The notes below the pieces were generated by a model that saw only the letters and a program-made list of their open reading frames with translations, did not search any database and was not told the DNA's origin. A stretch of DNA of 32,000 nucleotides from Halomicronema hongdechloris C2206. GTDB lineage: Bacteria; Cyanobacteriota; Cyanobacteriia; Phormidesmidales; Phormidesmidaceae. The translations under genes were made by a program, and so were the position numbers. Each line of letters begins with the position of its first letter. The stretch's first letter is position 1. Location of the stretch: positions 360,001 to 392,000 of the forward strand of contig NZ_CP021983.2 of NCBI RefSeq assembly GCF_002075285.3, given 5' to 3'. Of the stretch, positions 1-32,000 are shown in pieces.

Positions 1-621
1 GGCGTGACGCCGGGTTTCACCCAGATGCAGATTCTCTATCGCGTAGTGCGGAGGCACCTCCTGTTGGGTGCGAGCCCCGAAGACGCTTGCAGGTTGGCCA
101 AGTACGAAGCCAGCTTTGGTGGCACCATGCGCGGGAATCTCGTTCGGATGCTGGACGAGCTCGGGGTGCCGGAACTCCTCGAGGTCGCATCCACCGCCGA
201 TCTCTTTGGTTCCAGTTCCCATCTTCTGCACACCACTTCGGCTGTTCGGTACCCGACGTTCCTCCACGGGCAGAACTACACTGGCAGTCAGCCGCGGCTC
301 GTGAGGTCCGCCTTCTTGATGCGATACGTTCGGGACGTTCTTGCGCCGGAGCTGTCCCGGCTCCATGCTGCAGTCTTCGTTCCACTCGGCAAGAGCGTCG
401 CCGAGGCCTTGGAGCTACTGGAGACCGAGCAGCGCATCCCGGCTGGTCGAACGCTACATGGATTCCCACATCCATCGGGCGCGAACGGTCACCGCGCGCG
501 GCAATTCGAGAAGGGGAAGCCCGCGATGAGGCGGCGGTTCGAGGAGATCTTGTGTGGAGGTGCCTCGGCGGGCGCTGTCCAACAACAGCATGCAGCGGAC
601 GGCGCTGCGCGCCGCCGCTGA
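1..621 (+). CDS. Uracil-DNA glycosylase superfamily-like protein, copy A, 5' end cut by window edge
   Basis: The reading frame is open from base 1. Its 205 aa are identical to the C-terminal 205 aa of ORF 6380..7183. UDG-superfamily-like motifs GVTPGF (motif 1, GxxPG type) and HGFPHPSGANG (motif 2, HPS type). Confidence 0.7.
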   Translation, partial: GVTPGFTQMQILYRVVRRHLLLGASPEDACRLAKYEASFGGTMRGNLVRMLDELGVPELLEVASTADLFGSSSHLLHTTSAVRYPTFLHGQNYTGSQPRLVRSAFLMRYVRDVLAPELSRLHAAVFVPLGKSVAEALELLETEQRIPAGRTLHGFPHPSGANGHRARQFEKGKPAMRRRFEEILCGGASAGAVQQQHAADGAARRR

Positions 622-636
622 TGCCACACGTTAGGC
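577..636 (+). other. attC-type recombination site (60 bp) of the UDG-like cassette, copy A
   Basis: Inverse core GTCCAAC (577-583, fits RYYYAAC) and core GTTAGGC (630-636, fits GTTRRRY). The arm GCAGCGGACGGCGC pairs with GCGCGCCGCCGCTG, leaving one unpaired A in the 5' arm. The site overlaps the stop codon of the ORF. Confidence 0.75.
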
Positions 637-664
637 GGCGCTCCGCGCACTCGGAGGTACGACC

Positions 665-955
665 ATGGAGCTCGTATTCGCCCTACTCGTTGTCGCGATT
701 CTCGCTAGCCTGCCTGCAGCCGTGCTCGTTGTTGGCGTCTTCACAGCTCACGCCAGGCCCGACTCGCCTCTGCTTCGGCACTGGCGGCTCGTTGCCACCG
801 TCGGTTTCTCGGCCTGGGCCTTGCTCACCCTGGTCTCGCACCTCTCCGACGCCCCTGGCTACACGGGCATCGGTTCCGGTCTTGGCATTCTCCTTTTGGT
901 GTTCGTCTTTATCGCCCGCTCCAGAGCTTCCACTCTCTCCTCGGGCACGGCATAG
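665..955 (+). CDS. Small hydrophobic membrane protein (96 aa, about 3 predicted TM segments), single-gene cassette
   Basis: ATG is preceded by GGAGG about 7 nt upstream. Three hydrophobic stretches (LVFALLVVAILASLPAAVLVVGVF, LVATVGFSAWALLTLV, GLGILLLVFVFIA). The ORF is bounded by attC sites on both sides. Confidence 0.55.
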   Translation: MELVFALLVVAILASLPAAVLVVGVFTAHARPDSPLLRHWRLVATVGFSAWALLTLVSHLSDAPGYTGIGSGLGILLLVFVFIARSRASTLSSGTA

Positions 956-976
956 CCGCCCAGGGTGCATCGCGCC

Positions 977-1145
977 GCCTAACAAGGCGCTGCAGCTGAC
1001 GAGCGCCACGGGAGTCGAATCGGTCCAACGCCGCCCAAAGCGCGCTCCGCGCGCAGGGCGGCTCGTGCCAGCTGGCGGCCACCTCCTGTGGCACAATCGG
1101 GGCTCCACCAGCGGCGCTCGCAGCTGAGCGCCTGATCCGTTAGCT
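977..1145 (+). other. attC-type recombination site, unusually long (169 bp)
   Basis: Inverse core GCCTAAC (977-983) and core GTTAGCT (1139-1145). The 5' arm GGCGCTGCAGCTGACGAGCGCC pairs with the 3' arm GGCGCTCGCAGCTGAGCGCC, leaving two unpaired bases in the 5' arm. The central part holds an extra GC-rich hairpin (GCCGCCC..GCGCGC / GCGCGC..GGGCGGC). Confidence 0.65.
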
Positions 1146-1246
1146 GTCTGCCTACAGCAAGCATCTACCTGTGGACGCTCCTGGAAGTTTGGGGCATCTT
1201 AGACTTATGCCTTAATCAGTTACCGCTGGAATGGAGTAGCTAGAGA

Positions 1247-2395
1247 ATGAGTAGCTCTGCTTACGAAGGGTTCAACGAAGAGAGCTTCTTCGACCGTGTT
1301 GAAGCTCAGTTTGTTAAGAAAGCCCCTAATTTGTCTCAGACGCTTAACATTGCCGTCATTGGAAAAGTCAGTGCGGGGAAAAGTTCCTTAATTAATGCCT
1401 TGCTTAAGCTGAGTCGTCGGCAAGCGTTAGAAATTGCTAAAGTTGGTGCCACATCAGGAGTAACTACTGATCTAACAATCCTCAAGCTAGATGAAAAAGT
1501 ACATCTTGTCGATTCCCCTGGGCTTGATGATGTTCGTACTGAGAATAGCGAGCTAACAAAGAAGTTTCTTAAGCATATAGATGTTGGTATATTTGTAGTA
1601 ACTGGCTCCTCAGATTCCTCACAAAAGAAAAACTTAGATGATTTGCGACAGCATTGCGATGCTATTTTTGTCGTCCTAAATAAAATCGATGAATGGGATG
1701 ACTTAGATCCATCTGTCTTAGAAGATATTATTCAACAGTGGAAGACTGATCTTGAAGTAGAGAAAATATACCCAACTTGTGCAAAGGGTTACGATCCTAA
1801 AAGTCGTCTCCCTACAATGGATATCAGAGGTGTTGCAAAACTCCGGAATGACATTGGGGATTTCCTTGAAAAAAAAGGTAAAGACCTATTGTTAGCTAGG
1901 CACATGGCCCAGAAACAATCTCATGCGGTTAAAATTATTGCAGTAGCTTTAGCCGCTGTAGCTGGAGAAGCTTTTATACCTGGTAGTGCCATTTATATTA
2001 CAGCTACGCAAGGAGCCGCAATTGCATCTCTGTCTTATCTTTATACTGGCGAAATCCTATCTGCTGAATCGACCCTAAGCATTTTACCTAAATTCGTTGC
2101 TGAGACAGCAGGCTCTAATCTTTTTCTGTTTGTAAAATCCTTCTTGCCTCCAACAGGTATCGTCGATGTCGCTGCTGCTGGAGTTGCAGTTGTCATTACG
2201 CTAGCATTGCTTGCGACAGTTAATTATCTACTTTCCAATGGAGAGGAGCTGGAGCAGGAAGAACTTCTGCGCTCCAAGTTTAGAACATATCATCAGCAAG
2301 CAAAAGATACTTTTAAGGAGTTGGCATTAACTGACGTGCGTGATCTTCCTAGCTGGACAAAACTTGTAAACAAGTTTCTTGGCAGTCGTCAATAA
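1247..2395 (+). CDS. P-loop TRAFAC-class GTPase (MMR_HSR1/YfjP-like) with a hydrophobic, DUF697-like C-terminal region
   Basis: G1 GKVSAGKS (Lys45), G3 DSPG and G4 NKID motifs occur in canonical order. The C-terminal ~150 aa is rich in Ala/Gly/Ile hydrophobic segments (AVKIIAVALAAVAGEAFIPGSAIYI..., GIVDVAAAGVAVVITLALLATVNYLL). GGAG-like RBS before the ATG. Confidence 0.8.
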   Translation: MSSSAYEGFNEESFFDRVEAQFVKKAPNLSQTLNIAVIGKVSAGKSSLINALLKLSRRQALEIAKVGATSGVTTDLTILKLDEKVHLVDSPGLDDVRTENSELTKKFLKHIDVGIFVVTGSSDSSQKKNLDDLRQHCDAIFVVLNKIDEWDDLDPSVLEDIIQQWKTDLEVEKIYPTCAKGYDPKSRLPTMDIRGVAKLRNDIGDFLEKKGKDLLLARHMAQKQSHAVKIIAVALAAVAGEAFIPGSAIYITATQGAAIASLSYLYTGEILSAESTLSILPKFVAETAGSNLFLFVKSFLPPTGIVDVAAAGVAVVITLALLATVNYLLSNGEELEQEELLRSKFRTYHQQAKDTFKELALTDVRDLPSWTKLVNKFLGSRQ

Positions 2396-2474
2396 TTGAT
2401 GTTCCTTACTTATTAGACCATATTCTGGATTTGACAATTTAATTGGGTTATTCTGAAAGCATTTTTAGAGTTAG

Positions 2475-3332
2475 GTGATGGAAGTAATGCCTAAACAGTA
2501 TCAACCTCAAGACCTGTTCGAAATTGTAGCTGATACCGTTATCAGTATAAAGACAAAGGATGGTTCTGGTAGTGGAGTTATTTTTAACAAAAATGGTATC
2601 GCGGTTACTAACAGACACGTTGTTGACACTAATACTAAAGCTCTAGTTGGCTTGAGAAACGGCGATAAGTTTATTGGTAAAGTCATTCGTTCGTATTCAG
2701 ATATTGATTTAGCCTTTGTAAAATTTGACTTAACTAAGTCTTCATTGCTCAGATCTTCTCTAATTTTTTCTGGTGAAGACTTTAGCCCATGTTGCCAGCG
2801 GAAACTTAAAGTTGGGGAGCCTGTGTTTGCAATTGGTCATCCAATGGGTCTTGACTATACCCTGACTCAGGGCATCATTAGTTCTATAGAAAGAACAATT
2901 GAGGCGGCTAAGTTTATTCAAATAGATGTGTCTATTAATCCCGGCAACAGTGGTGGTGCCCTTTACACAGCTTATGGAGAATTGGCTGGTATCAATACAA
3001 TGGGTTACGTGAATTCAGAACATCTAAATTTTGCCATACCCATTGATGAAGTGGTTAAACGATATTCTACTTGGCTTGAAGAAGAGGCTAAAGGATTTAC
3101 ACGCTATTGTGCAGTGTGTGGTTTCTCATCCATTGACGATAAATATTGTGAGAATTGTGGTGCTTCTCTCAAAAGAGATTCTAGTCAAGAAGATGATTTT
3201 TTAAGCAAATCAGATCTTGCAGAAGACGTGAAGATGAGTATGAAAAGTGATGCCTTGGCAACTTGCAAAGCTTGCGGGACATCTGTTTCATCAAGTCTCA
3301 AATATTGTTCAACCTGTGGTTCTACTTTATAA
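2475..3332 (+). CDS. Trypsin-like (S1/DegP-type core) serine protease without signal peptide or PDZ, with two C-terminal zinc ribbons
   Basis: Catalytic triad context TNRH48VV, D78LAFVKF and NPGNS159GGAL. The C-terminus carries CAVC-x11-CENC and CKAC-x11-CSTC. The start may be the ATG at 2478. Confidence 0.85.
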   Translation: MMEVMPKQYQPQDLFEIVADTVISIKTKDGSGSGVIFNKNGIAVTNRHVVDTNTKALVGLRNGDKFIGKVIRSYSDIDLAFVKFDLTKSSLLRSSLIFSGEDFSPCCQRKLKVGEPVFAIGHPMGLDYTLTQGIISSIERTIEAAKFIQIDVSINPGNSGGALYTAYGELAGINTMGYVNSEHLNFAIPIDEVVKRYSTWLEEEAKGFTRYCAVCGFSSIDDKYCENCGASLKRDSSQEDDFLSKSDLAEDVKMSMKSDALATCKACGTSVSSSLKYCSTCGSTL

Positions 3333-3349
3333 AAGTGAGTTGAGGTAAT

Positions 3350-3856
3350 ATGGGAATTTTTGGGGATTTAATTGAAGGGGTTGGTAGCCTTCTAGGAAAC
3401 AAGCAAGATAACGAGGTTTCAGTTGGAAGCTATATTCAAATTGTAGAAGCTTTACTTAAAGAACTTGGCGTAGATATCAAAGAGTCTAGACTTGACCTTG
3501 AATCTAAAAATGACAGGGGTTGGGTAATTCAGAAAGGTAGTGCCCAGATCATTATTCTGATAGCAGAAAATGATGAAGACGATGATCCTACTATAGAAGT
3601 GGTTTCACCCATTCTGAAACTTCCCTCTCAAAACATTCTGCCGTTTTATCGCCGATGCCTTGAACTCAATAGAGGTTTGATTGGATGTGCTGTTTGTGTC
3701 AGTGAAGATAAGGTTTTGGTGAGAGCAGAAATACCTCTCAGCGGTCTAAGTCTGGAAAGTATTGCATTGATGATCTTTAATGTCGCAGGAGCGGCAGATC
3801 AACTAGATGATGAACTAGCAGAAGAGTTCGGTGCTAAGTTATACGATGAATCCTAA
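3350..3856 (+). CDS. YbjN-like (type III secretion chaperone-like fold) small acidic protein
   Basis: ATG lies 17 nt after the protease stop, with a GAGG RBS. The sequence pattern resembles the YbjN family (WVIQKGSAQIIILI...IEVVSPILKLP...LPFYRRCLELNRGLIGCAVCV...DKVLVRAEIPL...ADQLDDELAEEFG). The call is by eye only. Confidence 0.6.
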   Translation: MGIFGDLIEGVGSLLGNKQDNEVSVGSYIQIVEALLKELGVDIKESRLDLESKNDRGWVIQKGSAQIIILIAENDEDDDPTIEVVSPILKLPSQNILPFYRRCLELNRGLIGCAVCVSEDKVLVRAEIPLSGLSLESIALMIFNVAGAADQLDDELAEEFGAKLYDES

Positions 3857-3971
3857 ACCACAAATTGACCGTGGTTGATTGCTAAGACTATCACTTGGTA
3901 GCAATTTCATTTTGGATAGACAATATTCACGTTGCCCCTATTTTATTGTGCCCCTTAGCCGAGTCCAAACT

Positions 3972-4250
3972 ATGCAAATCACCCTCGACTTACCTGAAGA
4001 ACTGCTTCAATACTTTGATCAAGATCACCTTTCTCGTGAAATTTTAGAGGCATTAGCGGTACAAGCCTATCAAACTGAAAAAATTACTAGTGCTCAAGTT
4101 GGTCGTATTCTGGGTCTACCCTCTCGCTGGGCAGTGGATAGCTTTTTGAAGCAACATTGTGCCTATTTACATTACGATGAGACAGACCTGGAGAGCGATC
4201 GTGAAACCCTTCGCCAACTTCGTGCGAATCGAGCTAATAGCGCCTCATGA
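3972..4250 (+). CDS. UPF0175-family antitoxin-like protein
   Basis: The ATG at 3972 is preferred over the TTG at 3879. MQITLDLPEELL...EALAVQAYQTEKITSAQVGRILGL is typical of UPF0175. It overlaps the downstream gene by 4 nt (ATGA). Confidence 0.75.
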   Translation: MQITLDLPEELLQYFDQDHLSREILEALAVQAYQTEKITSAQVGRILGLPSRWAVDSFLKQHCAYLHYDETDLESDRETLRQLRANRANSAS

Positions 4251-4717
4251 TCGCCGTCTCTGATACTTCGCCAGTTAATTATTTGCTGCTGATTGACCAG
4301 ATTGATCTGCTTCCTCGCTTGTTTCAGCAAATCATCATTCCCGATGTGGTTCGGAAGGAAATGCTTGATCCCTTGGCACCACCTGCCCTTCAACAATGGA
4401 TTACTCATCCTCCTTCTTGGCTTACAGTCCAAACTGTTTCCGGGGTTGATACAACCCTCAATGCCCTTGATCCAGGAGAACAAGCTGCCATCACCCTTGC
4501 TCAAACCTTGCCAGCAGATTTGCTGATTATCGATGAACGATTGGGAAGACGTGTCGCTAGCGATCGGGGAATCCCGATTATCGGCACCCTTGGAATTCTA
4601 GATGATGCCGCAAGTCAAGGGTTGATAGAACTAGCAGATGCAATCGCTCGATTGCAACAGACGAATTTCCGTATTTCTCGTCGCATTATTCAAACATTGC
4701 TGGAAAATAGAGCATAG
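4247..4717 (+). CDS. DUF3368 / PIN-like nuclease toxin-like protein
   Basis: N-terminal VSDTSPVNYLLLI and C-terminal DPGEQAAITLAQ...LLIIDERLGRRVA...GIPIIGTLGIL match the DUF3368 PIN-like pattern. It is translationally coupled to the UPF0175 gene. Confidence 0.75.
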   Translation: MIAVSDTSPVNYLLLIDQIDLLPRLFQQIIIPDVVRKEMLDPLAPPALQQWITHPPSWLTVQTVSGVDTTLNALDPGEQAAITLAQTLPADLLIIDERLGRRVASDRGIPIIGTLGILDDAASQGLIELADAIARLQQTNFRISRRIIQTLLENRA

Positions 4718-4747
4718 TACAAGTAGGTAGGGTCGGCGAGGAAAGCC

Positions 4748-4833
4748 AGCTAACACTGCGTGGCAGCGGACGGGCGAAAGTCACTGGTTTTAAGTTCAAG
4801 GTTGCCTGCCGCCGCTGCACTTCACCGTTAGCT
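4748..4833 (+). other. attC-type recombination site (86 bp)
   Basis: Inverse core AGCTAAC (4748-4754) and core GTTAGCT (4827-4833). The arm GCAGCGG-A-CGG pairs with CCGCCGCTGC, with an unpaired A. It is near-identical in layout and length to 6258..6343. Confidence 0.75.
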
Positions 4834-4910
4834 GTCATACGCTCTAGGCTCAGCGGGTGCTACCAACACGAATGAATGTGTAGACAGTTTGCTCAGTTAA
4901 GCTAAAATTC

Positions 4911-5687
4911 ATGAATGCTGCTGGTCAGGATGAGCGATCACTGATAATGGAGACTTCTCTAGTTCATTACGTTGAAAAGACTGATCTAATCAACAAGACA
5001 GAAATTGAAAAAGTTATATTGTTAGCCTCTTACTATCAAAGAAATGGTCAGAATGATTTTGAGTTCACAATAGAGTCTGTGTGCAATTGGTTTGAAACTT
5101 TAGGTTTACATAAACCGAATAAGTCAAGACTGAAACAAAAAATTAGCAAATCTCGTTCTTTTGTTAAGGGGAAAACTAAAAATTCTTATAGAATCCACGC
5201 CAGCGAAATTCAAGCTATTTATAAAAAATATCCTTTTTTGGAAGAGCCATCTGAGGAAATACTATCAACTGATACGATTTTGCCCGCTCCCCTATATGAA
5301 AATACACGTGGATATATAGAATCTTTATCCAAACAAATCAATGCCTCCTACGAGAATAATATATTTGATGGATGTGCAGTTTTAATGCGAAGACTTCTAG
5401 AGATATGCTTAATTCACTCATATGAACATCAAGGCATTGATTCAGAAATAAAAGACTCTCAAGGGAATTATGAAGTACTTTCTAAAATTGTTTCTAATGC
5501 TTTGAATAATTCGAAGCTCTCCCTTTCAAGAAATACCAAAACTTGCTTGGAGGATTTTCGTGCGATTGGGAATTATTCTGCACATAAGATTTATTATAAC
5601 GCAAGAAAAACGGATATAAAGAAGGTGGTTTTAGAGTATAGGGCAACGATTGAGGAGTTACTGTACAAAAGTGGAATTCGAACATAG
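4911..5687 (+). CDS. Hypothetical protein with an N-terminal wHTH-like module and a C-terminal DUF4145-like domain
   Basis: The C-terminal pattern CAVLMRRLLEICL...LEDFRAIGNYSAHKIYY...IEELLY resembles DUF4145. The N-terminal ~100 aa is similar to the C-terminus of the next ORF. Confidence 0.6.
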   Translation: MNAAGQDERSLIMETSLVHYVEKTDLINKTEIEKVILLASYYQRNGQNDFEFTIESVCNWFETLGLHKPNKSRLKQKISKSRSFVKGKTKNSYRIHASEIQAIYKKYPFLEEPSEEILSTDTILPAPLYENTRGYIESLSKQINASYENNIFDGCAVLMRRLLEICLIHSYEHQGIDSEIKDSQGNYEVLSKIVSNALNNSKLSLSRNTKTCLEDFRAIGNYSAHKIYYNARKTDIKKVVLEYRATIEELLYKSGIRT

Positions 5688-5691
5688 GGCA

Positions 5692-6228
5692 ATGGAACCA
5701 AGTATTTCAGCGAAGGCGAAAATAAATTTCAAAACTGGCGAGGTTGAATTCGAAGGATCGGAACAGTTTGTAGAAAATCAGCTTAATAATATAGATACCA
5801 TTGCAGAATATATGGCGCTTCTTATATCTAATAATTCTACAGATGAAGTAGACGAAATTGAGCAAGAAGAGATAGCGGCTGTTGCAGAAGAAGAAGAAGA
5901 AAAGTTGGTGACAGTTGGTGAGCAAGATCTTCATGTTCCAGATACTTTTGGTGAGTGGTTTCATGGCTTTAAGGATGATGCCAATGATCTCGACAAGGCG
6001 CTTATCACAGCTTTTTATGTGCAAAAACAAGCACCAGATAATGACTTCAAAACATCTGAAGTTAATCAGTCTTTGCAAGATCATGGCATTAAGCTTTCAA
6101 ACCCCTCAAGCTCATTGAAGCGATTAGCCTCTAAAAAACTACTTTTTCAAACCCGGAAAGTAGGAAAGCTAAAATACATGAGAGTATCTGCAGACGGCGT
6201 TAAGCATCTTAAAACGCTACGAAGATAG
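5692..6228 (+). CDS. Hypothetical acidic protein with a C-terminal wHTH-like module
   Basis: The ATG at 5692, 4 nt after the upstream stop, is preferred over the overlapping TTG at 5650. There is a poly-acidic tract (DEVDEIEQEEIAAVAEEEEE). The C-terminus ALITAFYVQKQAPDNDFKTSEV...LKRLASKKLL aligns by eye with residues ~35-100 of ORF 4911..5687. Confidence 0.55.
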   Translation: MEPSISAKAKINFKTGEVEFEGSEQFVENQLNNIDTIAEYMALLISNNSTDEVDEIEQEEIAAVAEEEEEKLVTVGEQDLHVPDTFGEWFHGFKDDANDLDKALITAFYVQKQAPDNDFKTSEVNQSLQDHGIKLSNPSSSLKRLASKKLLFQTRKVGKLKYMRVSADGVKHLKTLRR

Positions 6229-6257
6229 CATTGCTATTCCTAAGTGATCCTAAAACC

Positions 6258-6343
6258 AGCTAACACTACGTTGGTGCGGATGGAACAGAGGTTATCGGTT
6301 AGAGTTCAGGGTTGTCTGCCGCCGCACAACTTCACCGTTGGAC
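6258..6343 (+). other. attC-type recombination site (86 bp)
   Basis: Inverse core AGCTAAC (6258-6264) and perfect core GTTGGAC (6337-6343). The arm GTGCGG-A-TGG pairs with CCGCCGCAC, with the same unpaired A. Confidence 0.75.
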
Positions 6344-6379
6344 AGCGCTCGAACACGATCGTGAAACGCACAGTGCCCG

Positions 6380-7183
6380 ATGAGAGAAGTGCTATCTGAA
6401 CACCTAGCCACGTTCATCCGGTCCCTCCCGGAGAAGCGCGAGTACGCCCGCGACGATCTTCTCGTTCCTGCGCTGAAGGTCGCCGAGGATGCCGACAAGG
6501 GGCTTGCCGTGTACGACGCTCCGTTCGGCTGGGGCAACCAAGAAGCGCGTGTGGCCCTGATTGGCGTGACGCCGGGTTTCACCCAGATGCAGATTCTCTA
6601 TCGCGTAGTGCGGAGGCACCTCCTGTTGGGTGCGAGCCCCGAAGACGCTTGCAGGTTGGCCAAGTACGAAGCCAGCTTTGGTGGCACCATGCGCGGGAAT
6701 CTCGTTCGGATGCTGGACGAGCTCGGGGTGCCGGAACTCCTCGAGGTCGCATCCACCGCCGATCTCTTTGGTTCCAGTTCCCATCTTCTGCACACCACTT
6801 CGGCTGTTCGGTACCCGACGTTCCTCCACGGGCAGAACTACACTGGCAGTCAGCCGCGGCTCGTGAGGTCCGCCTTCTTGATGCGATACGTTCGGGACGT
6901 TCTTGCGCCGGAGCTGTCCCGGCTCCATGCTGCAGTCTTCGTTCCACTCGGCAAGAGCGTCGCCGAGGCCTTGGAGCTACTGGAGACCGAGCAGCGCATC
7001 CCGGCTGGTCGAACGCTACATGGATTCCCACATCCATCGGGCGCGAACGGTCACCGCGCGCGGCAATTCGAGAAGGGGAAGCCCGCGATGAGGCGGCGGT
7101 TCGAGGAGATCTTGTGTGGAGGTGCCTCGGCGGGCGCTGTCCAACAACAGCATGCAGCGGACGGCGCTGCGCGCCGCCGCTGA
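6380..7183 (+). CDS. Uracil-DNA glycosylase superfamily-like protein, copy B (full length, 267 aa)
   Basis: ALIGVTPGF and HGFPHPSGANGH motifs are spaced as in UDG-fold enzymes. It is a GC-rich single-gene cassette between attC 6258..6343 and attC 7139..7198. Confidence 0.7.
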   Translation: MREVLSEHLATFIRSLPEKREYARDDLLVPALKVAEDADKGLAVYDAPFGWGNQEARVALIGVTPGFTQMQILYRVVRRHLLLGASPEDACRLAKYEASFGGTMRGNLVRMLDELGVPELLEVASTADLFGSSSHLLHTTSAVRYPTFLHGQNYTGSQPRLVRSAFLMRYVRDVLAPELSRLHAAVFVPLGKSVAEALELLETEQRIPAGRTLHGFPHPSGANGHRARQFEKGKPAMRRRFEEILCGGASAGAVQQQHAADGAARRR

Positions 7184-7198
7184 TGCCACACGTTAGGC
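6563..7198. repeat. Direct repeat copy B, matching 1..636
   Basis: Same evidence as for copy A. Divergence begins at 7199, the target duplication flanking the IS4-like element. Confidence 0.9.
7139..7198 (+). other. attC-type recombination site (60 bp) of the UDG-like cassette, copy B
   Basis: Identical to 577..636: GTCCAAC ... GTTAGGC. Confidence 0.75.
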
Positions 7199-7205
7199 TT
7201 CTCAT

Positions 7206-8507
7206 GCTGACTGCCTGACACATCTTTTACTCTAGTCGGCAGGATAGAGAGCGGATGCGAGAGAACCAGATTTGGTCGTAATAGTCGTGCTCCGCTTTTT
7301 TGGAGGCAAAACAAGGCTCTGGGTCACGGACTAACAGCGCTATCGGCTCTAGAAGCTGTCGTCCTTTGTGAACGACTCCCTTAAGCCAGCGCAATCCAAT
7401 CTTGAGGTAGCTGAGTCCGCGCCGCCAATGAGGGTCTACCTGCTGCCTAAGGCCTTCAATCTGAACCGCCATGCCAGTGGTTGTTCCATAAAGCAGTGCA
7501 ATAGCGGCCACTAGATAAAGTCGCTCAAGGGCTACCGCTGAGCGGATTCGGGAGTCTTCAATCTCGAAAGCTCCTGATTTGCTATCCAAAAACAGCTCCT
7601 CTACTCTGAAACGCAACGCGTAGCGCCAGAGCGTCTGCAAGGTAGGCGGTTCATCGGTGATGACGGCCCAAGGCTCTTTGACGCCTTTAAGCGTCGCCAG
7701 CACGATGTTGCACTGGTGGGAGCCATCCTGCCACAGCCTGACATTTCGATAGAAAATCGCCTCGCCTTTTGGCGGCCACAGATATCTCACTTCAGTCGGA
7801 TAACGCCTTGGCCCGTGCAGCAGGACATCGCAGGGCACTCGCAAGCAGTAGTGCCAACTGCTCGCTTGCAACCAACTCATCAAGTCGTGGTTGGCAAAGC
7901 CTCGGTCGGCCAGCAGCATTAGGTTCGGGTACTGCCTCAAAAGCCACCGGGCACGGCGCAGCAAAGGGCGGTATTCTTCAAAAGCCACCGTTGCACTGCC
8001 ATGCTCAAGCACTCGCCACAGTAGCGGGACTGCTCGTCCGCAGCACACCACTGACAGGTGAATCATGCAGTATTGGTTCCACAGCACCGTTGTATCGAGT
8101 GCCAGATACAGCCGCTTGCCCTCCCACTGCCTCAGCGTCAGCAGCACCAGCGGTAGGTAGAGCTGATTTATCTCAACGAGCCGGTTGCCGAAAAATCGAT
8201 GCCACCGCCGCTCGAAGCTTTGCGCTTTGTTGGCACGGCTTATCACGTAGGACTCCCAAGCAGGTGGGCTCAGCTCACCACTACAAATCAGGGCGGTGAC
8301 CATCCAAGATAGGGCTTTGATATGGCGCAAGTCCCGGTAGTGGCTGTATTGACGCAGATAGTGCAGCAGTTGATCATAGAGCTGGGTAGAGCTTGGCATG
8401 TCGCTTTGGCCGTCAGTGTGGTAACTACAGCCTCGCACACGAGCTCTGCCTATTTCCTCTTTGTCCTGATATGACTACCTTTCAGCTACTTCTGTCAGGC
8501 ACTCAGC
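7206..8507 (-). mobile_element. IS4-superfamily insertion sequence (~1.3 kb)
   Basis: Terminal inverted repeats GCTGACTGCCTGACA (7206-7220) and the reverse complement of 8493-8507, GCTGAGTGCCTGACA (14/15 match). It is flanked by the direct repeat TTCTCAT(G) at 7199-7205(6) and 8508-8514(5). It encodes a single DDE transposase ORF. Confidence 0.8.
7227..8438 (-). CDS. IS4-family DDE transposase
   Basis: 403-aa ORF (390 aa from the ATG at 8399). LALDTTVLW, LLADRGFANHDL and later acidic motifs are typical of IS4/IS701-like DDE transposases. Confidence 0.8.
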   Translation of the reverse strand: MRGCSYHTDGQSDMPSSTQLYDQLLHYLRQYSHYRDLRHIKALSWMVTALICSGELSPPAWESYVISRANKAQSFERRWHRFFGNRLVEINQLYLPLVLLTLRQWEGKRLYLALDTTVLWNQYCMIHLSVVCCGRAVPLLWRVLEHGSATVAFEEYRPLLRRARWLLRQYPNLMLLADRGFANHDLMSWLQASSWHYCLRVPCDVLLHGPRRYPTEVRYLWPPKGEAIFYRNVRLWQDGSHQCNIVLATLKGVKEPWAVITDEPPTLQTLWRYALRFRVEELFLDSKSGAFEIEDSRIRSAVALERLYLVAAIALLYGTTTGMAVQIEGLRQQVDPHWRRGLSYLKIGLRWLKGVVHKGRQLLEPIALLVRDPEPCFASKKAEHDYYDQIWFSRIRSLSCRLE

Positions 8508-8514
8508 TTCTCAT

Positions 8515-9800
8515 GGGCACCTCGAAAAATAGCCAGAGCGATCTCAGTATGAGATCATAAGGTCGGTTTTGTTGAAGCACGCAGGCCATGGGACAGCAGG
8601 GATTCTGGGATATCGAAGAGCGCCAGCAAAAACTGGAGCAAAAGAAGGCGGTACTGAATCGGTTGAATCAACTGGTGCCGTGGGAGACCTTTCGTCCGAT
8701 TCTGATGCAGATTCGAGAGAAACCGCGCAAAAGCCAGGCCGGTCGTAACCCCACCGATGTCCTGTTACTCTTCAAGATGCTGGTGCTGCAAAAGCTATAC
8801 AACATCAGCGATGACGAACTGGAATATCAGGTCAACGACCGACTGTCCTTCATGCAATTTCTCGGTTTGGGGCTTGAGGATAGAGTCCCGGATGCAACGA
8901 CGGTGTGGCTCTTCCGAGAACAGTTGCAGCAGCACGGCTTGGTGGAGGCGTTGTTCGAGCAGTTTGGAGCCTATCTGCAAGGGGCAGGCTATGCCGCCAA
9001 GGATGGGCAAATTGTGGATGCGACCTTGATTCCAGTTCCCAAACAACGCAACACCCGTGAGGAGAACCAAACCCTCAAGCAGGGTGAGGTTCCCGTTGAG
9101 TGGCAAGAGACCCCTCATCAGCTCGCGCAAAAAGATGTTGACGCCCGATGGACGAAGAAAAATGGAACGTCCCACTACGGCTACAAAAACCACATCAATA
9201 GTGATGCCGGCTTTAAGCTCATTCGCCGTTACAGCGTCACCGATGCGTCGGTCCATGACTCGCAGGTCTTGGGCGAGTTGCTCGATGCGGATAATAGCGG
9301 CGATGGACTTTGGGCCGATAGTGCGTATCTCTCCGTGCTGATTGTCGAGGTGCTGAAATTGATAGGGTTTGAGCCGCATATAAATGAACGGGCCTATCGC
9401 AATCGCCCCTTAAGCGAGGCCCAGAAAACCGCGAATCGAGAGCGCTCCAAAACCCGTGCCAGAGTGGAGCACATCTTCGGAGATGTCGTCACCAGCATGG
9501 GTGGCAAGGTGGTGCGCAGCATCGGGTTAGCCCGTGCCCAGACCCAGCTAGGTCTGAAAAATCTGGTGTATAACCTGAAGCGGTTTGTGTGTCTCGAAAC
9601 CCAACGTGCTGCATCGGCTGAACTGGCAAGATAATCGGACCTAAAGCCGGGAAATCGACTTAAACGTGGTCTTCCAACCCTATTTTTTTGTCAAAATGGG
9701 AAGCTTTTTTCGGTGGAATGTCTCGGACTCTCTTTGAGTCACCTTGACGGTCTCAAATGAGACGCCATTAGCTAAAGAAAACTGATTAATCGAGGTCCCC
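8515..9800 (+). mobile_element. IS5-family insertion sequence, copy 1 (1286 bp)
   Basis: IRL is GGGCACCTCGA and the reverse complement of the right end is GGGGACCTCGA. The 4-bp direct repeat TCAT lies at 8511-8514 and 9801-9804. It appears identical to 11791..13076. Confidence 0.85.
8588..9634 (+). CDS. IS5-family transposase (DUF772 N-terminal domain plus DDE domain)
   Basis: The 348-aa sequence ...GRNPTDVLLLFKMLVLQKLYNISDDELEYQVNDRLSFMQFLGL... is the typical IS5 N-terminal region. It is identical to ORF 11864..12910. Confidence 0.9.
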   Translation: MGQQGFWDIEERQQKLEQKKAVLNRLNQLVPWETFRPILMQIREKPRKSQAGRNPTDVLLLFKMLVLQKLYNISDDELEYQVNDRLSFMQFLGLGLEDRVPDATTVWLFREQLQQHGLVEALFEQFGAYLQGAGYAAKDGQIVDATLIPVPKQRNTREENQTLKQGEVPVEWQETPHQLAQKDVDARWTKKNGTSHYGYKNHINSDAGFKLIRRYSVTDASVHDSQVLGELLDADNSGDGLWADSAYLSVLIVEVLKLIGFEPHINERAYRNRPLSEAQKTANRERSKTRARVEHIFGDVVTSMGGKVVRSIGLARAQTQLGLKNLVYNLKRFVCLETQRAASAELAR

Positions 9801-9845
9801 TCATGTTATAGGAAAATACAAAATAACAACCTTTAAGCACTAAAG

Positions 9846-11048
9846 ATGTCGTCAATTTGGATAATTCTTCTGGACGTTTCCAGTTCTATGAATGAAGGCT
9901 TCTCTGGCAGAGGAGCAACTGATCCTCTAGCAGAACGAGGTGCTTGGCGAACAAAGCTGGAGGCTGCTTCAGAGCTTTTACTGCGCCAGATTGCTTCTAT
10001 ACGTGATCAAGATGTTGCAGTTATTAAGTTCGCTGATCAGGCTGAAAAGATTTTTCAAGGACATCAAAGTGCTTTCTCTCCATCTTCCTTTAGTGTCCTT
10101 CAAGGTGGTGGACGTACTAATCTTACTGCGGCGCTCAATATTGTTGCGATTGATTCTTCGTTCAATCGATATCGTGCACTTAGTGTGCTTATACTGTCAG
10201 ATGGATTAGCAAATATTGGGAACCCTCAAATAGAAGCTGAGCGAATAATTGAGAGATACCCTTTTGCACGAATAGACACCATCCTGATTGATGAAACTGA
10301 TCAAGGACGAGCAATTGCTGAAAGTGTCTCTATTAATGGTTCTGTTCGAAATGCTGTCTCTATTCTACAACTTCAAGATTCTGTTGAGAGAGCCCGTGTA
10401 GCTGGTCTTCAGCAAGAGATTAGTGGTTTAGCGCAGCGACAGCTTGCACTTGAGAGTGAACTGTCTGCAATCGCCAATGTTTCTACACCGACATTACTAA
10501 CTGTAACTTCTCAAGTCTCTCTCACGCCTTCTTCCTTGCGAGATCAAATCTCACCATTTCTCACTGGAATAGAAGAGATACAAGAGGTTGCATCTACTGC
10601 GTCAGGTGCTTCTTATCGAGGTCGTATACGTTCTATATCACAAAGCTCTCCTGTCTCGATCTCTTTATCAGGTCTGCGTGAAGCAGTAGAGCTTTTTCTT
10701 GAGTGGATAGTACCTTGGCGTAGAGAGCATGTTGAGCAGATGCTAGTGCTTCAACGAAGGCGGGAAGAGCTTGAACAAAGGAAGCTTGAAATGGATTTAG
10801 GTCGTGAGAATGCAGAGCTTGATGCTCTTGAGCTTTCAAATCGCCGTCTTGAACTTGAACTTCTTACTTCCAAGCTAGAACTTGCAGAAAGATTACTCAA
10901 TCATCTTGACCCTAACGAGAATATGTCGGGATCTGAGCGAGTTGCTTATGTTCAAAAGCTTGTTGGTAGCATAGATCGTCTCGCAAGTAATAGACTCGAA
11001 TTTCAAGCATCCGGCCCAGGCTTTGAGTCCAGGTCAAATATCCAGTAA
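9846..11048 (+). CDS. von Willebrand factor A (vWA) domain protein with a long C-terminal coiled-coil
   Basis: MIDAS motif D10-V-S-S-S14, followed by GGRTNLTAAL and ILSDGLAN. The C-terminal ~200 aa are heptad-like and Leu/Glu-rich (LELELLTSKLELAERLL). Confidence 0.75.
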   Translation: MSSIWIILLDVSSSMNEGFSGRGATDPLAERGAWRTKLEAASELLLRQIASIRDQDVAVIKFADQAEKIFQGHQSAFSPSSFSVLQGGGRTNLTAALNIVAIDSSFNRYRALSVLILSDGLANIGNPQIEAERIIERYPFARIDTILIDETDQGRAIAESVSINGSVRNAVSILQLQDSVERARVAGLQQEISGLAQRQLALESELSAIANVSTPTLLTVTSQVSLTPSSLRDQISPFLTGIEEIQEVASTASGASYRGRIRSISQSSPVSISLSGLREAVELFLEWIVPWRREHVEQMLVLQRRREELEQRKLEMDLGRENAELDALELSNRRLELELLTSKLELAERLLNHLDPNENMSGSERVAYVQKLVGSIDRLASNRLEFQASGPGFESRSNIQ

Positions 11049-11112
11049 TAATAATGATTTCAGCTTGCAAACCAGAGAGGTATAAGTGCTAACAATTATA
11101 GAACCTTGGTAT

Positions 11113-11202
11113 GCCTAACAATTTCTTGCAGGCGGACGCGAAGGCAAAAGGTTCGGACTTTTCCGAAAGATGGTCTCGCGCCGCTGAAGATTACCGTCAG
11201 GC
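11113..11202 (+). other. Degenerate attC-like site (90 bp), last of the array
   Basis: Inverse core GCCTAAC (11113-11119). The arm GCAGGCGG-A-CGCGA pairs with TCGCGCCGCTG. The core position reads GTCAGGC (11196-11202) rather than GTTRRRY. Confidence 0.55.
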
Positions 11203-11790
11203 TACTCAATAACCACCAGAGGATTGGCCATGGGTACTTTTGCACAGAAATCAAGGGCAACTCAGCAGATTACATCTGCCAAGCCTGCGATCAAGCCTAC
11301 GATATCCAGTCGGATCCAGCGGCATGAGTTGCCCCCGCAGTGTCATCGTCCACATCCAGGAGCACTACAGACGAAACTCACGATCGACCAGCCTGGAGAC
11401 ATCTATGAACAGGAGGCAGATCGTGTTGCGAACCAAGTGATTCGCATGCCTGATCCCAAGCTGCAGCGCACCTGTGCCTGTGGTGGTGGCTGTCCCCAGT
11501 GTCAGGCACAGCGACCGGAGCAGAAACCAATGCGCCTACAACTGCGGCGCCTTCAGTCGAACAACGAGGAACAGATTTCAGCACTGCCCATCGTCCACGA
11601 AGTATTGCGCTCACCCGGCCAGCCCCTGGATGCCCACACCCGCAGCTTTATGGAGCCACGTTTTGGGCATGATTTCAGCCAAGTGCGAGTGCACACGGAT
11701 GCGAAGGCGGCAGAGTCAGCACAAGCGATCAATGCGCAGGGGTATACAGTGGGCCAGCACGTTGTCTTGGATAACGACCGATTATCTTCA

Positions 11791-13076
11791 GGGCACCTCG
11801 AAAAATAGCCAGAGCGATCTCAGTATGAGATCATAAGGTCGGTTTTGTTGAAGCACGCAGGCCATGGGACAGCAGGGATTCTGGGATATCGAAGAGCGCC
11901 AGCAAAAACTGGAGCAAAAGAAGGCGGTACTGAATCGGTTGAATCAACTGGTGCCGTGGGAGACCTTTCGTCCGATTCTGATGCAGATTCGAGAGAAACC
12001 GCGCAAAAGCCAGGCCGGTCGTAACCCCACCGATGTCCTGTTACTCTTCAAGATGCTGGTGCTGCAAAAGCTATACAACATCAGCGATGACGAACTGGAA
12101 TATCAGGTCAACGACCGACTGTCCTTCATGCAATTTCTCGGTTTGGGGCTTGAGGATAGAGTCCCGGATGCAACGACGGTGTGGCTCTTCCGAGAACAGT
12201 TGCAGCAGCACGGCTTGGTGGAGGCGTTGTTCGAGCAGTTTGGAGCCTATCTGCAAGGGGCAGGCTATGCCGCCAAGGATGGGCAAATTGTGGATGCGAC
12301 CTTGATTCCAGTTCCCAAACAACGCAACACCCGTGAGGAGAACCAAACCCTCAAGCAGGGTGAGGTTCCCGTTGAGTGGCAAGAGACCCCTCATCAGCTC
12401 GCGCAAAAAGATGTTGACGCCCGATGGACGAAGAAAAATGGAACGTCCCACTACGGCTACAAAAACCACATCAATAGTGATGCCGGCTTTAAGCTCATTC
12501 GCCGTTACAGCGTCACCGATGCGTCGGTCCATGACTCGCAGGTCTTGGGCGAGTTGCTCGATGCGGATAATAGCGGCGATGGACTTTGGGCCGATAGTGC
12601 GTATCTCTCCGTGCTGATTGTCGAGGTGCTGAAATTGATAGGGTTTGAGCCGCATATAAATGAACGGGCCTATCGCAATCGCCCCTTAAGCGAGGCCCAG
12701 AAAACCGCGAATCGAGAGCGCTCCAAAACCCGTGCCAGAGTGGAGCACATCTTCGGAGATGTCGTCACCAGCATGGGTGGCAAGGTGGTGCGCAGCATCG
12801 GGTTAGCCCGTGCCCAGACCCAGCTAGGTCTGAAAAATCTGGTGTATAACCTGAAGCGGTTTGTGTGTCTCGAAACCCAACGTGCTGCATCGGCTGAACT
12901 GGCAAGATAATCGGACCTAAAGCCGGGAAATCGACTTAAACGTGGTCTTCCAACCCTATTTTTTTGTCAAAATGGGAAGCTTTTTTCGGTGGAATGTCTC
13001 GGACTCTCTTTGAGTCACCTTGACGGTCTCAAATGAGACGCCATTAGCTAAAGAAAACTGATTAATCGAGGTCCCC
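11791..13076 (+). mobile_element. IS5-family insertion sequence, copy 2 (1286 bp)
   Basis: Same ends as copy 1. The 4-bp direct repeat TTCA lies at 11787-11790 and 13077-13080. ORFs in three frames are identical to those of copy 1. Confidence 0.85.
11864..12910 (+). CDS. IS5-family transposase (copy 2)
   Basis: The protein is identical to ORF 8588..9634. Confidence 0.9.
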   Translation: MGQQGFWDIEERQQKLEQKKAVLNRLNQLVPWETFRPILMQIREKPRKSQAGRNPTDVLLLFKMLVLQKLYNISDDELEYQVNDRLSFMQFLGLGLEDRVPDATTVWLFREQLQQHGLVEALFEQFGAYLQGAGYAAKDGQIVDATLIPVPKQRNTREENQTLKQGEVPVEWQETPHQLAQKDVDARWTKKNGTSHYGYKNHINSDAGFKLIRRYSVTDASVHDSQVLGELLDADNSGDGLWADSAYLSVLIVEVLKLIGFEPHINERAYRNRPLSEAQKTANRERSKTRARVEHIFGDVVTSMGGKVVRSIGLARAQTQLGLKNLVYNLKRFVCLETQRAASAELAR

Positions 13077-13895
13077 TTCAGGAAGTGGACGTGCCCGTTT
13101 TTTGATGGCCCATGAATTGGCCCATGTTGTGCAGCAAGGTGGTGCTCTTGCCAGGCATGGAGACCACAGGATTGAACCGGCAGCCCAGGGATCCAGCCAT
13201 AGAATCCAACGACAGTCCCCATCGCCGCCTACTAGCGAGAGAGTCTGGGGACTACCCGTCACACGCAGTATGTGTGGATGCCGCCAGCAGGTGCGGGATG
13301 GAATTAATTGGGCCAATACCGCAGCGGCGACCTATGCCGCCTGTGACGTTCCGGCCAATCCGACCAACGTCGATGTTGAAGCCTGCTTCGATGCCGCCCA
13401 TCCCGGTACTACCGTAGCTGGCTCCACCAGTGCCAGTGGCACAATGACGCTACCACCGCCATCGGCTGATCCCTGCCAGCGCATCGATGACAAAGCTACC
13501 TTCGTCCATGAGACCATGCATGCTCGCCATACGAATGACATCGCGCGGGCTCAAGGAGCAGCTTTCTTCCGCGAGTGGAAGCGGCTGGCAGGAGTCCCCA
13601 ATCGGCTAGATACCCTGCGGGCTACCTTCCCCGCTGAAGTAGCAGCCTTCGAAGCCCAGTGGCAGGACGGCCACGACTGGGCCCAGGACGAGGTGAATTC
13701 TTACCGCTGGGAGCGTCGGTTTTTGCAAGCCGCCCTGGCTGCCCTGAATCGTATCTGTCCGTAGCCTTGAACCTTATCGGTTGCTCTACTAAAGCTGTGG
13801 GACCCGATGCTGTCTATGCGCCGACCCTGTCTTCTATCCACCGTCACCTTCCCGGCACCATGGAGCAGTCCCTGGTAGCGTGAGAGGACCCCACT

Positions 13896-14201
13896 ATGTC
13901 AGACAATAACAACAATGACGAAGATGTGGTGCTGCGTGGTGTCATCACCGCGCTAAGGCCACAGCGCGGTCCCCACCCGCACTTGAAGTGGGTGGCCGTC
14001 CTAGACGTTGATGCCGTCATGGCAGGGCAGTTCTCTGGTCAGACCTTTGCCTTCCACATCCATAGCCCTACAAAGTCTGGCATAGCTGTCGGCGGGCAGT
14101 ACGTGATACGGATGACACGCACCCCCGCCGGAGAGTATCTCCTCAGGGCCATTGAACCCTGGAAAGATGGGCCCCCGTCGCAGTTAGAAAATGGGACCTG
14201 A
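13896..14201 (+). CDS. Hypothetical small protein (101 aa) downstream of the DUF4157 gene
   Basis: An ATG ORF preceded by GAGG, on the same strand and 131 nt after the DUF4157 stop. I recognise no motif. Confidence 0.4.
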   Translation: MSDNNNNDEDVVLRGVITALRPQRGPHPHLKWVAVLDVDAVMAGQFSGQTFAFHIHSPTKSGIAVGGQYVIRMTRTPAGEYLLRAIEPWKDGPPSQLENGT

Positions 14202-14324
14202 GCCCAACTGTTCTGCTGACCTGACGTTCTGTTAAGTAGCAGGGCTCGATTAACTGTAAGATGGCGAACGCTGTACCCCATCCCCAGCATAGAAAGCGCC
14301 TGTAGTTTGATTCTGCCCAGCTAC

Positions 14325-15809
14325 TTAGAATTCGAAATAAATGTAGGGCAGAATCTCCGGGGGAGCCAGCAGCCAGGCCAAGAAGCTGAACACCGGAATC
14401 AGCAGGACCTTAATCGGCCAGTTCAGCTCTAGCTTAAAGCCCCGCTGGAAGCAGTAGACCAGGGCCATCAGCCCCACCCCACCCCAGAGCAGCAGCAGCA
14501 ACTGGGTGAAGGTGAAGCCGAGGGATTCCCCATAGACTTTTTGGCCAAACTGCACGTCGGCAGAGACTCCCCAGCCCCGCTGCCAGGCCAGGGTGAATTG
14601 ACGGAGCTGCGGCAGTCGAAAGGGCAACCAACTGGCGAACACCAATCCCTGGGTGAGCCCCCAGGCCAGCAGGGTGCCTGGCAACGAGGCCCAAAAATGC
14701 CGCAACGGGGCGAGGCGAGATGCGATCGCATGGTTGAGGCGATGAACCACCAGCCCAGCCCCATGCATCGCCCCCCAGATCACAAATCCCCAGTCATTAC
14801 CGTGCCAAACCCCCGCCACCAACATCACGATCATCAAATTGAGGCAGGTGCGAGCCAGGCCTACTCGCGAGCCCCCTAAGGGAAAATACAGGTAATTGCG
14901 CAGCCAGTCTCCCAAGGTCATATGCCAGCGCCGCCAAAAACTGGCAAGGCTGGTGGCAAAATAAGGGAAGTCAAAATTCCGGGGTAATTCAATCCCAAGG
15001 AGCAGAGCGCTGCCCCGGGCGATATCGACATAGGCACTGAAATCGATGAACAGTTGGAGCCCATAGGCAAAAATAGCCAACCAAATATCGGCACTGCCAG
15101 CCCGCGCCAGATTATCCAGGCTGAGATTGACCAATATGGCGATGTGGTCAGCAATCAGTAGCTTCTTAAAGGCGCCCCAGGCAATCAGCCATAGCCCTTC
15201 GATGCCCAGCTGCAGAGAGGGCTTTGGGGGCGGTTCTAGTTGCTGAATGAAACTGTGAAAGCGAGTGATAGGCCCAGAGATCACCTTGGGGAAGAAAAGC
15301 TTGTAGGCCGCGAACTCCCCCAGGCCTCGACTAGCTGGTGAGCCCCGGTAAACATCCACCAGATAGGCAATGCATTCGAAGGTAAAGAAACTTAAGCCCA
15401 GCGGCATAATCAGCCGCAATGCCCCGGGATCGGCCGCTGCCGACGGAGCCACCAAGGCCGATAGGCCCACCAGGCGCAAGATCCCTTCCCCATACTTAAA
15501 CCCCACCAACAGCAGGGTATTAACGACGATACCAAACCCCAGAAATACCGAGCGCCGCCGGTTCCAAAGCACATGCCATTGGGAATTGGGCAGACGGGTG
15601 TCTAAAGGCAAGCTCAACAGCCGTCCCAGGTAAAAGTTAAACCCGACTGAAACCAGCAACAGAGGCAGATAGGTGGCTTGGAGGGATGCATAGAAGACGA
15701 TACTGGCCAGAACCAGCAGCCACAGGCGCACCCCTCGCCTAGGCAGGGACCAATAGATGCCAACGACGCTGAGTAAGAAGAGCAGATAGGCGATCGATGG
15801 CAGGGTCAT
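14325..15809 (-). CDS. MBOAT-family membrane-bound O-acyltransferase (AlgI/DltB-like)
   Basis: A multi-TM protein with FWRRWHMTLGDWLRNYLYFPLGGSR and the conserved His in AGVWHGNDWGF. The ATG at 15809 overlaps the upstream stop as ATGA, so it is preferred over 15839. Confidence 0.85.
   Translation of the reverse strand: MTLPSIAYLLFLLSVVGIYWSLPRRGVRLWLLVLASIVFYASLQATYLPLLLVSVGFNFYLGRLLSLPLDTRLPNSQWHVLWNRRRSVFLGFGIVVNTLLLVGFKYGEGILRLVGLSALVAPSAAADPGALRLIMPLGLSFFTFECIAYLVDVYRGSPASRGLGEFAAYKLFFPKVISGPITRFHSFIQQLEPPPKPSLQLGIEGLWLIAWGAFKKLLIADHIAILVNLSLDNLARAGSADIWLAIFAYGLQLFIDFSAYVDIARGSALLLGIELPRNFDFPYFATSLASFWRRWHMTLGDWLRNYLYFPLGGSRVGLARTCLNLMIVMLVAGVWHGNDWGFVIWGAMHGAGLVVHRLNHAIASRLAPLRHFWASLPGTLLAWGLTQGLVFASWLPFRLPQLRQFTLAWQRGWGVSADVQFGQKVYGESLGFTFTQLLLLLWGGVGLMALVYCFQRGFKLELNWPIKVLLIPVFSFLAWLLAPPEILPYIYFEF
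14722..14729. repeat. HIP1 octamer GCGATCGC
   Basis: Exact match read in the sequence. Confidence 0.9.
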
Positions 15810-18800
15810 GGAGTAGTCTCCGGCATGGGCTCCGGCCAAGGAATCATCGGATCTTGCGCCAAGCGGGTAGACACCTGATAGGCACCGTAGCGATTCAAGT
15901 GGCTCGGATCGGAGAAATAATCATATTCCTCAGGCCAAATTTGGGCTAGATCGCGAAAGATGAAGCCCTCCTCCTGGCCAGATAGCCGCACCATGTATTG
16001 CAGGAACTGGGTTTCGGCGTCGAGACGATAGGGATCTAGGTACTCGTCCGTCAGTGGTGTGTTGACGAATACCAGGGGAATATCCTGACTCTGGGTGAAC
16101 TGCAGCAACCGCTGGAATGCTTCCGCCTGACGTCCCTCTAGCCGGAAAGACCGATAATCACTGTCGTAATAGCCCGAGACCCGCGCATGTTTCTGGTAGT
16201 AGGTGGCCGGATTGAATTGCACCGATAGGGGTAAAAAGCCATCGAAGTCGATGTGGCTACCCTCTGGCAGCGGCGCATCCAAGGGATCACTGGGACCATC
16301 GGCCGGGGGTGGGGCTGCCGGGTCCTGAGACGGGGGGGTGGTCAGAGTCACCAAGCCAGCCTGCAGCCATTCCTTCAGGCGTTGACGTTCTGGGTGTACT
16401 GCAGATAGGGTGCCTAGCTGATCACTCAGCCACTGGTCCATTTGCTGATAGCTACTCCGCAATTGCTCTCCAATCCCCTGGGAGGTGACGGCAATGTCGG
16501 CTGCCGGGTCCTCGCCCGGGGCCGCCGCCGCTGCTTCGGGATCAGTCTCACCGGCCTCCTCAGGGGTATCGTGGGGCAGGGTACCTCGAACCATTTGTCG
16601 GTACCCCTCGGAGGTGGCGATGCCGTTATAGGTGATATCGACCCGGCCACTGTTGAAGGCTCGGGCACCATCGGCCCAGAGAATCAAGCGGGGCAGATAG
16701 TCAGGGGGTAACAGCCGGCGGATGATTAACTCGACCACCTGAGCGGTGGCGCCATTGACACCAAAATTAAATACCTCGATCCCTTCATAGCCCAAGGCAG
16801 CCAGCTCTTCTTCTAAAGCGGTAGGATCAACCCCCCGCAGGGCACGGGAGCTGCCCATAATCAAGACATCCGGCGGATCCTCTAACTGTAGTCGTTGATG
16901 GTACAGGGCCAATTTTTCATTGAGTTGTTCGCTGCGGAAGGAGGGATAAGGGGATGCCTCCAGCAGGATAGAGGTGGCCACCAGGGGGCCCGTAGGACTA
17001 GCCGGCGGTTGGTCAGTAGCATCCCTGGCCCCGGCCGGGGGCGAGGTGGCAAAGGGCTCGGCAACAAAGCGGTCGGCGCGAGGGTCGTCGGCGCCCCATT
17101 CCAGGTCATCGAGGGCCTCTTCAAAGGCAGCAGCCTCTGGATCAACGGCCCCCCCAGGATCCTGCTGGTCGGCAGTCTCGTTGGCCTCAGCTGTGGCTGC
17201 TGGAGGCGACGACAGCAGTTCCCCCAGCAGCCAGTCGGCTTGCACGGTCAAGAGTAGGCCGACAACGGCCCATACCATGGCAATGCGCCAATCCCCTCCC
17301 GCTCGTAAGGGCTGCTGCCCTGGAGTAGATCTCGAGGCAAACAGATGGGAGTGGAGCAGTCCCTTTTGCACGCCTGTAACCGCGGTCGCGGCCCATTGGC
17401 GTAGGGTATGCCCCAGGGTATCCGGGGCCGCCTCTGCAGGCTGGACCTCAGCTTCAGGCGGGGCCAATAGCTCACCCACATAGCTATCTGAGGCGGCAAA
17501 TTCCGGCGTTGCTTCCGGCACCAGCCGCTGCCGAGCCTGAAAGTCGAAGCCCCCGCTCCAGGTCGGCTGGGACTGTCCGGCGCGACGACCATAGAGCCGG
17601 ACTCCGATAATTCCCTGGGGCCGCAGCCGCTTCAATAGCTGGCCTACGATGGGGGCGACATGCGATCGCACCGGACAAAGTGGCCCATCCAGCATCACAT
17701 GCAACAGCTGGTTGCGAATCAATAGCTGCACCCGAATCCCCCCCGTAGCCAGGTAGTCATCTAGCTGGGGATTCAGCTGCTGGGTGAGCAGGAAGGCCAG
17801 GGCTGGTAAGTCAGCCTCGGCAGCCAAGGTCCTGGCAGACACCGCCAGGGCCGGGTGATCTGCCCCCGGCAAGTCGACGCCCTGCACCCAGTCTGGCATC
17901 TCGGCAGTCGCGGTCTGGCCGTACAGCAGGGCTCGATGCAGTCCCTGGGGGGCCAATCCGTCCAGTAACGGCTGCAACAGCTCTAGCACGGTCTCCGCCG
18001 AGGGCAAGGGGTCAGCCTCTCCCTGGCCAATCAAATGCAGCGTAGTGTCTTTGCGGGAAGCGGTCACCGTCATCGCCAGCCCGGCAGCGGTGAGAGCCGC
18101 CTGGACCAATCGTCGAATCGCCTCGGCATGCCCCCAGCGGGCCCACTCCCGCAGCATTTCCTGGGGCGGGGTGAGATCAATGCGTAAGCGCCAGTCAGGT
18201 TTAGCTTCTCCCTGTACCTGCAACAACAGGACAGCATCCTTGAATTGGGTCAGTTCTAGCTGCCGCAGTCGTTCTGCCGTAGGCTGGGCAATCAGGGCCG
18301 GATCTGGACTATAGGTAGCCTGACAGAGCACCCACAGGCGGGGAATTACAGGACCTTGACCGTTGCTGACTTGAACCGGCGGCGGTGGTCCAAACTGCAC
18401 AATGTCAGACGAAATATGAGCTTGTCCCGGCACAGCCTTAATGCTGACCCAGACCCCCACATCCAGCGCACTGAGCGTCTCACTCAGATACCAGGCCACC
18501 GCCTCGGGATCCCCTTGCCGGGCTAGGCTCAGTTGGGAGAGCACAATGGCCCCATCTCCAGCATCATGATCTGCCATGAGCTCATCTGGATGGGCCTGCA
18601 GTAACCCCTGAGCAGCTTGAATATCTTTGGGATCCTGGGTTTGCAGGACCAGTTGAGCTAAGTGACGCTCCAAACGATTTAGATAGAGCGGCGCCGTCCA
18701 ATCGGGCTGTTCTTGGGCTGTGACCCGATGGTACAGATAGAGCTGATACACATGGGGATAGAGCTGCTGAATCAGCTGGACGCCCCCTTGCCGCAACAGA

Positions 18801-18991
18801 GCCCGCACCAGCCTCAACAGCAGTGGGGCCTGAGGCAGGGACTCCGGGGTTTCGCAGAGAACGTGGAGAATATTACCCCGCAGCTTCAGTCTCAACTCTA
18901 GCTCAGGCTGATCTAGCGCCTGGTGAAACCAGGTTACCAGGCCCGTAGCCGGGGCTGGGTGCATAGCCGATGGGGGACGCTTAGCAGCCAT
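15806..18991 (-). CDS. Large protein (1061 aa) with a C-terminal DUF1574/SGNH-like domain, partner of the MBOAT
   Basis: The C-terminal region (VLIMGSSRALRGVDP, FNFGVNGATAQ, LILWADGARAFN, SDPSHLNRYGAY) looks like the DUF1574 family commonly found next to MBOAT genes. There is a TM segment (IAMVWAVVGLLLTV) mid-protein. The N-terminal half has recurring ...LHV/LHL... modules. Confidence 0.7.
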   Translation of the reverse strand: MAAKRPPSAMHPAPATGLVTWFHQALDQPELELRLKLRGNILHVLCETPESLPQAPLLLRLVRALLRQGGVQLIQQLYPHVYQLYLYHRVTAQEQPDWTAPLYLNRLERHLAQLVLQTQDPKDIQAAQGLLQAHPDELMADHDAGDGAIVLSQLSLARQGDPEAVAWYLSETLSALDVGVWVSIKAVPGQAHISSDIVQFGPPPPVQVSNGQGPVIPRLWVLCQATYSPDPALIAQPTAERLRQLELTQFKDAVLLLQVQGEAKPDWRLRIDLTPPQEMLREWARWGHAEAIRRLVQAALTAAGLAMTVTASRKDTTLHLIGQGEADPLPSAETVLELLQPLLDGLAPQGLHRALLYGQTATAEMPDWVQGVDLPGADHPALAVSARTLAAEADLPALAFLLTQQLNPQLDDYLATGGIRVQLLIRNQLLHVMLDGPLCPVRSHVAPIVGQLLKRLRPQGIIGVRLYGRRAGQSQPTWSGGFDFQARQRLVPEATPEFAASDSYVGELLAPPEAEVQPAEAAPDTLGHTLRQWAATAVTGVQKGLLHSHLFASRSTPGQQPLRAGGDWRIAMVWAVVGLLLTVQADWLLGELLSSPPAATAEANETADQQDPGGAVDPEAAAFEEALDDLEWGADDPRADRFVAEPFATSPPAGARDATDQPPASPTGPLVATSILLEASPYPSFRSEQLNEKLALYHQRLQLEDPPDVLIMGSSRALRGVDPTALEEELAALGYEGIEVFNFGVNGATAQVVELIIRRLLPPDYLPRLILWADGARAFNSGRVDITYNGIATSEGYRQMVRGTLPHDTPEEAGETDPEAAAAAPGEDPAADIAVTSQGIGEQLRSSYQQMDQWLSDQLGTLSAVHPERQRLKEWLQAGLVTLTTPPSQDPAAPPPADGPSDPLDAPLPEGSHIDFDGFLPLSVQFNPATYYQKHARVSGYYDSDYRSFRLEGRQAEAFQRLLQFTQSQDIPLVFVNTPLTDEYLDPYRLDAETQFLQYMVRLSGQEEGFIFRDLAQIWPEEYDYFSDPSHLNRYGAYQVSTRLAQDPMIPWPEPMPETTP
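17662..17669. repeat. HIP1 octamer GCGATCGC
   Basis: Exact match read in the sequence. Confidence 0.9.
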
Positions 18992-19237
18992 AGGGAATGG
19001 GGCAATTAACTCATCAGAGTAGTGTAGGAGAAGACACCGTTAGCAGCGTAGACAACATCTCATGACATCTGAGAAATTTAGGATCAATCAACAGGGAGGA
19101 ATTGAGACTACAAAAAATCTGGAGATGGCAACGCGACCCCGACAGGGTGGTCGAGGGAGGATCGTTTAATTCGCCGCCGTGATTCTCTCAGCTGACGCAG
19201 AGATCTCAGGCAAATTAGGATAACGCCATCGACGTTA

Positions 19238-19280
19238 GTGCCGCCATCACCAGTGCCGCCATCACCAGTGCCGCCATCAT
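19238..19280. repeat. 15-bp tandem repeat GTGCCGCCATCACCA, about 2.9 copies
   Basis: Read directly: gtgccgccatcacca gtgccgccatcacca gtgccgccatcat. It lies in the intergenic region between divergent genes. Confidence 0.85.
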
Positions 19281-19329
19281 AGTACTGATAAATGTTCAAA
19301 CCCGCGCGTTTTTCAAGGGGTTTATTGTC

Positions 19330-19746
19330 ATGCTAGCGAATCCCATCGGCAATCCATGGACAGCATGGCGAGGACGTCTGAGGCGCTTCAGCGCCTTTTA
19401 TGATGGTGGAATAACTGATCCCATCCCAAGTCCAGCCGGAGATTTGGGACCTCTCCCCGATTGGTGGGATCTTCTAAATATCGTTGCATATGCGCTGCTG
19501 TGTTCTTGGAGTCTGGTCATGTCTGCTTCTACCTCCGTTGAGCTAACCTCCCCATCGCCGTCGCAGATGCCCTCTGTGACTAGTCTGACCATTAGTTTGG
19601 CGACCCTGCCTGTCCTGGTAGGATTACTGGGTAGCCATGCGATCGCAGATATCTTTCACCACGTCGGCTTAGCCAGTGAAGAGCTCTTTCGAGGCGAGCG
19701 GTTACCGATTTTGGCGATTCCCACCAAAGACGGCACCACCCCCTAA
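19330..19746 (+). CDS. Hypothetical membrane protein (138 aa)
   Basis: An ATG ORF with two hydrophobic segments (IVAYALLCSWSLVM, LTISLATLPVLVGLLG). No motif recognised. Confidence 0.45.
   Translation: MLANPIGNPWTAWRGRLRRFSAFYDGGITDPIPSPAGDLGPLPDWWDLLNIVAYALLCSWSLVMSASTSVELTSPSPSQMPSVTSLTISLATLPVLVGLLGSHAIADIFHHVGLASEELFRGERLPILAIPTKDGTTP
19639..19646. repeat. HIP1 octamer GCGATCGC
   Basis: Exact match read in the sequence. Confidence 0.9.
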
Positions 19747-19875
19747 CCAGTTCTCCCCTGCGACATGTCCCAGCAGATTGCTGGCTTGCAATAAACCGTC
19801 CTGCTTCCAGCTTGATGCGGTAATGTACTGCTAACCCATTTTGCTCGCCTACTGTTCCGTCATCCCACTGGTTTC

Positions 19876-22800
19876 ATGAGTTCTACCCTGCATCCCTCCG
19901 ACGATAAATTTTCGGCTGGTTCTACAGCAGTAGATACCCTAATGGAGAAAGTGGCTCCAGCTTCCTCAGCCCACGATCTATTGTTTAGACATCGTCTCAG
20001 AGTCGTCGAGGAGATCTGGGAAGGTGTTCTACGGCAAGAGTGCGGACAAAACCTAGTCGATCTGCTGCAAAAGTTGCGGTTAATGTGCTCCCCCGAGGGG
20101 CAAGCCCCGACGGCCCGAGAAGCCAGCGTTGTCAATGTTGTTCATGTCGTCGAGCAACTCGATCTCGAAGATGCCATTCAAGCCTCTCGAGCCTTCGCCC
20201 TCTACTTTCAACTGATCAACATCGTCGAGCAGCATTACGAGCAACAGGGACAGCAGCGTCAATATCGGGCGGCCTACGATAAGGTAGGCCCGAGCGCTCA
20301 CGCTGCTAATTCCGCCTATGAGACTCACCCATCGGCCGAGCATCGACCTGGGCTGCCGGTATCTGATGTGGAAGAAGGCAGTAACGGCCATCGCTTCCAG
20401 GCTAGCTTACTGGCTCGCAGCTTGATGACCCGGCGAGACAACCAGCGGGACATTGGCACCTTCCACTGGTTATTCCCCTCCCTGAAACAGCTCAATGTTC
20501 CCCCACGCCTGATTCAAACCCTGGTCGATCAATTAGACGTTCGCCTGGTCTTCACGGCCCACCCCACTGAAATTGTGCGCCACACCATCCGTGACAAGCA
20601 ACGGCGCATTTCTGACATCTTGCGGGAGCTTGATCGGGCCGAGGAGAGTACCCAAGGCAGCGGACTGTCCTCCAGTTGGGACTTGGAAGAATTGAAGAGC
20701 CGACTCACAGAAGAGGTTCGACTCTGGTGGCGTACCGATGAGCTCCATCAGTTTAAGCCCTCTGTCTTAGATGAAGTCGACTATACCCTGCACTATTTCC
20801 AGGTGGTCCTATTCGACACGCTGCCGCAGCTCTATTACCGCTTTAAGCGGGCCCTTAATATCACCTTCCCTCACCTAACGCCTCCCAAGCCCAACTTTTG
20901 TCGCTTTGGCTCTTGGGTCGGGGCCGACCGAGACGGTAATCCCTCCGTGACCCCAGATATTACCTGGCGCACGGCCTCGTTTCAGCGCAACCTGGTCCTG
21001 AACAAATACATTGCCTCCATTGAGCATCTGACTCAACTGCTCAGCCTGTCCCTGCACTGGAGCGAGGTGATGCCAGAGCTGCTGGAGTCCCTGGAGCAAG
21101 ACCAGGCCCAGATGCCCAAAGTCTATGACCGCCTGGCCATTCGCTATCGTCAGGAGCCCTATCGGCTGAAGCTGGCCTACATCCAACAGCGGCTAGAAAA
21201 CACCCTGAAACGCAGCCTCAGCCTATTTCAGGGGGATCCTCGCCCTGAGAAGGTGACGGAGTTAGCCCCTGGCACCTTCTATCGCACCGGTCCCGACTTT
21301 CTGGCTGAGTTGCAGATGATTCAGCGCAACCTAGAGGCAACTGGTCTAGTATGTCAGGACCTGGAAACCTTAATTTGCCAGGTGGAAATCTATGGCTTCA
21401 ACCTGGCTCAGCTCGACATCCGCCAGGAAAGCTCTCGCCATTCCGATGCCCTCAACGAAATCACCGAGTATCTGCAGATTCTGCCCACCGCCTATGGCCA
21501 CCTGAGTGAAGCCGAAAAAACGGCTTGGCTCACCGCAGAACTGCAGACTCGTCGTCCCTTGGTGCCTGGTGAACTGCCGTTTTCTGACAAGACTCGGGAA
21601 ACCATAGAGACCTTTCGCATGGTGCGGCACCTACACCAGGAATTTGGCCCCGACATCTGCCGCAGCTACGTGGTCAGCATGAGTCATCATGTCAGTGACA
21701 TGCTGGAGGTGTTGCTGCTGGCCAAGGAAGCTGGTCTCTACGATCCCGCCACCCATCGCTCGGCGATTCAACCGGTGCCTCTGTTCGAAACCGTGGAGGA
21801 CTTACAACGGGCACCGGCGGTGATGAATCAACTGTTTGAATTGCCCCTGTATCGGACGGCCCTGCAGGGGGGAATAGAACCGGCCCAGTCTGAAGACATG
21901 CCGTTGCAGGAAGTGATGCTGGGCTATTCTGACAGCAACAAAGATTCGGGATTCCTCAGCAGTAATTGGGAGATCCATAAGGCCCAGCAGTCTTTACAAT
22001 CCACGGCCGATGGCTATGGCATTGCCCTGCGGATTTTCCATGGCCGCGGCGGCTCTGTCGGGCGAGGGGGCGGCCCGGCCTATGAAGCGATTCTGGCCCA
22101 GCCCGGCCGCAGTATTAATGGCCGCATCAAGATCACGGAGCAAGGGGAAGTGCTGGCCTCTAAGTACAATCTGCCGGATCTGGCCTTATATAACCTAGAG
22201 ACCGTGACCACGGCTGTAATCCAAGCTAGCTTACTCAACAGTAGTTTCGATCACATCCAGCCTTGGAATGAAATCATGGAGGAGTTGGCGGATCGGTCTC
22301 GCTGCCACTATCGTGAGTTGATTTACGAGCAACCAGATTTGGTGGATTTTTTCCACCATGTGACACCCATCGAAGAAATCAGCCAACTGCAGATCAGTTC
22401 CCGTCCGGCCCGGCGCGGTGGCAAGAAAGATTTGGGCAGTCTGCGGGCAATTCCCTGGGTCTTCAGCTGGACTCAGGCTCGGTTTCTACTGCCCTCTTGG
22501 TATGGGGTGGGCACGGCCCTGAATGAATTTCTACAACAGCAGCCCACCGAGCATCTGAAACTGCTGCGGTACTTCTACTACAAGTGGCCCTTCTTCAAGA
22601 TGGTGATTTCGAAGGTAGAAATGACTCTGGCCAAGGTGGATTTGCAAATTGCTGAGCATTATTTGCGAGAACTCACGCCTGGGGAAAAGCATGAGCGCTT
22701 CCAGGTCTTGTTTGACAAGATCTCCCAGGAATTTCATCTCACTTGTGAGATGGTCCTCAAAATCACTGGAAATCAGCGGCTGCTAGACAGTGATCCGGAG

Positions 22801-22998
22801 TTGCAGCGCTCGGTGTATTTGCGCAATGGCACCATCGTGCCCCTGGGCTTTCTGCAGGTATCCCTGCTGAAGCGGCTGCGCCAGCATAAGAACGCCACCG
22901 CTGGTGTGATTCGCTCTCGCTATAGTCGGGGAGAATTGTTGCGAGGAGCGTTGCTGACGATCAACGGTATCGCGGCAGGCATGCGCAATACCGGCTAG
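19876..22998 (+). CDS. ppc: Phosphoenolpyruvate carboxylase
   Basis: 1040 aa with the signature motifs [18 protein letters not shown] and [14 protein letters not shown], and the C-terminal [11 protein letters not shown]. Confidence 0.97.
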
Positions 22999-23270
22999 GA
23001 AAACGTAACGTTTGATAACATTTCGGTGGCGTTGGCGATGGGATTTGCTTGAATTGACCCGTACTGGCGTACTTAATTGGCTGAAACACTTAATCTAGTT
23101 GGGTTTGACCTGATTTTTTGTGGTGTTTTCAGTCGCAATGCAGTAATGTATCTGCAATTGTATTAGGGCTATCGAGCTGGTGGTAGAGGCCTTTGCCGGA
23201 TTCAGCATTCGGTTGAGAAGAGCATGGGTCTATCACTGGGGTTAACCGGTAGTCGGTAAGCGTTCGGGGA

Positions 23271-23807
23271 GTGAATAGTATGAATGGTGGTATGGGTAGA
23301 TTCGAACACTGGCTGGCAACGGTTGCTGCTGGCGTGGCCCTAGGGGCGGTGGCGATGGGGGCTGTTCCGGTGCAGGCTCAGGTCGCCTATGGCAGCTACA
23401 TCGGTGCCGGCGCTTCTGTGGGGCTAACCGAAGACGACAATGGCGATGGCGATGGTATCTCCGGGGTGATTGCTGGTCGCTACCGATTTCTAGAGGCTCC
23501 CATATCGGCTCGAGCTCAGGCGCTAGTGTTTGGTGACTCTTTTGCCATCGTGCCCACGGTTTCCTACGATGTTCCTTTGAATTGGAACACTGACGCCTAT
23601 CTCGGGGCTGGGGTCGCCTTCACTGGCGGCGATGAGCCCTCTGCCGTTGGCGACAAAACTTCCTTCGTGCTACAGCCCGGGGTCGACTACATCATGCCAA
23701 ACAACAACTTAGTGCTGTTTGGCAATGCCATCATTGCCTTCGATGCCTATGAGAATGGCGGTGGCACAGCCCTATCTCTACAAGGGGGAGTGGGGGTTCA
23801 GTTCTAA
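23271..23807 (+). CDS. Small outer-membrane beta-barrel-like protein with signal peptide
   Basis: N-terminal signal-like sequence ending AVPVQAQ, alternating Gly/aromatic beta-strand pattern, and a C-terminal Phe (GVGVQF). The start may be the ATG at 23280. Confidence 0.6.
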   Translation: MNSMNGGMGRFEHWLATVAAGVALGAVAMGAVPVQAQVAYGSYIGAGASVGLTEDDNGDGDGISGVIAGRYRFLEAPISARAQALVFGDSFAIVPTVSYDVPLNWNTDAYLGAGVAFTGGDEPSAVGDKTSFVLQPGVDYIMPNNNLVLFGNAIIAFDAYENGGGTALSLQGGVGVQF

Positions 23808-23890
23808 GCGGGTGGTCAGGATTTGCCAACTTGGACGCAACTGGAACACATGTATTTAATTCCGCTACCATGGCTCAGAAAGCGTAGGGG

Positions 23891-25615
23891 TTGGCGGATA
23901 TGGCAACGAATAAACCACTCGGCTCGGTCATTCAGGGCTGTCTTAGCCAGGGATTGCAGATCCGGTTGCATCCGGATGTGCTGGTGGAGGACATGCGGGT
24001 GGGTAAGTTTTTGGTGGTGCAGGGGGTGCGATCGCACTTTTTCTGTATGGTCACCGATGTGGCCTTGGGCACCGCCAGCCCTCGGATTGCGGCTAACCCT
24101 CCCGAGCCCAGTGATACCCTAATGCAGGCCGTGCTGGCCGGCACCGGCACCTACAGCACCCTAGAGCTGTCTCCCATGCTGATGTTCACCGCCCAGGAGA
24201 ATGCTCCTGCAGGGGCGAGCGGCCCTCGCCCAGGCGAGGCCAATGGCCTCGCCTCCTACAACGCCCAAAGCAGTGCGGCCGTAGAGTTGCTGCCCGTGAA
24301 GACGGTACCGGGTCACTTCAGCCAAGTCTACGACGCCAGTGAGCGGGACTTTCGCATCGTCTTCGGCTGGGAAGATGACCCCCATCGCCGCAACTTCGCC
24401 ATCGGTCAGCCCATCGACATGGACGTGCCCGTCTGCCTCGATCTAGATCGCTTCGTCGAGCGCAGCAACGGCATCTTCGGTAAATCAGGCACCGGTAAAT
24501 CCTTCCTCACCCGGCTGCTGCTGGCTGGCACCATCCAGCGGCAAGCCGCCGTCAATCTCATCTTCGACATGCACTCGGAATACGGCTGGGAGGCAGTCAG
24601 CGAAGGCAAGCACTTCAACACCGTTAAAGGACTGCGGCAGCTCTTTCCGGACCAGGTACAACTCTTTACCCTCGATCCAGACGCCACCCGCCGCCGCGGG
24701 GTGCGGAATGCCCAGGAACTCTTCATCAGCTTCGACCAAATCGACGTGGAAGATCTCTTACTGGTGCGGGGGGAGTTGAACCTCTCCGAGGCCAGCCTAG
24801 AGAACGCCATCATTCTGCGCAATGAATTTGGCAAGGCCTGGATCAATCGTCTGCTGACCATGACCAACGAGGAGATCCAGGAGTTCTGTGAAACCAAGCT
24901 GGGCAGCAAATCCTCGATCATGGCCCTGCAACGCAAACTCACGCGCCTGGCTGACCTGAAATATATCCGCAACAGCTGCCCCCACAACTACGTGGGCCAG
25001 ATTCTGGCTGCCTTAGATGCCGGTCAGCATGTGGTGGTGGAATTTGGCTCCCAATCCAATTTGCTCTCCTATATGCTGGCCACCAATGTCATTGCCCGCC
25101 GCATCCATGCCAGCTACGTGCGCAAGGCCGAAACCTTTCTGCAGACCAAGAATCCCCAGGATCGGCCTCGGCAATTGATGATCACCATCGAAGAGGCCCA
25201 TCGCTTCCTAGACCCGGCCACGGCCCGACAGACCATCTTCGGCACCATCGCCCGGGAAATGCGCAAGTACTTCGTCACCTTGCTGGTGGTGGATCAACGG
25301 CCCTCCGGCATCGACAACGAAGTCATGTCTCAAATCGGCACCCGCATCACCGCCCTGCTCAATGATGAGAAAGACATCGACGCCATCTTTACCGGCGTCT
25401 CTGGGGCCCAGAGCCTGCGCTCGGTGCTGGCCAAGCTGGACTCGAAACAGCAGGCCCTGATCCTAGGCCATGCCGTGCCCATGCCAGTGGTGGTGCGCAC
25501 CCGGCCCTACGACCAGGCCTTCTATGCCCAGGTGGGCCAACCGAGTTGGGAAGACATCGACGATGGCCCCCTGTTCCGGGCCGCCGAGGCCGCCAAGGCC
25601 GATTTGGGATTTTAA
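23891..25615 (+). CDS. HerA/DUF87-like P-loop ATPase
   Basis: Walker A GIFGKSGTGKSFL, a Walker B-like hydrophobic strand plus acidic residue (VTLLVVDQRP), and a size and layout typical of HerA-like ATPases. The start may be the ATG at 23900. Confidence 0.7.
   Translation: MADMATNKPLGSVIQGCLSQGLQIRLHPDVLVEDMRVGKFLVVQGVRSHFFCMVTDVALGTASPRIAANPPEPSDTLMQAVLAGTGTYSTLELSPMLMFTAQENAPAGASGPRPGEANGLASYNAQSSAAVELLPVKTVPGHFSQVYDASERDFRIVFGWEDDPHRRNFAIGQPIDMDVPVCLDLDRFVERSNGIFGKSGTGKSFLTRLLLAGTIQRQAAVNLIFDMHSEYGWEAVSEGKHFNTVKGLRQLFPDQVQLFTLDPDATRRRGVRNAQELFISFDQIDVEDLLLVRGELNLSEASLENAIILRNEFGKAWINRLLTMTNEEIQEFCETKLGSKSSIMALQRKLTRLADLKYIRNSCPHNYVGQILAALDAGQHVVVEFGSQSNLLSYMLATNVIARRIHASYVRKAETFLQTKNPQDRPRQLMITIEEAHRFLDPATARQTIFGTIAREMRKYFVTLLVVDQRPSGIDNEVMSQIGTRITALLNDEKDIDAIFTGVSGAQSLRSVLAKLDSKQQALILGHAVPMPVVVRTRPYDQAFYAQVGQPSWEDIDDGPLFRAAEAAKADLGF
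24028..24035. repeat. HIP1 octamer GCGATCGC
   Basis: Exact match read in the sequence. Confidence 0.9.
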
Positions 25616-25778
25616 ACCCTGCCCAAGTCGACCATGGCGGGCTATAGTCGTCCGATATGCCCTTTTTGCCCAACCTGTATGCAGTTTCAGTCCATTACCG
25701 GGGAGCAAGCCATTACTTCAGCCGGCCGCGGGACTCCTGACAGTCCCAGGGCACTCCAGTGCCCTCCCCGGCGTCACC

Positions 25779-26810
25779 CTGGCCCTATCTCTGGTGTTAC
25801 CCACCTATAACGAACAGAGCAATGTAGCCGAATTAGTGGCTCAGCTTACCCGGTTGCTCGATGAGATGTTGCCGGGGGACTACGAACTGATTCTGGTGGA
25901 CGATGACAGCCCCGATGGCACCTGGGCAGTGGCTCTGGGCCTGGTGGCTGCCTATCCCCAGCTGCGGGTGATGCGACGGCAAACAGAGCGGGGCCTGTCG
26001 TCGGCGGTGATTCGGGGCTGGCAGGTAGCCCGGGGCCAAATCCTGGCGGTAATCGATGCGGATCTGCAGCATCCCCCCGCGTTACTGCGACCTCTCTGGC
26101 AGGCCATGGAGCAGGGGGCCGATCTGGCCGTTGCCAGTCGCCACATCGACGGCGGCGGCGTCAGTGACTGGAACCTGATCCGCCGATGTCTGTCTCGAGG
26201 CGCGCAGATTCTGGGGTTGGTACTCTTGCCCGGGGTGGTAGGTCGGGTCAGTGATCCCATGAGTGGGTACTTCATGGTGCGTCGGGATGCTATCGCACAG
26301 CGGTCCCTACAGCCCAAAGGCTATAAAATCCTGCTAGAACTCCTGGGGCGGGGCCAGATCGAGACCATTGCCGAAGTGGGCTACGTGTTTCAAGAGCGCA
26401 GTGCCGGTAAGAGCAAAGTCACCTGGCAGCAATACCTAGACTACCTTCACCATCTCTGGACGCTGCGTTGGGCTCGATTTGCCGCTGGCCCCCCTGGTCG
26501 CAAGTTGCTGGCCTTGCCCATGGCCCGTTTTCTGAAGTTCGCTCTAGTGGGCCTCAGTGGGGTAGTGGTAGACATGGCCGTGCTCTATCTGCTGCACGGC
26601 GCCCTAGGGTTAGCCCTGACCCGCAGCAAAATCCTGGCCGCCGAAGTGGCCATCCTCAACAACTTTCTCTGGAATGATGCCTGGACCTTTGCCGACATCA
26701 GTGTTCGGCAGCTGGGCCGGGCCGCCCGGCTGAAGCGGCTGCTGAAATTTAACGCCATCTGCCTAGCCGGACTAGTGCTCAATGTACTGGTGCTGAACCT
26801 GCTCTATTAA
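25779..26810 (+). CDS. Family 2 glycosyltransferase (polyprenyl-phosphate sugar transferase-like) fused to a GtrA-like membrane domain; start uncertain, 3' end apparently frameshifted
   Basis: LSLVLPTYNE, LILVDDDSPDGT and IDADLQH are GT2 motifs. The C-terminal FLKFALVGLSGVVVDMAVLYLL...NNFLWNDAWTF is GtrA-like. No in-frame ATG/GTG/TTG lies between the upstream stop (25615) and the GT2 core, so the listed start is a CTG and is a guess. Confidence 0.6.
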   Translation: MALSLVLPTYNEQSNVAELVAQLTRLLDEMLPGDYELILVDDDSPDGTWAVALGLVAAYPQLRVMRRQTERGLSSAVIRGWQVARGQILAVIDADLQHPPALLRPLWQAMEQGADLAVASRHIDGGGVSDWNLIRRCLSRGAQILGLVLLPGVVGRVSDPMSGYFMVRRDAIAQRSLQPKGYKILLELLGRGQIETIAEVGYVFQERSAGKSKVTWQQYLDYLHHLWTLRWARFAAGPPGRKLLALPMARFLKFALVGLSGVVVDMAVLYLLHGALGLALTRSKILAAEVAILNNFLWNDAWTFADISVRQLGRAARLKRLLKFNAICLAGLVLNVLVLNLLY

Positions 26811-26957
26811 TCTGGTGTTTGACCAGCGCTGGCCCTACCTGGCTAATCTAATTGCCATCGCCACCGTCACCCTCTGGAATTTCTGGATCAACCTGAAGCT
26901 AAATTGGCGGGTCACCCAGATCAAGTAGGGGGCGAAAGAGGCCAAGAGACAGAGGCA

Positions 26958-27518
26958 CTAGTTAGCCTGAATCTGTAACCGTTCCAGCTTGGCCAACACT
27001 TCCTGACTGTGAATGGCGGGACGTACCCCTAGAAATCTGGCCCGCATGACTCCCTCTGGATCGATGACATAGGTGTGCCGCAGGGAGCGAAAGCCTAACC
27101 ACGCGCCATAGAGCTGGCTCACGGTGCCATTGGGGTCAGATAACAGGGGAAAGGCCAACCCTTCCGCGTCACAAAACTGATCATGGGAGGCGACATCATC
27201 GGCACTCACCCCCAGAATTTGGGCGTTATGCCGCCGATAGTCGTCCAGATCTCGCTGAAACCGTTGAGCTTCCAGGGTGCAGCCAGAGGTAAAGTCCTGG
27301 GGATAAAAGTACAACACCACCCACTGGCCCCGATAATCGGATAGGGAAATGGCGCCATCGTCGGCATTGGTGGGTAGGGTAAAGTCCGGGGCCATCTGTC
27401 CCAACGGAATTTGAGGGCCTCCCATGGCCAAGGTGCTTGGCGTCGTAGCCAGCCAACTCAGCACGACCAACCCCACCGCGAAACACCAGCGCAGCCAGGT
27501 TCGTCGACATAACCCCAT
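26958..27518 (-). CDS. bcp: Peroxiredoxin, BCP/PrxQ type, with an N-terminal targeting or TM segment
   Basis: The FYPQDFTSGCTLEAQRF active-site motif, an AhpC/TSA-like layout and a hydrophobic N-terminus. Confidence 0.85.
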   Translation of the reverse strand: MGLCRRTWLRWCFAVGLVVLSWLATTPSTLAMGGPQIPLGQMAPDFTLPTNADDGAISLSDYRGQWVVLYFYPQDFTSGCTLEAQRFQRDLDDYRRHNAQILGVSADDVASHDQFCDAEGLAFPLLSDPNGTVSQLYGAWLGFRSLRHTYVIDPEGVMRARFLGVRPAIHSQEVLAKLERLQIQAN

Positions 27519-27600
27519 TGCCCCATTGCCTCCTCATTCCTAAAACCTTAATGAAGGTTAACATTTTTCCAAGAATCAGGTCGGCGCTAGCGCTAGCGGG

Positions 27601-27840
27601 TTAGTTCCTTGCCGTGACCAACTCCCGAGATGTGTCTAACTGCCTAGCGTCGGAGCAGGTCGCCGCGCCATGGGCTAGTTGCCAAAATTGGTCTGGCTCT
27701 AGTACCTCAATTGTCTCTTGAGGACGGCTAGCGGCCCACTGAAGGGCCTGGGTGGTTTTGGGAACCACGGTTACCCATCGCCCGGTATTGGGGTCGCGAT
27801 AGGTCATGAATGGATTAGCTTTTGGCGCGAGTTTGCCCAT
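27601..27840 (-). CDS. Hypothetical small protein (79 aa)
   Basis: An ATG ORF with core-like composition. No motif recognised. Confidence 0.4.
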   Translation of the reverse strand: MGKLAPKANPFMTYRDPNTGRWVTVVPKTTQALQWAASRPQETIEVLEPDQFWQLAHGAATCSDARQLDTSRELVTARN

Positions 27841-28067
27841 AATCGTCGTCTACTGACACTACCCTGAGGATCGATTGAGCCAATTTTCGCTGAAGATGCC
27901 AGTTAGATCCATCAGATAAACTACCGAATTTGACTAAATTGACCAGTTTAAACCCCCTGCGAGTCCAGATACACAGGCTGGCGTCCAGGGAACCCAGCAA
28001 GCTTGAGCGGGACTTGATATCGTCACTTATCCTGTCTTCTCAGTAGGATCAAGGAAAACCGGATCCA

Positions 28068-29618
28068 TTGACCATGACCCTCACGGAAACAATGCTGGCC
28101 CCCCTAGGTCAAACGCTGACTGGATTGCGGCGGGCCGATGCCCTTTGGCAGCGCTATCGTCTGGGGCAGCTAGCCCCTTCCTCTGTAGTGACAACCTCGC
28201 CGCAGCCTCTTGGGGCCGTCGATTGGGATGTGGTGATTAGCGGCGGCACCCTGGGGATTTTGCTGGGGGCTGGATTAGCGCGACGGGGATGGCGAGTAGC
28301 CCTGTTGGAGAAGGGGAAGTTGCGGGGCCGGGCCCAGGAGTGGAACATTTCCCGGCGAGAATTACAGACCCTGGTAGAGCTGGAGCTGCTGACGTCGGCT
28401 CAACTGGAGGATGCGATCGCAACCGAGTACAATCCGGGCCGCATTCAATTTCAGGGTGGCGATCCCATCTGGGTACGCGACGTCTTAAACATCGGCGTTG
28501 ACCCCGTTACGCTACTAGAGCAGCTGAAGCAAACCTTTCTCGCCGCCGGCGGGCAACTTTTCGAAGACACCGCCTTCCAATCGGCCCAGGTCCATCCCGA
28601 TGGCGTCCACGTCGATGCCAATCAGCCCTTCAAGACCCGCCTGATGATCGACGCCATGGGGCACTTCTCCCCCATCGTGGCTCAGGCGCGGGGCCAGGAG
28701 AAACCCGACGCCGTCTGCCTGGTGGTGGGAACTTGCGCCCAGGGCATGCCCCATAACGACAAGGGCGACTTGATCGTCTCCTTCACCCCGATTCGCCGAC
28801 AGTGCCAATACTTTTGGGAAGCCTTTCCAGCCCGGGATGGCCGCACCACCTACCTCTTCACCTATGCCGATGCCCACCCCGAACGCCCCAGCCTAGAAGC
28901 CCTCCTGGAAGACTATTTCAGCCTACTGCCCCAATACCAATCAGTGAGCCTAGAGGCCCTACGGTTGCAGCGGGCTCTGTTCGGCTTCTTCCCCTGCTAT
29001 CGTGACAGCCCCCTCACCTATCCCTGGGATCGCCTCATTCCCATCGGCGATAGCAGTGGCAGCCAATCTCCCCTCAGTTTCGGTGGTTTTGGGGCCATGA
29101 TTCGCCATCTGCCCCGCCTCACCCAGGGCGTTGATGACGCCCTGCAGCAGGACTGCCTGGCCAGAGCCGATCTGGCCTGGTTACAGCCCTATCAACCCAG
29201 CCTCTCCGTTACCTGGCTATTTCAGCGATCCATGAGTGTGCCCATGGATCGGTCCGTCTCCGACCCGCAACAGATCAATCGACTGCTTGCGGCCATCTTT
29301 GAGGATATGGCGGCTCTCGGGGATGAGGTGCTGAAACCCTTTCTCCAAGACGTGGTCCAGTTCTCACCTCTGGCCCGCACTCTCCTGCAAACCTCACTCC
29401 ATCACCCTGGCTTGGTGCTACGGCTACTGCCCCAATTAGGCCTTGCCAACCTATTAGACTGGATGCGACACTATGCCAGCCTGGGCCTCTACAGTAGCCT
29501 GTATCCCCTGGGACGAGCCAGTCAACGCTGGCTAGAAGCCTTGCCCCAATCCTACTATCCCCATCGTTGGGTAGAGGCGCTGCAATACGGCGCCGGTCGT
29601 GACTATTCCTTGCATTAA
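28068..29618 (+). CDS. FAD/NAD(P)-binding oxidoreductase, possibly CruA/CruP lycopene-cyclase-like flavoprotein
   Basis: Rossmann dinucleotide motif DVVISGGTLGILLGAGLARRGWRVALLEK, followed by AQEWNISRREL. The family assignment beyond FAD-dependent oxidoreductase is tentative. Confidence 0.65.
   Translation: MTMTLTETMLAPLGQTLTGLRRADALWQRYRLGQLAPSSVVTTSPQPLGAVDWDVVISGGTLGILLGAGLARRGWRVALLEKGKLRGRAQEWNISRRELQTLVELELLTSAQLEDAIATEYNPGRIQFQGGDPIWVRDVLNIGVDPVTLLEQLKQTFLAAGGQLFEDTAFQSAQVHPDGVHVDANQPFKTRLMIDAMGHFSPIVAQARGQEKPDAVCLVVGTCAQGMPHNDKGDLIVSFTPIRRQCQYFWEAFPARDGRTTYLFTYADAHPERPSLEALLEDYFSLLPQYQSVSLEALRLQRALFGFFPCYRDSPLTYPWDRLIPIGDSSGSQSPLSFGGFGAMIRHLPRLTQGVDDALQQDCLARADLAWLQPYQPSLSVTWLFQRSMSVPMDRSVSDPQQINRLLAAIFEDMAALGDEVLKPFLQDVVQFSPLARTLLQTSLHHPGLVLRLLPQLGLANLLDWMRHYASLGLYSSLYPLGRASQRWLEALPQSYYPHRWVEALQYGAGRDYSLH
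28413..28420. repeat. HIP1 octamer GCGATCGC
   Basis: Exact match read in the sequence. Confidence 0.9.
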
Positions 29619-29619
29619 T

Positions 29620-30450
29620 ATGGATTTTTCCTTGGCTCGGCAACGGTTTTATCAAGCAGTGCAGCAATCGGACGACCACATCGATCTAGCTGAAGCAGCC
29701 CTTTACATCGCCCAGGAAAACTATCCTGAGTTGGATGTGCAGGCCTATCTCAATGCCCTCGATACCATGGCCGCGGAAGCGCGTGAACGCCTACCCCAAA
29801 ATCCCTATCCCCTGAAAACTCTGCAGGCCATTAATCATTACCTGTTTGACGATCTGGGCTTCTACGGCAATGCCGATGACTATTACGATCCCCGCAACAG
29901 TTTCCTCAACGATGTCATCGACCGCCGCACCGGTATTCCCATTACCCTCTGTCTGATCTACCTAGAGATCACCAAACGCCTCGACTTTCCCATGGCCGGC
30001 GTGGGAATGCCAGGGCATTTTCTGGTGCGCCCCACCCTGGATGACATGGCCATCTTCGTCGATCCCTTTAACCAAGGGGAGATTCTCTTTGCCGAAGACT
30101 GTCAGGAGCGGCTGCAGCAGATTTATGGCAGCCGGGCTAAGTTGCAACCTCAGCATCTTAATGTGGTCACTGCCAAGATGCTACTGGCCCGCATGCTGGC
30201 TAATCTCAAGGTGATTTACCTGCAGCAACGGGATATTCCCAAAGCCCTAGCCGCCATCGATCGGATTCTGTTAATGCTACCCAAGGCTGCGGTAGAACTG
30301 CGCGATCGGGGCCTGATCTACTATCAACTGGGGCGGTTAGTAGAAGCTCAGCATAATCTGGAACTCTATCTATGCGAGCGCCCTGATGCCAATGACGCCT
30401 ACGAAATTCGTCACATCATCCAGCAGATCGAACGGGTGCAGGGTGAGTGA
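29620..30450 (+). CDS. SirB1/YchA-family protein (transglutaminase-like N-domain plus TPR-like C-domain)
   Basis: RRTGIPITLCLIYLEITKRLDFPMAGVGMPGHFLVR is typical of this family. The ATG at 29620 lies 1 nt after the upstream stop and is preferred over the GTG at 29599. Confidence 0.75.
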   Translation: MDFSLARQRFYQAVQQSDDHIDLAEAALYIAQENYPELDVQAYLNALDTMAAEARERLPQNPYPLKTLQAINHYLFDDLGFYGNADDYYDPRNSFLNDVIDRRTGIPITLCLIYLEITKRLDFPMAGVGMPGHFLVRPTLDDMAIFVDPFNQGEILFAEDCQERLQQIYGSRAKLQPQHLNVVTAKMLLARMLANLKVIYLQQRDIPKALAAIDRILLMLPKAAVELRDRGLIYYQLGRLVEAQHNLELYLCERPDANDAYEIRHIIQQIERVQGE

Positions 30451-30466
30451 TATTATCCGGCCCCTT

Positions 30467-31252
30467 CTAGCTAGAGGCACTGGTATAAAACCGCAGGGCA
30501 AAGCGCCAGAACCAGCGAGAGCACTGGAGCAACCCTGCAGCTAGGGCAGCAGAACCCAGTATCCAGCCCCAATGCCCCCGATCTAGCATGGTCTGGGCCG
30601 GTACTGTTGTCAAAAAAGCTACGGGCACGATGAAGGTGAAGAAGACCCGATAAGCGGTAGGGTAGGCGACGATGGGAAATCGGCCCGCTTCCAACAGTCC
30701 CCGTAGCACCTCGGTCACATTGTAGATTTTGACAAACCAGATGCTGGTGGCCCCCAACATAAACCACAGGCTATAGAGACTGACGGCTCCGAAAATGAGC
30801 GGTGGGATGCCCCAAAGATAGTCAGACGGCTGTAACCCTAGGCGATATCCGCCGTAGAACATCATTGCCAAACCAAACCCCATATCTGGCAATCCCCAGG
30901 GCGATAACACCCGAGTAGAAAGCCAGAATTGGGAACTGATGGGCTTCAGCAAAATAAAGTCCAGGGTGCCTTCCTGCACATGGGTAACAATTTTATTCAG
31001 ATTCGGCACTAAAAAGGTGGCAGATACCCCCTGCAGCCAGGTGAAGGTGCCCAAGACCATCAGGGCTTCTTCCCAGCGCCAGCCCTGAAACTGATAACCG
31101 GTGCGGTAGAAGAGAAACAGGCCAAACAGCCCCCCACTCAATCCCCCCAGGCTGCTGAGGGCCGCGATTAGAAAATTGAGGCGGTATTCCAACTCGGCGG
31201 CAACCGCCGTGCTCCAGAACAGCTGCAGCACCCTCAAATAGCGCGTCATCAT
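30467..31252 (-). CDS. ABC-2 family transporter permease (DUF990-type)
   Basis: A polytopic membrane protein. The start at 31252 forms an ATGATGA overlap with the stop of the upstream paralogous permease gene. Confidence 0.6.
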   Translation of the reverse strand: MMTRYLRVLQLFWSTAVAAELEYRLNFLIAALSSLGGLSGGLFGLFLFYRTGYQFQGWRWEEALMVLGTFTWLQGVSATFLVPNLNKIVTHVQEGTLDFILLKPISSQFWLSTRVLSPWGLPDMGFGLAMMFYGGYRLGLQPSDYLWGIPPLIFGAVSLYSLWFMLGATSIWFVKIYNVTEVLRGLLEAGRFPIVAYPTAYRVFFTFIVPVAFLTTVPAQTMLDRGHWGWILGSAALAAGLLQCSRWFWRFALRFYTSASS

Positions 31253-32000
31253 GCCCCCATGCCGGAATACTGCTTCAGTCCTTGCCGCCAGAGCCAACGG
31301 TTGAGGGCAAAGCAGAGGCCTAGCCAGATGACCATAGCCAGGAACCCTTGGCTCACCTGCGCGGCTTGATTGGTCAGCAGTCTAGCCGGAAAGTAGATCA
31401 AGTAGGGAAATGGGGTCCACAGCACGATCTCTCGCACGGCATCGGGGAACATCTCCAGGGGCGCCACCATGCCCGAGAGGAAGGTATAGATCAAAAACCA
31501 GAACTGCTCGATGGCGCTGGCGCGCTCGGTCCAGAAGGCCAAGAGGGCAAAGGTATATTGCATCAAGAACCGTAGACAAAACGATAAGCCAGCCGCAGCC
31601 AAGGTCAAGGCCAAATTAATCGGGGTAGGCCACCAGCTGGCCTCGGGGTAGAGCACCATAAACAGGCCAAGCAGCAGGAAGACAAAGGGCAGTCGGGCAA
31701 AGCGCTCAGAGACATGGCTGAACACATGACGCCAGACCGGGTCAACGGGCTGCAACAGATAGGGGGATAACTTCCCTTCCACCACTTCGCGCTCAAATTC
31801 CCAGACCACCCACACCACCGTGAGCTGGCGCACGATAAATACTGCCAGAAAATACTGGATAAAGTCCGTCGGCTGCAGCCCAAAGCGACCGCTGGTGGCG
31901 GCTTCGGCCCAAATCCCCATGAGAATTAAGGGGAAGGTGCCCGATAGCACCCATAGAATTAACTCGGCACGGTACTCCACCATGTAGGCGTAATAGACCG
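31249..32000 (-). CDS. ABC-2 family transporter permease (DUF990-type), N-terminus probably beyond the window edge
   Basis: A polytopic membrane protein. The frame stays open upstream of Met 31983 to base 32000 (..VYYAYMVEYRAELILW). Confidence 0.6.
   Translation of the reverse strand, partial: VYYAYMVEYRAELILWVLSGTFPLILMGIWAEAATSGRFGLQPTDFIQYFLAVFIVRQLTVVWVVWEFEREVVEGKLSPYLLQPVDPVWRHVFSHVSERFARLPFVFLLLGLFMVLYPEASWWPTPINLALTLAAAGLSFCLRFLMQYTFALLAFWTERASAIEQFWFLIYTFLSGMVAPLEMFPDAVREIVLWTPFPYLIYFPARLLTNQAAQVSQGFLAMVIWLGLCFALNRWLWRQGLKQYSGMGA

Follow-up and report, generated by a model that had tools for sequence, protein, structure and literature searches.

Positions 1-11202 of the window, by which is meant the whole 32-kb stretch of DNA that was analysed, almost certainly form the distal part of an integron cassette array in the chromosome of Halomicronema hongdechloris C2206 (Table 1). 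The array comprises at least six promoter-distal cassettes in a single orientation, in each of which an attC site follows an ORF or operon. The sites are attC in sequence and in structure, the cassettes are discrete units ending at G/TT cores, and identical units are present in other genomes among other neighbours. Neither an integrase nor attI lies in the 32-kb window; that IntI moved the cassettes of the H. hongdechloris array is an inference, and attI and intI, intact or degraded, would then lie upstream of position 1. A sequence-only reading had proposed an integron-style array with attC sites, its integrase out of view, in a cyanobacterial host; the proposal passed all tests run, and the host is indeed the cyanobacterium named above. 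Given that integrons are established in Cyanobacteria (PMC4889954, PMC2426708) and that both they and the cyanobacterial attC type are already published, the array, of which the searchable literature makes no mention, is a good example of a known element.

Table 1. Cassettes, attC sites and neighbouring features of the array, in window coordinates.
Feature	Position	Strand	Length	Content
Cassette C0	1-630	+		3' part of UDG-like ORF (4-621) and attC S1; cut by window start; GC 63%
attC S1	577-636	+	60 bp	5' box GTCCAAC; 3' box GTTAGGC
Cassette C1	631-1139	+		96-aa ORF (665-955) and attC S2; GC 65%
attC S2	977-1145	+	169 bp	5' box GCCTAAC; 3' box GTTAGCT
Cassette C2	1140-4827	+	3.7 kb	five genes and attC S3 (Pfam and PADLOC)
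C2 gene 1	1247-2395			GTPase
C2 gene 2	2475-3332			trypsin-like protease with zinc ribbons
C2 gene 3	3350-3856			YbjN-like
C2 gene 4	3972-4250			UPF0175 antitoxin
C2 gene 5	4247-4717			DUF3368 PIN-like toxin
attC S3	4748-4833	+	86 bp	5' box AGCTAAC; 3' box GTTAGCT
Cassette C3	4828-6337	+		weak DUF4145 protein (4911-5687), 178-aa protein (5692-6228) and attC S4
attC S4	6258-6343	+	86 bp	5' box AGCTAAC; 3' box GTTGGAC
Cassette C4	6338-7192	+		UDG-like ORF (6380-7183) and attC S5
attC S5	7139-7198	+	60 bp	5' box GTCCAAC; 3' box GTTAGGC
Cassette C5	7193-11196	+		vWA-domain ORF (9846-11048; Pfam VWA_2) and attC S6
IS element	7206-8507	-		DDE_Tnp_1 transposase (7227-8438); inverted ends; 7-bp target duplication TTCTCAT
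IS5-family copy 1	8515-9800	+		transposase (8588-9634); 4-bp target duplication TCAT
attC S6	11113-11202	+	90 bp	5' box GCCTAAC; 3' box GTCAGGC
eCIS_core (DUF4157) gene	11230-13764	+		about host GC; putative non-cassette
IS5 copy 2	11791-13076			target duplication TTCA; splits the eCIS_core gene

The six sites lie where they had been placed, on the + strand and directly 3' of one ORF or of a group of ORFs; relative to the stop codon of a + strand ORF, their starts range from 45 nt ahead of it to 65 nt beyond it, S1 overlapping the last 45 nt of its own ORF. In every site the inner arms consist of a 2-bp segment, a 6-bp segment and a third of at least 3-5 bp, set apart by single unpaired bases, with 11 to 13 of the 13 pairs formed (13/13 in both S1 and S2). 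Both unpaired bases throughout belong to the top-strand 5' arm, on the side and at the spacing seen in the validated attC sites aadA1, cmlA5 and dfrA14. The unpaired A noticed earlier was thereby recovered, and its partner, a G (C in S6) six pairs before the A, had been missed. S5 is identical to S1, and S3, which is of the cyanobacterial attC type, shares 74% identity with S4, its paralogue of the same 86-bp length. Length and central sequence vary from site to site, S2 having a long central part; S6, the last of the array, carries GTC and not GTT in its 3' core, and no attC follows it in the window.

Two independent models match the sites. A covariance model (R2) built solely from validated class 1 integron attC sites in plasmid records found five of the six, at full length, on the + strand and at exactly the coordinates first read: S1 and S5 at 44.7 bits (E = 1e-8), S3 at 40.1 (E = 1.3e-7), S6 at 28.5 (E = 7.9e-5) and S4 at 24.5 (E = 7e-4), the next best match on either strand of the 32 kb reaching merely 10.3 bits (E = 1.9). 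S1 and S5 score 44.7-49.9 bits, within the 31-76 bits of real class 1 sites. S2 was missed by both covariance models built here, as are validated long attC sites. The published cyanobacterial attC profile of 87 positions (Ghaly et al. 2021, PMC8352920, supplementary file 3) matched S3 (38.8 bits, E = 3e-11), S4 (28.5 bits, E = 5e-8) and S6 (22.3 bits, E = 4e-6), these 22.3-38.8 bits being profile scores and the 61-bit taxon cut-off of the published model referring to its full covariance score. The same profile matched S2 in its 5' half only (E = 2.4e-4), and the inner boxes of S1 align almost without mismatch to its consensus TGCAGCGGACGG ... GCCGCCGCTGA. Neither R2 nor the profile detects the repeat in the other 20 kb of the window.

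In the integron mechanism, the attC bottom strand folds into a hairpin in single-stranded DNA, two extrahelical bases mark that strand for the integron integrase (IntI), and IntI, which cuts the GTTRRRY core after its G and before TT, excises the cassette as a circle and re-inserts it, normally at attI. The bottom strands do fold, as the earlier reading had anticipated, and carry two extrahelical bases. S1 folds at -19.7 kcal/mol (z = -3.2) and S2, in which two bases bulge out singly, at -55.7 kcal/mol (z = -4.0); z-scores for S1, S2, S3 and S6 span -2.4 to -4.0, and S4 in its array form folds weakly (z = -0.7). In five of five cases, G joined to the first six bases of a cassette gives the perfect reverse complement of the RYYYAAC box in that cassette's attC. 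The box is equally the reverse complement of the preceding site's 3' core (7/7 positions, 5/5 cases), as against just 4-7 of 7 for its own in-array 3' core. For example, C1 and C5 both start TTAGGC, the reverse complement of their own attC box GCCTAAC. With no more than three core types present, the 5/5 own-cassette match has a permutation probability of only about 1/30. Reconstructed circular forms, in which the cassette's own first six bases are supplied, fold at lower energy: S4 goes from -9.8 to -14.1, S5 from -19.7 to -24.5 and S6 from -18.8 to -21.1 kcal/mol.

Cassette composition is mixed, with GC of 32-47% or 63-65% against about 57% in neighbouring core genes, which counts in favour of the cassette-array reading. 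The ORFs grouped ahead of S3 (1146-4833) had been recognised as such, and they make up not a mere ORF group but one 3.7-kb cassette with five genes. The surmise of conflict-related cargo holds in one clear case, the UPF0175 and DUF3368 pair, which matches the defence candidate PDC-S70 (PADLOC, E = 2e-48); for the GTPase and the protease the match to defence proteins is confined to the domain level, and six further cargo proteins match no defence protein. No Pfam family matched the 96-aa ORF of C1. The nearest relatives of the UDG-like ORF of C4, about 70% identical, are from Gammaproteobacteria MAGs. C5 is split near its start by two IS elements and measures about 1.4 kb without them; the first reading of the S5-S6 interval is corrected accordingly. 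Beyond the array, the eCIS_core gene reads through as 414 aa once IS5 copy 2 is removed.

Two of the cassettes, bounded by the same cores, recur in other assemblies at 97-98% identity, a recurrence the earlier reading had named as strong support. C2 (window 1138-4831) aligns without gaps to 7789-11482 of L018, from the MAG GCA_964397305.1, over 3694 bp at 98.2% identity, and C3 (window 4827-6339) aligns to 9916-11429 of L024, a JGI metagenome contig, over 1514 bp at 97.4% identity. In both cases homology begins and ends no more than a few bases away from G/TT points, and the sequences on either side are unrelated.

The array bears marks of recent activity as well as of decay. Activity is indicated by one cassette present twice at 100% identity: C0 is an exact copy of C4, positions 1-636 equal 6563-7198, and the sequences part immediately after GTTAGGC, so that the duplication ends exactly at the core, as had been claimed; such a duplicate suggests recent excision and re-insertion. 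Decay is indicated by the two IS elements within one cassette and the terminal attC without GTT. On balance the array is probably a CALIN or degraded integron with no linked intact integrase, either a fossil or a set of cassettes moved only by an integrase from elsewhere. The 20.8 kb downstream of the array contain no gene for a tyrosine recombinase. One related array adjoins IntI in truncated form: in GCA_964397305.1 the array begins at a core GTTAGCC and adjoins an 86-aa N-terminal remnant of an integron integrase (42% identity to IntI1, tblastn E = 3e-13; best NCBIfam family TIGR02249, integron integrase, E = 1e-14). Likewise, a cyanobacterial IntI N-terminal fragment used as query retrieved 33 relatives, every one a fragment of 49-130 aa, so that this cyanobacterial lineage yields just short IntI pieces, and in the related arrays examined intI is truncated or absent. 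The IS elements within C5 and the terminal GTC point the same way, and CALINs outnumber complete integrons in genomes (279 vs 164; PMC4889954). The exact duplicate and the near-identical cassettes in other genomes, however, argue for recent site-specific movement.

Those two features would suit a complete working integron whose intact intI and attI lie upstream of position 1, a few kb away at most, and continue to shuffle its cassettes, a possible but rather unlikely state of affairs. From the direction in which all attC sites and ORFs point, attI and intI are expected upstream, and integrons are reported from Cyanobacteria. However, none of the 33 IntI relatives comes from Halomicronema, although H. 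hongdechloris proteins were present in the searched collection, and the uniformly fragmentary relatives, the truncated or missing intI of related arrays, the IS insertions and the mutated terminal core all tell against it. It is highly improbable that the sites are a dispersed GC-rich palindromic repeat (REP/MITE-like) or terminators with chance AAC/GTT ends: they are imperfect, terminator-like palindromes at ORF 3' ends, no Rfam family matched them, and a loose box-plus-pairing scan is not discriminating alone (28 matches vs about 20 in shuffled sequence), but this reading is contradicted by two attC-specific models that match them and nothing else in the window, by the 5/5 own-cassette complementarity and by G/TT homology breakpoints in two other genomes, neither expected of terminators or REP elements, while the unpaired bases keep the attC side and spacing and the sites vary in length and centre, unlike copies of one mobile repeat.

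As a cassette array, the element is closest to the known cyanobacterial integrons and CALINs (Cury et al. 2016, PMC4889954; Ghaly et al. 2021, PMC8352920). S3, S4 and S6 match the 87-position profile (PMC8352920) even in its central part, the unpaired G and A and the CAGCGG-A-CGG / CCGCCGCTG boxes are common to both, and the ORFs likewise run in one direction with cargo mostly of unknown function; unlike those arrays, this one mixes 86-90-bp sites with 60-bp and 169-bp ones. S1 and S5 resemble class 1 mobile attC sites (aadA5, cmlA5, aadA1, dfrA14) in box order, 6- and 7-nt spacers, length (57-70 bp) and the distance of six pairs between the two unpaired bases, whereas the array carries cargo other than antibiotic resistance, lies in a cyanobacterial chromosome and has neither a 5' nor a 3' conserved segment. 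Similarly, the array shares with the Vibrio superintegron paralogous attC sites within one array (S3/S4), a toxin-antitoxin pair within a cassette and duplicated cassettes, but has six sites within the window, far less uniform than the Vibrio repeats. Finally, its candidate defence cargo has a counterpart in sedentary chromosomal integrons, for which such cargo is described in a preprint (bioRxiv 10.1101/2024.07.02.601686).

The architecture ascribed by the sequence-only reading to six putative attC sites (S1-S6) holds on re-examination: all six were found on the + strand with the boxes and lengths it had quoted, each located where a + strand ORF or set of ORFs has its 3' end, and the cargo ORFs are all oriented as the sites are. 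Outer RYYYAAC (5') and GTTRRRY (3') boxes are present in inverted orientation in every case (12/12), with one-base deviations from consensus in AGCTAAC (twice) and in GTTAGCT (twice), and with GTCAGGC as the 3' core of S6. The inner arms of each site follow the order 2 bp, bulge, 6 bp, bulge, stem and form 11-13 of their 13 pairs, and the bulges fall on the same arm (the top-strand 5' arm) as in 10 validated attC sites. The overall plan (7-nt box, 6-nt spacer, 2 bp, unpaired base, 6 bp, unpaired base, stem, 6-7-nt spacer, 7-nt box) is, by layout analysis, that of aadA1, cmlA5, aadA5, and dfrA14. The claimed paralogy of S3 and S4 corresponds to 74% identity, and the reported duplication is exact, with window 1-636 equal to 6563-7198 and the sequences parting immediately beyond GTTAGGC. 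The widest gaps between sites measure 3.6 and 3.9 kb; a five-gene cassette occupies the first, and insertion sequences account for 2.6 kb of the second. In GC content the cassettes fall into two ranges, 63-65% and 32-47%, and the core genes beyond about 14 kb are at about 57%. Separately, the window contains 5 copies of the HIP1 motif (GCGATCGC), where about 0.5 would be expected.

Positions and bottom-strand folding of the attC sites, with insertion sequences (IS), integrase relatives, and locus tags (fold energies in kcal/mol)
Feature	Position	Strand	Fold, array form	Fold, circular form	Remark
attC S1	577-636	+	-19.7, z = -3.2		
attC S2	977-1145	+	-55.7, z = -4.0		
attC S3	4748-4833	+	-18.8, z = -2.4		
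attC S4	6258-6343	+	-9.8, z = -0.7	-14.1, z = -2.5	
attC S5	7139-7198	+		-24.5, z = -5.3	identical to S1
attC S6	11113-11202	+	-18.8, z = -3.1	-21.1, z = -4.3	3' core GTCAGGC
IS element in cassette C5	7206-8507				7-bp target duplication TTCTCAT
IS5 copy 1 in cassette C5	8515-9800				4-bp target duplication TCAT
IntI N-terminus relatives	L018 2085-2345; L025/L026 8001-8258; L027/L028	- (L018)			proteins P0039-P0071
Locus tags of window proteins	XM38_00333 to XM38_00348				H. hongdechloris C2206, by exact protein matches

A search of the window against Rfam gave no gathering-level match, and no family fell on any site at any threshold; the low-level matches, among them sRNA-Xcc1 at 5429-5513 (E = 9.5), are noise located away from the sites. 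Given that no Rfam family matched the sites, this blank counts neither for nor against attC identity, and a dedicated attC test was therefore built from 14 validated sites excised from class 1 integron arrays. The aadA1 attC was verified in plasmid records, where copies at least 99% identical occur in 1962 plasmids. MAFFT alignments of full-length sites, with N-masked centres or without, were out of register and were replaced by trimmed sites (model R1) and by a model-guided alignment in which the variable centres were retained (model R2). R1 gave S1 and S5 49.9 bits (E = 9e-12) and is weak on long sites, validated ones included: arr-3, qnrVC4, and dfrA16 were missed and dfrA1 reached just 14.3 bits, so that nothing can be read from its missing S2 and S4. 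R2, for which class 1 sites alone were used, matches five of the six sites significantly (S1 and S5 44.7, S3 40.1, S6 28.5, and S4 24.5 bits; E = 1e-8 to 7e-4), always at full length, on the + strand and at exactly the coordinates assigned from sequence alone, and its next-best match across the whole 32 kb has 10.3 bits (E = 1.9).

An independent yardstick is provided by the taxon-specific models of Ghaly et al. 2021 (PMC8352920), of which the cyanobacterial one was built from 51 sites and, as a covariance model, has a cut-off of 61 bits and a sensitivity of 60.8% (supplementary table 1). Its profile-HMM layer alone was transcribed from the supplementary file and run with nhmmer. S3 scored 38.8 bits (E = 3e-11; the 61-bit cut-off belongs to the full covariance model), S4 28.5 bits (E = 5e-8), S6 22.3 bits (E = 4e-6), and the 5' half of S2 16.8 bits (E = 2.4e-4). 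S3 tracks the cyanobacterial consensus into its central part; S1 and S5 have inner boxes nearly exact to it and lack the centre of about 27 nt. Further, the unpaired positions of the consensus are G and A, as they are in the window sites. Beyond S6, neither R2 nor the published profile found an attC in the window; a candidate terminal site at 14202-14237 (9.5 bits only, no stem) was rejected, and a loose regular-expression and pairing scan, which gave 28 matches in the window and about 20 in shuffled sequence, was dropped as undiscriminating.

Folding of the bottom strands as single-stranded DNA, which the sequence-only reading had proposed, yields hairpins of the expected form, with a pair of single-base bulges. 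In integron arrays the final six bases of a site's 3' core are part of the next cassette. Consequently, the perfect partner of a 5' box should be the core preceding its own cassette and not the following one, a prediction that the sequence-only reading had left unused. The sites behave in this manner, as the 5' box matches the preceding core at 7/7 bases in 5/5 cases and the following, in-array core at 4-7 of 7 bases. With three core types only, the probability by permutation is about 1/30, and the match is thus supporting evidence and not proof. Likewise, the reconstructed circular forms fold better than the array forms at every site tested (S4, S5, and S6).

Cassettes bounded by the same cores are also present in other assemblies. 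Cassette C2, window 1138-4831, equals positions 7789-11482 of L018, a contig of MAG GCA_964397305.1, at 98.2% identity and ungapped; homology starts at CGTTAGCT and ends at GTTAG, the flanks are unrelated, and the copy in L018 has a cyanobacterial-type attC site on either side (E = 4e-14 and 4e-11). Similarly, cassette C3, window 4827-6339, is matched at 97.4% identity, core to core and with different neighbours, by positions 9916-11429 of a JGI metagenome contig (L024). Since both match from core to core beside other neighbours, C2, with its five genes and 3.7 kb, and C3 are each single mobile units, and the cassettes of the array are discrete units bounded at G/TT.

Several further contigs touch on cassette boundaries. 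Two short contigs from other sequencing runs, L001 and L017, carry C2 at 98.7-99.2% identity; L001 starts at window 1138 and L017 ends at 4752, which are cassette borders, and the remaining contig ends are internal. The Logan contig ends at C2 borders fit differing neighbours in those samples, although this is suggestive only. Four metagenome contigs (L020-L023) hold, at 7259-7343 and in a conserved context, a lone cyanobacterial-type attC (E = 1.4e-8) directly after an Eco57I-like restriction-modification gene, and 2.4 kb away a UPF0175 and DUF3368 pair itself without a detectable attC. In L024, upstream of the first cassette (9780-9925), three direct repeats ATATGCGGAAA(G/C)T(T/A)TC terminating at core GTTAGCT appear, judged by their sequence, to resemble the integrase-binding repeats of an attI site; no intI was detectable upstream of them.

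As for an integrase, the evidence comes from the lineage at large. An IntI homologue, sought in view of the sequence-only reading, is present there as a remnant in L018 and in 33 relatives, and every one seen is degraded. The L018 remnant is an 86-aa ORF, encoded on the opposite strand a short way upstream of the first cassette; it aligns with residues 2-72 of IntI1 at 42% identity (E = 3e-13), and TIGR02249 (integron integrase) is its top NCBIfam family (E = 1e-14). Between this ORF and the first cassette stands an attI-like core, GTTAGCC, which is the reverse complement of GGCTAAC, the attC box of that cassette itself, and the integrase gene breaks off at its junction with a BrnT-type ORF that has an attC-like box behind it. 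When 5.8 billion proteins were searched with the fragment, the 33 relatives were found, from Spirulina, Limnospira, Phormidium, and metagenomes and none from Halomicronema, all of them short (49-130 aa). In Phormidium yuhuli, attC sites sharing one orientation flank the fragment on either side, and cassettes seem to have split the integrase gene both in this genome and in L018.

For the array itself, the probable reading is that of a CALIN (a cluster of attC sites lacking an integrase) or a degraded integron. [quoted passage not shown] Decay is also visible within the array, in the form of the GTC core of S6 and of insertion sequences. At 7199-9804, immediately past the 3' core of S5, two different elements entered the same seven bases (TTCTCAT) in turn; one is an IS5 element of 1286 bp, the exact transposase sequence of which occurs in four H. 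hongdechloris accessions by protein cluster look-up. A second, identical copy (11791-13076, target duplication TTCA) interrupts the gene after S6 (11230-13764), which encodes an eCIS_core/DUF4157 protein of about host GC, with a read-through of 414 aa without the element. That an intact intI is linked to the array is rather doubtful. The absence of intI is shown on the downstream side only; intI and attI, with the cassette promoter, would be expected upstream of window base 1, and the array extends past that point. Six attC sites are in view, and the sedentary chromosomal class is defined by a count above 19 such sites or by occurrence in every genome of a species (PMC4889954). It is improbable that the lineage's cassettes are still moving though its own integrase is dead. 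Movement is suggested by the 100% identical duplicate within the array and by cassettes 97-98% identical elsewhere beside other neighbours, and death of the integrase by the uniformly fragmentary IntI relatives and by the gene cut off by cassettes in two genomes; if true, an unlinked or so far unrecognised recombinase would move the cassettes.

The cargo had been described as conflict-related, and this stands in part. The UPF0175/DUF3368 pair matches the PADLOC defence candidate PDC-S70 (E = 2e-48), while PADLOC gave no defence match for six proteins (UDG-like, 96-aa, YbjN-like, DUF4145, 178-aa, and vWA). In C2, a GTPase, a protease, and a YbjN-like module share the cassette with this toxin-antitoxin pair, the listed defence candidate. 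The likeness of the GTPase to LeoA, and that of the protease to the RT-Protease_XI protease domain, are at the domain level only. The UDG-like protein was found in a genome-collection scan only at gammaproteobacterial loci, about 70% identical, and its ORF contains the 5' 45 nt of S1 and S5 (577-621 and 7139-7183). Its homologues in gammaproteobacterial MAGs (L002-L005) have a conserved, non-cassette context. Their 3' ends are similar over the 5' box and spacer (CCAAACAACTGCATGCAG versus TCCAACAACAGCATGCAG) and diverge at the start of the hairpin, and the homologue in L005 retains a hairpin with no GTT core. These 3' ends may bear on the origin or decay of attC sites. In the neighbourhood of the L005 homologue, a high-GC MAG sequence, flanking attC-like palindromes had been seen by eye, and R2 found nothing; L005 is not counted as support. 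Among the core genes, the stretch 23271-25615 holds a HerA-type ATPase (HAS barrel and DUF87; PADLOC HerA, E = 2e-31) and, before it, an ORF of 178 aa without a family match, and the two could, by sequence, form a two-gene defence pair.

H. hongdechloris makes chlorophyll f, and in this cyanobacterium the array is a clean, well-bounded set of integron cassettes. It shows near-identical cassettes exchanged between cyanobacterial genomes and holds a high-GC cassette with its closest relatives in Gammaproteobacteria. A literature search found no paper linking H. hongdechloris with integrons, and Halomicronema is not mentioned in the supplements of IntegronFinder 2.0 or Ghaly 2021. Integrons have been reported in Cyanobacteria since 2007-2008 (PMC2426708), and the IntegronFinder survey, in which the CALIN was defined, places Cyanobacteria among the phyla with integrons (PMC4889954). 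The kind of element is already known, and the H. hongdechloris array is a further member, one that leaves knowledge of the integron mechanism unchanged and extends the view of integrons outside Proteobacteria as stores of accessory, possibly defence, genes.

Follow-up and report, generated by a model that had tools for sequence, protein, structure and literature searches.

A conserved protease and chaperone-like gene pair in a modular integron cassette of the cyanobacterium Halomicronema hongdechloris

Related systems and the limits of the cassette

The closest described relatives of the genes analysed here belong to several separate families. The HtrA, DegP, DegS and HhoA proteases are built on a chymotrypsin-fold protease domain with a GNSGG serine motif. 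GTPase-DUF697 proteins (MMR_HSR1 plus PF05128) consist of a G domain and a C-terminal hydrophobic domain; our literature search on DUF697 returned incidental mentions only, with no function described. A counterpart in two separate proteins, an NTPase and a DUF697 protein, would be E. coli YcjX/YcjF. Membrane-associated GTPases are also found in Eleos (LeoABC), and DO-GTPase/GAP1 conflict systems combine a GTPase switch with peptidases in mobile conflict loci; cyanobacteria have almost none of them, according to Kaur et al. (2020, PMC7159879). The TY-chaperone superfamily takes in YbjN, the class I chaperones of type III secretion systems (T3SS) and TY-Chap1, the last of which has been described beside ADP-ribosylglycohydrolase-centred (ARG-centric ADP-ribose) systems (PMC9503650). 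Integron cassettes in chromosomal arrays, finally, are bounded by attC sites with complementary cores (consensus R'' RYYYAAC and R' GTTRRRY), and differ in GC content from their host; fused multi-gene cassettes and toxin-antitoxin cassettes are known among them.

We analysed a 32-kb stretch of DNA from Halomicronema hongdechloris C2206 (hereafter the window), in which genes related to these families lie together in one cassette. Its features, with the evidence for each, are as follows.

978..1145, + strand: long, GC-rich attC-like site of the preceding cassette (sequence read; 3' core alignment)
about 1140..4829, + strand: composite integron cassette of five genes, 3.69 kb (GC 0.415; 98.2% identical copy in locus L001)
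1247..2395, + strand: module 1, predicted membrane-anchored TRAFAC GTPase, 382 aa (Pfam, alignment, hydropathy, hhalign)
1889..2392, + strand: DUF697-like C-terminal domain of the GTPase (hydropathy, phmmer, Pfam on divergent members, hhalign)
2475..3332, + strand: module 2a, predicted cytoplasmic HtrA-type serine protease, 285 aa from GTG (Pfam, alignment, hydropathy)
3108..3329, + strand: two C-terminal zinc ribbons of the protease, C212/C215/C225/C228 and C264/C267/C278/C281 (Pfam DZR)
3350..3856, + strand: module 2b, TY-Chap1/YbjN-fold chaperone-like protein, 168 aa (Pfam, PDB, AF2 and Foldseek)
3969..4250, + strand: module 3a, UPF0175 antitoxin-like protein (Pfam UPF0175 3.7e-17)
4247..4717, + strand: module 3b, DUF3368 (PIN-like) toxin-like protein (Pfam DUF3368 1.3e-10; PADLOC PDC-S70 1.7e-48)
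4742..4832, + strand: the cassette's own attC, R'' AGCTAAC and R' GTTAGCT (also found by regex scan)

Both limits of the cassette are core sites, with the inverted cores of attC that characterize integron cassettes. The cassette starts at the ccGTTAGC^TGTC core that ends the upstream attC-like site, and its own attC belongs to the same direct-repeat family as a site at 6252-6339. Its core sequence, GTTAGCT, is a variant form of the textbook GTTRRRY. The bottom strand of the cassette's attC (4744-4832) is predicted to fold into a hairpin in which a bulge separates a 7-bp R stem from an L stem (-18.3 kcal/mol, with a z-score of only -1.55); the attC of another locus, L045, folds similarly (z -1.21), and for the 6254-6342 site the predicted folding is poor (z -0.11).

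The 3.69-kb unit is a mobile cassette, found also at another array position. Blastn aligned window positions 1138-4831 with 7892-11585 of L001 at 98.2% identity; L001 has another attC upstream and other DNA downstream than the window, and identity breaks at GTTAG cores, with the G|TT breakpoint of integron cassettes. The initial annotation had placed three of the genes (those for the GTPase, the protease and the chaperone-like protein) in a single cassette (1140-4827), and the ends of the L001 copy bear this out. It had also described them as co-directional, separated by 79 and 17 nt, and AT-rich compared with their flanks. All three are indeed on the + strand, and their GC content is 0.39-0.41 throughout, as against 0.64 in positions 1-1000 and 0.57 in positions 13000-32000.

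Beyond these three, the cassette contains the UPF0175 and DUF3368 genes. As in type II toxin-antitoxin systems, both domains are present and the genes overlap, the start of the DUF3368 gene lying 4 nt inside the end of the UPF0175 gene (4247-4250); the DUF3368 gene is the one that matches the PADLOC candidate PDC-S70. The two form a predicted toxin-antitoxin pair, which probably stabilises the cassette. In its foreign GC content and its toxin-antitoxin genes the cassette resembles known integron cassettes, but, unlike typical ones, it has no attC between its three modules and no intI within the 32-kb window (no Phage_integrase by Pfam in 26 ORFs, which include every non-nested ORF of at least 120 aa). 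The array may be a distal part of a larger array or an integrase-less attC cluster. Five genes in 3.7 kb is unusually large for an integron cassette.

The protease and its chaperone-like neighbour

The protease (Pfam Trypsin_2 1.3e-24, DZR 3.5e-06) probably starts not at the GTG but at the ATG at 2487, giving 281 aa, as its homologues begin with MPKQ. Its catalytic triad, pointed out earlier as His48/Asp78/Ser159 (H47/D77/S158 in the 284-aa numbering), is invariant in 25 homologues, in which all but one of the eight ribbon cysteines are also invariant and the remaining one is nearly so. Because of this invariance, the protein is probably an active protease. Two CxxC pairs form each of the ribbons, as originally noted, with spacings that differ from the x11 given then: CxxC-x9-CxxC (212-228) in the first and CxxC-x10-CxxC (264-281) in the second. 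A variable, acidic stretch of ~35 residues links the two.

In the PDB the protease best matches Synechocystis HhoA, Deg1 and DegS (at best 4e-27). It differs, however, from HtrA/DegP in that two zinc ribbons take the place of PDZ, in the lack of a signal peptide or transmembrane (TM) segment, and in having an obligate chaperone-fold partner. Pfam found no PDZ and there is no hydrophobic N-terminus (maximum Kyte-Doolittle 19-residue mean, KD19, 0.85), in agreement with the initial reading. We did not assign the protein to HtrA/DegP, as the protease domain alone matches (residues ~26-202), and its NCBIfam equivalog scores are far below the cut-offs (145.8 versus 416.2). Nor does it fit other protease-bearing defence systems. 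The PADLOC RT-Protease_XI match, which would point to a type XI retron, covers only the protease part of that profile (342-506 of 510), and the cassette has no RT ORF; gasdermin and CHAT/caspase domains were both absent by Pfam from the three genes and five neighbours, which span the whole cassette.

The chaperone-like protein scores above the Pfam cut-offs for both TY-Chap1 (PF22551; 40.2 bits, cut-off 27) and YbjN (36.1 bits, cut-off 22), and matches PDB entry 2plg at 2.2e-10. With its AF2 model (pLDDT 83.5), Foldseek retrieved 2plg (TM 0.68/0.75), then E. coli YbjN, ExsC and SycT, and also SigE and CesT; the closest solved structures are those of the non-secretory YbjN family, 2plg and 6vu7. 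The predicted fold, alpha-beta3-alpha-beta2-alpha, is that of YbjN and T3SS class I chaperones, as had been suggested from the sequence, so that the protein shares with the TY-chaperone superfamily both profile scores and predicted structure. In contrast to ARG-centric TY-Chap1, it is paired with a trypsin-like protease and has no genes for ADP-ribose processing in its vicinity. We found no paper in which proteins like YbjN are connected with a protease of the trypsin type.

The protease and chaperone-like genes form a conserved, rare two-gene unit, adjacent, co-directional and co-diverging. The second gene directly follows the first in all 11 distinct contexts, the clade of the window included, at a distance of 4-20 nt, and the two are adjacent in each of the 10 independent contexts sampled outside the clade in which the GTPase is linked to them. 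Across these contexts protease identity ranges from 42 to 98%, and the divergence of the two genes is correlated (r = 0.97 for identity). In L089 they are naturally fused, the protease with one zinc ribbon being followed by a chaperone-like domain (chaperone HMM 3e-9). The genes are probably translationally coupled. No third partner is common to the contexts.

A census of 5.8 billion proteins gave ~45 protease and 31 chaperone clusters, and the two sets of clusters correspond one to one in the length of their longest contigs. Their distribution is patchy (Cyanobacteria, Chloroflexi and metagenomes). The pair and the chaperone-like protein had no match in PADLOC, PHROGs, phage genomes, plasmids or IMG/VR. 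Several settings are of a mobile or conflict type: the integron cassette of the window, an IS-rich region (L168), a Bro-N/VRR_NUC prophage-like region (L172), an island with Mrr, toxin-antitoxin genes, XisHI and NB-ARC (L173), and a vWA/TerY and polymorphic-toxin operon (L171).

The GTPase and its neighbours

The GTPase consists of a dynamin/EngA-like G domain (residues ~30-215; Pfam MMR_HSR1 3.9e-16, Dynamin_N 4.8e-14) and a C-terminal DUF697-type hydrophobic domain (~215-382). The G1 (GKVSAGKS, 39-46), G3 (DSPG, 89-92) and G4 (NKID, 145-148) motifs, from which a GTPase had been proposed, are invariant in an alignment of 15 family members. The hydrophobic tail that had been seen in the last ~150 residues was also recovered, as two TM-like segments (residues ~226-248 and ~303-330) in the final ~160, with a Kyte-Doolittle 19-residue mean of up to 2.5. 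Profile comparison assigns the protein to the GTPase-DUF697 type, in which a PF05128-type membrane domain comes after the G domain. Indeed, an MMR_HSR1 plus DUF697 protein encoded in L086 aligns with it by hhalign over 317 columns and both domains (probability 98.5%, E 2.6e-15). Unlike annotated DUF697 proteins, though, the window GTPase and its close relatives have no direct Pfam DUF697 match, which was reached by three of 20 divergent members of the C-terminal family (best 8.4e-12). They form a compact subfamily of their own, with 74 representative clusters at 50% identity by phmmer of the C-terminal domain; the longer matches are mostly the C-termini of proteins of ~360-460 aa, and many of the rest are short fragments.

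The likeness to named GTPase systems is partial. By PADLOC the G domain matches LeoA (7.7e-17) and LeoBC (4.8e-10), but both matches are confined to the G domain (positions 55-268 of 559 in the LeoA profile), and the protein has 382 aa, compared with profiles of 559-601 positions. NCBIfam LeoA/HP0731 gives 34.1 bits, where the cut-off is 325, and the cassette has no LeoBC partner or second dynamin-like gene, as Eleos would require. A DO-GTPase identity was likewise rejected (Pfam DO-GTPase2 E = 0.049 over 28 residues), and no GAP1, GASH or FNIII component was seen. With the protease domain matching in part and the chaperone-like protein not at all, PADLOC agrees with the earlier view that no named defence system fits.

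To survey the GTPase neighbourhood we kept 58 genome loci with at least 36% identity, among them a few partial matches truncated where a contig stops. Only two, L001 and L002, have the protease, and on one further contig, L181, it also lies beside the GTPase. The GTPases of these three are at least 93% identical to that of the window, and as judged from the sequences the juxtaposition of GTPase and protease is confined to this one shallow clade. Window and L002 align continuously through the GTPase-protease junction, with ~16% nucleotide divergence. Around 50 other GTPase loci, from several phyla, have neither protease nor chaperone nearby, nor did the chaperone HMM find a match in them. In L045 a GTPase with 92% identity makes up a whole cassette by itself, with an attC (caccGTTAGCc) directly after the stop codon, and in L179 (85% identical) unrelated genes follow. 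Among the 58 loci, different groups of related genomes have no neighbour in common, and no Pfam family dominates the 140 neighbours in 41 non-redundant contexts. The neighbours are mostly ordinary metabolic genes, and the chromosomal position is stable within a genus, for example Microcoleus; the gene was found on a plasmid as well, where it lies on the margin of a type I RM/ParDE/Abi island. In most genomes the GTPase is a solo gene.

The initial annotation had regarded GTPase, protease and YbjN-like protein as one conserved module and had asked whether they are neighbours elsewhere. The last two are, in every context examined; the GTPase is not. Blastn of the whole cassette gives the same division, L045 matching only 1159-2382 (the GTPase), L084 and L085 only 2486-3856 (the pair), and L081 positions 2481-4458 (the pair and toxin-antitoxin genes). 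Since the GTPase, the pair and the toxin-antitoxin genes occur separately elsewhere, a three-gene system is unsupported: the cassette is stitched together from three modules, a solo GTPase, a protease-chaperone pair and a toxin-antitoxin pair. We conclude with high confidence that what is conserved as a unit is the pair, not the trio.

Possible roles of the pair and the GTPase

The explanation that we consider moderately probable overall joins this modular anatomy to a mechanism of gating and conflict. The mechanism itself, to which we give distinctly lower credence, is tentative. T3SS class I chaperones and ExsC take hold of polypeptide segments in extended form; acting in a similar way, the chaperone-fold protein might bind the disordered inter-ribbon tail of the protease, or a client protein, and binding might gate or target the protease. 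The pair would then be a self-contained conflict or addiction module, similar to toxin-antitoxin or abortive-infection systems. The GTPase would most likely work independently at the membrane, and its position next to the pair could have arisen in one recent lineage by fusion of cassettes, with loss of the attC of the GTPase cassette.

The GTPase and protease had been proposed to act as sensor and effector. As a conserved three-gene unit this idea is unsupported; a weak link may persist, as other GTPases adjoin the pair in two further contexts, and for the same reason the pair may be functionally connected with membrane GTPases. In a softened form, which we regard as unlikely, the pair is an effector that works with an interchangeable membrane GTPase as switch or sensor, of DUF697 type in the window and L086, and dynamin-like with DO-GTPase2 in L081 and L177. 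The tight spacing in the window, the persistence of the composite in L001, L002 and L181, and the full-length, if remote, homology of the L086 GTPase to that of the window argue for it, as does the trio of Dynamin_N, DO-GTPase2 and a 295-aa protein that lies beside the pair in L081 and L177, upstream of it for the Pfam DO-GTPase2 protein, despite different outer flanks. Altogether a GTPase lies within one to three genes of the pair in three of ~10 independent contexts, where chance adjacency would, by a rough estimate, amount to a few percent per context. However, seven of the ~10 have no GTPase nearby, the ~50 GTPase loci without the pair and the single-gene cassette of L045 point the other way, and the enrichment was estimated post hoc. 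Filamentous cyanobacteria plausibly have many GTPase-based conflict systems and many GTPases with DUF697; if so, co-location in islands could account for the enrichment.

Somewhat less probable still is that none of these genes has a role in conflict, the pair being a cytoplasmic quality-control protease with a holdase and the GTPase a membrane-homeostasis factor. This would suit the closeness of the protease core to the quality-control proteases HhoA, DegP and DegS, the mostly metabolic neighbours and stable position of the GTPase, and the pleiotropic stress phenotypes reported for YbjN-family proteins in E. coli (PMC3181261). A housekeeping pair would, however, hardly be so rare and patchy, ride on a low-GC mobile cassette, or elsewhere adjoin IS elements and prophage-like, restriction and toxin-antitoxin genes; the GTPase, too, is found at the edge of a plasmid island and, in L045, as a cassette.

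That the protease is an effector which the chaperone-fold protein brings to an export machine is very improbable: the best structural matches do include effector-bound T3SS class I chaperones (SicP-SptP, SycE-YopE and CesT-Tir), but YbjN-family structures are closer, no T3SS or other secretion genes adjoin the pair in 11 contexts, and no T3SS is known from Cyanobacteria.

We found no earlier account of the protease-chaperone pair, which is apparently undescribed. It may be a chaperone-gated cytoplasmic protease, and its genomic context suggests that it could serve as a conflict or addiction module.

Genes of the cassette and their mobility

The initial annotation described three co-directional genes, and ORF reading found all three at their assigned places, separated by gaps of 79 and 17 nt. 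A protein of Halomicronema hongdechloris C2206 is 100% identical to the GTPase, so the window stems from that cyanobacterium or a strain nearly identical to it. With the elements that share their cassette the genes are:

1247-2395, + strand, GTPase (Pfam matches MMR_HSR1 and Dynamin_N)
2475-3332, + strand, protease (Pfam Trypsin_2 and double zinc ribbon)
3350-3856, + strand, YbjN-like chaperone-fold protein, here the chaperone (Pfam TY-Chap1 and YbjN)
Two further cassette genes, overlapping, a UPF0175/DUF3368 toxin-antitoxin pair (assigned by Pfam)
4742-4832, the cassette's own attC site

The G1, G3 and G4 motifs read in the GTPase are present and invariant in the 15 homologues of the family alignment, and its C-terminal ~160 residues are indeed hydrophobic, with two strong TM-like segments in the hydropathy profile. 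The protease shares its catalytic His, Asp and Ser with all of 25 homologues, and, as had been noted, neither a PDZ domain nor an export signal was found by Pfam, NCBIfam and hydropathy. Its two zinc ribbons are real, 7 of their 8 cysteines being invariant in the same homologues and the eighth nearly so; their spacing is x9 and x10, and the x11 originally given is wrong. The true start of the protease is probably the ATG at 2487, because homologues begin MPKQ. The third protein is YbjN-like as proposed: its TY-Chap1 and YbjN scores exceed the Pfam cut-offs, it matches PDB 2plg, and with its AF2 model (pLDDT 83.5) Foldseek retrieved 2plg, E. coli YbjN and many T3SS class I chaperones. The low GC content of the three genes was also borne out (39-41% vs 57-64% in the surrounding DNA). 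The observation of three genes is confirmed, with the ribbon spacing and the probable protease start as the sole corrections.

The proposed cassette limits hold as well. Window positions 1138-4831 are 98.2% identical to L001, a contig of a metagenome-assembled genome, and the identity (blastn) starts exactly past a GTTAGC core and stops at a GTTAG core. The attC upstream in L001 differs in sequence from that of the window, and downstream the two loci have no related DNA. This break at the cores, together with the changed flanks, is how an integron cassette that moves as one piece behaves. The attC at 4742-4832 carries complementary AGCTAAC/GTTAGCT cores and is predicted to fold as a bulged hairpin of the expected kind, with a folding energy that is not exceptional. 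No integron integrase was found by the Pfam scan of ORFs in the 32-kb window; the array may be a distal stretch of an integron or a cluster of attC sites that lacks an integrase. In PADLOC the DUF3368 protein hits the candidate PDC-S70 (1.7e-48). The toxin-antitoxin pair at the cassette end probably stabilises the cassette. A promoter and terminator scan of the cassette gave counts no higher than in shuffled sequence, and is therefore uninformative on transcription units. Integrons are already known to carry composite cassettes, toxin-antitoxin cassettes and defence genes.

Several other features of the array were noted. The 79-nt spacer between the GTPase and protease genes (2396-2474) contains cttATTAGACCat, which resembles the GTTAGACC core opening the GTPase cassette in two related loci, L002 and L045; the similarity may be left over from the lost attC or be coincidental. 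The next cassette (4833-6340) encodes a 258-aa protein (4911-5687), weakly similar to DUF4145, and, overlapping with it, an acidic protein of 192 aa (5650-6228); PADLOC, NCBIfam and PHROGs gave no match for either. The attC closing this cassette is 74% identical to that at 4742-4829. Positions 1-636 recur exactly at 6563-7198. This 636-bp duplication covers the greater part of a 267-aa ORF, complete at 6380-7183, which resembles the UDG superfamily weakly (Pfam E = 0.0054). The attC at 6252-6339 precedes the second copy, and an IS transposase gene on the minus strand (7227-8438) cuts that copy off at 7199; the same cassette seems to be present twice in the array. Further along, two identical 1287-bp IS copies (8515-9801 and 11791-13077), each encoding a DDE_Tnp_1/DUF772 transposase of 348 aa, flank a gene with vWA_2 (9846-11048) and one for a protein with an eCIS_core domain (11224-11808), a segment that looks like a composite transposon. 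An unannotated ORF of 178 aa (23271-23807) is followed by a HerA-type ATPase (HAS-barrel and DUF87, 23891-25615), and the two could form a HerA-based defence pair.

The GTPase and its neighbours

The three genes had been proposed as a candidate conflict module, to be checked by asking whether the protease and chaperone are conserved neighbours of the GTPase. We scanned one genome per species with the GTPase family alignment and obtained 58 loci at 36-100% identity to the window GTPase, a few of them partial matches ended by contig edges. These loci come from Cyanobacteria, Alpha-, Beta- and Gammaproteobacteria, Bacteroidota, Actinomycetota, Bdellovibrionota and Parcubacteria. Such conservation was not borne out: the protease adjoins the GTPase in only two of the 58, namely L001, which is the same cassette, and L002 (Phormidium sp. 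FACHB-1136), whose GTPase is 93% identical. A short metagenome contig, L181, gave a third case (GTPase 93%, protease 89%), and the chaperone HMM found no match in GTPase loci other than these three. No neighbour gene of the GTPase is conserved between groups of related genomes. In a Pfam scan, the 140 flanking proteins of 41 non-redundant GTPase contexts were mostly products of unrelated housekeeping genes, the commonest family being other dynamin-like GTPases (5 of 140).

Comparison at the DNA level showed where the cassette comes apart. L045, with a 92% identical GTPase, aligns to window positions 1159-2382 only and has an attC ending caccGTTAGCc directly 3' of the GTPase stop codon, so that the GTPase is a single-gene cassette there. 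Conversely, L084 and L085 align only to 2486-3856, the protease and chaperone genes, and L081 aligns to 2481-4458, which adds the toxin-antitoxin genes, without a window-type GTPase. In L179 (GTPase 85% identical), unrelated small genes follow the GTPase. The cassette is therefore a fusion of three modules. A strict regular-expression search for attC sites recovered only the one at 4748-4833, the others having imperfect cores. The GTPase-protease junction is restricted to a shallow clade, and the three genes as proposed are not a real unit. Cassettes can join unrelated modules, tight spacing within one is no evidence for a functional operon, and DNA-level comparison with relatives settles such cases quickly.

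As for the GTPase itself, its G domain belongs to the TRAFAC class, with the EngA and YlqF groups and the bacterial dynamin-like proteins as its closest relatives. Its exclusion from Eleos was upheld: the PADLOC LeoA and LeoBC matches span the G domain only, and its NCBIfam score for LeoA is one tenth of the cut-off. Foldseek with the AF2 model (pLDDT 68) returned only G domain matches (EF-Tu, IRG, mitofusin, BDLP; TM 0.3-0.4) and no structural relative of the C-terminal domain. Searched exhaustively with phmmer, this domain gave 74 representative clusters. The longer matches mostly have it at the C-terminus of a ~360-460-aa protein, and many others are short fragments. Pfam DUF697 does not directly match the window GTPase or its close relatives, and the link to it was obtained via distant homologues and hhalign. 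Among 20 divergent members of the C-terminal domain, 3 match DUF697 (best E-value 8.4e-12), and the GTPase family profile aligns with an annotated MMR_HSR1+DUF697 protein, encoded in L086, over 317 columns and both domains (98.5% probability). By these matches the GTPase belongs, as a divergent member, to the uncharacterised GTPase-DUF697 architecture, to which it connects a compact, horizontally spread subfamily. A literature search found no function for DUF697. Most chromosomal copies of the GTPase lie in ordinary neighbourhoods. A 59%-identical copy on plasmid pMIC7113.05 of Allocoleopsis franciscana (NC_019741.1; L178 7001-8152) has HTH and PadR regulator genes on one side and a type I RM/ParDE/nucleotidyltransferase/Abi block on the other. 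These data do not point to a defence role for the GTPase, though it may have one.

The protease-chaperone pair

We inspected contigs of protease homologues (42-85% identity) and of chaperone homologues (L081-83, L084/85, L086/87, L168, L169/170, L171, L172, L173/174, L175/176 and L177). In every context the protease gene is followed by the chaperone gene on the same strand after a 4-20 nt gap. Measured against the window copies, the identities of the two proteins correlate (r = 0.97). Both families are small (31 chaperone clusters, about 45 protease clusters), and the lengths of the contigs bearing them mirror each other, which indicates one-to-one co-occurrence. The link is further supported by a natural fusion, a metagenomic 366-aa protein (L089 368-1468) that joins a Trypsin_2 protease and a single zinc ribbon to a C-terminal domain matching the chaperone HMM (3e-9). 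It came from a metagenome scan with the protease alignment whose listed matches were largely generic proteases (31-44% identity); the scan is unspecific because the INPGNSGG and GHPxGL motifs are common to all HtrA proteases, and among the 80 loci listed only L089 had anything chaperone-like. By these comparisons the protease and chaperone are a unit.

No third gene common to the pair contexts was found, nor any homology between two 297-aa proteins, one encoded upstream of the pair in L081 and the other in L171. The more distant branch of pairs has a gene for a TPR protein 11-24 nt past the chaperone gene (L169 4361-5650, 429 aa; L175 5195-6007, 270 aa), which may be a lineage-specific third component.

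The genomic settings of the pair are mobile or conflict-like. They include the integron cassette of the window, an IS-rich region (L168), a Bro-N/VRR_NUC prophage-like region (L172), an island with Mrr, toxin-antitoxin genes, XisHI and an NB-ARC protein (L173), and a vWA/TerY operon ending in a polymorphic-toxin cassette (L171). A phage-borne origin is unsupported: tblastn found no chaperone family members in phage and plasmid collections, and scans of IMG/VR found none of the chaperone or GTPase families.

The pair is made of known parts. Literature searches turned up no trypsin-like protease described together with a YbjN/TY-Chap partner. TY-Chap1 was defined within ADP-ribose-centred systems (PMC9503650) and DO-GTPase systems by Kaur et al. 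(PMC7159879); neither description fits the window locus.

A possible conflict system

T3SS class I chaperones and ExsC grip extended polypeptide segments of a partner. Between its two invariant zinc ribbons the protease has a disordered, acidic and variable linker of ~35 residues (about 229-263; 25 homologues). By analogy, the most economical model we infer for the pair is that the chaperone-fold protein binds this inter-ribbon tail, or a client protein. Such binding would restrain or direct an otherwise active cytoplasmic protease, and the pair would behave as a toxin-antitoxin-like or abortive-infection-like module.

In a softened form of the original hypothesis, which we regard as quite unlikely, the pair is functionally linked to neighbouring GTPases. 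Beyond the window clade, GTPases adjoin the pair in two further independent settings (L081-83/L177 and L086/87). Proteins of ~730 aa (Dynamin_N), ~325 aa (DO-GTPase2) and ~295 aa (no family match) are encoded directly upstream of the pair in L081 (1504-5616) and L177 (1819-5893), and the outer flanks of this trio differ between L081-83 and L177; in L086/87 an MMR_HSR1+DUF697 protein lies beside the pair on the convergent strand. GTPase-associated contexts make up 3 of ~10, above chance expectation in what is a post hoc judgement. However, no single family accounts for these GTPases, and conflict genes group together in islands. None of the three proteins upstream in L081/L177 matches PADLOC, and they may represent an undescribed cyanobacterial GTPase system; DO-GTPase systems are reported to be nearly absent in cyanobacteria (Kaur et al., PMC7159879).

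More broadly, the cytoplasmic zinc-ribbon HtrA-type protease and its TY-Chap1/YbjN-fold partner might constitute an undescribed two-gene conflict system of the abortive-infection or toxin-antitoxin kind, with the chaperone inhibiting the protease, or sensing and releasing it, and interchangeable membrane GTPases as upstream switches; we hold this tentatively, as rather unlikely. The switch would be of the DUF697 type in the window and L086, and dynamin-like plus DO-GTPase2 in L081/L177, and the window cassette would be one three-part version.

The pair is a rare, testable unit, with its active site kept, its two genes always together and its neighbourhoods mobile or defence-type. If it is a defence or addiction module, it would be a new protease effector gated by a T3SS-chaperone-fold protein, and would provide the first function for a branch of the poorly understood YbjN superfamily.
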